A stretch of 61,666 bases of DNA, filler included, from Jimgerdemannia flammicorona (Eukaryota), in the NCBI GenBank assembly GCA_003990765.1. It is 3 parts of 3 records of this genome, joined end to end, with 100 filler letters (N's around TTAATTAATTAA, not from the genome) between each part and the next. Parts side by side here need not be neighbours in the genome. Positions count along the whole stretch, not along the records: positions 1 to 20,500 come from RBNJ01001669.1; positions 20,601 to 41,086 come from RBNJ01001670.1; 1 more part is not named here. One strand, 5' to 3'. Below, one piece after another: positions 1 through 61,666 of this stretch (within the stretch, counting starts at the first letter, position 1; the number at the start of each line of letters is the position of its first letter). The notes beneath the pieces are model-generated. The model ran no database searches. It was not told the DNA's origin and was given only the letters and a program-made list of their open reading frames with translations. Made by a program: the position numbers and the translations under genes.

Positions 1-1963
1 CCCCCCCCAATCCCTTCTCGACGAAAAACCACTTTATCAAACACCATCGCCACCCGCCCACCACTCTGCTCACAGATCCCTTCCACCAGCCAGCGACATC
101 GCCCACCTTGCAGTTCCCACCCAACCCACCACCCTGTCAACAAATCTGCCACCAACTCCTCCCATCTCAATAACTTCTCCCATATCCCTATCTGTCGCCC
201 CTCCTCAAAAACAAAGAGCCAATGTCCAGCCAACCCCACCTATACTGCCACAACCCATCCTACAGTAAGCCACCTATTACTGACACCTCCCACAAGTCTA
301 GATTCCAGATCTTCCCAGCGACCTCTCTCCCCATCTGGTCTCCTTTCAACCCCAAGGCAGTCCCCTACAGCTATCCAAAAGTCACCCAGAACCTCACACT
401 CCCCCAGCCAATGTTCTGGCATTTGCACAAAATCCCCAACTTACCCAACATTATAACACTCCTCACAATCCAGCTGACCCCCATCCACCAGATGCCCAGC
501 ACGGAAGTTCAACATAACATTCCTCTGCAGCATATGCCACCACACTACCCAGAACTTGGGAGGGAGCCACTGCCGGACCTCTGTACTCCAAGACCAGATC
601 CTTGCCCAATCCCACTCTTCACCAATCCTCACCGCCTGCCAGCTACTTGGCCAAAGATCCTGGCCAATTCGCCACTGACACTCTACTCCATCACCAATGT
701 CAAACTCAGCTAGTGGAACTCTCCCTAGAAGCAGACAGTCCCACCAGGCCCCCTTCTCTATCCGGATCCTCTTTCCATCTACCTCCCCCACCACTGTCCT
801 GGCCTCAAACTCCTTCCAGGCCAATCTCCTCCTTGCCACTGCCCCTTCTAGGTCCTCCAGAGCCTTCAACAGGTCCTTCTCCTCCTCCGGAGTCCCCTTC
901 ACCCTGGTGACCTTACACTCCACTGGTCCCCACCTCAGTGCTGCTGGCCAGTCTCTCGACTTCCCTGTATTCTCCTTCCCAGCCAGCCTCACCCTGATAT
1001 CGACATTGCCAGTTCTAAGCTCTGTGCCCTCCCAGACCTTGAACCCAACATCCACAATCTCGCCATACTCCTTGACCGCCTCTACAACCAACTCCCTGGT
1101 CCTTTCCTTTGACACAGTCGGGAGGTCCAACACCATCAACTGCACCACTTGGGGGTCCCAGCACATGCACTGGGCCATAGGGACCACAACTCCGCCAACT
1201 ATCACCCCCTTCTCCATAGCTGCCAACAAGGCATCTTCCTCCTCAAACCCCACTTCAACTTCTTCCTTTCCCCTTAAGAACTTCACCGACACTGCTCTCT
1301 TAGCCTCCTATACTACCAGCCCCAAAATCATCCTTGCTGTCACTGCCAAGCCCCGGAAGCACATTGTGACTACGAATTCTGACCTCGACTTCTTGAGTAA
1401 CAGGGCTGACACCATGCCCGTCATCCCATCAGCCAGGTCCCTGGGCCTTGTGCCCACTCCAAGTCCCGAATTGCCAACTGCCGTCACATCTGGATTTTTT
1501 GCCAGATCCCCAGTCACAGCCCCATCAACAGTCACATCTCCAGCCCCTACTCTGGCCCCTTCCCTACCACCAGAAGTACCCTGGGGTACACCTCCCTGAC
1601 CCCTAGCAGTAGCCATCAATGTCTTCCCCAGGCCCAACCAACCATCTAGCCCAGAAGCCATCTTCCCCATTCTGACCTTGTCAGCAAAGGTCAACCTCTC
1701 CCCTCCTCTCTGCCTCAGACCGCCCCTCCCTCCGCCACCAGGGCCTTGGCTAGCCATCGAGGCCCCTGGCATCCCCAAACCATCTTCCCTCCTCCCTACC
1801 TGCTGCCAGCCAAAGGTGCCATCACCCCCCTGGCCAGTATGCTCACCAGTTCGATCATTGCTGTCCATGTTGTTAGTCATTGGACACCAAAAACATTGTA
1901 AAAAGTGTTGTCTGAGTCTTGTGTCACCTGAATGTTACTGGTGAAAGAGCTGACCAATACCTT
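1..1963 (-). mobile_element. Internally deleted L1/Tx1-like LINE (ORF1 fused to the ORF2 C-terminus; endonuclease and RT missing)
   Basis: ORFs 1308-1880, 441-1292 and 240-428 share one frame. The N-terminal part matches ORF1 of the LINE at 28.6-34.3 kb (VVEA.xYGE.VD.xF.WEGT.LR). The C-terminal part is the ORF2 end (W.RIW...KFWVVWW.LQRN...CEEC...EHWLGEC). The 5' UTR resembles 27480-27575. Confidence 0.85.
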
Positions 1964-1964
1964 G

Positions 1965-2365
1965 ATCCAGCTCTTCCTTACTGAGTTTGTCTGATATTTG
2001 CGACTTCCTTGATTCTTGGGTTAAGGACAGGTAGGATGAGCATTTGTGCCAGCTGATCCTTCTTCTTTACTTCAAATGGGATTGTTGGATTATGATTTCT
2101 GGCAAGGAGGAGGATTTCTCCTGTATAGTCTAAATCAATGACTCCTCCTTCTATGGATATTTCACTTTTCACTAAGCTGCTCCTTGTCTTGAGGATTCCA
2201 ATATGATTTGGTGGGATGGTTACTTTGATTCCTGTTCCCAGCATAGTAGTGGTTTGCAGTTTGAGGATTGTGTGTATTGTGGTAGATAGGTCCATTTCTG
2301 CTACATTCTCCAATTTGTACTATGGCAAGACTGCATTGGGGTGGATCCTTCATATCTTGACTGTG
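1965..2365 (-). pseudogene. Retroelement dUTPase (family A)
   Basis: Motifs GTGIKVTIP, KTRSSL, GGVIDLDYTGEI and DQLAQML. The motif 5 region is broken by a stop and by the LINE insertion. Confidence 0.9.
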
Positions 2366-4485
2366 ATGTCTTCTTCATCATTGCTGTCATTCAATAGCTC
2401 TGGTGGTCCATCTTCTGGTTCCTCCTGGTTCTTCTTTGGCTTGTTAGAGATCTTTTTCACTTTGATAATGCAAGAGTAGCAGCAATCCAAGTGCTGGGCA
2501 CAGTACATTCTTTCACTATGGAGGCACCTTTCTAGTGGGGTATATCCATCTGCAATCCTTTTGTACCATTCTTCCTCTGTCTACTGCTTATCTTCATGGT
2601 AACCATGTAGGCTTCTTCTTGCTCTTCCTTCATCTCAGGGCAGACTCCTTTGTGAATATTGATGGAAATTCTGATCTTCTTTCCCCAGTAGATGATTTGC
2701 ATCTTCTGTGCACTGAGATCAATTATTGCCTTGGCTTTGTGAAGCCATTGATTGCCAATGAGGATATCATAGTTGGTTGCATTAGTGATGATGACATCTA
2801 CCAGGATAGTGGCTTCTCCAAACTTGATGGATACATCCCGGATCTTTCCCAGAGATGTTGCTCATGTTCCATTAGCTGTAACAAACACTAATTTGGTAAC
2901 TTCTTCTATCTCCCAGCCTAGGCAGTCTACTGCTTTCTTAGTGATGAGACATTCTCCTACTTCCATATCGATGATGGCTTCAAAGACTTGGTCCTTGATC
3001 TGGCAGGTAGCATAGGCGGAGGTTTTGTAATTGTCTTCACTTTCTTCTCCTGAGTCCTCTTGAATGTTATTGGCCTTGGTTATCTTCCATCCTTACTCCT
3101 TGGTTGTTTTGGCAAGTCTGAACCTCATTTGTTATCTAAATGTTGGGATTTCTGCAAGCTGACCAAAGGTTGCATTGACCTTTTGTTGGCTAAGGTCCTT
3201 GAAGATATCATACTTGAAAGTCTTGGTCTTGCAAAGTTTCTTTTCTTTTTCTCCTTCACTGGCTGGGGTAGTTCCTCAGATAATATCTTGAACTGCTTGT
3301 TCCAGCTCCATATCTTGGTCCATCTCTTCAGCTTGGCTTTTGGTGGCCATTTCCATCTGCTTTTCTACTGGGTTCTTCTTGGGTCTTCCTGGTGGTCTCT
3401 TGTAGGGTTCCTTGCAAACATCCTTCTTGGTAGTCTGAGCAGGATAGGCCTCCCATTCTTCTTTATCAGAATCTCCAATTTTCTTGAAGGTAATTGTATT
3501 GGCCTGCTCCTTGTTTCATGTAGCATTGCTTGGTTGAGCCTTGCACTTGGTTTCACTCATGCATTCATAGAAGTAGTGGCCTTCTTCTCTGTAAGTATAG
3601 CAGGTGCCTTTCTTCTTGTCTGAGGTGGCAGCAAACTTCTGGACAGAACGGCAGTCTCTTCATCTGATCTCCTTTACTATATCTCCCAAGTAGGCAGTCA
3701 TTTCTGTGAACCTCTTGGTAAGTTCCTCCAAAGGGTCACTGTTCTTTTGCTGCTCTGTAGCTTTGGGCTGAGGTGTGTTTCGATTGATCATTGTGGTAGA
3801 GATCACACTGGTTGACTTAGGTGCCTTAATTCTGACTCTTGTAACTCTCTATTGTATGGTCTTGTGGGTGTCTGGGTATCCAGTATCACTGAGCATAGGT
3901 GACCTTTTGTGGCAGATCCAGAATCACTAGTGATGAGTGGATGGCTATGGCTATTTCTGGATAGACTCCTTTCATAAAGGTTGCTTCAGCTACTTGATCT
4001 CGGATAGCAGCAGCATAATCTGCAAGAATTATCTGATATTGAATTCTGGTATAGAATGTATTTGAATCCTTGCTCATTCCTTGATATATTATATTGAGCT
4101 AATTCTTCAGGACTTACTTGATCTTATCTGTATAATATGTATTTCAGAGCCAGGTCTTCTGTACTGTCAGTATAGCATCAGCATCATTTCCTGCATGAGT
4201 TGCAGCTGTGAATGCTGCTCTGGCAGGACCTCGTAGGCTGAAGGGTATGAGGGCTACTTGCTGTGCTGCTGTCAGGGTCCTTACAGTGGCATACTGCTCA
4301 AAATTGTCAATGAAGATAATGATTGATTCATCTGAGATATATCTATGGAATACTGGTGGTCTCATATCCATCTTGTCTGGGTATTGGGGCTTGGTTTATA
4401 TGGTTGTTCAGGTAGGGGTAGTTGTTCGTTGTTCAGCTTAAAAGTGAGGAATTTGTCTTGAATCATCAGCCAATGGGCACTAAGT

Positions 4486-4951
4486 TGTAATGTAGCAGAT
4501 GCTTACTCTTGAAAGTACATCAGATTTCTGTATCTTGAAAACTTGATCTTCTCTGACTCCTCAGAGTCCTTTGAGTTGCAGGAGAGGGTGGGTGAGTTCG
4601 AAGTATATCTGCCTGCAGGCTTACTAGTTTCTTTGCTATCTCTTTGCTTTAAACTATTTCGATCTGAGGTTTATTCACTTGAAGATACTAGGTTATTTAT
4701 ACAAGTTTGCTAGCTATAAGATAGTTACTGGGTTATGTGGCTAAGTTATGAGTCATTTAATACTTTGCAAAATATTTCGCCAGTTGCAAAATGCTATACT
4801 ATATTGAGAAGCTCAATCTCGCACTTTGCAAAATATTTAGCAAATGGTGAAATCAATGACTGCTAACTATGTGGCTATACTACTTTGGGACTGGGTGTGA
4901 TCAAGTGTCTGTTCCCTATTTTCTTCTTCTGAATCTAGCTATACTGTTACA
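4486..4951 (-). repeat. Family A LTR (5' LTR)
   Basis: TGTAACA...TTACA termini on the minus strand; closely similar to the solo LTR at 9751-10232; contains TGTATAAAT and AATAAA. Confidence 0.9.
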
Positions 4952-5489
4952 CTATCTAACTATTAATGATACTTCATAAATTTTATAGACTTTTTTTTAA
5001 AAAATTACTTATTAGTAAAATATTTATTAACTGATTAAACTACTTTTATATTAAATTATATGAGAATTAATAAAATTTTATATTTATTAATTACCAAGTA
5101 TAATAATTTTACTTAATTAGTTTTAACTTTTAATAATGATATTAATTATTAAATATAATTAGTTATATGTATATATTAATTATTAATTACTAATATAATA
5201 ATTTTATCTAAATATATTTATTTAACTTATATTATATTTTATTATTATTAGTTATTAAGTATAACAATCTTATATTTATTTATATTAGCTATTATATTTA
5301 TTAAATAATAACTTTATACTAATTTCTATTAATTAATCTAACTTAGTAACTTTATAATATTGTAACTTAGTAAGAGATTTTATAGTTAGTTATAATTTGA
5401 ACTATAAGATTATAAAGATTCAAAAAATAAAATAACTATCTTCAATATTAAAAGTTTAAAGTTTGAGTTAAGAAACTTCTCTTATATAT

Positions 5490-5885
5490 TATAATATAGT
5501 AAATATAGAACTTAGTGAGTATATATATTAGATTCTGAAATTTATATGAAGGGAGAAAGAGTATATAAAGAAGACTTTTTTTTTTAAATTAAACTAACTG
5601 AGATTTATTCACTCTAGATACTGGAATATTTATATAAGTTTACTAGCTATAAAGTGGACTATAAGTTACTTTTTACAAGTGTTGAATCTTTGATATCTAC
5701 TAGAATTTCAACAATTGTAAGAATTTTAATATCTGCTAAATCTTTAGTAATTATTAAAGTTTCTATATTTGTAAAATATGTCTACTATTTATAAGGTTAT
5801 ACTATATTTGAAAATTGAATTCAGATAATGTAATTAAATATTTATTTCTTTGATTTATATTTCTATTTTATACTATATATTATAT
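5490..5885 (-). repeat. Degenerate LTR of an A-related subfamily (A')
   Basis: Collinear with 8457-8494 + 9701-9750 + 10233-10570. It provides the empty-site sequence for two insertions. Confidence 0.7.
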
Positions 5886-6448
5886 CTTTTCTTTGAATAG
5901 ATTATTTTTAATATAAAAATATCTATTCAAATTCCTATATCTTAATATTTATATATCTATATAGAAATATTTGTGATATATCTAAACAATTGTCAGAATA
6001 TTTTTCAAGGTCTCAAAAGTCTTCAAATAATTAATTCAGGTATTTGTATGTTATCAAAAGTTGGAAAAAATAGATAGTAGTATCTTTTAAAAATTTGATA
6101 ATATCTTATCTTCTATTCTTCAGAGCAGTCTATTATATATCATTTAAAGTCAGATAATAATATCTTCTATTCTTTATAATGGTCTATTCATATATTATCT
6201 TGAGCAGTAAATTATATATTATAAAATAGCTTTCTTCAAATAATTAACTCAGATAGTTTATATATAATATTTTCAGTAAGATAGTGATTTTTTTAACAGA
6301 TAGCATTCTTTAAATAATTAACTTAGATAATAGTTCATATATATATTATCAAAATTGATTAATTCTTATAATATTGTTCCTTAAACTAAGAAGTAATCTA
6401 GCTATTAACTCAATAATATATTCTTCTAGAGTATATTTTGTTTAATAC

Positions 6449-8042
6449 TGTAATAGACCAAAATGTACCACCTGAATTATAACTTAGCCAGATGATGTGA
6501 ACAATTAGCATACTTACTCAGCATGATGTGACTTCCAGTATATCATAGTTACTCATGCCTGCCACACTTATAATTAGTCAAGACACCAGATCAGGATTGT
6601 TTACCTGTGTCCTGAGGACACACTCATGTCTGGCAGACACACTCATGTCCTGTGGACACACTCATGTCCTGCAGACACACTCATGTCCTGTAGACACACC
6701 TGTATCCAGAGGATACACCCAAATATTACCAAAGATAGCAAATCTATAGTTAGCCACATAGTAACCAGATAGCAACCAACTTGTATAAATTACCCCAGAG
6801 ATGAGAGTGAATAAAATCTCAGTCCGAAATACAAATACCAAAGAAGCCTCTAAAGATTGAGCATTGGTCCCCTTTCCACTCCGGTCCACTTTCCGATACA
6901 AAGCTGATTTTGCCGCCGAGTTCAAGGAAGAACTTTGCCACCTTTGGAACTATTGGTTCGCTTGCCAGATAAGCCTGAAGATTTGCCGCCTAAGTTCAAG
7001 GAGAACTTTGCCACCTTTTGAGTAATCCGCTGCTTAAGGAATAAGCCACCATTTCCAAGTTATCCGCATTCCCAGAGAAAGCCACCTTGCCCAAGCCAGT
7101 TTCCAACACAACTTCGCAGTGATCTGTTCACGCAAACGAAGCCAGTCTTTGACTCAACTTTGCCAAGAGACCCTTTCCCAAAGAACACTGCCAGTTGTTC
7201 GTATTCCCAGTTGAAGCCGTCGATTCAGGAAGAATCCATGCCATCATTTCCCAGTTGAAGCCGCTGATTCAGGAAGAATCCGCGCCATCATTTCCCAGTT
7301 AGAGCCCGCCGATTCAGGAAGAATCCGCGTCACCCGCCGTTTTTGAGTTATCCACTGTATTCCCAGTTGAAGCCAAATCCGCGCTGTCCGTCCGAGTTAA
7401 TTCCCAGTTAAGCCGCCGCATTCAAGAAGCCCGCCAAATCCGCATCATCTGCCACTTTCGAGTTATCCGCATTCCCAGAAGAGCCATCTGAGTTGTTCGT
7501 CATTCCCAGTGAGCCCAGTATGGAAGAAACCATGCTATATATTCCCAGGAAGCCTGAGTTATTGAATTACCCACTGCCAGTACAATTCCCAGTAAGGAGA
7601 ATTCGCGCTATCTTCTATTCCCAAAACCGCCGCTTTGGAAAACCCGCACCAAATCAAGAAGTCCGCCAAAACCATCTCGCCAGAAATCGCATACTTTTGG
7701 AAGCCTGTCGTGCTACACAAGATTGTCACACAGAAATCGCATAAGGAGAACCGCTAGATTGCCAGACCGTCACGCATAAGATCGTCGTGCTATACAGAAA
7801 TTGTGCCATTCCCAGTTGACCCAAGAAGGAAAAGACATACCAATCACTGCTACACCCAGAGAACCATCCCAATAAGGAAATCACTTGCAGATATCCAGCT
7901 TTGACTATTATACCACTAAACACCAAGGACCTCAGGAATTTTAGAACATTTTGTTGCTTTTTGACAAAGTAACTGGGGGCTCAAGCCAAACTACATCAAC
8001 CCCCAACCTTGTAATTTGCCTCCATTGAGCTGGCACATTACA
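6449..8042 (+). mobile_element. Long solo LTR (1594 bp) with internal tandem repeats
   Basis: TGTAA...TTACA termini; 4-bp TSD ATAC (6445-6448 / 8043-8046); core AACTTGTATAAAT...GTGAATAAA shared with family A LTRs. Confidence 0.82.
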
Positions 8043-8494
8043 ATACTAATGATTTATAAAAATGAGACTAATACTCAGAATAACCAATTAACAGCAGATG
8101 ATGTAGACAAAATAATATCTTTAAAAGTCAGATGAGTAATCCATATAGTAGTCTGTTTGATATAGTGGTTTATTTAGTATTTTTTAGTAATTAATTTTTA
8201 TAATATTATCTCTCAAACTAAAGAGTAACTTAGCTATTAACTCAATGATATAGTTCTTTATAGAGTATCTATTATTCAATATTAATAGTTTACAGAAATG
8301 AGGCTGATAACTAGAATAATCAATTAATAGAAGATAATATAAAGATAAATATCATATATAATTGTCTATTATCTTCAAAATCAAGCAGTAGTAATTATTC
8401 ATTTTTTAGCTTAAAAGTGAGAATTTATCTTAAATCATCAGCTAATAGACACCAAGTTATAATATAGTAAATATGAAACTTAGTAAGTATATAT

Positions 8495-9700
8495 CTCTTT
8501 CTCTACTATCTTACTGATTATAAGATTTGGTAGGTAATCTTCTGAGTCTACTTTTATAACTTTTACCTCCTCTATCTCAGGTTGGTTTGCTGTACCTGTT
8601 GCAGGGAGGTAATAGGGATGAGTTGTCTCTATTTTAATATTTAATTAGTGCTTTCTTTACTTTTTTGTAGTTTCTAGTATCTCTGGTTATATCTGGGGTG
8701 TTTTTATTTTAGTATGGTGCTTTTTTTTCTTTACTGTCATCAATAAAGTATCATTGTAATATATTATAGATCCCATATAGAGTCAACTAACCTTAGGTAT
8801 TGAGTATCAGTATAGGTTATCTGTAGGTCTCTGGGATCTATAGTGGAGCTCTCTGAGCTTTGATGAGCTTTCCAGTAAGTGCATTTCTAGTATAGGTGAC
8901 TATTTTTCAAGAGGAGTTGAGATGGAAGAGGAGATGCCTGTTACAGATAAGAGAAAGAGCAATTATAGTAGACTAGTAGAATACCAGGCTAGGGGTGGTC
9001 TTTGGAGCTAGGGTGGGTACTGTATTGGTGGGGCCTTCTGATTGATATATAGTGGTTAGATAGTAGGTATTACTCTTAGCTACTTTTGATAATTCATAAG
9101 ATTGGGCTCTGGTTATTGAGGGTGGTTAGGGGGTCTGAGGCTACTCATATCAGATATCTTGACTACACTTAACTGGAACTAAAAGCTGATATAGCAATAT
9201 GATTAAGACCTATAGACTTGAGTAGTAGAGTATTGAGAGTCTCCTCTTACCTTATATGTAAGTCCTCTACTCATCTCATTAGAGAGAACCAGATTCTACC
9301 CACTGTTCTATACTTTGAAGGAATTTTTCTTTATCTATTACTCTTCTTAGGGTAATAGGAGCTATATAAATTAGCTCAGGTATGATCTTATATATATATT
9401 GGAGTTTTGGACATATGCCTTCAGTATATAATTGTTACTTTCTAATGGTAGGAAGAGTATAGTATACAGAATGAGATGTAGGTGACTTTGCTCTACTATA
9501 TCTGATATAGTTGAGCTACTGGATAATAGCTAGCCTAAGTTCAATAGAGATATAGTACTCAGTGAGTAGTGAGAGAGAGTTTTGACCTATATAGTCTAGA
9601 TTCTCTTTCAATAAAAATCCTTAGGACTGTAAGTTTATTAAAAAAATAAAAAATAAAAAATAAAAAATAAAAAATAAAAAATAAAAAATAAAAAATAAAA
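8495..9700 (+). mobile_element. Poly(A)-tailed non-autonomous retroposon (repeat C), copy 1
   Basis: ~1.15-kb body shared with 51341-52532 and 55795-56925; (A6T)n tail; flanked by a ~15-bp duplication CTTAGTAAGTATAT. Confidence 0.8.
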
Positions 9701-9750
9701 CTTAGTAAGTATATCAGATTCTAAAATTTATATGAAGAGAGAAAGAGTAT

Positions 9751-10232
9751 TGTGACAGTACAACCAAATTTGGAAGAAGGAAATAGGGAATAGACACTTG
9801 ATTGCACCCATTCCCAAAGTAGTATAGCTTTATAGTTAGCAGTTCTTGATTTTGACATTGTCTAAATTCTTAGACATTGTCTAAATTTTAGACATTATCC
9901 AAATCGGATACCCCAATTTAGTATAGCATTTAGACATTGTCCAAATGTTTTGACAAAGTCCAAATGACTCATTTATTACTTAGCCACCCTCTCATAGCTA
10001 GCAAACTTGTATAAATAACCCAGTATCTTCGAGTAAATAAACCTCAGATCGAAATAGTTCAAAAAGCAAAGAGATAGCAAAGGAACTAGTAAGCCTGTGG
10101 GCAGATACATATACTTCGAACTCACCCACCCTCCCCTACAACTTCAAGAGACTCTGCGAGAGTCAGAACAGTCAAGTTTTCAAGATACAGAAATCTGACA
10201 TACTTTCAAGAGTAAGTGTCTGCTACATTACA
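9751..10232 (+). mobile_element. Family A solo LTR
   Basis: TGTGACA...TTACA termini; 4-bp TSD GTAT, confirmed by the empty site GAGTATATAAAG at ~5559-5570. Confidence 0.92.
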
Positions 10233-10736
10233 GTATATAAAGAAAACTTATTATTTTTTTAAATTAAACTGACTGAGGTTTATTCACTCTAGATACTGGG
10301 ATATTTATATAAGTTTGCTAGCTATAAGATGACTAAGTTAAAACTATAAGTTATTTTTTATAAATATCAAATCTTTCAATATCTACTAGAATTTTAATAA
10401 TTGCAAGGATTTCAATATTTGCTAAATCTTTAACAATTGTTAGAGTTTCTATATTTATAAAATATGACTGCTATTTGTGAGGCTAAACTATATTTGGAAA
10501 TTAGATTCAGATACTTTAATCCAATATCTATTCTCTTGATTCATATTTCTATTTCATACTATATATTATAATATCTAAGAAAAATAACCTTTTAGCTATT
10601 AGAATAAATTAAATAGATATTAAGACAAAACTCTATCCAGAAACTACTATAAGTTAAGAAAGATCAAGTTAGAAGACTTTTAAAAATAATATATTATATT
10701 ATATTAAAATATTAAAAATATAAATATATTAAATAT

Positions 10737-12336
10737 TGTAATGGTGATCTCAGAATGATGATATCAGTATAAGAGACAGTAATTCCTTACAAGCCACCAG
10801 ATTGAAGTACAAGAAGATCATATAGTATAACTCACCCAAGCTATAAGATGAGTAATGATGACTAACTATGAGTCATTGAGACCACAATATAGATATCTCA
10901 AGGAATATAAAAGAAGAATCAAGGAACTGCAGTAGTAGTAACTCAATAAGACCCACTAAATTCTGAAATAGTTCAAGGACTTATTATAAACAAAATACCT
11001 ACTGCTCACCCAACCTCAAGATTAAGGAACTACCAAGGTCTCTCAGTCCAGGAAAGGATATTCCAAGACATCTGAAGAGCCATAAGGACTTGCACAACAA
11101 GGACTCCTAGTGTCAACCTGAGTACTGGTGACCCTTATCATTATATTCTCTACTACTATAAAATAGAAACAAGAATCACCATTGTTACCAAATACCTCCA
11201 GATGTAGTAAGAATATGAAATAGGAAATCTCCTCTGCCAGGAATTCCCTCAAGCCAGTCCTTAAGAACTACAAGATGCCATTCTTATAGATATATATAAA
11301 ATAAGGACAGCTAAGAAGATTCATCAGATCTTCAGACATATATCATGATTGATTCCCAACTTAGAATATATCAGAGTCTCAGACTTCAGAGATCTGTCAG
11401 CCCATTATATCAATGTACTAGAAGCCATGGTGGCTGCAGAAGCCCAGTCCACTATCACCCTCAATAGTAATAAAGTAGAAGACTTCTGGTATCCCATCCT
11501 CCAGAACAACTCAGATCAGTTCCTATAAGGATTGATCTCAGTATTCCAAGGCCCAAGCATCCAGGTTAGACCTCCCTAAGACCCCACATTTGTTCCTAAT
11601 TTTGTGGAAGAGAACCTCATAGACTAGAGAGCCCCAGATCTCCTTACTCTCCCCACCACCACTGAACATAATGACATCATCAGCAATGATGTCATCCCAC
11701 ACAACATATATAAAATGCACAATATACATGAAATATGTGACCTATATAACAAGACAAATGAAATGTTTGCAGATCTCATCTCCTTCAGTGATGATGAGAA
11801 TGAAGCCCTTATGGTCCTGAACTTTCTGCTCTGAGTTCTTGGTAACACCAAATTCTGCCAGCATTCTTTTCCTATATAACAGTTAGTCCTTCCACTAGCA
11901 TTCTGATTGTGTGACTCAGAATTCCTCCAGCATCCTTTTCCTATACCACTGAATTCTACCAGCACTTTGAACTTGTGCAATTATCTGTACCAACACTGGA
12001 ATCTGTATCAAAAACTGTAGTTTTCTGTATTCTAATATTTTATTTGATTATTGAAATTTATATTTAGCCTTATATCTTAGCAACCATTAAATTATATTTT
12101 GTATAAATATCCCTCTTATTTCCTTTGAAATAAAGTCAGTCAAGTTCACTTACCCTCAATTCCTTACAAGCAATCTAAGAGATAACAAGACAGTTTAAAG
12201 TTAAGAAGTTTGAGGACTATAAGATGAGAATATACTCCAATAAGAACTTGCTTATAACAAACTTGTAGTTAGTCTAAAAGATATACCTTGAAGAGAATCT
12301 GATATATTTGAAGGACTCAGTGACCACTATGTGATA
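10737..12336 (+). repeat. Family B 5' LTR, with decayed U3 ORF at 10995-11834
   Basis: Direct repeat of 17067-18671 and homologous to 20601-21940. Confidence 0.92.
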
Positions 12337-14554
12337 ACTTGGTACTCATTGGCTGGTAATTTAAGATGAATCCCTTACTTTTAAGCTGAAAAACAAATAA
12401 TCACCACAATAACTACCCTGACTACAAGAGTCACCCCTGCAAGAATTTAAGACAAGATGGAAATGCATCCCCCCACATTCTATAGATACTACTGAAGAGT
12501 CAATCCTGATCTTCATTGAAGACTTTGAACAATTTGCCACTGTACAAGCCCTCAACATGGATGTACAATTGGCCCTTTTACCAGTTAGCCTCAGAGGACC
12601 TACCAGAGATAAGTTCAATACAGCTACTATTGCTAATACTAGTGCAGCCAAACTTGTCAACATGAAGACCTTCCTCAGAACTACATACTATATCAAAGAG
12701 ACCAAGCAAGCTCTCAAGAATCAACTCAACACTATATATCTACCAGAGACTCAGTGAAGATCCTAACTCATTCTATATCTGAATCTGCCACCAGATTGTC
12801 TTAGCTAGCTATGATGACCACCTCAAGGAACAAATAGTAGATTCAACCTTCCTCAAAGGAGTTCACTCTGAAATTGCCCTAGCAATCTAGTCTACCATAG
12901 CTACACTGACTCTTGATCAGAAAGTGGTCTTTGTACAGAGATATTGAACTGCCAGACACCTTACTAAACACTCAATAGAGAAAATAACTAGTATCAAGAT
13001 AGAGCCATCAAAGCCAACTAGTATCATGCCCACCACAGTTGTAAACAGACAACCATCCCCACCTACCCCCAAGGTGGCCAAAGCTGACTCAGTGGAGGAA
13101 CTTGCCAAGCAGTTTGCTGAGATAACTATATACTTTGGTGATATTGTTAGAGAAGTCTGAAGTGCCAATAGGAGACTAGTACAGAGATTTGTAGCTACTA
13201 TAGAAGAATGCAATATCACATGCTTCAGATGTAGAGAAGAAGGCCACTATGTAAAGAGTTATATGATCAAAACAAGACATAAAGCCCAACTAAGTAATGT
13301 TACCAGAACTAGAGAATAAACCAATATAGTAGTCATTGAGAAGATTGGTGATACTGATGATGAAGAATACTATAAAGAGTCTGAATTCTACCCTATCACT
13401 GAAGATACCAGAACCCAGTCCAAGCTCTATGACAAGAAAAGCAACCATAAGCCAGTTGGAAGACTAAAGAAGACCCCAGCTATCACTATTCAAAGTAAGA
13501 TCCAATCTAAGGAGATTGATCAAGATATGGAGTTAGATGAAGCTGTCTGCCAAATCATTGAAGACACTACTTCAGTCTCAGAAGAAAGTGAAAGCAAGAA
13601 GGAACAGAAGCTGCACAAGACCAAGATCCACCAGTATGATATCTACAAGGACCTCAAGAAATAGAAGGTCAATGCTACTTTTGGACAGCTAGCCAAAGTC
13701 CCTGCCTTCAGACAGCAGTTGAGAGTAGGACTTGTAACTACTGCCAAGAATCAAGAGTATAAGATTGTAGAAGCTCACAATACACAAGAAACATTTGAAG
13801 ACTTAGATGAAGAATCTGAAGGCCAGTGCAAGACATCAGCCTATATCTCATATCAGAATGAAGATTGTATCTTTGATGCCATCATTGATACTGGTGCTAG
13901 AGGATGTCTTATGAGTAAGAAGACAATTGACCACCTAGGCTGGAACATTGAAAAGTCCACCAAGATGATCTATGTCACAGCAGATAGTATATGAGCTATC
14001 CTCCTTGGCAAAATCTGAGAAGTCCCCATTAAGATAGAAGGAGCTACCATCCTAGTAGATGTGATTGTTACAAGAACCACTAACTATGACATTCTCATTG
14101 GCAATCAATGGCTTTACAAGGCTAAGGCCATCATTGACCTCAATGCCCAGAAGGTGCAGATCATCAACTATAGAGGAAGAAAGGTATGAGTCTCTATCAA
14201 TGTTCATAAAGGAGTTCTACCAGACATAGAGGAAGAAGATGAAGAGGATACAGAAGTCTTCATACACTTGGTGAACAAGAACAAGAATAAGACACCTAAG
14301 CTCACAGATGAGCAGTGATACAACAAGATCATCAATAGCTATACTCCTCAAGGAAGATGCCCTCATAGTACTAGGATGTACTGCTCTGAATACCTGAATG
14401 ACTGCTGGTTCTGTATCAGTGAAGTCAGGAAAATCTGCCAATAGAAGTATGAGCAAGAAGCTGCTGAAGTAAAAAGAAAAGCTGAAGAAGATGACCAGCC
14501 CCCAGAGCTTCAAGCTGACAGTGATGAAGAGGAGAAACAAGAACCAGACATCAC

Positions 14555-14965
14555 TCTCAAGGTCAAGAAGTTTTGCCCTAAAGCCAACATCCCAGAATAT
14601 AAGACTGAAGGAGTCATAGGAATAACTTGCCAGCATTTAAGATGCTACTCTTGAACCACAGATCACTACTCTACTTGGTATCAGAATTGGAGTCAAGTTG
14701 CCAGAGAACCATGCCAGAATTATCAAGACCAGGAGCAGTCTGGCCAAAGTGAAATCTCAGTTGAAGGAGGAGTAATTGACCCTGATTACACTGGTGAAAT
14801 CTTCCTCATAGTCAGGAATCACAACCCCACCACTCCATTCAAAGTCAAGAAGCATGACAGAATTGGCCAGATGCTGATCCATGAAATCAAGAAGCCTAAG
14901 ATCACCAAAGCCATTAAACTCATTAAGACTAAGAGAGAAGAACAAGGCTTTGGATCTACTGAAAA
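14555..14965 (+). pseudogene. Retroelement dUTPase (family B)
   Basis: KTRSSLAK, GGVIDPDYTGEI, DRIGQML and QGFGST motifs, with frameshifts. Confidence 0.9.
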
Positions 14966-17066
14966 AGGAGTCTATACTGCTACCAAGATTACCAAACTTG
15001 AGCATGAGAAAGACAAGGACCAGAATAAGCACACATATATCATTAGAGAGAACTTTCCCCTAGAAGAACAACTTCTCAAGATTTTGCACCAGAATGAAGA
15101 AGTACTTGCTACAGACTTCAGGGATATCTACAATCAAGAACTCAAGTACTATCATGAAGTTGACACTAGCAATACTAAGCCCATCTACTAGAAAGCTAGA
15201 TCTATACCACTTGTTTATAGAGAATGGCTATGAGTAGAACAGAACTATGAGTCATATAAGCTCAAATACTTAGTAGTAGTTTAGACAGTAAACAAGTTCC
15301 ACTACTACCTAGCTGGGAAATACTTCACTATTCAAACAGACCATTCTGCTCTTGCCTGGCTATTCCACACTCTGAACTCCAAAGGAATATATGTCAGACA
15401 GATCTACAGACTGCAAGAGTATAACTGTACTGTCAAGTACTGCTCAGGGAGAACCAACACCAATGCTAATGTACTCTCAAGAATACTCCAAAACACCTCC
15501 ATCAATACTATTCAACATGAATAAGGAGTTATACTATGGATTAATCAGCTATCTTGGGCAGCAGAAGATGCCCAACCACCTCAAACTCTGGACAATTACT
15601 ATCATCAACCAGACTTGGAAACAGTTTGAACTAGACAACACTACACTCAGAAAAGGAGGAAAGCTTGTAATATCTGAATACAAGAAGTATCAAGTAATGA
15701 AGGAAGTATACAAACAAGGATACCTAAGAGGAACCAATATATATGATAAGACAAAAAGAACTATATAGTGGCCCAAGATGGAAGAAGACCTATACTAATT
15801 TATCAAAGAGTGTGACAAGTGCCAAAAACAGAAACAAGATCAGCAAGACCAGACATCTGGATCACCAAGAATTGAGCCTACCCTCTTCCATCATATTGCA
15901 ATAAATATCATTGGGTCACTTCCAGTAACACTATCAGGAAACCACTACATTATAGTTATTTTAGAACTCTTTACTAAATGGATAGAAGCAGGAGTATTAC
16001 AAGAAGCCAATGCCCTCTCTATAGCTGACTTTCTACACTAAGAAATCATCTGCTACTACAAGACACCAAAGCAAATTACCACAGATCATGGCACAGAATT
16101 TGTCAATGAATTCTACAAGATAATATATCAAAAATACAAGATTCAGTACATCAATACCACTATATACCACCCTCAAGGAAATAGACAGACAGAGAGAACC
16201 AATAAGACTCTCAAGAACATTCTGGTGAAGATCTCAAACATATACAAGAATTGGGATAACTACCTCCCAACTGCCCTCTCTGTCCTACAAGATATATGAT
16301 CACAGAGTACACACTTTACCCCAAGAGAACTGCTCTTTGGAGAAGAAGATTCTGATGGCACCTCAGCCAAAAAACTAGACCTAACTTGGAAATGAGTTGA
16401 CTCAGAAATCTGGACACTATACTAAATCAGGAAGAAGGCTGAAGATTACATCATCAAGTTATAAGCACTGATGAGGAAGAATGCAGAAAAGAATCACAAG
16501 ATCATCCAAATCAGAGAAAAGGTCCTACTATATCAAAATATGGTAGAAGCCTCATAGTCATGAAAACTGGAGTCCAAATGGGAAGGACTCTTTTATGTGC
16601 AAGATATCAAGAGAACTACCTTCTAGCTTAGAAAACTCATAGAGATTATACTATCTACCACAGTATACAGGAACAGACTCAAGAAGTACCATAAACCTAT
16701 ACAAGAGAAGTAAAACATAATGACTACCCATGAGGTTCTAGTCTATAAATCATAACAGTATATTCTGTGACCAGCTGGCAATCTGTCTGGACTATTCTCT
16801 AAGAGATATAGTACCAGCAACTATTCATCTGTGAGACTTTCAAAGCTAGAGGAGTTCAAACCATCAACTGATTGGTCAAGATCAGAATTGGGCCCTTGCT
16901 ATATGAAGGGAGCAACTCTTCACCATTATACCAAAATATATAGAGAAGATGCCAGCTCATAAATATCACTTTTTGACCCCCTGCCAGAGGTTATAGGATT
17001 AGCAAATTTTTCAGAACTGGACCAATGAATAAGAATGTTCAAGAAGATCCTTATTCAGGAGAAAGA

Positions 17067-18671
17067 TGTAACAGTGATCTCAGAATAATGATATCAGTAC
17101 AAGAGACAGCAATTCCTTACAAGCTACCAGATCAGAGTATAAGAAGATCATATGGCATAACTCACCCAGGCTATAATATGAGTAATGATGACCAACTGTA
17201 AGTCATTGGGACTACAATACAGACATCTCAAGAAATATAAAAGAAGGATCAAGGAACTGCAGTAGCAGCAACTCAATAAGACCTACTAAATCCTGAAATA
17301 GTTTAAGGACTTATTATAAACAAAATGCCTGCTGCTTGCCAAACCTCAAGATCAAGGAACCACCAAGGCCCCTCAGTCTAGGAAAGGATATTCCAAGACA
17401 TCTGAAAAGCTATAAGGACCCATACAACAAGGATTCCTAGTATCAACCTGGGTACTAGTGATCCTTATTATTATATTCTCTACCACTATAAAATGGAAAC
17501 AAGAATTACCATTGCTACCAAATGTCTTCAGATGTGGCAAGAATACGAAATAGGAAACCTTCTCTACTGGAAATTCCCTCAAGTCAGCCCTCAAGAGCTA
17601 TAAGATGCCACTCCTATAGATATACATGAAATAAGGACAGCCAAGAAGATTCATCAGATCTTCAGATATGTACCATAGTTGATCTCCAACTTGGAATATA
17701 CCAGAGTCTCAGACTTCAGGGATCTGTCAGCCTACTGTATCAATGTACTAGAAGTCATGGTGGCTGCAGAAGCCCAGTCCACTATCACCCTCAATAGTGA
17801 TGAAATAGAAGACTTCTGGTATCCCATCCTTCAGAACAACCCAGATCAGTTTCTGTAGGGATTGATCTCAGTATTTCAAGACCCAAGCATCCAGGTTAGA
17901 CCTCTCCAAGACCCTACATTTGTTCCTTATTTTGTGGAAGAGAACCTCATAGACTGAAGAGCTCCAGATCTTCTCACTCTCTCTGCTGCTGCCAAATATA
18001 ATGATGTCATTAGCAATGATATCATCTCATGTGATATATGTGAAATACATAATATATACAAAACACATAACCTATGTGATGAGATGAATAAAACATTCAC
18101 AGATCTCATCTCCTTTAGTGATGATGAGAATGAAGCCCTCATAGTCCTGAACTTTCTGCTCTGAGTTCTTGGTAATACAAAATTCTGCCAGTATCCTTTT
18201 CCCATATAACAGTTAGTTCTTCTACTAGCATTCTGATCTTGTGTGACTCAGAATTCTTCCAGTATCCTTTTCCTATACCACTGAATTCTACTAGTACTCT
18301 AAACTTATATAACTATCTATACCAATACTAGAATATATACCAACAACTGTAGTTTTCTGTGTTCCAGTATTTTATTTAATTATTAGAATTTATATTTAGT
18401 CTTATATCTTAGCAACTATTGAATTATATTTTGTATAAATATCTCTCTTATTTTCTTTGAAATAAAGTCAGTCAAGTTCACTTACTCTCAATTTCTTGCA
18501 AGTAATCTAAGAGATAATAAGACAGTTTAAAGATAAGAAGTTTGAGGACTATAAGACCTTAGGAAGGTACTCCAATAAGAACTTACTTATAACAAACTTG
18601 TAGTTAGTCTAAGAGATATACCTTGAAGAGAATCTAATATATTTGAAGAACTCAGCAACCACTATGTAATA
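17067..18671 (+). repeat. Family B 3' LTR, with decayed U3 ORF at 17325-18164
   Basis: Follows the polypurine tract; direct repeat of the 5' LTR. Confidence 0.92.
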
Positions 18672-19332
18672 ATATATACTTAAAGTTAAAAATAAAAAAA
18701 ATCTATAATATCAATATTAACTATTATTACTTAATAGATTTGGAATAATATTTAATGACAAACTTAGTTAATAATAAAATTTAAATATATTTAATTTATT
18801 ATATAAATTATTAAAAAATAAAAAATAAAAAATAAAATAACTTATATTTTTAGTTATATTTATTATTACTATAATTATTATAAGCTATATAAATATATAA
18901 ATTATAATATTATATCATATTTAGCTAGATTATTTTTATAGTTAGTTACTGTAATAGTTTCTAAGTTTATATTAATAAAATATTTTCAAAGATAAATTAT
19001 ACAAAATAAAAAATAATATATATAATAATTACAACATAACTATAAATTTTTATATAAAATAGTTTTATTCATCATAACTACTATTTATTTTAACAGAATA
19101 TCTTCTGGTAAAATTTTTGAAAAATTATAAATATAAAAATATAGTGCACCACACTTATACTCAACCTTTTGATTATAACTTTATATTGTACTTAATAAAA
19201 AAATAATAAAAATTATAAATTAATAGAAAATCCTATTGAGTTTAATCAAATAGAGAGTTTTTTTTGATATTGTTTATAAATTTTAGTAAATTAGTTTTTT
19301 ATATCAATTATCACTATTTTTTATATTTATAT

Positions 19333-20472
19333 TAAGGCCCGCCACAATTTCGGCCTTAAATCCATATACTTTTGGCCTTAAATCTATAGTATTGTGACAT
19401 ACTTTTCAAAGCCAAAAAATCAAAATCTGGCTTTAAAAAGAAATTGTAAGTCAACCTGCTCAACCCGCTTTTCAAGGTGCTTTCGAGGCCGCTCAAGGCT
19501 GCCATTTGAACCTACTCAAGACCGCCGTTCGAGGCTGCTCAAGGCCGCCGCTCAAGGCCGCTAAGGCCGCTCAAGGCTGCCATTCGAGGCCGCTCAAGGC
19601 CGCCGCTCAAGGCCGCTCAAGGCCGCCGCTCAAGGCCGCTCAAGGCCGCTCAAGGCTGCCGTTCGAGGCTGCTCAAGGCCGCTGTTCGAGGCCGCTCAAG
19701 GCTGTAGTTCGAGGCTGCCGTTCGAGGCCACTCAAGGCCGCCGCTCAAGGCCGCTCAAGGCCGCTCAAGGCCGCCGTTCGAGGCTGCTCAAGGCCGCCAT
19801 TCAAGGCCACTCAAGGCTGCAGTTCGAGGCCACCGTTCGAGGCCGCTCAAGGCTGCCATTCGAGGCCACTCAAGGCTGCCGTTTGAGGTGTGAATGGCAA
19901 GCAAGCATGAACGTAAACGCTGTTCACGCCTGCTCGTCATTCACACCCGTCTGCCATTCACGTTCACGTCCGCCATTCACGTCTGCTTGCCACTCGGTGA
20001 GTTCATTTATTAAAAATGCTTAAACAGGATTATGTCTATAATGGTAAGCTGTATAATAATAATAAACAAAGGCCGGAGGGTGAGAGAATTGACAGTCAAC
20101 TCAATAACTCGAATAGCGGAGCAACAACTCAATCACTTTGAATTTCCACATAAGGTCATAACTGAACGGCAGCCTTGAGTGGCCTCGAATGGTGGCATCG
20201 AACAGCGGCGGCCTTGAATGGCTTCGAACATTGGCCTTGAGCGGCCTCGAATGGCGGCTGTGAGCGGCCTCGAACGGCGGCCTTGAGCAGCCTCAAACGG
20301 TGGCCTTGAGTGGCCTTGAACAGTACCCTTGAGCAGCCTCGAACAGTGCCCCGAACAGCAGAGCGGCCTTGAGCGGGTTGACTTATTATGGCTGGCTTAC
20401 AAATTCTTTTTAAGTGCTAGAATTTGTGCTACCATGTGAATGAATTATCCCCATAGGGGGTCGGGGCTTTAA
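19333..20472. repeat. Foldback-like element with inverted GGCCGCTCAA minisatellite arrays
   Basis: GGCCGCTCAA/GTTCGAGGC units at 19485-19890 and their reverse complement at 20160-20380. Flanking sequence is also inverted (GTAAGTCAACC...CCCGC vs GCGGGTTGACTTA). Confidence 0.7.
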
Positions 20473-20500
20473 AAAAAAAATTTCCTTCAGACTTCTCCTT

Positions 20501-20600
20501 NNNNNNNNNNNNNNNNNNNNNNNNNNNNNNNNNNNNNNNNNNNNTTAATTAATTAANNNNNNNNNNNNNNNNNNNNNNNNNNNNNNNNNNNNNNNNNNNN
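20501..20600. other. Assembly gap with artificial TTAATTAATTAA spacer
   Basis: N run with a central all-frame stop linker; the same structure occurs at 41087-41186. Confidence 0.97.
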
Positions 20601-20879
20601 GACTGACTTTATTTCAGAGGAAATAAGAGGGGTATTTATACAAAATATAATTCAATGGTTGCTAAGATATAAAGCTAAATATAAATTCCAATAACTAAAA
20701 CTACTAAGTTCCAGGGCTGGTATTGTTGTTTGTACAGGTTCAGGATGCTGGCATTATCCAGTGTTATATCAAAATGCTGGTGCTGGAACAATTTCGCGTC
20801 ACCTCAGAATACCGGTGCTAGTATTATCTGGTGTTACATGAGAATACCGGTGCTGGCATTATCCAGTGTAACAAAGAAC

Positions 20880-21698
20880 TTAGAGCAGAAAGTTCAGGAC
20901 CATGGGGGCTTCATCATCATCATCATCACTGAAGGAGATGAGATCTGCGAATTCATCATGCAGGTCGCGCGTCTCGCGTACCTCGGGTATGTCGCGTGGG
21001 ATGACGTCATCGCCGATGACGTCATCACGTTCGGCGGGGAAATCGGGGACAAGATTTGGAGCTCTCCAATCTATGAGGTTCTCTTCCACAAAATAGGGGA
21101 CAAATGTGGGGTCTTGGGGGGATCTAACTCGGATGCTTGGGCCTTGGAATACTGAGATCAATCCTTGCAGGAATTGGTCTGGGTTGTCCTGAAGGATGGG
21201 GTGCCAGAAGTCTTCTACTTCTTCACTGTTGAGAGTGATAGTGGACTGGGCTTCTGTAGCCACCCTGGCTTCTAGTGCATTGATGCGGTGAGATGACAGG
21301 TCTCTGAAATCTGAGACTCTAACATACTCCAAGTTGGGAATCGACCATGGTGCATGCCTGAAGATCTGATGGATCTTCCTAGCTGTCCTCGTTTCACGTA
21401 TATCCATGGGAGTGGCATCTTGTAGCTCTTGGGTGCTGGCCTGTGGGAACTCCCGGCAGAGGAGGTTTCCTATTTCGTACTCCTGCCACATTTGGAGGCA
21501 TTCGGTGGCGATGGTGATCCTTGTTTCCATTTCACGGCGGTAGAGGATAAAGTGATAGGGGTCTGCAGTTCCCAGGTAGACACTAGGAGTCCTTCTTGAG
21601 CGGGTCTCCATGGCTCTTCTGATGTCTTGGAACATCCTTTCTTCAACCGAGGTGCCTTGGTGGTTCCTTGACCTTGAGGTTTGGCGGGCGGCAGGCAT
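20880..21698 (-). CDS. LTR(U3)-encoded protein of unknown function, 272 aa
   Basis: Uninterrupted ATG-to-stop ORF. It aligns end to end (MPAA...MVLNFLL*) with decayed copies in two other LTRs, and the frame is kept in the 3' LTR copy despite length differences. Confidence 0.8.
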   Translation of the reverse strand: MPAARQTSRSRNHQGTSVEERMFQDIRRAMETRSRRTPSVYLGTADPYHFILYRREMETRITIATECLQMWQEYEIGNLLCREFPQASTQELQDATPMDIRETRTARKIHQIFRHAPWSIPNLEYVRVSDFRDLSSHRINALEARVATEAQSTITLNSEEVEDFWHPILQDNPDQFLQGLISVFQGPSIRVRSPQDPTFVPYFVEENLIDWRAPNLVPDFPAERDDVIGDDVIPRDIPEVRETRDLHDEFADLISFSDDDDDEAPMVLNFLL

Positions 21699-21778
21699 TT
21701 CGTTTGTGGTAAGTCTTTGAGCTAATTTGGGATTGGTGGTTCTTGTTGGTTGCTGCTACTGCAGTTCCTTGATCCTTC

Positions 21779-21822
21779 TTTTATATTCTTCAGGATACTT
21801 GTACTGTGGTCACAATGACTCA
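21779..21822 (-). promoter_or_regulatory. Candidate internal promoter for the U3 ORF (TGAGTCA + TATAAAA)
   Basis: AP-1/Gcn4-type heptamer at 21816-21822 and TATAAAA at 21779-21785, ~80 bp upstream of the ATG. TATAAAA is present in all three LTRs and TGAGTCA in two. Confidence 0.4.
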
Positions 21823-21940
21823 CAGTTGGTCATCATTGCTCATCTCATATGCCGTATGATCTTCTTGTGCTTCGATCTGGTGGCTTGCAAGGAAAGGCTG
21901 TCTCCTGTGCTGATGTCATCATTCTGAGGTCACCGTTACA

Positions 21941-23205
21941 CTACATACAGCTAGCCCTCAAGAAGCTCATGGAGCAAGGCCTCTATATCAAGCCCAAGAA
22001 GTGCAAGTTTGCAGCTCAGGAAATTGCCTACCTAGGACACCCCATCAATCAGACTGGAATCCATATAGATCTTATAAAGATTGAGGCTGTTGCAGTCTAT
22101 CCAAGACCCAGAACAACCACAGAAGTCCATACCTTCCTTGGACTGGCCTCCTACTATAGAAGATTCATCAAAGGATACTCCAATATTGCAGCACCTATCT
22201 ACAAGCTACTCAAGAAGGAGACCAAATTCGAATGGACTAAGAAATACCAAGAAACCTTCAATAAACTCAAGATCAGGTTGACCCAAGCACCCATTCTCAG
22301 AAGACCAGATTGGAACTTAGAGTTCATCCTGCAGACAGATGCAAGTGCTATAGGACTTGGAGCAGTCTTAGCTCAGAAGAAAGATAGATATGAATATGTC
22401 ATCTCCTATACAAGCTGAGATACCTGCAGAGCAGAACAGAACTATGAGTCATGCAAGCTTAAATACTTAGCAGTAGTTTGGGTAGTAGACAAGTTCCACT
22501 ACTACCTAGCTGGGAAATACTTCACTATTCAAACAGACTATTCCGCTCTTACCTGGTTGTTCCACACTCTGAACTCCAAAGGAATATATGTCAGATAGAT
22601 CTATAGGCTGCAAGAGTATAACTGTACTGTCAAGCACTACTCAGAGAGAACCAATACTAATGCTGATGCACTCTTAAAGACACCCCAAAACACCTCCATC
22701 AAGACTATTCAACATGAATAAGGAGTTATACTATGGATTAATCAGCTACCTTGGGCAGTGAAAGATACCCAATCACCTTGAACCCTGGACAATCACCATC
22801 AACCAGACTTGAAAACAGTTTGAACTAGACAACACTATACTCAAAAAAGGAGGAAAGCTTGTAATACCTGAATATAAGAAGTATCAAGTAATGAAGAAAG
22901 TACATGAACAAGGATACCTAGGAGGAATCAACACATATGACAAGGCAAGAAGAACCACATGGTGGCCCAAGATGGAAGAAGACCTGTGCCAATTTGTCAA
23001 AGGGCATGACAAGTGCCAAAAACAGAAACAAGATCAGCAAGATCAGGTATCTGGGTTATCAAGAATTGAGCCTATTCCCTTCCACCACATCACAATGGAT
23101 ATCATTGGGTCACTACCAGTAATACTATCAGGAAACCACTACATTATAGTTATTGTAGACCTCTTTACCAAATGGATAGAAGCAGGAGCATTACAAGAAG
23201 CCAAT
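21941..23205 (+). mobile_element. Family B pol fragment: RT C-terminus, RNase H, integrase N-terminus
   Basis: KPKKCKF...YLGH, FLGLASYYRRFI, LQTDASAIGLGAVL, WWPKME. 22430-23205 closely matches 15236-16010. Confidence 0.92.
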
Positions 23206-23560
23206 CCCCCAGCCACAGCATCTTCAGCCCCTATGCTCACATCCCTCACCTGGGTACTGCTCCCCCTACCAATGCTAGCCTTGTCCTTTCCCTCAGCAGC
23301 ACCAGCCCTAGCTCCAACTGGCCATCTACTCTCCTTTACCTTATCTGCAAAGCTAGGGGGGCCAGGCCTTCCCCCACTTCTACCTGACACCAGTCCTTTG
23401 CCATATCCCTCTCTACCCTTCAACCCTCCAAAGGCCCCTATCTCCAGTCTCCCAGGTCTACCTAAATTAGCACACTCATCTGAACTCTTGCTTGATGATA
23501 TTTTTATAGTACCTTTTCTCTGAGTTGTATCAAAAACCATTATCTGAAGTTGGTGTAATA
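23206..23560 (-). mobile_element. LINE 5' fragment (ORF1 N-terminus)
   Basis: Gly-rich frame with SFADKVK, like TFADKVR in the LINE at 1308-1880. Confidence 0.65.
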
Positions 23561-23750
23561 TGAATTATATAGGAGAAAGGTGTCATTCAGATGAAGCATC
23601 CATCATTTTCCAATAGAGGTGATATAGATAGAGTGAATGAAGTTGTTCAAATGCATTTTGCTTCTGCTAAGTAATGAGGTCTTGTATAGTTGTAGTATAT
23701 CTTAGTCTTGAGTTGATAAGTGTAGTTTGTAAACCTTTGATAGATGAAAT

Positions 23751-23754
<4 letters not shown>

Positions 23755-23785
<31 letters not shown>

Positions 23786-26700
23786 TTTTTTTTTTTTTTT
23801 TTTTTTTTTTTATAGTCTCTTGGACTCTATCATTTATTACTAGTCTATTAATAAATTTACAGTATCTCCTCCCACTACCTGATCCCAATAGGAGAGCCTC
23901 TCCCCATATCATCATAAAGAAAGACCACTATCTCACCCACTACCCCCACCCTCCCCCCACTCTGCCTACAGATATTTTCCACTAAGCAACGTCTTCGACC
24001 ACCTTACAACTCTCAAACCAAGCCAACAGCCCATCAAGGTATCCTCCATAAGGCAATGCCAATGTAACAACTAGGCCCCCAAGCCTAATCTCCTTCCATT
24101 CTCAAAGACAAATAGCCAGTAACTGACCAGTCCCACCCAAATCACCAAAACCCAGCCTAAAGTAAGTCATTTCTTTCCCACTCCCCCAACCAGTCTATTC
24201 CTCAAATCCTCCCACCGACCCTATATGCCATCACCCTGACATACTACTCTCAAGTGATCCCCAACAACCTGCCAAAAGTTATTAAGTACCTCACACTCTC
24301 CCAGCCAATGTTCAGGCATCTGCACATATCTTTCTTCCTGCTCTATATTGTGACACTCCTCACAATCAAAGCAACCCCCCTTGATAAGGTGACCTAAGTG
24401 GAAGTTGAGCATTATATTCCTCCTCAGTATATACCACCAGACCACCCAGTACTTCAGTGGCATCCACCTCCTCACCTCAGCACTCCAGGCCCAAATGCTA
24501 TGCCAGTTCCACTCTTCTCTGATACCTACTCTCTGCCATCCACTAGGTCACAGATCCTAACCCTAACTCTAACCCTTTGACAGTCTATCCCATCATCAAT
24601 ATCAAACTCAATTAAGGAAATGCCTCTCAGCAGCACTCAGTTCCATCTCAACATTGCTGGGTCCCAAGCCATCTCTTCTTTATTACCCTATCAATACATT
24701 CCAATGCAATATGCTCCCTCTGCTACTCTCTACCAGAAGCCTTTGTAATGCAATTGTACAGTATTCTGAAGCCCAACCAATGAAAGAAGATCTCTTATTG
24801 AGCCTCTTGATGAGAACCTCATCTCTCAGACCTTCTGCAATAGAGGAATCCAACTGCCCCCTCACAATTCTACTACTCTCTTTAACCACCATGCTCTCAA
24901 GCAATGTAGTCTCTTTGGAAAGTCAACCAGCCTAAGCCCTCCTCTTGCTACCAGTAAGAATAAGACCTCCCAGCCAATCTGACTCCTTCTTCTAGCCCAG
25001 ATCTACTCCTTGGCCAGCTTCATCAGTCATTTCACTACTCAGGCTAAAAAGTCCAGATGATATACCAGATACCTCAGCTTCAGCAGCCAATAGGTGTTCA
25101 AAATCAAGACATACCCTGCTAGAGATAAGTGGTGACCCCCCTAGCTCTGCAGGGCCTCCTCCCAAATTCCAACCCTTTGCTCTCACCAGAGCCTAGGTAG
25201 AACTGATCTATATACTGACAAATAAATGCTCAAGTACTGCACTACCTCACCAGTAGGGATGATTGTTCTGATGACATCCCCTCTCACCAGACCATTACCC
25301 AATACCATTGTTTCACACTTATGCTAATTAAGCTTAGCCCCAGAGTTCTCCTCATACCACTCTATCATCTCCTTGAGCTCCTCAATATCCACAATGGACT
25401 GCAGGCCAACCACTATATCATCTGCAAAGGCCCCCACTTTCCACCCAATTCCAAAGACAGAGAGTACCTCTATCTTCTGCCAGATTCTGTCTATCAGGGG
25501 CTCCAGGGAAAGGGCATATAGAATGGGGGACAGTGGGTCCCCCTGGAGCACCCCCCTACCCAGGGGAAATGATACCCTGCTATGTCCATTACATATGAGC
25601 ACAGCCCTACTCCCTTCCAGTAGACTGATCATTGCTGACTGGAACTGGTGTGGTACCCTAATCCTATCCAAACTTTTGCTAGCCAGACTTGCTGCACCCA
25701 GTCATAAGCCTTCTCCTGGTCCAAGAAGACCAGTCACCCATCTAGTCTACAAGCTTGTGCCCCTTCAATAACTCCATATACCCAGGCTGTACCATCTCTA
25801 ATGAGCCAGCATCCTACAAAGCCCCTCTGCTCAACTCCCAAGACTTGCTGGGCCACCTTCTGAAGTCTTGCAACCACCACCTTAGTCACCAACTTTCTGT
25901 CCATGTCTAGCAGCATAATTGGCCACCAGTTCCTCTAGTCCTCTCACCTTCCTTTGTTCTTATAAAGCAGTATCACCAGCCTCAGATCCTGCTCTCCCAC
26001 CCATCTCCCTATTGGTAGTATAAGATCATACAATGCCATCATCTCACTCAGTACTCCTGGAACTTCCACCATTTTCTTCCAGAAGTCCCAGGGCAGACCA
26101 TCCTCTCCAGGTGCTATACCTGGAGTTGTCATAGCAAGAACCTGGTGGATCTCTTCCTCTTGTACTGACAACACTAAGTCACCCAGCCCATCCACTCATG
26201 GAGGGTGCCAATCTTCCAATACCCGGTCAATGGTAGCAGCATCTGCCCCACCCTCCTCCTCACTCTACAATCCACTCCATTACTCCTTTAATGTACCAAG
26301 AATGTCTTGTATACCATGCACCAGTATACCATCAGAGTCAAGCACCCCCTCTCACCTTTGCTGTACCCTTCTTGCCTGAAGGGCTCTCATGAGATACTTA
26401 GAGGGCCTCTCCCCTTCCTCCAAACATTGCCAGTGAAGCTGTGCTGCCAAGCTCTGTACCTTTGCCTCCTCATCATCCTGCAGCACCTGTTGTAATTCAC
26501 CAATCTCCAATTTCGCCCTCAATAATCTCCAATCCTCTCCCCCCTCTACCATCATTAGCCCTGCCCAATCTTCCAAGAGTCTAGTCAGTCTAACAGAAGC
26601 CCATCTCACCCATCACTTCCTCTGCTTCCCAGTCTCCCTACCAGCCTCACTCCAGTAGACCCTGGTCATCTCTTTCATCCTCATCTACCAAACACCAACT

Positions 26701-27575
26701 GGGGTGCCCTCCCACCTCCAGCTCTCTACCCTCAGTTGAATGTCCTCCACCCACTCATCCCACCAGATTCTATCATCTAATAAAGAGAAGTTGAGACACC
26801 AATGTCCAGGCCCATCCCCACTCTCCCCAAAATGTCTCTGCCCTAATAACCCTCAATAATCTGACCAAGGATACCATTCCACCTTCAATGACTTCCAAAC
26901 ATCCAAGCCCCAGCAGCTGGCCATCAATATCCAGTCAATCCTTGTCCCCAAACCCTTTGCCCAGTATGTGTATACCATCCTATCTCCCCAATACTCCCTA
27001 CCAGCATCTATCAGAGCACTAAGCCTTTCCACATTCTTCCACACTGCCAACCCTCCACTCCTACTCTCAGCTCCCCAGCCCTGCTGCTCAGCTATACCAT
27101 CAGCAGTTACATCTGGATTTTTTTCCAGATTGGCAGTCTTATTGCCATCAGCCATCATGTTCACTCTAGCCACTATACCTCCAGTACCACTGCCCCCACT
27201 GCTAAGGGCTACTCCCCCATAGACTGCTGCCTTCTCCATCTCTTTGCCTTTTCTCAACCATCCCTCCAGCCCAGATGCCTGCCACCTCTCCTTCACTACC
27301 TCTATAAAACTTGCCCTCCCAGACCCCTGTCCTCCACCACCTCCTCCTCCCCTCCTATATCCTCCCATCAGTAGCCCCCTCATACTCCCCCCCAGACTGG
27401 GGTCTTTCCCCACATGCTGCCAGTTGAATGCACTAGGGCCACCCTGCCTAATATGCACCTCAGATTGCCTATTGGTCACTATGTTGTTAGTCTCTTTTCT
27501 CTAAAAACAATATTGTAAGTATCTTTCAAAGATTGTATAACCTGAATGGTACTGGAGAAAGATAACTAAGTATTT
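23755..27575 (-). mobile_element. L1/Tx1-like LINE with internal ORF1-EN deletion
   Basis: Poly(A) tail (T run 23755-23811); RT motifs APGEDGLP, QGDPLSP and AFADD; EN end RIDWIL...WSDY; imperfect TSD GAAATA(G/C)AGTT. Confidence 0.9.
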
Positions 27576-28640
27576 AGTAGAAATACAGTTCTTCTTATTT
27601 CAGTTTGAGTTTGGTACTTCAGTTTCCTTTTATGATAGTATAGTATACCAAAACTAGTTAAAGAGGTTCAGGGTTGATCTCATGGTTGTAGTACTTCTTC
27701 TAGTATTCTTGTGTCTTAACAGTAAGTTCTTATACTTGCTAGTATATTTTGTATAACTAGGCGATCTCTTCAGTAACTTGTTTTGTGATCTTATATGTAG
27801 TATCTGAATTAGTTCTAAGGGTGATCTGTGATTTTGGTGGCTTAGAGGTTGTGCACTTATACTAACTAGCACTTGGTTAGTAGACTTATTATATTGACAT
27901 AGATTATAGCTGGCAATATAGTTCTTAATTTCCTTGACCATGCTTGGCCAATGATAGCAGTATTGGATATTCTTGACAGTCTTCTCAATTCCCAGGTGAC
28001 CAGCAAGAGAGGAGTTATAGTGTTCTTACAAAACCTTATAACATAGGTTTATATTTTCAGGTAGATAAACTTGGTCTTGATAATAGATCAGGTTATTCTC
28101 AACAGTATATATATCCTTGAGCTCATTCAAGAAAACTCTAGTAGTGACTGTGTCTTCTTTATAAGCTTGCCTGATTTGGTCTAGATTCTGATACTAAGGT
28201 AACTTATATAATTATAATAGGTCTGGACATCTTGATAAGACATCTGGTACTACAAGTGTCTTGTAAGGCTTGTAGATGATCTTCAGGTTGAAGGTTTGAA
28301 GTTTGAGGCTCCACTTGGCTTATAAGTATAACAGAGTAGGCTGGGTGTTAATGTACTTAAGAGATTAATAGTCAGTAATAACATCAAACTCAATATATTC
28401 TAGATAGTATTGCCAGTGGTCTAGTGTATATATTATTGCTAGTAGTTCCTTTTTGTAAGTGGCTAACTTCTGTTTAGCTGGGACCAACTTGTAGGACTTA
28501 AAAGCAATAGAGTGATATTCTTTGCCATCATCTTGTGACAATACTACTATAATGGCAAAATTTGATGCATCAGTGGTGATCATAAATTTTAGATCTTGAT
28601 CTGCATTATGTAGGACTAGAATATAGGTCAGATAGTTCTT

Positions 28641-31600
28641 TTTTTTTTATTTTTTTTTTATAGTAACTTGGACTTCTTTAATTGGACTATCTAAAACACT
28701 ATTACAATGAAATTATTTACAACTACTATAATAATATATCATTTTAAGTAGGTTCAGTCACCCAACTCCTTCCTTCTATCTGATCCCATACTCCTCCAAC
28801 ACCAGGTGCCCTTGGCTCTACTGAATAATGTCTTGTACCTTCTGCAAGGCCCCTGGCTGAAGCCACCTCCCCTGATACCACCACCCTTGTACCACCTCCC
28901 AAAGAAGCCCCTTCCACTGCTCCACCAGCTCACTAATCCCTAACCATGGGTCTCGCTCAAACACCCATCTCCAATGTGCTGTCATCAGGACCCAGACCCC
29001 TAGGACTCGACCCAGGCCCCCCCAGATATCTCCTATCTCCCCCACCAGCTGGCGCTTGACCACCAGACTGACAGAATCTCCAGTCCTTCTGCCAGCAGAG
29101 TGCCAGTAATCTTCCAAGTATTGCCAGAACCCTTCTACACCAGGGCAGGCTGCCAGAATATACTCTAGTGACTGAACCACCTCACCATCTACCTCACTGC
29201 ACCACTCACAGTCCTGATAGCCATCTACCTCCATCTATTCTGTCTGATACCCCAACATCACATTCCTTCTCAGGAAGTGCCACTATACAACCCAGTACTT
29301 GGGGGGTACTATCTTGAGCAAGGTATCTCCCCAACTCTAGATTCTGCCCCACTCCCAGCCTTCACCCAATCTTGCCTTCTGCCAACCTGCTGGCCATCTC
29401 TCCAGAGGGCCAGGCCTGATCCACTCCATTGCCTCAACCAATGAGTACTCCTTCAGACCATGACCACTAATATAGAGGTCTCCCAATCACCACCATCTCT
29501 GCTCAGGATCCTCACCATCCTCCATCTCCAGCCCTGCCAACCCCATGGCCAGCCAGGCCTCCACCATGCCCCACCAGAATCCCTTATACTACAATTAACT
29601 GATATTTCCAACCTGAAGCAAACCCTGCATATCCTTTCAAACCTCACCATGGGGGCAGAATCAAATCTCCCAATTGTTCATTATCAGCCTACCCCATCTC
29701 CCTTCTCCTGTCTCAGCCAATTGACACCCCCACCAACCCCTGAGTACCTTCAGCCATTGCCTGAAGTCCACCAACCCCAGGCCACCATCCGTTGTCCTCA
29801 TCACCAGTGTATCCCACCTGATCTGTGGCTGCTTCCCATACTATAACCAGCCTTCTACAATCTTCTTCAGCCACTGCACTACCCATTCTGGAAAGTTCAA
29901 GTGATATCCTAGATACTACAATTTAGGCAGCCAATAGACATTCAAGACCACAATCCTGCCTATCAAGGAGAAACTCCTCCCAGACCATCTAGTCAAAGCA
30001 CCTTCCAACTTCTGAATTATGCCACTCCACCACTCCTTCAGCAGGACTGTTTCATAAACTGAGAACCAAATACCTAGATATCGAACTGCACTTCCAGTAG
30101 CCACCAATTATCCAAATTGTCCATGTTCCCCCAGACCAGCACCAAGTTCCATTGTCTCGCACTTGCCCCAATTCAGTTTTGCCCCTGCCAGTCTCTCATA
30201 CTATCCAACCCCTTCCTGCAAGAGGTCCACATCCTCCATGCTACCCAGCCCAACCACCATATCATCTGTGAATGCACCCAGCTTCCACACTATACCACCC
30301 TTTTGTAGTCCAGAAAGCCACCCCTTCAGCCATGCTAGCAATGGCTCCAGAGAGAGTATATAAAGGAGGGGGGAGAGGGGATCCCCCTGTTGCACACTGT
30401 GCCCCAAAGAAAACTCCAGGCCACTCCATCCATTCATCATAACTGCTGCTCTGCATTCCTGCACCAAGCCCATTAATCTCCCTGCTTCTACTGCTCCAAA
30501 TCCAACCTTTCTCAGAACAGTCTCTAAGTAAATCCACCACACTCTGTTATAGGCCTTCTCTTGGTCTAGGAAAACCATCCTACCATCCACCTGCCAGCTC
30601 CTATAGCTCTCTAAGACATTCTGCACCCAAGTTGTACTATCTCTGATCTGCCTTCCTTTGACAAAGCCTTACTGCTCTTCACCAATCAGCATGCCTATAT
30701 ACTGCTGCATTCTTCCTACTAGGATCTTCAAGACCAGCTTTCTATCCACATTCAGCAGCATAATAGCTTGCCAATTCTGCCACACCCACTGATCACCCTT
30801 TTCCTTATATAGGAGGGAAACTAATCCCAAGGAACCATTGCCAATCTAGCTGCCCTCCTTCAGAACAAAATTGGCCATCTCCACCAACCAGCTGCCAAAC
30901 TCTGCCTTGAACTCCTTCCAGAATTCCCAGGGCAACCCATCCTCCCCAGGTGATGAACCAGTCTATGTCTTCTGCGACACCTCCAAAACTTCATTCAAAG
31001 ATACTTCACCCATCACCACCCCCCTTATCTCAGGTACTGCTGCCACTGGCCAAGTGTCTACCATATTGCCATCATCCTCCCCAGGCACCACATTCTCTGC
31101 ATGCTCCCCTCCATCCTGCCAGAGAGCCTGCCATTGTCCTGAGACCTCTCCCAACATATCAGCAATCTCTGTGACCTCCATTCCATCTTTGTGCAGTATG
31201 GAGGCCCAACTGTATCACACCCTTCTGGCCTTCAAGATTCCCAACAGATATTTAGTTGGCCTCTCACCCTCCTCCAACTATCTTGCCCATAGTCTGGCAA
31301 ATAGACCATCTACTGCCCTATCCTTGGCAACCCTTAATTCAGTCTGTAGCTCTGCCACCTCTACTGCCAGCTGGTGACACTTCTCCCTAGACAGGTTCCC
31401 CCCTTCCATTAGCTTCAATCGCTATCTCAGCCCCTTTTCGACCCTCCTTGCCTTATCCTTCTGCTCCTTCCCAGCTACTTCACCAACATCCCTCCAATAA
31501 GTACCAGCCAAATGTTTGAATCTACCCCACCATTCTGCTATTAACTGCCCATCATTCTGCCACCATATTACTTCCTATTGCACAATATCTACAAACCAAT

Positions 31601-34260
31601 CCCTTTTCTTCTTTCTCCTGAGTAAAGTCATATTGAGATGCTAGTGCCCGCCACTACCATTGGCTGCTTGAAATCTGCCACATACCTCCACTCCCCAATG
31701 ATCTGACCAAGGGCACCAATGCATCTCATCAATATCCAGTACATTACCCCAACTCTTAGCAACCAGCACTCAATCAATTTGTGTCCTGACTAATCTGTCT
31801 CCCACCAGGTGCCACTGGGTGAATAGTCCTGACTCATCTCCCTGATACTGATGGATACCATCCACCAGTCCCATTTTACGCTCCACCTGGAGCCACTGAG
31901 ACAGCCCAGGGGAAACCACTACACCTGCCCCTCTATCTGACCTATCCAGTATCTGATCACATACCATATTAAAATCCTCCCCCAGAATGTCCAGTGCTAC
32001 TATCTCCCGACCTTCCCAAGCCCACCAGTCCTCAACCCATTGCTTTCACTCTCTGCCAACTGCAGGGAGATAAACTGAGCCTACTGCTAGACCATCACCT
32101 GCCCCTTCTTTTAGCCTTCCCCATACCAATCTATCACCATAAACCTCAACCTCCACCAGCTCACCTTTACCCATACCAACCAGAATACCCACCTGCTTGT
32201 TCCAACCCATACCACCATACCATTATTTACTCCACACCTCAAAGTCCTACTTGCCATATACCTGAATATTCTGAAGGAAAACAATATTATATCTTCTGAC
32301 TTTAAGCTATTGAAACAGTCTCTGCCTCTTAATACCATCACACAATCCATTGATATTGATCGATAATATATGTAAACTGTTTATCATCATCAAAGAAATG
32401 TTTCAAGCTCAGCTGGAACCACTACCACTTTCTCAGCCCTTCCTCTAATGATCTCTCACTGGTCCTCACAAATCACCCTCCAGATTCGATCACCATTCGT
32501 GCTGCTGCAGAAAAGGTCTACTCTTTCTGCTACCATCTTCCATATATCTGCCATCCTGCTCTCATTGACATCATATCCTTCATCATCCAGAAGAGCTACA
32601 ACCATTGCTGTTACTAGCTTAGGCCCCTGCATCACAACATTGAGAAATCCCTCCCATGCCTCCTGAGATCTATGAAATATGTCCACTTCCTTGATGTCTT
32701 CCTCAGCAAATTCCTCAAGTACCACCTAATATCAGCTCTCTGCTGACATTGCCAGAGGCCCAGGAGTTGATGGTCTGGGAGTCCTGCTCAGCTCCTGCAG
32801 GTGCTCTCTGTCCACTGATATGTCCAAAGCCACATCCACCAGCTCATCCTCCTCTGCAACCTTCTCCAAATATACCACCTCCACCACTTCCACACCCTCC
32901 ATCTGATTCTTAGCCACCTCTACTCTAGTCTCCTCTTCCACTGCTGCCCCCTGAAGGGCTGTCTGCAGATGCTCCCAATTTCCTTTCCTCTATCTCTTCC
33001 ACTTGCCATCTGCCTGAATCCAGACCCAATCCTTGGCAAACACCTCCCACTTCCTCTTTCACAACTCCTTTGCAGCCTCTCTCTCCTCCAGAGCAATCAC
33101 CAACTCTTCCTCCTCCTGTTCTACCCCCTTCCTCCTCCACACCTTGCACTCCTGCCCCCCAATTCGAATCCCCTCAGACCAATCTCATCTCAGACCAGAA
33201 ACCTCTCTGCCTTCCAGTCGTAGCATCACCTCGCAGTTGTCATTCCTCAATTTGGTGCCCTCCCAGAATATGAACCTGAAATCTACCATCTCACCATAGC
33301 CACCCAGTGCCTCCACCACCATCTCCTTGGTCTCCTGTCTGCCCAGAGTCAGAAAACCTTCCACCACCAGTCAAACAGCTTGCAGGTCTCACCTCAAACA
33401 CCTTGCTATCCCAATCTGGACACCCTTGACCACCATTCCTTTTTCCAGTGCCTTCACCATTGCATCCTCCTTTACAAATCTAATCTCCACTGCCACCACT
33501 GAAGGGATGAACTTCAAGGATTCTGCCCCAGCCACTTCCTCCTCCACCAGCCTCAGAACCTCCCTAGCTGACATCACCAATCCCAGAAAATTTGCCAAAA
33601 CTGCCCATATCAACACTGATTTGTGAAAGAAGGACCTCACCACCAACTCACCTATCCTGGCTGCTAGGGTCACCTTCTCCTTGGTCCCAGAAACACCAGC
33701 AGTCACCTCACCAGTCACAGCTACACCACCAGCAGTCCTCTCCCCAGCCCCTGGCCCAGCCACAAAAGAACCAGTTTCTAGCGTCACACCACCAGTCTCC
33801 AGCATCACACCACTAGACCCCTGTCCCCTTCCAGCCACCTGACCTGTCACCTGACCCATCACCTGACCCCTCTCCCTGTCAACACTATGTCTCCTCTATC
33901 CCACCCCCAAGGGCCTGGCTGCAGCCCTCCTGCTTCCAATCACAGTATGCCAAGCCTCAATTCCACCAGCCCTCCCCTGACCACCAGCCCCTCCTGCAGC
34001 CATACCAGCCCCTGCAACAGCCGCAAAGCTCTTGGGAATGTCCAGACCAGGCCTTCTTCTCTTCAGATGCTCAGAGCTAGAGGAACCTTGACTAGCCATA
34101 TTGCCAAAACTTGATGGTTTTCTTCAAAACTTATTGTGCCTTATAGATAGACTCCCACCACATGATATACACCAGTTTGTTCAAAATAAAAACTTGAAAA
34201 TGTGTTGTCTTTCACTGAAAGGTGTTTTTGTGGCTTAGCTCACTCTGTGTGGTTCGAGCC
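28641..34260 (-). mobile_element. Full-length decayed L1/Tx1-like LINE (ORF1 + EN-RT-zinc finger ORF2)
   Basis: 17-bp TSD TAGGTCAGATAGTTCTT (28624-28640 / 34261-34277); poly(A); ORF2 starts ~32390 (ILSININGL); LDQEKAY, QGDPLSP, AFTDD, YLG; C-terminal CEWC...C. Confidence 0.93.
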
Positions 34261-35774
34261 TAGGTCAGATAGTTCTTGAGCTCTTGAAAGACTTGTTGAC
34301 AGAAGAGGTCCCAGGTATAGGGTACATAGTGATCTGAGTACAGGGCCTTCCTCATGAGGTTAGTCAGTGGCTTGGTAATACTAGAGAAGTTTCTGATAAA
34401 GTAATAGTAGTAGTTAGCTAGGCCAAGGAAGGATCAGAGTTCTGTGAGGTTTGACAGAATAGGCCATTCTTGAATTACCTCTATCTTATGTGGGTCTACT
34501 TGAATTCCTTATGTAGAGATAATGTGGCCAAGATATTCAACTTATTTCTTGAAGAATTCACACTTCTTAAGCTTGGCATAAAGCTTGTGTTTTTGCAGGA
34601 TCTCCAGAACTGTTCAAATATATTTGAGATATTCTTCTTTAGTTGTGCTAAAGATTAGGATGTTATCAAGATATACCAATAGGAAAATAAATAGTTAGTC
34701 CTTGAATATCTTTTTCATCAAGGTCTGGAATATGGCAGATATATTGGTGAGATCAAATACTAAGACCAGAAATTTGTAGAGTCTAAAGGAGATTATGAAT
34801 ATAGTCTTGGGAATGTCTTCTGGCTTAATTTAGATCTAGTGGTATCCTGACATGAGGTCCAACTTAGTGAAGTACTTATTATTCTTGAGAGCATCAAATA
34901 TTTGATCAATCAAGAGTAGCAGATAGCAGTTCTTGATAGTGAGCTTATTGAGTGTATAGTAGTCTATACATATTTTCAAAGTACTATTCTTCTTCTTGAT
35001 AAATAGGACTGGTGAGCCATAAGGGGATTTACTTGGCTAAATAGCTTCTTGTGCAAGTAGTTTTTCTAGTTTCTTCTTGACTGCTTTAATTTCAAGTAGT
35101 GATATATAGTATATATGTTTCTTGGATAGTATAGCTCCTGGAGTTAGTTTGATTTCATGATCAACTTCTTGTATAGGTGGTAGACCAGGTAGCTTGTCTG
35201 GAAAGACATTCTTGAATTCTTCTAGTAGTAACTTGATGCTTTTATTGACTAATAGTTTCTTATCTTATTTCATGAGACAGACTATTACAATAAAGACATA
35301 CATTGCCTTCTTGAGTACTTTCTTATACTGTATGGCTGACAGTATTACAATCTGGGTCTTGCTCATGGTCTTGTCTGTCTTGATAGTGATGTTGACTCCA
35401 TCTTAAAGTAAGGTGACTTCATTCTTGTACCAATCGATATCTGGATTGTATTTTATAAGCCAGGGGTTTTCTAGGATCAGATCATAATCTCCTAGTAATA
35501 CAATCTCAAAGTCTACTCATTCCCAATATTTCTGGATCTTGATAGATAGTTTGGTTGCAATTGACTTGATGGGGTGCAGAGTACCATCTGAAGTAACTAT
35601 ACTGTTATTCTTGTGTACAGACTTAGTAAGGATCTTGAGGCTTTTGATAAGATTCTGATGGATGAAGTTCCCTGAAGCTCTACTGTCTATGAGCACTTGA
35701 ATATCTTTTCCTTTAATTAGGCCTTTGAAAATGAGCATAGCTTGAGCTTAATTTTCAGTAAGACTTGCTACTTG

Positions 35775-36170
35775 GTCAGTGCTACCAAAACCTTTTTAGT
35801 CTCATTTGGTTTCAGAGAGTTCTTAGATTTCTTAAATCTTAAGTTGACTGACTTTTTCTAAGATCATTTACATAACTCAGTCTCCATTCTTGACTGTATA
35901 GTCTTGATCCTTCTGATTGATAAGCAGAACTTAAACTTATCTTCAAAAGTCTGAATCAATAATACCAGTACCTATATCTAAATGATGTTTGATACTGAGT
36001 TCTGATTATAGTGTAATTCTGGTATAATATCCTTCAGGATATTAGACTGCAATTCTAGTAGACATCAGAGTTCAGCCCTTGGCTGGAATGGTGACTTGTT
36101 TGACAGAGTGTAGATCAAGACCAATGGCTCCTTTTGTTTAGTATTAAAAGACCTGGGCCTTGGGGTGAAG
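35775..36170 (-). pseudogene. Retroelement dUTPase (family D), between gag and protease
   Basis: Manual translation: GAIGLDLHSVKQVTIPAKG...GIIDSDF...KGFGST, with several stops. Confidence 0.8.
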
Positions 36171-37253
36171 CTTCTTGATCTTGAGCTTGGGTTGGCTGGT
36201 AGTAGAATTGATAGGTGTGTCTTTGGACAACATTGTGACTGGCCTAGAAGGTTTGCTCATCTTCTTAGGATATTTGGTTGCAATATGTTCTATTTAGTAA
36301 TAGAAGAAATAGGCTCCAGATTTCTTCAGGTAATCCTTTTCTTCAGAGGTAAGCTTGATGTTCTTTTTGTTTATAGTGTCTAAGTCCAGTAGTGCTGAGC
36401 CAACTATCCTTGATTGGTTTCTGTAGTGGTTCTCAAAGTGATACTTCTTGTGGTATTCTGATTTGAAGTAGTTACTAAAGATAATAATATCAAACCTATC
36501 GGTAATCCTCATAGCTTCATCAAGGCTTTGTAGCTCTTCTAGCTTGACCTTGACTCATGTATTTCCCTTCAGACCTTAGACATAGTGGTCTATATTTTCA
36601 TCCTCAACTATTGCTGGTAGTTCAAGTAGAATTGACAGGAATTGTGCATTATAGCTTTGTATAAACTTGAGTTGCTTGATGTTTGCTAGCTTGTCTCTGG
36701 CTAGTTTGGTAGCATTAGCAAGCTTGAACTACCTATGAAGGGCTCTCTTGAAAGCTTTCCAATCTTTGATTCATATATATGAATATATAGATATAGTTAT
36801 AATGTAATTATACCACCAAATGACTATATTTCCATAGAGAAGTGTAGCAGAAAATTAGACTTACATGTCTTCTTTCATTCTTATGAGCTTGAAGTATTGA
36901 TTCAATTGAAAGGTCTATACATCTGTAGATAGTCCTCCTTGGTGACTATTGAAGATATCTGGCTTGAGTGGCTTGAAACTGACTAGTACTATAGCAGAAT
37001 ATAATATACTGGCAATTCTTATTTTCTGCTATACTAGTTATACTTGAAGTACTTGAATTTGGTAGGTCATAGAGGTAATCATATCCTCTATGCTGATTTG
37101 TAGTTCTCTTGCTTCTCCTATAGCAGAGAGGTCTAGCTGGTAGGCTGACTCTTTATGGCTCATTTTAGGTTTGTATATCTAGTTGTAACTGGTTTCTGAA
37201 TTTGTATAAGATTTCTTAATAAGATAAGGTGTAATAATACTACTGCTACCAAG

Positions 37254-37716
37254 TATAATGGTTCTAGTTTTTTTAAGAGGAAGCAGCTAAATCTGAAAGT
37301 TCTAGTTGGCCTAAAGTAGCTCAAAGAGATACTTAAAGGTTCAAGTGTTCTCAAAGGATTTCTGAGAGAAAATATTCTGAGCTTTATTCAGGTAGTAAAT
37401 AAGAATATTTATATATGATCTGAAAGAAAGATCCAGAAGAATCTTGGAAAGAAAGAGAAATGCCAGAAGTAGGTTCTTAGAAAAGTTGACTAATATAATT
37501 CTACAATGTTCCAAAAGGTTCTATAACTAGCTAAGATAAGATACTTGGCATCAAGGAAAGACAAGAATGTTCTAATGGTATCTGAGTACTGAGAGAAGAT
37601 TTCTAAGCAAGTAGAAGGTGGTAGAACATAGTAGAATATTTAAGAAATAATAAGAAAAGACTAACTAAAAGATGCAAAAATATACTAAGACTAAATATGA
37701 CTATGAAATTGTTACA
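37254..37716 (-). repeat. Family D LTR
   Basis: TGTAAC start on the minus strand, adjacent PBS, second copy at 55264-55727. Confidence 0.85.
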
Positions 37717-38399
37717 AGACCTTTAGGACTTTCCACTCAAAACTTAGGAGTATAGTCAGTCACCATAGGTTCTATGAACTTCTCTACAGCTACATTGGAA
37801 TAACTAGGACCCCAGAATATACTGCTACAGTCACTCAGAAATTTCTAGACTATATCTCACTCTCTAAAATAAGAAAAGTAGCTATCAAGTAGATTGCATC
37901 TGATAGATATCATTATACTCCTACCAGGACCTCCCTCTACTATAGACTAGTTGTATACTATACCTTTGCTATAATAAGATATGAGAATGAGTAAACAGGC
38001 CACCCATCTCCTACTGCTGATTAAGAAGCAAGCCCATCTACCTAGCCAGAACTTGATATCCTCTTAAAGGACCTAGTTAGTATGAGGATGCACTATCTTA
38101 TTATAGAAGAGAGTCAGATGAAGACTCTACAGAATACTAGTCTGACAATAGCCAACAAGGAATAGCAGGCCTAGGAATTTACCAAGAACCCATAGATCAA
38201 GAAGAGCAGACCTCTGAACCAATCTAACCACCTATACAGAGGTTTGGTTTACTCTCTCTCATAGAACTATTTGATCTGATCTCTGGAAATCAAGTAACCC
38301 CAAGTCATACAGCACTATAACCTTACTAAGCAGAATAATCTTCAGGAGAATCTACCCCCACAGGCCCACCACCAATAGTCAATATAATAGTAGATACTA

Positions 38400-40055
38400 A
38401 TATTGCAGCACTGACTATCTAGCTAGCCACACTAGCAGAGATAGTAGGATGAATTGCTGAATAGAACAAACCAACCAAGGTCTTGCGAATTTCTATATAT
38501 AGTAGAAAAAACAGCAATATCAAAACCTTCATCAATGTAGTTAATATAGATTACTGAGCAAATCAATGGAATGATAACTAAGTATCTATAGAAATACTCA
38601 CTAATAACTAGAATAATACCCTTCAACAGTTATTTGCCACAGTAGTAGCATAAGTAGAAACAGTGGCTACATTCTTTACTAAAATAGTAGCCAAGTTCTG
38701 GCATATCTTAGAATAATACCTAGTAACCTAGAAAGTCTGCCCTCATTGCAGACCAAGTATCTGACAATAACAGACCAGAATGGGATGACTATGAAGCAGG
38801 CTCAGGACTTAAGGCTCTATTACTGACTAAATTCCAAAATATAGCCTATATATAAGAAACTTGAAACAAACTGGTCCAGATAAAGTTCTATAAGAATGAC
38901 AAGAAGGATCTAGAAACCTTTACTACCAGGATAGATATATACCTCTAAACCATTGAACTTACCTACCAGAAAAACAATTTGGCCATCAATGGTATCAGAG
39001 CCAATCATATCTTTACAGCCCTATCAGACTGGTTCACTCAGAAGATTAAGGAATAAGACCTTCCCCAAAGATGTCTCTACTACTCATAGTACTTTGCTCA
39101 AGTATAAAGAAGAGCTTGTGAAATCCTTACTGCATAGGCCCTATGAAATCTAGAATACAAGAAAGATAACTAAGATAGAAAGTATCTCACTAGAAAGAAT
39201 GATCAAAGAAATAATCAAAGAAATAATCAAAGGAATCAGCAAAACCCCAGAGGACCAAGACCTCCTACTGAGGATGAAAAGAAGTAGCTCTATGAAAAAG
39301 GAATTATACTTCATTTACAGGAAGATAGGATATATCTCAGTCAGATATCTTAAAAAGAGAAATAGATCAAGTGAATCTAGTAATCAAAACATCACTGTCA
39401 TCAGAGAACTAGAAAAGAAGAACTCTGAGAATATTATCAAAGTACAGAAGATATGGTGTAAGGCTACTATCTCTACTAAGGCCCATTCCACTGATGCTAG
39501 GTATAACCTCTACAGTAGCCAAGACCTCACTATTTTACCAAGTATCAATACTATAGTATGAACTGAGATTGCAATACAAGCTCCCAAAGGTCTATATATC
39601 TACCTTGCCAAGCAAAGTAATCTGGCTAAAGAATTCAATATTGAGCTAGAAGAAGGAGTAGTTGACCAAAGATTTACTGGTGAAATCTATATCATCTTGT
39701 AAAATTTTGAAGATATCTCATTTGAAGTCAAAGCAGACCAAAGAATTACTCAAGTAATTATTGAAGAAATCTGTCAAAATCTCACTATTGAAGAAGTCAC
39801 TAAGCTCTCTCAGACAGACTATAGTAAGAAAGAGTTTAGATCAACCAACAAACCTCTCAGTCAAAAGATTACCACTATGAAGGAAGATGATGAAAACTGG
39901 TATAAGAGAATTGTAGATGGTTATGCACTATGTGAATGATACCCTTATTCTATCTGAATGTACTGTATGGAATATATTAATGAATATCATGCATGCCTTT
40001 TCAAAGTTTTCAAAATCCAATCTAAGAAATACCAACAGACTGAGGAATCTAAACA
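38400..40055 (+). mobile_element. Degenerate Ty3/Gypsy fragment, family E: gag, knuckle, dUTPase, Cys/His module
   Basis: Gag-like frames; decayed knuckle YFIYRKIGYISVRY ~39308; dUTPase 39435-39850. Confidence 0.7.
39435..39850 (+). pseudogene. Retroelement dUTPase (family E), directly after the gag knuckle
   Basis: STKAHSTDARYNLYS...EGVVDQRFTGEI...DQRITQ...EFRST, recognisable decayed dUTPase motifs. Confidence 0.8.
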
Positions 40056-41086
40056 AATAATGAGGGGAGGGAGATGGGTACCACTGATACAGAAGGTGTA
40101 GGAGATGAGATTTTCTCCACATAGGTCCTCAGGAGATTTACTATCTCTGGTGGATCTGGGTGGGAGCTGATAGCTATGGTATAAAGGCTTCTGGTGGGGG
40201 GTGGTAGATGGAGTACACTATATAGACCTGCACTGGCATAGTAATGAGGGAGAGATGCTGTAGAGACCAGCTATGTAGAGATGGAACAGACTGCTTTTGG
40301 GGGGTGCTCTACTTGCTGAGTTTGATATTAGTGATAGAGTGGAGTATCAGCAGAGTCTTGGTCAGAATCTTTGGCTAAGTAGTTGATAGACAGTAAGAAT
40401 TGCCAAGGAATGGGACTAGGCAGGAGTCTGATCATAGAGTACTGAGGTGTGGAGATGGCTTCCTCCCAAGTTCTGGGTAGTATGGTGGTAGATGTTGCAG
40501 AGAAATATCATGTTGAATTTCCATGCTAGACATCTGGTGGATAGTGGACAATTAGAATGTGAGAAGTGTTATAATGTAGGATAAGTTGAGGGATTTGTAC
40601 AGATACCAGAATATTGGCTGAGAGAGTGTGAGGTTCTGGGGGACTTTGAATAGTAGTGAGAGACCAGCTGGGTGTGGAGAGAAGGCCAGATGGGGAGAGA
40701 GATTACTGGGAGGATTTGAAATCTAGATTGGTAGGTAGTATGGGCAATGAATGACTCACTGTAGGGTGGATTTTAGCTATATGGGTAAGGCTAGCTGAAC
40801 ATTAGTTCTTTGACTTTGAGGAGGGGTAATAGTTGGATTTATAAAAGAAGTTATTAAGATGGGAGGGATTGATGGGGGATTTGCTGATAGGGTGGTGAGT
40901 TGGATGGGGTCTCCAGGGTGAGTGCCATTGCCACCTGGTAGAAGGGATCTGTGAACAGAGTGGTGGGCAGGTAGTGGTAATTAATGACCTTGTGGTCTTT
41001 AATTAGGAGAATATGGGGGGGGGAGAGGAGGCCTCTAGGGAGATTGGATAGGGGTGGGCTCAGTGTATTATATATGGGATAGACAG
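40056..41086 (+). mobile_element. 5'-truncated LINE 3' region, same family as 1-800
   Basis: Nucleotide-level match to the reverse complement of 1-750, with more G>A/C>T changes. Confidence 0.85.
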
Positions 41087-41186
41087 NNNNNNNNNNNNNN
41101 NNNNNNNNNNNNNNNNNNNNNNNNNNNNNNTTAATTAATTAANNNNNNNNNNNNNNNNNNNNNNNNNNNNNNNNNNNNNNNNNNNN
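41087..41186. other. Assembly gap with artificial spacer
   Basis: N run with TTAATTAATTAA. Confidence 0.97.
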
Positions 41187-42493
41187 AAAAAAAAAAAAAG
41201 AGAAAGAAAGGCTTTTAAAATAACTATTAGAACTGTGAAAGAAAAAGAATTACCTTTTGATAGATAAAGAAATAAAAGATAGTAATTTTAAATCAAATAA
41301 CTAAAAGAGTAATAAACTATAACTATTTGTTTATGAGCCATTTCTAGTCTCTGATAGCTTATAGTTTTCAGTCTCAAGAAACTAATGATATCTCTCTCTC
41401 TACTTATATAGTAAGATTATAGATGTATAAATAATATTTAAAATTTTCTCTGATATCTGAGATAGAAAAATTTATATAATTACTAACTATCTAGCTCTTA
41501 ATAATCTCTTTCTGAAACCTATAGATAATATCAAAACAGATATTATTATCTATATTATAAATGACAACTATATATTAAAAAAGAATAATAATTATAAAAA
41601 ACTATATAAAAAGATAAGTTATATTTATAAATATTTTCACATTTAAATTTTTACAAATACTAAGACCTCAGACTAATATTCATTATATTTATATATAGCT
41701 TAAACACCAGCTATCACTTATCTATGAATATATGAAAAAATAAGTAATTAAGTATTTAAACTCATTTTCTCTAAGGTTAAGTTCTCTGAGACTAATTTTA
41801 AGGATAAGTATGTTGAATGGCAAAAATCAGTACAATATCTTAGAAAGAATAACAGATTCATTTATATATAGAAGAGTAAGAAACTAGTTCAATCATTTAA
41901 GTCTAAGATCTTTATATGAGTGCTAAATATATTTTTTGCAAGACTGAAGTCATGCTTTCCTCATATTCTATAAAGATACATATATGATAATTTCTCATTC
42001 TATACTAGCCCTTACATATGTTCTGATAAGTTTTTCAGATAGAGAAATATCAGTAAAAAACTATAGTAATCTTTGAAATATTCTAATATCTGTTACTAAA
42101 TTATATTTCTATCAGGTGGAATTTTTACTGATACTAGATAAATTACCATTAAAGTTCCTGGAGTCTGTATATACTCCAAAATACAAAAAATAGCGAATGA
42201 AGATTGTGAAGATAGAGGAGTATTTAAACTATGAGAATCTTATAACAAAAGTCATAAGTACTGTTAGTCATTCTAAGAACTTCAATCAGACTACCAATAT
42301 TGATGTAGAAAGTGTTAATACTCTCAAACTGATAATTGATCTTACTAATAAAGATGTGTACTAATGTATAATATTTCTGAGATAGATATATATTAATATA
42401 TAATGTTTCTAAGATAGTATATACTAATTCTATAATAAATTATACTCAGATAGAGTATTTCTATGAAGATGTTATTGGAACAATTATCTTTGT

Positions 42494-42917
42494 TAGTGCT
42501 CCCAATGAATTAAATCAAATCGAATTTGGCCCAAACTTGATTCGATTCAATTGAATCAAGGGTCCAATTCGATTCAATTTGAATTGAATCAAAGGTCCAA
42601 TTCGATTCGAAGTTCAATTCAAACCTTAATTTTCAAAATGTAATAACTCGATGAAAGCTCATCCAAATTTAACATATTTTAGCTTGTTAGATTCACCATA
42701 TTAATGTGATTCTAACAAGCTAAAGTACATTAGATTTGGATGAGTTTACGCTGAGTTATTGCATTTTGAAAATTAGGGTTCAAATCAGACCCTCAATTCA
42801 ATTCGACTTTTGATTCAATTCAAATTGATGCAAATTGAAAAATCCCCAATTCGATTCGACTCGTTTAACCCTCAATTCGATTCGATTTGAATTGATTTGA
42901 CTTGTTTGAGAGCACTA
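42494..42917. mobile_element. hAT-type MITE with internal ~150-bp palindrome
   Basis: TIR TAGTGCTC/GAGCACTA; perfect 8-bp TSD ATCTTTGT; subterminal TTCGATTC repeats; palindrome at 42627-42776. Confidence 0.88.
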
Positions 42918-44054
42918 ATCTTTGTAGAAGAAGTTGTATAATATCTGAGTATTTTCTTATTAGTATATAGATTTATTTTACCCAGAGATTGATAGGAGAG
43001 AAAGATTGATATTTGGAGGAAAGCTCTTTAGCATTAGAGGGGATGTTATATCTCTCTAATAGGTGGGTATTGATACTTAATATTTACTAATTACTGAAGT
43101 TGTAGTATTTGACATATTACTTAGATTTTCTAGTCTATATAATGAAGATATTATTAAAGATAGTTAAGAACTAGATCTGAACTAAAAGATAAGATCAGAT
43201 AGATTGAGAGATATTAGCAATATGTACCAGTAAATAGAGAAGATCTTAGTTTGGCAAAATTTTCTATAAAACTATATTATCTGAGAACTTGGTGGTTGAG
43301 AAGAACACTTGAACTAAGGAGAGATAGATGAGTACTACTGATACAATAATAATATTAAATTAGAATCTATTTTAAATTATTTAAATTATATAAATAAATA
43401 AAAATAAAATAAAAATAAATATTATTATATCTAAAATATTATTTAAAATAATAAACTAGTATATATTTATTAGATGAATTATTAAATTATTAAATATTCA
43501 TTATTAAAAAATAAAAATATAAATTATTTTAGATTATAATATATTATTAATTTTAACAAATCATATAATTAGAAATGCAACAGATTTCCTTTCAAAAAAC
43601 TTGTTTCCGTCCGTGAGTCAGCTAGCCCAGACACCGTGATTGCTAACAGTAGTCATGTGGTTGTCGGTTCACGGCCCCGCGGAATCGCTTGTTTAGGAAC
43701 ATCCGAGAAAAAAAAAAAAAAAAAAAAAAAAAAGGATACCGTGCACGAAAACCCTGTCTTTCTCGGCACGGGTTCACGTTGGCGCCGGCGGAATCTCTTG
43801 TTTAGGGAACATCCGAAAATTATTTTACCACGCAAACTCAGCCTCATTACACAATAGAGAGGTCACAAGCGTTGCGAATGGGTGATAGATGTTGGTTGGT
43901 TCGTTTGAACTTCGCCACTCGAGGTAGAAACACAAAATAAGAAAGAAGCATCGCATACGCTTTCCCCTGATAAAATTTATTTTTTCCGTACGCTCAAAGT
44001 TAAAAAAGTTATACACCATAGTCAGTACATGACAAAAAAAATATGGTTTGAGAT

Positions 44055-44753
44055 CTAGGACCGCCTTCCTTTATGGTCGACCCAGCAAAGCCTGCCGAAG
44101 TGTTTACAACGAGCGCAGGGTGCACCTTGACACCCTTTCTTATCCAACCTACATCCAACGCACACCTTTCCCGGAGGGTTCCGTTTTTTTTTGCTAACGG
44201 TAGCGTGAACGCGACATCTTCTCTTTCTCCTCGAACAGTCTGGGCATGCCTTGTACGGAGGAAGCTTGGGTATGAGTGTGGTTTTGGTAGACGTCTGCGT
44301 GACGACATTTGTACTGGCAGGATATGGGGAAGAGGGCGGACTGGCAGGGAGATGCGGCCCTGCCTTCAGCGTTGTTTGATTCATTGCGTCGCCATTTGGG
44401 AAGTTGCCGGTGTAGGCCTCCTGGTTGCAGCGAAATTGTGGGCGGCTTTGCCAGCTTCGGTCAATTGAATAGTTGTCGATGTAGTAGGGAGTAGGTCCGC
44501 TGGTTGAAACGCCGTTTGACATTAACCCGTCATGAAACGCCGACTTGAGATGATCTTGAAGGGCATCCAAGTCGACTTTTGGGCACATCGAATATCGTAA
44601 GGGTTGGGAATAAGGAGGCATGCTGAGGTTGGAAGTTGCGAGAGGATAGTAGGCCTTGGAAGAATGGGTCGGAATTTTGCGGAAGTTCCGTTTATAAAAA
44701 TAGGATTTAAACTTTTTACATGGGTTGTTGAATGACCTAGCAATCATCGGCAT
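44055..44753 (-). CDS. Zn(II)2Cys6 cluster protein (putative transcription factor); start codon uncertain
   Basis: C-terminal CVGCRLDKKGCQGAPCARCKHFGRLC, preceded by a half cluster CPDCSRRKRRC. Confidence 0.7.
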   Translation of the reverse strand: MPMIARSFNNPCKKFKSYFYKRNFRKIPTHSSKAYYPLATSNLSMPPYSQPLRYSMCPKVDLDALQDHLKSAFHDGLMSNGVSTSGPTPYYIDNYSIDRSWQSRPQFRCNQEAYTGNFPNGDAMNQTTLKAGPHLPASPPSSPYPASTNVVTQTSTKTTLIPKLPPYKACPDCSRRKRRCRVHATVSKKKRNPPGKVCVGCRLDKKGCQGAPCARCKHFGRLCWVDHKGRRS

Positions 44754-45818
44754 GTGGATAAATTAGGGAAAAAAGCGGAAGGAAGTGAGTGCGTAAACTC
44801 TAACGGTGCCAATGCCCAGATCGTTGGAACACATGACCAAAAACTGCGCAGATTAACCTTAAACATTGTCATTCAGGCCATTCCGCGTCAATCAGCCACC
44901 CGAACCGATCCGGAATGCCAAAGCGACCAGCTTGGTCGCCATGACGCCATCGTCGCCACCGCTGCCACCGCTGTCAACGTCACCACCGTTGCCACCGCTG
45001 TCGACGTCACCACCATGCAATCAGTCATCCTTGGGAGAGACGACGTGAATTTGTATGCTATATATGAAAATCAAGCGATGCGTCAGTGTATATATAACGG
45101 AGCTCACCTCAACTAACCTGAATGTAAAGCAGATAACATTTGGGAAGAAAAGGTGGGCCATCCGTATATACCATACGTGAAATTGTATGATAAGATAAGG
45201 GAGAAAACAAATTAAGAAGGTGAAGCCAGCAAGGCGGGGACGCAAGGCTAGATAATGGCGCAAGGCAAGGAAGCATATAGTACATGGAAAGGTACCCGTA
45301 AGCTATGGTGCATGGGAAAATACCATTGCCGCGTTAGGCGCCTGAAACTGGTGTATACCATAGTAAGACACCCACGCAATGACAAATATTGACACGTGAT
45401 CGCGCAAGATGTCATGAATGACTTGATAGAATTTACAAAAACTATATAATACAAGTGTGAACGGGTTTATCGATAATTTTCATCATTGATAAATTAAAAT
45501 TTCGCTTATTCTGATTGTTTGATTGACATTGGCTCTAAGTTAGCTTTATATATATATATATAACAGTTGATTGTGCTGGTCGACACTTCAGGCAAAGGGC
45601 TAAAATGTTAATTGAATATAAACCCACAAATGAGAATATTGTAATGTTCGCATGACATGTGAAGAGGAAAATGCATATGACTTCTCTCATTCCCGCCTCA
45701 CATATCTCAGTTCGCTTTATATTTAAGTTTACACGAAATATAAAATAAAATTGAATTTTTATAAGTAACTTGTTATAAATCATAATATATATACATAGCA
45801 ATGCAAATTTACATGTTA

Positions 45819-47830
45819 TTAATACGAAGTAAGGGATGTGAACTCATTCTCCCGCACGACTATCACCAGTGGCATCCCTGTGACAAGCCACTTGCGCTCG
45901 AACTCCCTGTAATTGCGGTTCCCGCCCCAGATGGGGTCCCAGGGGTCATCCCAGCCCAATTGCTCATCGGTGGCAATGCCTTTGTTGAGGTCGTTGATGA
46001 ACCACTCGTCCGCGTGACAGACGACCAAACTGCGCAACGAGGGTAGCCAGAGCGCCAGTTGGAACAAGAGCGATGAGTCGTAGGTACTCATATCGTAGCA
46101 TTTGAAGGTCTCCAGGTGGCGCAGGTTGGAGATGAGGTATAGGGACTGGCAGTTGAGAGGAACTCGGTGTCAGGAGTAAAGTACGTTCGGGGGCTTGTCC
46201 AATAGAACAAATACCAATAAAAGAAATCTGACATTACCTCGCGGGGCACATCCGTGATGGTCCCTAACTCTAACACTTCTAACCACGGGCACCCCCCGCA
46301 CACAGCGGCCCATCCCTCTGCGCCAAGCTCATCGCAAACAAATGACAACTTCTTAAGCCTGTTCCCTGACAACTCTCTCAACGGCGCGTCGGACAGCCGG
46401 CAATATTGCAGATGTAGCTGCCTCAGCCCCTTGCTTGCCTTCACAGCCCTCACGAGCGCCTCCTCAGACACTTCCATTTTCTCGATCCTCAGCTCGACAA
46501 TTCTCCCAGCACAATGCTCCGCGATGGCGTCGAGCGCGGCGCCCATGAATGAGCACTCGGATAGATGCAACACCTCAATTCCCGTACACCTCTCTAGTAC
46601 TTGGGCCAGCGCCGCGTCACCATTCGCACCGGCAAACCAGCGCTCGAGCCTGAGTTTGCGCAGGCCCTGGAAGCACATGTCGACGATCCCGCGCAACGAC
46701 CGTTCCGTGACGTTGGGACCCCAGAATCGCAGCTCGAGGTCTCTCAGCCGTCCACCGCCCGTGCTTCCGTACGTCCCCAACGCCGTCAACAGTTCCTCGT
46801 CCGTCGACTCTTCTCCCAGGTTCAAACACAGCCGGTGAATCCGGCTTCCCTCCAGTACCAAACGCTCATCATCCTCCAGCCACCGCAGCGTTCCATTTCG
46901 GGACTCCTTCCTGGCCTCCTCAGTCTCTATTCGCGCCTCCTTAGTGGCACGGAGGCTGCCCTCAACCATGACCATGATGTCGTTCCTGCCTACGGCAATT
47001 CCGCTTCCGAAATCGACCTCCTCGAGCGTAGGGCATCGCATGATCTCGTGAACGACGTTACCGGACGTGGCGCCGACGTGCCGACACCGCAGACCTTTCA
47101 ACCGGCTGCTCCGGACGGCGGCGAGCGAGATTCCTGTGATACGAGTACATCCGAGGATGTTGAGGTAAGCGAGATTCGGGCATGAGATCAGGATGTGTGC
47201 CATTACGGCGTCGGTGCACCAGGAAGTGGAGTCCTCGACGTGCAGGTTCTCGAGCTCACGCATATAAGTGAAGGCTGTCAGGGCGCCGATCTCCGTCAGC
47301 GGGTTGTGCTTGAGCCAGAGACGACAGAGGGACGGGCAACGCGTGGCAAGGTGGATGAGGAGGTCGTCATTAAGGAGGTAACAGCGTCGGAGGTCGATGA
47401 AGCGGAGGACAGGGAGGTGGGAGAATGCGAGGAAAAGAGAAGAGGGGTTCAAGGTGGAGAGGGTGATTAGGTAGCCGATGTCTAGATCGTGGACGTAGGT
47501 GGCGTAGGGGCGAAGGGTAGTGGGCGTTGTTTGGAGGTTAGGCTGAGACTGTGCGAGAACGGAGGCGAAGAGGGTGAAATGGCGGTGCTTGTAGATGCGC
47601 GGGTGGCGCCAGAGGATAGCGATGGTTGTGGTGAAAAAGGAGCGGGAGACGAGAGTGCAGGCGTAGATGTGGTGCTGACAGGTCAAATTTGAGAAGATCT
47701 CGGTAAGGATGAGGAGATTGGATAGGGCGTTGGAGACGGGTGTGTCGGAGTGGTGTAGCATTGCGAAGGAAGGAAGGGATGTAGTTGGGTCTGTTTGTCG
47801 GTGGCAAAACGTTGATTCCAAGTCACACAT
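45819..47830 (-). CDS. F-box / leucine-rich repeat protein, 2 exons (intron 46146-46237)
   Basis: F-box-like ILTEIFSNL...CTLVSRSF...ILW followed by cysteine-containing LRRs. A GTAATG...CTGAC...CAG intron joins ORF 46088-47830 in frame to ORF 45819-46091. Alternative start at 47761. Confidence 0.88.
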
Positions 47831-48202
47831 TCACATGACATACTGTGACATCGCAAAAAATTGTTGACATCATCGACTGTGGCGTCCAATTTGCGGTTGG
47901 TGTAGCGTAATAAACGAAGATGCGATCGAAGTCATTTCCAACATGTATTTGATTATTATTATCATCATTATGGGATAGTAAAAAACACATCGTTAGGGGT
48001 CCTTTCTGGTATGGTAACATTTCCAAAATATATTGTAGCAGACTAATTTGGCTCGGATACTCTATAAACTGTGTGACGTCATCCAGTCCAGAATTAAGAA
48101 GTGACGTCATCTTGCATTTCGAATTTAGCCATAAGTCGCTGCACCACCAGTCAACGTATCTTGAATCCACAACCCAAACAAAGTCAAAATCAAACACTAA
48201 AC

Positions 48203-49698
48203 ATGGATATGCAACCCAACAGTGGTCTTAGCCTCAAGGATGACATCGCCTCCATATGGACAGACACCACCTATCACGACGTAACCATCGTCTGCGCGGA
48301 TGGCGTCGAACTTGGTGCTTGCCGTGCTGTGCTGGCTGCAAGGTGTGTTCCATCGTTTCTTGATAGTGTTTAATATTTGGGTATATCTGTCTCATACTGA
48401 CTGCGGTCATACGGTCTCATAGGTGTCCCGTATTTAAGGCAATGCTGTATGGAAACATGCAAGAGAGCGCCCAACGAGTCGTTCTCCAAGACATCAACTC
48501 TGCAACTCTCACTGTTGTCCTCGGCTTCATCTACACTGAATCGATCGACGACACCACCATCACCATCGCGGTGGACCTCTATCGCGCAGCGAGCTTCTTT
48601 CTCCTTCCAAAGCTCATGGCAATGGTGCTGGAGCGTGTCCAGGACATTTCCGATTTTAGCGACTCCTCGTCCTTACTCAATGGGGCTGCCGCCTCCATCC
48701 CATGGAGTGATGCTAGCAAGGACCTCTATGCCGTTCTCCTCAGACCCTTCTACGCTCGCAATATCGCCATAGGAGGGTTGACAGACCTCTCCGAAGAGGC
48801 TATCCACTTGGTCTTCACTGCACCCTACGCGACCAACTTCGTCACTTCCGAATACGACCTGCTTGTGGAGATCGTTAACTGGGTCTGGGCGCACGCCGAG
48901 GAGCCGCGGCCCGACGTTGCCGAACGTCATGACGTCTTGCGCGCTGTTGCCAGTATGGCTCCGGGATGCGAAGGAAAAATTAGGCTGGGAAATGGCTCGT
49001 TGCTGCTGAACATGATGAAGTATGTGGACCTCACCCTTGTGTGCCCGCATCGCTTGAAGAGCCTCACGGAGGCAGTCGATGGGTTGGCGGAGACGTCTCC
49101 GCACTACATGGCATTTTGTCACCATGCATGCAAGAACACCGTGTGTCCAACGGGGCACCCGTCCGGGTATCGCGGAAGACAAGATCAGTGGGATAAATCG
49201 AATGTCGGTTCGCTGGTTGTCGTCTCGGACGACTGCAAGGTCGTGGAGCTTTCTGTTGGGGCGCCGGCGACCACGTATCAGACGGCGAGGATATCTGTCC
49301 CCGAGACGATAACGCAGGACGGGGTGTGTGAATGGGACATTGTCGTTGAATCCGTTGGAATGTATGACGGGTCTGGTCGTTTCTGCAATATCGGGTTGGT
49401 GGGGGAGGAATTCACTGCTTTTGATGGCAATATGTATGGACGGTCATCGACGTGGGTATTCTACTCATGGAGTGACCGAAATCCGAAAGTAACTAGGTCG
49501 AGTGGCGACTGCGACTTTGGCGTCCATCTTCGGAACGGCGATGTAGTGACTTTCCACCTAGATAACAGCAACCATTCTTGCGCCATTTCCATCAATGGCA
49601 TTAACCATGGGATTGCATGGACTGGCCTTCCGGAGAAAGTGTACCCTGCCGCGACTTTGGGCTCTCAAGCCAAGTATCGGATAAAAAATCGTTTTTAA
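48203..49698 (+). CDS. BTB/POZ protein with C-terminal SPRY/B30.2-like domain, 2 exons (intron 48343-48422)
   Basis: YHDVTIVC...RAVLAAR|CPVFKAMLYGNMQES...LGFIYT; C-terminal GDVVTFHLD...INGINHGIAW...VYPAATL; the GT-AG intron restores the frame. Confidence 0.92.
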
Positions 49699-50214
49699 TT
49701 ACTGCCTAGTAAATTCAAACACTCTTTATTCATTTCTTATATTATTGATGGATTAGTGGGTATATATCTTTCAGGCATCTGCTAGTCATTTTTACGTATT
49801 TTTCTATTATTTATTTTATTTTATTTTACTTTTTGTTTGTTTTTTGTCTAAATATTATTCTAGTTCTGATTGTGTTGCTCGCTTTAACTTCGGCAATTTT
49901 TTTTTCAGTGATAATGCTTAAAAGGACTTTCAGTACGACCAACGTCGCGCACAAAAATACTTTTATAACAAGAATTTGCATTATTATATTCATCTGATAG
50001 TAGCCGCTGCAGTTGGTTGCAGCAAACGTGAACAATCGATTTTGTAAATTGACGTCACAGCATCAATCGCGAAAAACGAGAACACGACATCCGCCACTCA
50101 ATTATAGCATTATTTCGAAACTCCCATAGGCTACCACGTGACGTCCACCCCCACGCTGAAAAAGAATCAATGAAGTAAGACTACAACTAAAGCTAATTTA
50201 TTTATAAATGAGTC

Positions 50215-51005
50215 GGAGGATGGATAGCAGGTGACGGAGGTTGGATGACGGACGACAGATAACGATGGACGACAGATGATGATGGACGATGGATGATGAA
50301 CGATGGATGATGGACAATGGTGGATGATGGATGGACGATGGATAATGGATGGACGATGGATAATGGATGGACGATGGATAATGGGTGGATGATGGACGAT
50401 GGATGATGGACGATGGATAATGGACGATGGGTAATAGACGATGGATAATGGGTGATGGACGATGGATGATGGACGATGGATAATGGACGATGGGTAATGG
50501 ACGATGGGTAATGGACGATGGATAATGGGTGATGGACGATAGACGACAAACGATAGATGACGGACGGACATGGATACGATGGATGACGGATGACGGATGA
50601 CGGACGACGGACATGGATACGATGGATGACGGATGACGGATGACGGACGACGGACATGGATACGATGGATGACGGATGACGGATGACTGATGACTAAGCG
50701 CAGAACGATGAATGACGACTAAGCACAGAACGTCAATTAACGATGACTAAGTACCGAACGGAGATGAACGTCTAAGCTTAGAACAACAACGACTAAGCGC
50801 AGAATGATGACATCGACTAAACGCAGAACAGCGATAAATGACGACCAGGCACAGAATGACGATGAACGTTGACCAAGCGCAGAATGACGATAAACGATGA
50901 CTAAACCCAGAACAGCGCAGAATTGTGACGACTAAGCGCATAACGACCAAGCCCAGAACGATGATGAACGACGACGACGAAGCACAGAACGATGACGGAC
51001 GACTA
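50215..51005. repeat. Compound micro/minisatellite (GATGGAC-type, grading into GACTAAGCGCAGAAC units)
   Basis: Directly visible tandem units; it generates spurious low-complexity ORFs. Confidence 0.9.
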
Positions 51006-51241
51006 AACTAAGAAACACCATTAACACGAATGTGCGAACGGTCTTTGCAGGGCGAAAATGGAATAAAACGCAGAAATGGCAAAAATGCAGTTTGGCTTGT
51101 CCATGCTGTGAATGAGACAAGATAGTTTTGGCAAAATTCTGTGCTGGATTTCAGAATAAATTTAATAATTGTCTGCCTAAATGCAATCAAAATATTTTAA
51201 CAAAAATGCAAAATCAGTCAGATAGAAATATATATATATAT

Positions 51242-52493
51242 TGTGACAGTTGATCTGAATTAGGAACAATTATCAGAAGATAGATATTTGATGTTGGTAT
51301 CTGAATCCAATTCCCAATTAGAGTAAATTAACTTCACAGCTTCTTTCTCTACTATCTTATCAGTCATAAGGTTTGGTAGGCAACCTTCCAAGTCTATTTT
51401 CTATAACTTTTACCCCCTCTACCTTGGGTTGGTTTGCTGTATCTGTTGTAGGGTAGTGGGAGGAAGACAATAGTGATGAGTTGTCTCTTTATTGGTATCA
51501 GATCAGTGTTTTTTCTACTTTTTTGCAGTTTCTAGTACCTTTAGCTATATCTAGAGTATTCTCATTTTAGTACAGTACTTTCTTTCTTTTGCTGTCATCA
51601 ATAAGATATTATCTAGTATATTACAGACTATATATAGAGTCAGCTGATCTTAGGCATCAAGTATCAGTATAGGTTACCTATAGGTCTCCAGTACTTGTAG
51701 TAGAGCTCTCTAAGCTTTAACAAGCTTCTCAGCAAGTACAATTCTGGCATAGATAACTACTTTTCAGGTGGAGTTAGGATGAGAGAGGAGATGGCCATTA
51801 TAGATAAAAGAAAGGGTGATTATGGTAGACCAGTAGAGTACCAGACTAGGGGCAGTCATCAGAGCTAGAGTGGATGCTATATTAGTGGGGTCTTTTGATT
51901 GGTATGAAGTGGTTAGATAGTAGATATCACTCTTGACTACTTTTGGTAATTTATGAAATTAGGTCCTGATCATTGAAAGTGATCAGAGGGTCTGAGACTA
52001 CTCAGATCAGATATCTTGACTATACTTAACTAGAACTAAGAGCTGATATAGTAATATAATTGAGGCCTACAGGCTTGAGTAGTAGGGTATTGGAGATCTC
52101 CTCCTATCTTATATGTAAGTCCTCTACTCACCTCATCAGAGAGAACTAAGTCCTATCCACTATTCTATACTTTGAGAAGAGTTTTTCTTTATCTATTGCT
52201 CTCTTTGAGGTGGTGGGAGCTATATAAATCAGTTCAGGTATGACCTTGTACATATGTTGAAGTTTCAGATATGCATCTAAAAGTATATATTTATTACTCT
52301 CTGATAGTAGGAAAAGCATAGTATATAGAATGAGGTACAGGCAATTTGCCTTACTGTACCTGGTATAGTTAAGTTGCTGGACAATAGCTAGCTTAGGTTT
52401 AATAAAGGTATAGTGCTTGGTGGGTGGTGGGGGAGGGTTTTGGTTTATATAGTCTAGGTTCTCTTCTAATAAAATCTGCAGGACTTTGGGTTC

Positions 52494-52534
<41 letters not shown>

Positions 52535-54570
52535 TAAATAAACTTCAGATTAAAATAGTTCAAGCAAAGTGATAAGAAACTAGTAAACCTATAAGCAGAT
52601 ATACTTCAAACTCACCCATCCCTACATCTGAGGACTCTAAGGAGTTAAAGAAAATTAAATATTTAAGATAAAGAAATCTACTGTACTTTTACTAGTATAT
52701 ATTTACTATATTACAACTTGATACTTATTAGCTGATAATTTAAAATAAATATCTCACTTTTAAGCTAAACAGTGAACAACTGCTACCACCTGAACACACA
52801 CTCAAATTGAACTAAAATATTTAGATAAGATAGATATAAAACTATCAGTATTCTATAGATATACTTTTGATAAATCAATTATTATCTTTTTTGATGATTT
52901 TGAGCAATATGCTACTATAAGGACTCTATCAGAAAAATAACAAGTAGCTTTAATACTATTCAGTCTCTGAGGATCATATTTACATTAGTAACTTATATTG
53001 AAAAAGATGATGCTATAATACTAACAATATAGAAGATCTAGTTGTAAACTACCTATTATGTATATAGATAAAATCAAGCAGAACTCAATAGTATCTACTA
53101 AGAAATAAATAAAGACCCAAATATCTTTTATATCTAAATCTGCTATTAGATAATATTAGCTAATTATACTAATACTATTAAAGATTAAGTAGCCAAAACA
53201 ACCTTTATAAAAGAAATTTATCTAGAGATAGCTATGGCAATTCAATTAATACTAATAGTTCTAGACTTAGTATAGAAGGTAACTTATGCTTAGCAATATT
53301 GAATAGTAAGATATTCTCAAGACTATATAATAGAGAGAGTCACTGAAGTTAGAATTGAAGTACTCAAGGTAATCAATATAATCTCTATAACTGTAATTAA
53401 TCAAAACACATCTCAACTAAAGACTATAGAGTAGTAGAGAAATAGTAATTCTATAGAGAAACTTGCTAAGAAGTTTACTAAAATAACTATCTATCTGAGA
53501 GATATAGTAAAGTAAATCAGAGAAAGATATCATTACTTAGTTCAGAAGTTTATCACTACTATAGATAAGAAGAGAGAAATCTACTATACTTATAGAGAAG
53601 AAGACCACTATTCCTATAAATATATGAGTGAGACCAAGTGTAAGGTTTAGTCAAGTAATACTACTAGAAACTATAAACAGACCAATACTATCACCTTCAA
53701 AGAGATTAGAGATTCAGAGGAGAAGAAAGAATAGAAAGCTTACTCAGCCCTGATCTTCAAGAAAGATATCTACCAAAAACCCTACAAGAGGCTACTAGGA
53801 AGACTTAAAAAAGAAAGCAGTAGAATAGCCTGTAGAAGAACAGACAGAAGTACTTATAGAAATTGAAACCATAGCTAAGAAAATATATCAAGATATGGAG
53901 CTTGAATAAGTATAAAGATATCATCTAAGATAATACTCTTACTAGTGAAGGAGAAAAGAAGAAAGACTACAAAAGAGTAAAACCTTCAAATATGATATCT
54001 TCAAGGATCTCAGTCAGCAAAAAGTCAATATAACCTTCAGACAGTTGATAAAAATCTCTATCTTTAGATAGTAAATGAGACAGAAACTTACAGAAACAGT
54101 TAAAGACCAAGAATGAAAGATAGTTGAGACCAATAATATATAGAAGGATTCAGGTAAAAAAATTAAAAAAAAATAACTACAAGGCCTCTGCTTATACTAT
54201 CTATCAGATTAAGGATAGGATTATTAAAGTCATTATTGATATAAAAGTAGGAGAATGCCTTCTTAATAAAAAAACTATAGACTGCCTAGGTTGGGAAATT
54301 AAAAAAGCTATAAAATTAGTATTCATTATAGCTGATAGTATAAGAGCCACCCCTCTGAGAAATATTTAGAATATTTCTATCAAGTTTAGAGAAATAACTA
54401 TTCTAGTAAATATGATTATCACAAATGTCACCAATTATAATATTCTCATTAGCAACTAGTAACTTCACAAAACTAAGGCTATAATTGATATAAACTTCCA
54501 GAAGATACAGATTGTCAACTAAGGACAAAAGATGCAAATTTCTATCAATATCAATAAAGCATAAGATAAA
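51242..54570 (+). mobile_element. Heavily mutated family A element (LTR interrupted by repeat C, PBS, gag, protease)
   Basis: TGTGACA start; LTR end at ~52715; 52715-54570 is collinear with the reverse complement of 2650-4485. Confidence 0.85.
51341..52532 (+). mobile_element. Poly(A) retroposon (repeat C), copy 2
   Basis: Same 5' start as copy 1; pure poly(A) tail; imperfect duplication TAAAT(T/A)AACTTCA on both sides. Confidence 0.8.
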
Positions 54571-55263
54571 AAACTCTTTACCATCATCCAATCTTTATAA
54601 ATATAGAGATATTTTCTCTTCAGTAAAATATTTACCTTATAGATAAACTATCAAGCTCTCTGATATATTCAGATATAGTCAATTCTTATAGAAAGATGGA
54701 TCTAATGGATATAGATCCTTGTACCCTTTGATATCAAAATCAAGTATATTTCTAGAACTAATAATAAAGTAGCTGATGTACTCTCTTAGAGTATCCAGAA
54801 AGATTATCTTACTATAATTAGCAATATTATTACTAGCTTATTTAAAGAGGTTAAAAAGTATATTAAGAATACTAATATATAGAATATAAGTATAGCATTT
54901 TTCTTGTACTCTATTAAAATCAATACTTAGATAAGATTTATACTATAGATACCTTAAAACTCAATACTTTCTCAAGAACTCAGAACTTAGAGTTAATAGT
55001 TATTATTGACTATCTATAATATATTAATTTTATCAATATATAGTTTTATTATAAAGTCTCTATAAAAGTCTAAGAAGATTATTAAGAAATATAATAAAAA
55101 TAAGAAAAATAAGAAAATATTATATGAGCTTAGTTAGTATATATCTATTATAAAAAATATTATAAAGTAAATATAATTTGAGAGTCTGAAGTATTATAAT
55201 ATATAATTTATTTTGATAGTCTCTTTACTGAATAGAAAATAATTTACTTTATTATAATATATA

Positions 55264-55727
55264 TATAATAGTTCTAGTTTCTTTAAGAGAAAGTGGCTAA
55301 ATCTGGAAGTTTTAATTGGTCTAAAGTAGCTTGAAGAGATACTTAAAGGTTCAAGTATTCTTGAAGGATTTCTGAGAGAAAATATTCTGAGCTTTATTTG
55401 AGCAGAGAAAAAAGATATTTATATATAATCCAAAAGAAAGATCCAGAAGGATCTTGGAAAGAAAGAGAAATATCAAGAAATAGGTTTTTAGCAAAGCTGA
55501 CTAATACTATTCTACAATGTTCTGAAAGGTTCCATAACTAGCTAAGACAAGATACTTAGTACCAAGAAAAGACAAAAATGTTCTAGTAGTATCTGGGTAC
55601 CAAGAAAAGATTTCTAAGTAAGTAGAAAGTGGTAGAATATAGTAGAATATTCAAGAAATGATAAGAAAAGACTAACTAAAAGATACAAAAATATACTAAG
55701 ACTAAATATGACTGTGAAATTATTATA
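55264..55727 (-). repeat. Family D LTR, probably solo
   Basis: Full-length match to 37254-37716. Confidence 0.85.
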
Positions 55728-55794
55728 ATATATTAGAAATTATTATTACTATTCTATATTTTATTATTATTATTTATTATTATTATTATTATTA

Positions 55795-56925
55795 TTTTAA
55801 TAGACTTAAGTCTTACAGATCTTTATTAGAAGAAAACCTAGACTATATAGGTCAAAACTCTCTTTCATCTCTACTCTGAGTATTACTCACCTATTAATCT
55901 AGACTAACTATTGTCTAGTAGCTCAACTATACTAGATATAGTAGAACTTATAGTAGCCTATATCTCATTCTGTATACTATACTCTTTCTATCATTAGAGA
56001 GAAAATAACCATATGCTCACAACTGAAAATATATATCTGAAACTCTAATATATATATAAGACTATATCTAAGCTAATTTGCAAAGCCTCTACTATTTCAA
56101 ATAGAGTGACAGATAAAGAAAAATCTCTCAAAAATACAAAACAGTAAGTAGGGCCTAGTTCTTTCTGATAAGGTAAGTAGAAAACTTATATATAAGATAG
56201 AAGAAGACCTCTAATACTCTACTACTCAAGCCTATAGATCTTAAGATATCTGACCTAGATAATCTCAGCCTCCTCAAATAATTCCCAATAATTAGAGCCT
56301 AATTTCATATATCACTGAGAGCTACCAAGAGTGATATCTACCATCTAACTATCTTGTATCAATCAGAAGGCCCTACTGAAGTAGTATCTATAATAGCCCT
56401 AATAACTATTATTAGTCTAGCACTCTACTAGTCTACTATAATTATCCTTCTTCTTATCTGTAATGGCTATCTCTCCTTCTATCCTGACTCTATCTGAAAA
56501 ATAGTTACCTATATCAGAACTATACTTACTGAGAAACTCACCAAAGCTCAGAGGGCCTCACTATAGATACTAGAGATCTGCAGGTAATCTATTCTAGTAC
56601 TTGATGTCCAAGGTTGGCTAACTCTCTATATAGTCTATAATATACTGAGACAATATCTTGTTAGTGATGACAAAAGGAAGAAAGCACTGTACCAAAAATG
56701 AGTATATTCCAGATATAGTCAGAGATATCAGAAACTATAAAAAGTAAAGAAAGTATCAATCTGATATCAATAAAGAGGTAACTCATCACCATTGTCCCTT
56801 TCTTACTACTTTGCAACAGATACAGCAAACCAACCTAAGGTAGAGGGTATATAAGTTGTGAAAAAGAGACTTGGAAGATTATTTACCAAAACCTTATAAT
56901 TAGTATGATAACAGAGAAAAGAGTG
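55795..56925 (-). mobile_element. Poly(A) retroposon (repeat C), copy 3
   Basis: Reverse-complement match to copies 1 and 2, with the same 5' start and a (TAA)n-like tail. Confidence 0.75.
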
Positions 56926-57532
56926 GTGTTAATTCTTATTCTATACTTACTCATCACTCTGAACTTAGTTATTATTTACCACTATTCTGTATTTAATTAG
57001 CTATCATCTATTATCTCTTATTTATCATTCAGCATCTATCCTCTAACTTATTACAAGTAAATTAGCTTTAGTAGTAAATATTTTATTATTTTTTAATAAT
57101 AAAAAGAGAAGATATATATATTGAAAATATTAGTATCTATACCTCTATACATTGGAAATATCTGCATCAGGGCATCGGACATCTGCAATTAAGACATCTG
57201 GTATCTGGTATCTGAGATTGCATAGTCATCTGGGGATGCCTTCCAGATGTCCAAAAAATTTTCATGATGCAAAGAACTTCCACAATCGAAAACTCCATCT
57301 CCAATGTTTAAACACCAAAAACTTCCCGGATAAGGATAATGTATGATGTGTCATTACACACACCCATCATCACCTTTTCATGACCCAACGGAGTCCGGTG
57401 AGACATGTTAAAGATCAATTGATCAATTGATTGTAAGCTACGATTCAAAAACGATGTGTACATATGTAATATGTATTATCAGAAAGGCGTAATGTACAAA
57501 CTATCAGCTTCTTTAAATAAAACTATGCATCG

Positions 57533-57950
57533 ACTGCGGTGACAGTGCTTGTAGAGCAGTTCGGTACCGACATTGATGCAAAGAATGTGAAGGTCTTGCG
57601 CCACTCCACGTGGCCACCGTAAACGAGCACAGGATGGTAACGGCGACTCTCGTAAAGCATTTTGGCGCAGACGTCAACTAGAGGGCAAACACTGTCTCAC
57701 CTGACGGTTGCATCGGGTACGAGACGTTCGTTATATTGCTCGTCTAGCAATTCCACGCAATCATCAATGCGAACGAAACGGACACAGTCGTACGTGTCGG
57801 CTATGGATAGCGAGGAAGCAGTGATACTGGGGCGTGTGGAAATTTTGACGCCGACGTCAATGCGAGGGATAAGGGCCTTCGGACGGTTCAACATTTCATC
57901 GTAAAATATGGGCAAATGAGGTAGTGGCGATGCTTGTGGAGCAGTGTCAA
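57533..57950 (+). pseudogene. Ankyrin-repeat pseudogene fragment
   Basis: Manual translation across frameshifts: VLVEQFGTDIDAKN / GLAPLHVA...LVKHFGADVN* / FDADVNARD. Confidence 0.72.
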
Positions 57951-58319
57951 CATGGTTTTCTCCCATTTTCACGATTACGCAGTAGGTGTGGGCAGCGCAG
58001 GACTTGTTGGTGAAAATGCCTAAACAAAATGGTGGTTGTAAGTTAAGATGTTTTTTATGTCGCTGCATTTTATTTTTATATTCATATCCCTTACCTTCTA
58101 GATTTAACCCGTGCATCATAAAATCCCAGTACCGTACATTGGGTACCATTTGGGTACCTGCGCCATAAATTTAAGTATTTATGTACACCATATATGTGGC
58201 GTGGACCCTTATCGTTCTCCAAATCCCCTAACTCGCGCAGCCGTCGCGCAGCTGGAGCACCAAATATATTGTGCAATTCTTTCCGATCTTGTAATGCAGA
58301 CGTCTTCGAGCTGCAAGCC

Positions 58320-58600
58320 GGACAGCAGGCGCGCAAGTTATCCCATCCCGATACGGGTGGTAGTGACAACGAATGACATTACAGGACCTTTACAGGACTT
58401 GTAATTGGAATGAATCTCTTAACAAAGAACAATTAGAGGACAAGCCTAGTGCCAGCAACCGCGGTAATTCAAGCTGTATATTAAAGTTGTTGTAGTTAAA
58501 AAAGCTCATAATTGAAATGTTAGCCCTGGCTGAGTGGTCCAGCCTTTCGGCCACGACTGGGGTTCACCTTCTAGTAAGCCAGGATGCTCTTCACTTGAAC
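58320..58600 (+). pseudogene. Degenerate 18S rRNA gene fragment (around helix 18 and the start of V4)
   Basis: CAGCAGGCGCGCAA, GGTAGTGAC, TTGTAATTGGAATGA, GTGCCAGCAaCCGCGGTAATTC and TATATTAAAGTTGTTG.AGTTAAAAA occur in canonical order, with substitutions and deletions. Confidence 0.9.
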
Positions 58601-58692
58601 CAGTCGTTGGACTGATTTGTTTGGTTAATTTAATTAATGAAAATTTACGCTTTGTCAATGGAAGTTTGAAACTGTAGCTGTCATAATGATAC

Positions 58693-58865
58693 TACCGCGC
58701 TATTGGGTTTGGCTGACATAAATTGCGCGTTACAAGTTCGTAACATAGATGCCGCGCTATCGGGGTTGGCTTACAGAAATCGCGCGTTACAAGTTCACTA
58801 CATAGATGCTGCGCTATTGGGTTTGGTTGACAGAAATTGCGCTTTGCGCTACCGAGATTGGGGTT
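58693..58865. repeat. ~57-bp tandem repeat, about 3 copies
   Basis: Unit CGCGCTATTGGGTTTGGCTGACA.AAATTGCGCGTTACAAGTTC....CATAGATGC. Confidence 0.8.
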
Positions 58866-59051
58866 GTAGATTGCCGGTTCAAAATTCCAGCCATACTCAC
58901 GCCCATTACCCCTGGCTTTTTGCCCTTTTGCCCGTTTGTTTTATCTGTCACTACTTTGTTTTGATTTTTTTTGATCGAGGCTCTTGCTGCGGGTGCAACT
59001 TGCAAAAAATATTTATTACCGTCAGCCTTGAAAGAGCTTCACTTTCTCTCT

Positions 59052-59087
<36 letters not shown>

Positions 59088-60509
59088 GAGACCAGGCATC
59101 TCACTTAGTACAAGGCAAAGAAGAGCTGGTCTTATTTGAAGTACTTTAGAGGTGGAAGTCTGAATAATTCTTTTCAACTTAATTCTGCTTGTGATAAAGA
59201 ATTATAATTATTGCACTTTAATAAATAATTCCTAGTTAAACATTCCAATGGGTTGAAATTCTAAAAATTTGAGTAAATATAGAGATATTGATAAAGGAGA
59301 AAAGGCGGGAATGCAAAATAGGTACAGCAACGCCCTCACCTTGCAAATTGTCAGATATTTGTGCTGGAGACAATAGGAATGACCTTGTCTGTATTACCCT
59401 CATCTTTATCCCTACCTTGGTCCTTTCATCTTCATTTTCTTCATTGCTCTCCATTATTTTTTGCCACTGCTATCGTATACATAGCGGTGAATCTCCAACA
59501 TTAAAAGCCAGGTATTGAGCTAGTATGTGGAGGACTAGATCAGGATCTAGAGCGCGCGCCAGTGCCTAGGGTAAAGACGATTAGCCGCCATTTTAGCAAT
59601 GATATATTTCACAGCCTATGATTTAGACTTTCAGTTGGCAATGGCAAACCATTTCAATTTGGATGCTCTTCCCCAACGCAGCTCCCCAGCTCCTAACAGA
59701 AAAATCCTTCAACTTTCGGTGCTCTTCGCCTCCAATTTCGTGTCTCCCCCCCCCGCGTCAACGCAGCTCGCCATTTACTTCCTCTTCGCAACTTCCCTGT
59801 CAATCGATTTCTGATCCTACCCACCAACGTAGGTCCCAGTTGCCAATAAAAAATCCTTCGATTCTCGGATCCAAGAGATTTATTTCGTTGAAAAGTGGAG
59901 AAGGTGGTGGCGATAACGTTTATTTGGGAAGGTTTGATTGACGCTTGCGTTCCTTTGCAGGATTATGAAAAAATAAAAATAAATAAAAATAAATAAAAAA
60001 TAGTTGCATTTGCGAAACCCTAACATGGTAAATTACATTTAGGTTTTGCATTGGTGGTTGTAGTGATTTTCTCTATTGTTTATGTCACGAGTCATTTTCT
60101 TGGGAAGGTGGAGGTCTCTATGTCCGGCAAGATCGATTTTCGGAATCCGTAGAATTATTTTCCTTTTGATCCATGATCGCATTTGCCAATCTCAATATCA
60201 CCAGCGTTCTGCTTCCAATGATCACAAATACCTCCGGGCTTCCATCGGACATGTTTTAATTTGAGGCTTGAGCGCCGATCTGAACGGCCGTTTTTTCGGC
60301 TGCCGCCGGGGATTTCCCACATCATAGAGTAGATTTTATAAAATTGCTAAAATAGAATAGCATGTATTATTATTGTTGTTGTTGTTGTTGTGGTTGTTTG
60401 TAGAAAATGAAAATAAAGAAATAAATAAAATAGATAGAAAAATTTTGCCTATATAATGTGTTACACTATGAGAATTTTTTAGAATATCTGATAGTGAAAA
60501 ATAGTGATC

Positions 60510-60635
60510 CCATCAGCAAAGAGATCTCATTAGCAAAGAGGTTCTCATCAGCAAAGAGATCTCATTAGCAAGGAGATCCCATCAGCAGAGGTTTCATTAG
60601 TAAAGAGATTCTATCAGCAAAGAGGTCCTATTGAT
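60510..60635. repeat. ~17-bp tandem repeat
   Basis: CAT(C/T)AGCAAAGAGATCT units. Confidence 0.8.
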
Positions 60636-61194
60636 AAAGTAAAGAGAGTATATTGATAGAAAATATTATTAATAGAGTTCTTCTCTATATATATCAATTG
60701 ATAACATATATATTGAGTATCTATATTACATATTTATATCTCCATATCATAACTGAATAGAAATGAAATATGACTAGTTCTGTAACCATTTATCTGTGTT
60801 CCAAAAACTAGCAAATTGTAATCAGCAAACAAAGCTCATCCTTCCATCCGACATCGGCCTCTCAACCATCCTATAAGCTGCAAACCTCGACACTTCTCCT
60901 ACGCCTAACATGTTCAGACGAACCAAACCGAACCGTGCAATTCGAAACTGGTTGTTCCGAATATAACGACGTAACATTTAAATACATCAAATCCTTGGTG
61001 AATAAAAAGACAAAGGTAACTTACTGAGGTGTTCAACCTGCAGGGCACTCACAAAATGCTATAAAACCCTGCTACAGATTCTGGCCATACCACCGCCCCA
61101 GGGTATTGTCTGCATTGCCAATGGCATCTTCGCCTAACAATGGAAGGTGCATCGAAGTCGGAGTCAGAGGCAGACCGTTTCGTCCTTGCTCAAG

Positions 61195-61570
61195 GGACTC
61201 ACCAACTGGCTTTCCTTGAAAAGGTAAAAATACGGTTAGATCTCTAGAGCGACGCGACTTGCTGGAGAGACCACGTCCCTCAGCCACGCGACCCAGGTGT
61301 AACCGAGATATGTGAGTTCATTGCTCTTGAAGACTTTAGTGTGCTGAAGCAAAGCCAGAAGAAGGTAATAACTATCAACGGCGAGCTCCCGGAAAAGCTA
61401 TCACCTCTCCTCCTAATAAGATTTCGGATGGAGAACGGCGACGTCAACGCAAAAATGACACGATAGAAGGACTCGTCAGCAGCTTTCCTTGAAAAAGCAA
61501 CCAAAACGGCCAGACCTCTAGAGTCACGCGACGTGCTGGAGGGACCACGTCCCTCAGCCACGCGACCCAG
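61195..61570. repeat. Pair of ~100-bp direct repeats about 275 bp apart
   Basis: GGACTC...GCTTTCCTTGAAAA...GACCACGTCCCTCAGCCACGCGACCCAGG at ~61195-61297 and ~61469-61571. Confidence 0.8.
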
Positions 61571-61666
61571 GGGCGGGCTCTATTGAAAAAGACAGTAAAA
61601 CCGTGTGAGTATGAAGAAAGCTCAAACATTGTTGATAGAAATAACTGCCTATTTTTTTTTTTTTTT

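Follow-up and report, generated by a model that had tools for sequence, protein, structure and literature searches.

Loss of cytosines at CG, CA and CC sites in transposons of Jimgerdemannia flammicorona looks like a scar of targeted methylation rather than classical RIP

Which process has removed the cytosines from the transposons of Jimgerdemannia flammicorona? The question was addressed with a stretch of 61,666 nucleotides, filler included, joined from three records of assembly GCA_003990765.1 and hereafter called the window. The host appears to be a fungus of the Mucoromycota (Endogonales) rather than an ascomycete; an initial annotation of this DNA had made an early-diverging host the condition of its inference. 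In protein searches, the one named relative of the BTB/SPRY protein was from J. flammicorona (40% identity, 54% coverage), and the LRR protein gave a single hit. Among the top clusters of an Atlas search, one was dominated by Mucoromycota and others were nematode or haptophyte. By comparison of young and old copies between positions 10737 and 21940, that annotation had described RIP-like hypermutation at both CpG and CpA. Its interval follows real borders: a Gypsy element (element A) begins with its 5' LTR at position 10737, and the first base of a young minus-strand LTR copy (copy Y) lies at position 21943, given as 21940 in that annotation.

Direction, context and strand symmetry of mutations in element A

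Element A, copy Y and the fragment adjoining copy Y consist of the following parts:
10737..12337, plus strand: 5' LTR of element A (Gypsy), without CpG, with a decayed copy of the LTR ORF
12338..17066, plus strand: internal part of element A, interrupted by stop codons, without CpG
13665-13994: protease of element A (Pfam match or ORF)
14655-15191: dUTPase of element A (Pfam match or ORF)
15799-16299: integrase-like ORFs of element A (Pfam match or ORF)
17067..18672, plus strand: 3' LTR of element A, preceded by the polypurine tract AGGAGAAAGA
20601..21943, minus strand: young LTR copy Y, truncated by the N linker at 20501-20600
21944..23523, plus strand: decayed Gypsy pol fragment with the RT end, RNase H and an integrase zinc domain

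A primer-binding-like sequence containing TGG lies just 3' of the 5' LTR. A target-site duplication was sought at both ends of element A, and none was resolved because the element ends are decayed. Between positions 22429 and 23209 the pol fragment is 88% identical to positions 15232-16015 of element A. Copy Y has retained an intact ORF of 291 aa (20880-21755), for which a protein search returned 6 relatives with up to 93% identity.

The two LTRs of element A (identity 86.9%) differ at 209 of 1604 aligned sites, by 199 transitions and 10 transversions. With copy Y as outgroup, 169 of these differences were polarised while the other 40 were unpolarisable. The polarised changes comprise 143 C>T or G>A, 22 A>G or T>C and four transversions. 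Codon changes named in the initial annotation can be read directly from the three-way LTR alignment, i.e., ATG>ATA at the start of the ORF in the 5' LTR, TGG>TAG and CAA>TAA.

The rate of C>T change was set by the 3' neighbour: 27/56 at CpG, 75/394 at CpA, 31/260 at CpC and 9/384 at CpT, corresponding to rates of at least 0.48, 0.19, 0.12-0.15 and 0.023, respectively. When the analysis was confined to sites whose neighbour column is invariant across all three LTR sequences, the values were 59/304 at CpA, 22/144 at CpC and 6/256 at CpT. In Fisher tests on these counts, CpA and CpC both differed from CpT (P=2.7e-11 and P=2.3e-6, respectively) but not significantly from each other (P=0.36). The elevation at CpA over background claimed earlier is thus real, at about eight times the CpT rate, and unique DNA of the window keeps its CpG. 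The naming of CpG and CpA as targets was correct for both dinucleotides and incomplete. CpC decays nearly like CpA and CpT alone is spared; a hallmark restricted to CpA misses CpC, which takes part to the same degree. There was a small effect of the second base downstream (small sample), with CAG changed less often (14/116) than CAH (60/272; P=0.024) and CAC ranking highest (19/62).

One way to explain such a spectrum is RIP-like, active mutation of recognised repeats by a DIM-2-like, RID-independent enzyme, comparable to the Dim2-dependent 'mitotic RIP' suggested in Zymoseptoria. We regard this as possible but unlikely. In its favour, the massive C>T change is restricted to repeats in the window, CpA is a main target outside CpG, the CpA rate of about eight times background is higher than would be expected if sites with partial methylation decayed passively, and a Dim2-dependent mutator has a precedent (excerpts of PMC8016269). 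Canonical RIP is likewise characterised by a dominance of C:G>T:A in repeat divergence, which is seen here (143/169). CpA is, however, not the dominant target, because CpG is changed more often than CpA (0.48 versus 0.19) and CpC about as often. Strand clustering of the changes, too, is absent: runs of C>T and G>A numbered 36 and 38 against 35.3 and 34.4 expected, as for random interspersion, and the C>T rate was even along the length of the LTR.

Editing of retrotransposon cDNA before integration by an APOBEC-like deaminase, or a genome-wide bias masked in genes by purifying selection, would be compatible with the excess of transitions and the C>T direction alone. Either is very improbable. 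Differences between the LTRs of one element postdate its insertion, both strands are equally affected (C>T 87/646, G>A 56/458), and the rate follows the 3' and not the 5' neighbour, which had little effect (0.10-0.16). APOBEC-type deaminases do not behave in this way; a weak influence of the 5' neighbour is the recognition behaviour of DNMT-type enzymes.

Copy Y carries 40 CpG (o/e 0.54), and its own derived T's show no bias of context (CpA 0.078, CpC 0.071, CpT 0.091), which fits a slow process in which CpG is lost far faster than CpA. Copy Y is itself repeated, with two 75% identical copies within the window; its intact ORF, its CpG and the lack of a CpA bias speak against RIP-like mutation of recognised repeats.

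Age gradient and restriction to transposons

Zones and repeats used for comparison within the window were:
42194..51069, no strand: gene zone serving as internal control, 509 CpG, o/e 1.14
46088-47830, minus strand: LRR protein in the gene zone (Pfam)
48442-49698, plus strand: BTB/SPRY protein in the gene zone (Pfam)
57176..61666, no strand: second CpG-normal zone, 183 CpG, o/e 0.94
23990..34255, minus strand: nested Gypsy remains with RT, RNase H and integrase, early decay stage
51070..57175, no strand: CpG-free block of 6106 bp, late decay stage
2648..4675, minus strand: gag/protease of a second Gypsy element, milder decay
52537..54559, plus strand: heavily decayed gag/protease copy of the second Gypsy element, partner of 2648-4675
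52..743, plus strand: repeat family Q, milder copy, CpG o/e 0.26
40282..40972, minus strand: repeat family Q, more strongly decayed copy, no CpG
23919-24610: repeat family Q, further partner
8496..9685, plus strand: repeat family S, first of three copies, no CpG
51342-52542, plus strand, and 55740-56919, minus strand: other copies of repeat family S, no CpG

Ordered by CpG o/e, the window forms a series from genes (0.94-1.14) through copy Y (0.54), block 1-2000 (0.27) and block 23990-34255 (0.05; 26 CpG in 10.3 kb) to element A (0). CpG is absent throughout the 7.4 kb of transposon stretch 10158-17545, and in TE blocks generally its o/e is 0-0.1. The o/e of CpA/TpG reaches 1.3-1.5 in early stages; it is 1.32 in block 23990-34255 and 1.17 in element A. 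It falls to 0.78 in the late block 51070-57175 (GC 0.29), where CpT/ApG (1.63) and TpA (1.16) are in excess. Such a smooth gradient is not the all-or-none pattern of RIP-like mutation.

A genome-wide C>T bias is contradicted by the genes' surroundings, because AT-rich non-coding stretches within the gene zone keep their CpG (o/e 0.71-1.27; e.g. 42001-44000, GC 0.28-0.30). Minisatellite arrays at 19482-19888, 20206-20344 and 50278-50694 also lie within CpG-normal DNA, a further point against a RIP-like response to repeats.

For the classical RIP indices, the thresholds are TpA/ApT > 0.89 and (CpA+TpG)/(ApC+GpT) < 1.03. Both were passed only by the oldest blocks, namely 4821-6824, 7787-10157, 18673-19339, 41187-42193 and 51070-57175, with values of 1.10-1.22 and 0.70-1.00, respectively, which lends some support to RIP-like mutation. 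Element A as a whole (0.93 and 1.33) fails the second, substrate index, a result that points the other way; the corresponding values for block 23990-34255 were 0.84 and 1.52.

The ranking CG > CA > CC >> CT recurred in five further repeat families of the window, and transitions made up 55-253 of the 59-294 differences in other repeat pairs. Two gradients proposed in the initial annotation were recovered in pairwise comparison. For the one between 2650-4485 and 52715-54570, C/G in the milder gag/protease copy faced T/A in the heavily decayed copy at 353 sites, with 88 in reverse. The former copy has a GC content of 0.42 and o/e values of 0.11 (CpG) and 1.28 (CpA/TpG); those of the latter are 0.28, 0 and 0.75, with TpA at 1.17. 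For the one between 1-750 and 40290-41040, the family Q copies at 52-743 and 40282-40972 gave 96 sites versus 35. In family S, C>T was found at 49/107 CpA and 19/43 CpC.

Among public sequencing runs there was no RNA or methylome run and none with at least half of the window; parts of it were present in soil metagenomes only, as contigs, and the metagenome with the best coverage shared 0.30 of the window's words. Contig sets of four soil metagenomes were compared with the window. In one of them, 2914 contigs matched the region of copy Y, with 295 places of transition and 38 of transversion, so that this family is an abundant one. Among the best 40 of 473 variant places, and with ancestral neighbours unknown, T in the pol fragment faced C in soil-metagenome copies at 5 CpA, 7 CpC and 7 CpT, and 6 places showed the reverse direction. 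Sparing of CpT was not seen in this sample of 19 sites from the best 40 of the 473 places, a point against the methylation reading given below. Rfam and tRNA scans of the window gave nothing relevant to the C>T footprint.

A probable methylation-based origin of the footprint

TE-wide loss of cytosines before G, A and C with genes left untouched looks like the scar of TE-targeted methylation, not of classical RIP. The signature of methylation decay, i.e., CpG depletion with an excess of TpG/CpA confined to TEs, is present, and the mutation rates of the LTR pair and the five families match the order CG > CA > CC >> CT of a Dim2-type preference. The decay of DIM-2-type methylated cytosines in TE chromatin domains is therefore, as far as the sequence can indicate, the probable origin, ahead of homology-triggered RIP. 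Three elements of this reading are inferred: methylation as the cause, the responsible enzyme, and a trigger that lies in chromatin state rather than in homology. Of the two options offered by the initial annotation, RIP-like or driven by non-CG methylation, the second is favoured by sequence context, the lack of strand clustering, the age gradient, the unbiased young copy and the absence of a listed RID; the first is favoured less.

We envisage that cytosine methylation with the preference CG > CA >= CC >> CT would mark transposon blocks at the level of chromatin domains, most likely through a DIM-2-like DNA methyltransferase. In the course of evolution, methylated C would turn into T through deamination, either spontaneous or assisted by enzymes. 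Loss would begin at CG sites, causing a transient rise of TG/CA, and CA and CC sites would follow. The end state would be AT- and TA-rich DNA in which surviving cytosines mostly precede T, and genes, being outside the marked domains, would remain unharmed.

The gene content reported for J. flammicorona AD002 is compatible with this model. In Dataset S1 of PMC9963178, three proteins of the DIM2 class (1187, 1038 and 1085 aa) are given for it that carry BAH and C5-methyltransferase domains, and the DNMT1, RID1 and DNMT5 blocks of that table have no J. flammicorona row; the missing RID row also weighs against RIP-like mutation. According to the same study, DIM-2-like homologues are present in Endogonales and RID-1 is exclusive to Pezizomycotina. 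A review states that early-diverging fungi have largely swapped 5mC for 6mA, which counts against the model.

The approximately 8-fold excess of CpA over CpT is large for partial non-CG methylation with spontaneous deamination alone. A RID-independent, DIM-2-like-dependent active cytosine mutator might act on heterochromatic repeats in Endogonales by the rule that C is changed before G, A or C and never before T. We consider this speculative and rather improbable; if true, RIP-like mutagenesis would be older than Dikarya, as an ancient trait of the DNMT1/DIM-2/RID enzyme superclade, and Pezizomycotina would not have invented it.

Significance and comparison with known systems

The TE-restricted CpA/CpC footprint is notable because available reports describe nothing of the kind for this lineage. 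In the part of PMC12543289 available to us, a kingdom-wide k-mer screen found RIP-like repeat signatures to be unique to ascomycetes; it covered J. flammicorona with scaffolds >50 kb only, and the assembly of this species has an N50 of ~11 kb. Likewise, according to the available part of PMC8647823, no signatures of RIP were detected among Mucoromycotina. Literature searches on Jimgerdemannia methylation, RIP in Mucoromycota and CpG in Endogonales TEs found no such footprint for Endogonales, and the main text of a CDCA7-HELLS study does not mention Mucoromycota or Endogonales. Found in a fungus listed with DIM-2-like methyltransferases only, the footprint would demonstrate that the decay of transposons beyond Dikarya is shaped by methylation of non-CG cytosines or by a linked mutator. 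The association of CpA signatures with RID, proposed in excerpts of PMC4352252, where CpA/CpT signatures are tied to the presence of RID/Masc1, would then no longer hold. The footprint would also offer a sequence-only read-out of methyltransferase site preference in an unculturable fungus.

The closest parallel is Dim2 of Zymoseptoria tritici (excerpts of PMC8016269), whose 5mC in TEs amounts to 43-61% at CG, 10-22% at CA, 3-8% at CC and <0.01% at CT. The ranking, the practical exemption of CT, the confinement to TEs and the drop of CA with a climb of TA sites in TEs are all shared. The analogy is incomplete because CpG is lost fastest in the window: more than 98% of Dim2-linked mutations in Z. 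tritici are at CA with CG little mutated, whereas in the window CpG sites disappear before all others and the decay of CpC almost keeps pace with that of CpA. Z. tritici is, moreover, an ascomycete that also has RID, and the role of the enzyme in J. flammicorona is presumed by analogy. The site preference of DIM-2 is not universal, because the Neurospora enzyme reportedly prefers CpT (excerpts of PMC8016269).

In Neurospora crassa and other Pezizomycotina, canonical RIP is RID-dependent, premeiotic, homology-triggered and CpA-preferring (excerpts of PMC4352252 and PMC8016269). It shares with the window repeats riddled with C:G>T:A, damage to both LTRs and an AT- and TpA-rich end product. Unlike in RIP, CpG is here the first target, CpC equals CpA approximately and strand clustering is missing. 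Endogonales are without a reported RID, and J. flammicorona is repeat-rich (reportedly 73-77% of the genome) and keeps young copies, which likewise disfavours RIP-like mutation.

TE-confined decay of CpG to TpG/CpA is also known from Basidiomycota, and Tuber melanosporum shows CpG and CpA signatures (excerpts of PMC4352252 and PMC3318451). The window differs from both by its strong additional decay of CpA and CpC. Pucciniomycotina, as described in the accessible part of the source, have TpCpG specificity, whereas in the LTR pair CpG was lost irrespective of its 5' base, at 0.44-0.50 for all four bases.

DNA classes and transposon copies in the window

The window is eukaryotic and contains two classes of DNA, CpG-normal gene zones and CpG-poor transposon remains. 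Outside the three CpG-normal zones listed first below, it consists of nested, nearly CpG-free Ty3/Gypsy remains with Pfam protease, dUTPase, RT, RNase H and integrase domains. Zero CpG was found in 10158-17545 (7388 bp) and 51070-57175 (6106 bp). CpG contents are given as observed/expected frequency (o/e).

42194-51069: gene zone with an LRR protein and a BTB/SPRY protein (509 CpG, o/e 1.14)
57176-61666: CpG-normal zone (o/e 0.94)
19340-20500: CpG-normal zone (o/e 0.92)
10737-12337: 5' LTR of element A (Gypsy)
12338-17066: internal region of element A
17067-18672: 3' LTR of element A
20601-21943, minus strand: Y, a younger LTR copy truncated by a linker

Two identical N44-TTAATTAATTAA-N44 linkers (20501-20600 and 41087-41186) look like artificial scaffold joins, the window apparently being made of three contigs that are not certain to be adjacent. 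In a protein search the only named relative of the BTB/SPRY protein was a J. flammicorona homologue (40% identity, 54% coverage, E 4e-44), and in the Atlas protein comparison one of the nearest clusters was mostly Mucoromycota. The host is likely to be an early-diverging fungus, probably of Endogonales. In the gene zone, 58277-58479 (plus strand, 203 nt) matches eukaryotic SSU rRNA (RF01960, 78 bits, model positions 34-594); this is far below the length of an rRNA gene, and the match may represent a fragment. Within the CpG-free transposon zone lies a 960-bp CpG-normal island (6825-7786; 49 CpG, o/e 0.91), which includes a 44-bp tandem repeat at 7204-7329 and gave no match in a Pfam search.

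The LTRs of element A are 86.9% identical to each other; a polypurine tract directly adjoins the 3' LTR, and TGG-containing sequence lies downstream of the 5' LTR. As RVT_1 had no match among the scanned ORFs of at least 90 aa in its internal region, element A may have an internal deletion. dUTPase domains occur in two Gypsy elements (14655-15191, plus; 1981-2319, minus). Y is ~75% identical to each LTR of element A and retains 40 CpG and an intact 291-aa ORF (20880-21755, minus), which has decayed counterparts in both LTRs. A Pfam search assigned this ORF to no family; relatives at 59-93% identity exist among metagenome and JGI proteins. Adjoining Y is a decayed pol fragment, which over 22429-23209 shares 88% identity with element A (at 15232-16015). 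Several soil metagenomes contain the Y LTR/pol family (20601-23600) in abundance; in one run, 2914 contigs matched at ≥80%, 386 of them at ≥99%, and their variant places comprised 295 transitions and 38 transversions.

Sequence context of C>T changes

Since the LTRs of element A were identical at insertion, their differences represent post-insertion mutations. Y served as outgroup to polarise them. The 1604 aligned sites contain 209 differences, and Y gave a direction to 169 of these but not to the other 40. The polarised changes were C>T/G>A (143), A>G/T>C (22) and transversions (4). Per ancestral site and lineage, C>T rates by 3' neighbour were 27/56 (0.48) at CpG, 75/394 (0.19) at CpA, 31/260 (0.12) at CpC and 9/384 (0.023) at CpT; the true rate at CpG is higher, since a site lost from both LTRs goes uncounted. 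With A:T transitions at 22/1546 (0.014), CpT cytosines are at background level.

When the 3' neighbour was required to be the same in all three sequences, which eliminates a two-step route via CpG, the rates were 59/304 (CpA), 22/144 (CpC) and 6/256 (CpT). On these counts CpA and CpC both differed from CpT (Fisher tests, P=2.7e-11 and P=2.3e-6), but not from each other (P=0.36). The excess of C>T at CpA in old copies proposed in the initial annotation was thus confirmed and sharpened: CpA stands well above CpT but not clearly above CpC, and CpA is not the sole non-CpG target, the mutability of CpC having been overlooked.

The 5' neighbour had little effect (C>T rates 0.10-0.16; 0.44-0.50 in all four NCG contexts). 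Changes were strand-symmetric (C>T 87/646, G>A 56/458), did not cluster by strand (C>T/G>A runs 36 vs 35.3±4.0 expected in one LTR, 38 vs 34.4±3.9 in the other) and were uniform along the LTR (0.13-0.24 per 200 columns). The pattern is a TE-restricted, strand-symmetric, 3'-neighbour-dependent C>T decay, CpG >> CpA >= CpC >> CpT. cDNA editing or a genome-wide bias, being disfavoured, is very improbable.

Replication and stages of decay

In every repeat pair, the share of C that is T in the partner ranked CpG > CpA > CpC > CpT.

C>T counts by 3' neighbour in further repeats
Internal pol pair (15232-16015, 22429-23209): CpA 31/118 and 21/109; CpC 13/72 and 9/58; CpT 4/118 and 4/125
2648-4675 vs 52537-54559: CpA 168/308; CpC 74/182; CpT 98/317
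Three-copy S family (8496-9685, plus; 51342-52542, plus; 55740-56919, minus), singleton changes: CpA 49/107; CpC 19/43; CpT 40/372 (P=2.6e-14 and 3.1e-7)

The claimed age gradients also held. For 2650-4485 vs 52715-54570 (aligned as 2648-4675/52537-54559), the less decayed copy has C/G where its partner has T/A at 353 sites, and the opposite holds at 88; for 1-750 vs 40290-41040 (repeat family Q, 52-743 and 40282-40972), these counts are 96 and 35.

Blocks across the window form a smooth series of decay stages.

Decay stages (o/e unless stated)
Genes: CpG ~1, CpA/TpG 1.05, CpT/ApG 0.83-0.92
Y: CpG 0.54, CpA/TpG 1.23
1-2000: CpG 0.27, CpA/TpG 1.40
23990-34255: CpG 0.05, CpA/TpG 1.32
Element A: CpG 0, CpA/TpG 1.17, CpT/ApG 1.43
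34256-41086: CpG 0.01, CpA/TpG 1.02
51070-57175: CpG 0, CpA/TpG 0.78, CpT/ApG 1.63, TpA 1.16, GC 0.29
18673-19339: GC 0.12

Derived T's of Y lacked context bias (CpA 0.078, CpC 0.071, CpT 0.091). Y is untouched at non-CpG sites, as expected if CpG decays ~10x faster than CpA, by our estimate, and the CpG of Y is only partly lost. Classical RIP indices were passed by the oldest blocks only; in younger blocks the CpA/TpG pool is continually replenished by CpG decay. Minisatellite arrays (19482-19888; 20206-20344, inverted; 50278-50694) lie in CpG-normal DNA, so small-scale repetition by itself is insufficient for decay. The first two are CpG-rich 23-bp arrays in inverted orientation, not CpG-depleted, and several of their frames are open (example repeat: AAQGRSRPLKAA). 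Gypsy-derived blocks 1-2000 and 24000-34000 (GC ~0.5) have a GC skew of -0.3 to -0.5 (C-rich plus strand), a strong asymmetry not accounted for by strand-symmetric decay.

Candidate source of the decay

The best explanation, and a fairly probable one, is that a DIM-2-like enzyme would mark TE chromatin by cytosine methylation, the methylated cytosines then being lost by C>T. An active RIP-like mutator, whether triggered by homology or working in another way, is unlikely; in its favour, the excess at CpA (~8-fold) is high for decay that is passive.

For DIM-2-like methylation, PMC8016269 gives Dim2-dependent 5mC in Zymoseptoria tritici TEs as CG 43-61%, CA 10-22%, CC 3-8% and CT <0.01%, a ranking (CG > CA > CC >> CT) equal to that of mutation rates in the window. 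There, Dim2 drives mitotic C>T at CA, 'a mitotic version of RIP'; CG is little mutated in Z. tritici, whereas CpG is mutated most in the window. A CpT preference is reported for Neurospora DIM-2, so site preference is not constant across the family.

According to PMC9963178, RID-1 is exclusive to Pezizomycotina, and DIM-2-like homologues are present in Endogonales and Glomeromycota. In its Dataset S1, J. flammicorona AD002 has three proteins of the DIM2 class (1187, 1038 and 1085 aa; BAH and C5-methyltransferase domains). The rows for this species pass from KMT5 (9055) to DIM2 (9427-9440) to KMT2 (10264), which implies no entry in the DNMT1 (from 9179), RID1 (from 9500) or DNMT5 (from 9546) blocks.

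Elsewhere, CpA/CpT signatures are tied to RID/Masc1 and CpG-only ones to Masc2-like enzymes, with CpG plus CpA signatures in Tuber (PMC4352252), and TpCpG hypermutation is described in Pucciniomycotina (PMC3318451). According to PMC8647823, no RIP signatures were detected in Mucoromycotina. PMC12543289 came to the conclusion that only ascomycetes have repeat-enriched mutation signatures. J. flammicorona is in its S1 table (231 Mb, N50 10,860, 73% repeats), but k-mers were counted on scaffolds >50 kb only, a filter that may account for the signature of this species having been missed.

Follow-up and report, generated by a model that had tools for sequence, protein, structure and literature searches.

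An intact open reading frame (ORF) of 272 aa lies inside a long terminal repeat (LTR) of a Ty3/Gypsy retrotransposon in the Jimgerdemannia flammicorona genome and appears to be a genuine protein-coding gene kept by selection. In one Ty3/Gypsy lineage the gene forms a constant part of the LTR, with which it is doubled at each retrotransposition. The explanation that fits best overall, and which we consider probable, is a selected gene in the U3 region of this LTR, with its own TATA box and with an accessory or regulatory product. The window analysed here is the whole stretch of 61,666 nt, in which parts of three contigs are joined end to end by artificial spacers (Table 1).

The ORF is located on the minus strand (20880-21698, ATG to TAA), and these coordinates confirm those given in a preliminary description of the stretch. 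According to the mapped positions of all three, it is situated wholly between the start of the LTR (TGTAAC, 21940-21935) and a block consisting of TATAAATA and AATAAA (20640-20608). It begins 242 nt into the LTR and stops about 240 nt short of the main TATA box. From the LTR start to the TATA/AATAAA block there are roughly 1370 nt, of which the ORF, in sense orientation, takes up about 820. The frame closes 57 nt upstream of the ATG, which is still within the LTR (stop-to-stop 20880-21755). The ORF is not an internal additional ORF (aORF) between LTR and gag/pol, but lies inside the LTR itself, and therefore any LTR copy, including lone ones, could carry the gene.

Table 1. Coordinates of the LTR copies, element domains, predicted signals and spacers in the window. 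Promoter and poly(A) signals are called from motifs.
Feature	Position	Strand	Remarks
LTR-borne ORF	20880..21698	-	272 aa; homologues; dN/dS ~0.2 (single sequence pair, dS close to saturation)
LTR copy with intact ORF	20601..21940	-	TGTAAC at 21940; blastn, three-way alignment
Main promoter/poly(A) block (putative)	20608..20640	-	TATAAATA 20640-20633; AATAAA 20613-20608
Tandem repeat	20746..20873	.	35 nt x 3.7 copies; between ORF stop and main TATA box
Upstream TATA-like box GAATATAAAAG	21778..21788	-	87 nt before ATG
pol fragment, second family copy	21945..23520	+	RVT_1 end, RNase H, integrase zinc finger, core start
5' LTR, contig-1 element	10737..12337	+	ORF remnant 10995-11834: 8 stops, ATG -> ATA
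Internal region, contig-1 element	12338..17066	+	gag to integrase domains
gag zf-CCHC	13161-13316	+	contig-1 element
Protease (RVP_2)	13665-14186	+	contig-1 element
dUTPase	14655-15188	+	contig-1 element
RNase H end (RT_RNaseH)	15285-15521	+	contig-1 element
Integrase core (rve)	16042-16296	+	contig-1 element
3' LTR, contig-1 element	17067..18672	+	ORF remnant 17325-18164: 6 stops; PPT directly upstream
Artificial contig joiner	20501..20600	.	N44-TTAATTAATTAA-N44; second at 41087-41186

Three copies of the LTR were found in the window. The intact copy ends at 20601, the contig edge, with about 230 nt of the LTR end missing, in an assembly that looks to be of metagenome type. Because the contig edge cuts this copy, it may be either a solo LTR or the 5' LTR of an element. 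It shows 75-76% identity to 10734-12141 and 17067-18473 (blastn) and sits reversed within the reverse transcriptase (RT) region of a second family copy. The pol fragment of this second copy is split by the LTR and is 88% identical to 15232-16015; the fragment on contig 2 comprises the RVT_1 end, RT_RNaseH_2, Integrase_H2C2 and rve.

The two further LTRs form a direct repeat of 1606 nt with 86.9% identity on contig 1. This element had been regarded as complete, but the domain search revealed an internal region without RT and without the first half of RNase H. Combining both fragments, the domain order of the family is PR-(dUTPase)-RT-RH-IN. The polypurine tract (PPT) AGGAGAAAGA is located at 17057-17066, directly before the 3' LTR, and contigs of runs X1 (5) and X8 (4) carry the same PPT-like flank at the LTR start (21940). 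With terminal direct repeats, an integrase after RT and a PPT before the 3' LTR, the family belongs to Ty3/Gypsy (Metaviridae). After 12337, TGG motifs and no clear tRNA primer binding site were seen in this hypermutated copy, and a candidate 5-bp target-site duplication (AATAT, 10732-10736 / 18670-18674) is present in AT-rich flanks. The 5' LTR is hypermutated, with 0 CpG observed versus 49 expected. The older copies in the window are visibly ruined by C>T hypermutation, which we read as silencing.

Comparison of the ORF with the window by tblastn returned exactly 10995-11834 (66.7% aa identity) and 17325-18164 (68.3%), where the preliminary description had already seen the ORF with stops in both contig-1 LTRs. 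The in-frame stops of these remnants result from C>T/G>A hypermutation. The intact copy differs from the contig-1 copies by 4 ORF indels, each with a length divisible by 3. At E<=1e-3, nothing beyond the three LTR copies was detected in the window with the ORF, and a search with all 14 family proteins revealed no additional copy either (best stray match E=0.02).

These 14 homologous proteins (P0001-P0014) are metagenomic, lie at 27-93% identity and have the Met-Pro start and the core motifs in common. A source is listed for 13 of them, in all cases a JGI/ENA metagenome and never NCBI/UniRef. The suggestion that the protein recalls a family from Glomeromycotina thus found no counterpart among the homologues. 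Absence from the annotated proteins of that group is weak evidence, because ORFs borne by transposable elements are often masked prior to annotation. Conserved blocks of the family are WxEYEIG, HQIFRHAPWxIPNL, PILQDNPDQ, FQGPxI, PQDP..VPYF and a C-terminal ..LNF; full-length members from distant clades (P0007, P0009 and P0011) start with MP(A/P)..R. An LTR context was established for 2 of about 4 clades, represented by the window and by L001, a metagenome contig of 1345 nt with an intact 323-aa homologue in its LTR (56% identity over the full-length alignment, 63% in the best tblastn segment). L001 is collinear with the window LTR from the upstream TATA box through R/U5. A scan of metagenome contigs gave 61 pattern matches, which led to one confirmed locus; none of the 72 pattern matches in viral contigs and none of the 27 in prokaryote genome contigs was confirmed.

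The N-terminus of the protein is basic (residues 1-50, pI 11.2) and its tail is acidic (residues 216-272, pI 4.05, last residues LNFLL). A helical core and an acidic tail had been predicted before, and both fit the AlphaFold models, in which the helical core is followed by a disordered acidic tail (full-length pLDDT 52). Both models, full-length and core (pLDDT 67.2, pTM 0.62), are of modest confidence and gave no functional lead. Segment 20961-21020 of the tail has almost no cover in any run and is taken as a putative hypervariable linker. The searches revealed no relative of the protein family in any known family or fold: 0 Pfam families and 0 hits of the PDB profile search were obtained at E<=1, and no usable match came from the ESM Atlas. 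Foldseek against PDB with the full-length and core models (best E 1.3 and 0.83), BFVD (best E 0.11) and two wide VIA-align searches (best Z 4.7 in each) remained at the noise level for helical models. No homology to the Sag, Nef or Bel families was found in the Pfam, PDB profile and BFVD searches. A C-terminal F-x-x-L after acidic residues and an L-I-S-F before acidic residues resemble known classes of short linear motifs; both are too short to test and carry no weight here.

We propose that the protein may have an accessory or regulatory role for the element and that its tail would recruit a host partner. Its predicted layout comprises a basic N-terminus, a folded helical core and a tail, acidic and disordered, in which two short motifs are conserved. 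That the function is specifically transcriptional activation or anti-silencing is a tentative and rather doubtful assignment. The main alternative to it is a dosage-dependent control of copy number, in which the protein would be an element-encoded repressor that damps transposition in proportion to LTR number, similar to p22 of Ty1. The gene would be present on every LTR, solo LTRs included, and its dose would scale with copy number; moreover, the sequence does not discriminate activation from repression. However, the ORF shows no similarity to the Gag of the element (tblastn against the window, E<=1e-3), and it is more typically in activators or adaptors that an acidic hydrophobic tail is combined with a basic N-terminus, which is a weak argument. 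A repressor is unlikely in our opinion.

For the accessory gene proposed here, the substitution pattern points to purifying selection on the ORF. In comparison with the L001 homologue, dN/dS was 0.33/1.48 over all 271 aligned codons, 0.25/1.49 for 214 core codons (NG86) and 0.26/1.15 by maximum likelihood, i.e., a ratio of about 0.2 for a single sequence pair (window copy and L001) with dS close to saturation. The preliminary description had singled out a dN/dS near 1 together with frameshifts as the pattern speaking against a gene; this pattern is absent, as the ratio is low and the indels are in frame. Between the window copy and L001, ORF codons 1-215 share 69% nucleotide identity with 3 gap columns and the TATA/AATAAA block 74%, whereas the stretch from the stop codon to this block shares 47% with 80 gap columns.

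Copies in public soil runs show the same preference for silent changes. Among the best-supported 40 of 270 variant positions in four such runs, the ORF accounts for 23. Third codon positions make up 15 of the 23, and 15 of the 23 are synonymous (binomial p=0.0017). Four entries among the listed variants are ORF indels, namely +9, -3, and a +1 and a -1 that lie 9 nt from each other on a single contig. In run X1, 2164 contig pieces align to the stretch. None of the runs listed with the stretch is recorded as RNA; contigs of X13 and X20, two runs tentatively taken as RNA, match parts of the LTR with 85-99% likeness, which has no bearing on expression. Of 99 differences that are common to both contig-1 LTRs and so arose before insertion, 53 affect third positions (p=3e-5). 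For differences between the contig-1 LTRs, which arose after insertion, this applies to 47 of 120 (p=0.1), and the two shares differ (Fisher p=0.023).

These data bear on the possibility that the ORF is a decaying host gene or gene fragment which a single transduction brought into the LTR of one Gypsy lineage and which is carried along passively, with intact copies that are merely young. LTR retrotransposons do capture host fragments, no function or fold was found for the protein, and many copies are dead, including P0012 with its R to C/H/W changes. Passive decay is, however, difficult to reconcile with a low dN/dS where the non-coding U3 is no longer alignable, with a start and a C-terminal motif kept across clades at 27-45% identity, and with a third-position excess that is present before insertion and absent afterwards. 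In addition, no non-LTR form and no longer, fused or host form was found (0 among 8000 candidates of 600-2000 aa, weak evidence). We consider this reading improbable.

The selected U3 gene which we prefer is also compatible with the signals around the ORF, where the U3/R border and both promoters were called from motifs alone. The TATAAATA box, followed by AATAAA about 20 nt on, probably marks the U3/R border, and the spacing of this block is unchanged in L001 and both contig-1 LTRs. The 35-nt repeats look like the enhancer-like repeats of a U3 region. The three window copies and L001 do not differ in the upstream GAATATAAAAG box (4/4 sequences covering the box), which represents a candidate internal promoter for the ORF. 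This is in agreement with the earlier reading of the ORF as an integral part of a Ty3/Gypsy LTR, upstream of a conserved TATA/poly(A) block and thereby in U3. With the gene in U3, its place on the genomic RNA would be the 3' end, as in the case of sag of mouse mammary tumor virus (MMTV). It would most likely be expressed from its own TATA box GAATATAAAAG, with an end at the LTR poly(A) signal, and each LTR would then amount to an independent transcription unit of about 1.2 kb. Alternatively, expression could proceed through a spliced subgenomic mRNA.

The same signals could be read differently, with a genomic RNA that starts from the upstream TATA (about 21755) and an ORF within a very long R, as an ORF0-like first cistron repeated at both RNA ends. 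The conservation of the upstream box in all four covering sequences is consistent with this, and the ATG-proximal position would allow simple cap-dependent translation. However, the second and better conserved TATAAATA box about 20 nt before AATAAA corresponds to a short-R layout, and it is preceded by tandem repeats that are typical of U3 enhancers. An R of about 1.2 kb would be unprecedented, and polyadenylation would have to skip the 5' copy of AATAAA, which lies 1.1 kb from the cap. We regard a long R as improbable. A chance ORF or an assembly artefact, i.e., an accidental open frame or a chimeric contig at the LTR/ORF junction, is hardly credible, although several contigs are joined in the window and the intact copy lies at a contig end, since an ORF of at least 272 aa occurred in 0 of 5000 Markov-1 simulations of a 1340-nt LTR (simulated maximum 237 aa), the layout is common to three copies on two contigs and to L001, and 14 homologous proteins as well as the contig pieces of run X1 were found.

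LTRs are usually regarded as non-coding control regions, and the textbook exceptions are retroviral (MMTV sag and the overlaps of nef and bel). Lentiviral nef and foamy-virus bel/bet encode accessory or regulatory proteins at the 3' end of the genome that reach into U3. They resemble the present gene in the regulator role proposed here, but begin upstream of the LTR and overlap U3 only, whereas the present ORF is wholly inside the LTR. No sequence or fold similarity to nef or bel/bet was detected with Pfam and BFVD. The closest analogue appears to be MMTV sag, which is a complete accessory ORF inside U3, as proposed for the present gene, is copied with every LTR and is often retained in endogenous copies. 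In the sections consulted of PMC3026287, the MMTV LTR is given as about 1.3 kb, compared to 1.6 kb here; both are unusually long because of the accessory ORF inside. The same sections describe expression of sag from spliced mRNAs whose acceptor site lies shortly before the ORF (PMC3026287), whereas the conserved TATA inside the LTR suggests a separate promoter here. In contrast to MMTV, the host is not a vertebrate, which rules out a superantigen function, and the element is a Ty3/Gypsy retrotransposon in which no env was seen. Sequence similarity to sag is also lacking (0 Pfam families at E<=1).

Extra genes have been described in LTR retrotransposons outside the LTR. The aORFs of plant and other elements, such as Ogre ORF1, the env-like ORF of Athila and antisense ORFs, are lineage-specific, conserved within clades and of unknown function, and they sit in the internal region, either from the 5' LTR to gag or from pol to the 3' LTR, according to the parts consulted of PMC7264820. 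The present gene, in contrast, sits in the LTR itself, and the wording “within/inside/in the LTR” occurs 0 times in the searched parts of that article. In the available text of PMC2864245, no LTR-borne gene is described, and “add. ORF” appears only in a figure legend with no readable location. A literature term search, with subscription journals outside its scope, returned MMTV sag and retroviral cases and no LTR retrotransposon with an LTR-internal gene. Phrase matches in PMC6673714, bioRxiv 10.1101/2025.09.22.674508 and bioRxiv 10.64898/2026.05.04.722472 did not refer to LTR-internal genes and were rejected.

A selected gene wholly inside a Ty3/Gypsy LTR, if true, would mean that accessory genes in U3 are not specific to retroviruses. 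It would also give a possible coding role to solo LTRs, the commonest remnants of such elements, and would imply that routine repeat masking conceals a class of expressed proteins. Because gene dose would follow LTR number, the element could have a route to sense or control its copy number or to counter host silencing, which is testable. A wider reading, which is possible and which we put forward with reserve, is that each LTR is an autonomous gene (TATA, ORF of 270-340 aa, poly(A)). Its product would found a new protein family with no known fold relatives and would be the first U3-encoded regulator reported from an LTR retrotransposon other than a retrovirus, be it a trans-activator, an anti-silencing factor or a copy-number sensor. 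If true, the element would therefore seed the genome with expressed copies of an accessory protein, solo LTRs included.

The backbone of the element has a known parallel in fungi. Its dUTPase follows the protease, as in PosPlaTy3-5 of Postia placenta, in which a dUTPase is located between PR and RT according to the available text of PMC2864245.

A reading frame of 272 codons, running from ATG to TAA, was identified on the minus strand of contig 2, inside the LTR of a Ty3/Gypsy family. Its length was not reached in any of 5000 first-order Markov simulations of a 1340-nt stretch, the longest six-frame ORF being 237 aa. Because the stop-to-stop frame begins at 21755, within the LTR, the ORF cannot be an extension of pol. 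The preliminary description had placed the same protein twice on contig 1, which tblastn confirmed at exactly the positions proposed, 10995-11834 (66.7% identity) and 17325-18164 (68.3%). Both of these copies are located in a 1606-nt direct repeat (10737-12337 and 17067-18672, 86.9% identical).

The region between the contig-1 repeats encodes, in the same orientation, the zinc knuckle of gag, a protease of retroviral type, a dUTPase, the RNase H end and an integrase core. This element had been regarded as complete, which does not hold: from the dUTPase to 15232 it lacks the reverse transcriptase (RT) and the first half of RNase H. The contig-2 LTR, which starts at 21940 and reaches the contig edge at 20601, sits in reverse orientation within the pol of another family copy. 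The interrupted fragment is 88% identical to 15232-16015 and encodes, in this order, an RVT_1 end, RNase H, an integrase zinc finger and the start of an integrase core. Since the integrase follows the RT, the family was assigned to Ty3/Gypsy. The intact LTR copy stops at this edge, about 230 nt short of the LTR end; it could be solo, or it could have been the 5' LTR of an element lost from the assembly.

Features of the LTR-borne ORF, its LTR, the contig-1 Gypsy element and the remaining window
Feature	Position	Strand	Remark
LTR start, TGTAAC	21940	minus	contig 2
TATA-like box GAATATAAAAG (TATA1)	21788-21778	minus	87 nt upstream of ATG
LTR-borne ORF	21698-20880	minus	ATG at 21698, stop codon 20882-20880
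35-nt tandem repeat	20873-20746		3.7 copies
TATAAATA box (TATA2)	20640-20633	minus	
AATAAA	20613-20608	minus	
Polypurine run AGGAGAAAGA	17057-17066		immediately upstream of second repeat
dUTPase domain	14655-15188		downstream of protease in contig-1 Gypsy element; Pfam E=6e-12
LRR protein, 580 aa	46088-47830	minus	contig 3; F-box-associated LRR families; long intron-free ORF
BTB + SPRY protein, 443 aa	48367-49698	plus	contig 3; long intron-free ORF
Contig joiners N44-TTAATTAATTAA-N44	20501-20600, 41087-41186		adjacency across them artificial; contigs 1-20500, 20601-41086, 41187-61666

A TATA box about 20 nt ahead of AATAAA is the arrangement found in short-R retroelements. On this reading of TATA2 and AATAAA, with the border taken from the motifs, the ORF would occupy about 60% of U3. 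In the contig-1 copies, about 230 nt of R/U5 lie downstream of AATAAA. All four sequences covering the site of the GAATATAAAAG box conserve it, and a conserved leader follows.

The contig-1 LTRs are heavily hypermutated and differ from the contig-2 copy at about 280 positions each, mostly through C>T (97 and 104) and G>A (81 and 77) changes. They retain 0 and 1 CpG, with about 49 expected, and C>T changes have affected about 55% of the CpG, 29% of the CpA, 24% of the CpC and 14% of the CpT sites. Between the two LTRs, which have diverged by 13%, 192 of 200 differences are transitions. Such a pattern suggests that, after insertion, the element (10737-18672) was subject to a RIP-like or methylation-driven process. 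The ORF copies carry 8 and 6 in-frame stops, 12 of these 14 being CAA, CAG or TGG codons of the contig-2 copy altered by C>T or G>A alone, and all four indels relative to the intact copy are divisible by three (3, 9, 12, 3). Both observations indicate that the frame was open before mutation. Among the metagenome homologues, P0012 has His, Cys or Trp at six positions where its close relative P0011 has Arg, a signature of CpG deamination; the same decay process affects this distant clade of the family. PMC2864245 describes fungal Gypsy elements with a dUTPase after the protease. Such a backbone and the RIP-like hypermutation would fit a fungal host, with neither being decisive. The sequence occurs mostly in soil metagenomes, plus two organisms.

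A second LTR lineage was found in L001, a metagenome contig of 1345 nt and the sole confirmed locus among 61 pattern matches. It carries an intact homologue of 323 aa (56% identical in full-length alignment) and is collinear with the LTR over a stretch that takes in the upstream TATA box, the TATAAATA/AATAAA block and part of R/U5. At the nucleotide level, L001 and the window copy are 66% identical between TATA1 and the ATG, 69% over codons 1-215 (3 gap columns), 46% in the tail, 47% between the stop and TATA2 (80 gap columns) and 74% in the TATA2/AATAAA block. It is the coding core and the two signal blocks that are conserved. For this pair, dN/dS was 0.33/1.48 over all 271 aligned codons, 0.25/1.49 over 214 core codons (NG86) and 0.26/1.15 by ML, giving an omega of about 0.17-0.22 from one sequence pair with dS near saturation.

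Copy variation was analyzed by comparing the stretch with the contigs of four public sequencing runs. One run, X1, yielded 2164 pieces, 326 at ≥99%, 717 at 95-99%, 876 at 90-95% and 245 below 90% identity; it is possibly the sample of origin and therefore not independent support. The ORF holds 23 of the best 40 of 270 variant rows, with 15 of the 23 at the third codon position and 15 synonymous (p=0.0017). Among the rows listed, four indels fall in the ORF: +9, -3, and a +1/-1 pair 9 nt apart within one contig. Of 99 differences common to both contig-1 LTRs, 53 are at third positions (p=3e-5), compared with 47 of 120 between the two LTRs (p=0.1; Fisher p=0.023 for shared versus between-LTR differences). 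As judged from these substitution patterns, this indicates selection while the lineage was active, then roughly neutral decay after insertion. A dN/dS near 1 with frequent frameshifts, named beforehand as speaking against a gene, appeared in none of the selection tests run. The ORF is a real gene that belongs to the LTR, runs in its sense direction and has been kept by selection in two or more diverged LTR lineages.

Protein searches revealed 6 homologues from 508 candidates (5.8 billion proteins), 5 in an exhaustive HMMER pass (1.84 billion representatives) and 13 from 5061 candidates in a profile search, in combination 14 proteins (P0001-P0014) with 27-93% identity. Full-length members of distant clades share a Met-Pro-(Ala/Pro)..Arg start. 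The blocks WxEYEIG, HQIFRHAPWxIPNL, PILQDNPDQ, FQGPxI and PQDP..VPYF recur, as does a C-terminal ..LNF.. behind the acidic run. Of the 13 proteins with contig data, 12 come from contigs 567-1625 nt long, a size range in which assemblies break at repeats. A resemblance to an expanded Glomeromycotina family, suggested in the preliminary description, found no support: all 13 homologues with a listed source are JGI/ENA metagenome proteins. In sequenced genomes, such ORFs could be hidden when repeats are masked ahead of annotation.

As a whole the protein is acidic (pI 4.7), with basic residues 1-50 (pI 11.2) and a strongly acidic stretch from 216 to 272 (19 D/E versus 4 K/R). The AlphaFold models, of modest confidence (pLDDT 52 for the full length; 67.2 and pTM 0.62 for the core alone, from 16 sequences), show a mainly helical core containing a small beta hairpin, and an unstructured tail. 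No Pfam family was found for the protein and no PDB sequence relative for the family profile, both at E<=1, the ESM Atlas gave no usable match, and no longer fused form was found. Fold searches stayed at noise level (best E 1.3 and 0.83 for Foldseek against PDB and 0.11 for BFVD; best Z 4.7 for VIA-align). Within the libraries searched, the protein family is therefore new.

In layout, MMTV sag, a complete ORF located in U3, comes closest; lentiviral nef and foamy-virus bel only overlap U3. According to PMC3026287, the MMTV LTR is unusually long (about 1.3 kb) owing to sag, and sag mRNA is spliced at an acceptor that shortly precedes the ORF in the 3' LTR. The LTR-borne ORF has no homology to sag, and sag function cannot apply here. 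Extra ORFs of plant LTR retrotransposons, as described in PMC7264820, differ in lying in the internal region, and the phrases 'in/within/inside the LTR' are absent from the full text of this review. Term searches of a library with few subscription journals turned up no LTR retrotransposon that carries a gene within its LTR. The finding would be a U3 accessory gene, but in a Ty3/Gypsy retrotransposon and with a new protein family.

The gene probably lies in U3; in the genomic RNA it would then be located only at the 3' end, behind pol, and would need its own mRNA. The best promoter candidate, from its conservation and position, is the GAATATAAAAG box. Paired with the AATAAA of the LTR, this box would turn every LTR into an independent unit of about 1.2 kb that could act equally from 5', 3' and solo LTRs. 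Alternatively, the protein could be translated from a spliced subgenomic RNA, as for MMTV sag. With its basic N-terminus, folded core and acidic disordered tail bearing two conserved short hydrophobic motifs, the protein might be a nuclear adaptor or regulator recruiting a host factor. Activation or anti-silencing of the element, as previously proposed, is possible but less likely than not. A dose-dependent repressor, i.e., copy-number control, appears rather unlikely, and the remaining probability falls to other accessory roles.

In the remaining window, the only host-like genes seen are the LRR and BTB + SPRY ORFs of contig 3. On contig 2, a poly-T run of about 55 nt (23757-23812) is followed by about 10 kb of strong strand asymmetry (24000-34000; also 1-2000 on contig 1), with a GC skew of -0.3 to -0.5, a C-rich plus strand and 44-50% GC. 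Related pieces occur at 361-660/24258-24557 and, inverted, at 378-743/40282-40647. The region, in which an ORF at 26853-27500 has no Pfam match, is possibly a long minus-strand non-LTR element. The otherwise AT-rich end of contig 1 contains a GC-rich 23-nt tandem array of about 15 copies (19482-19888) with an inverted copy at 20206-20344. At 58277-58479, outside any rDNA unit, a 200-nt rDNA fragment that is degenerate or has an internal deletion matches eukaryotic SSU rRNA (Rfam RF01960, 78 bits, model positions 34-594).
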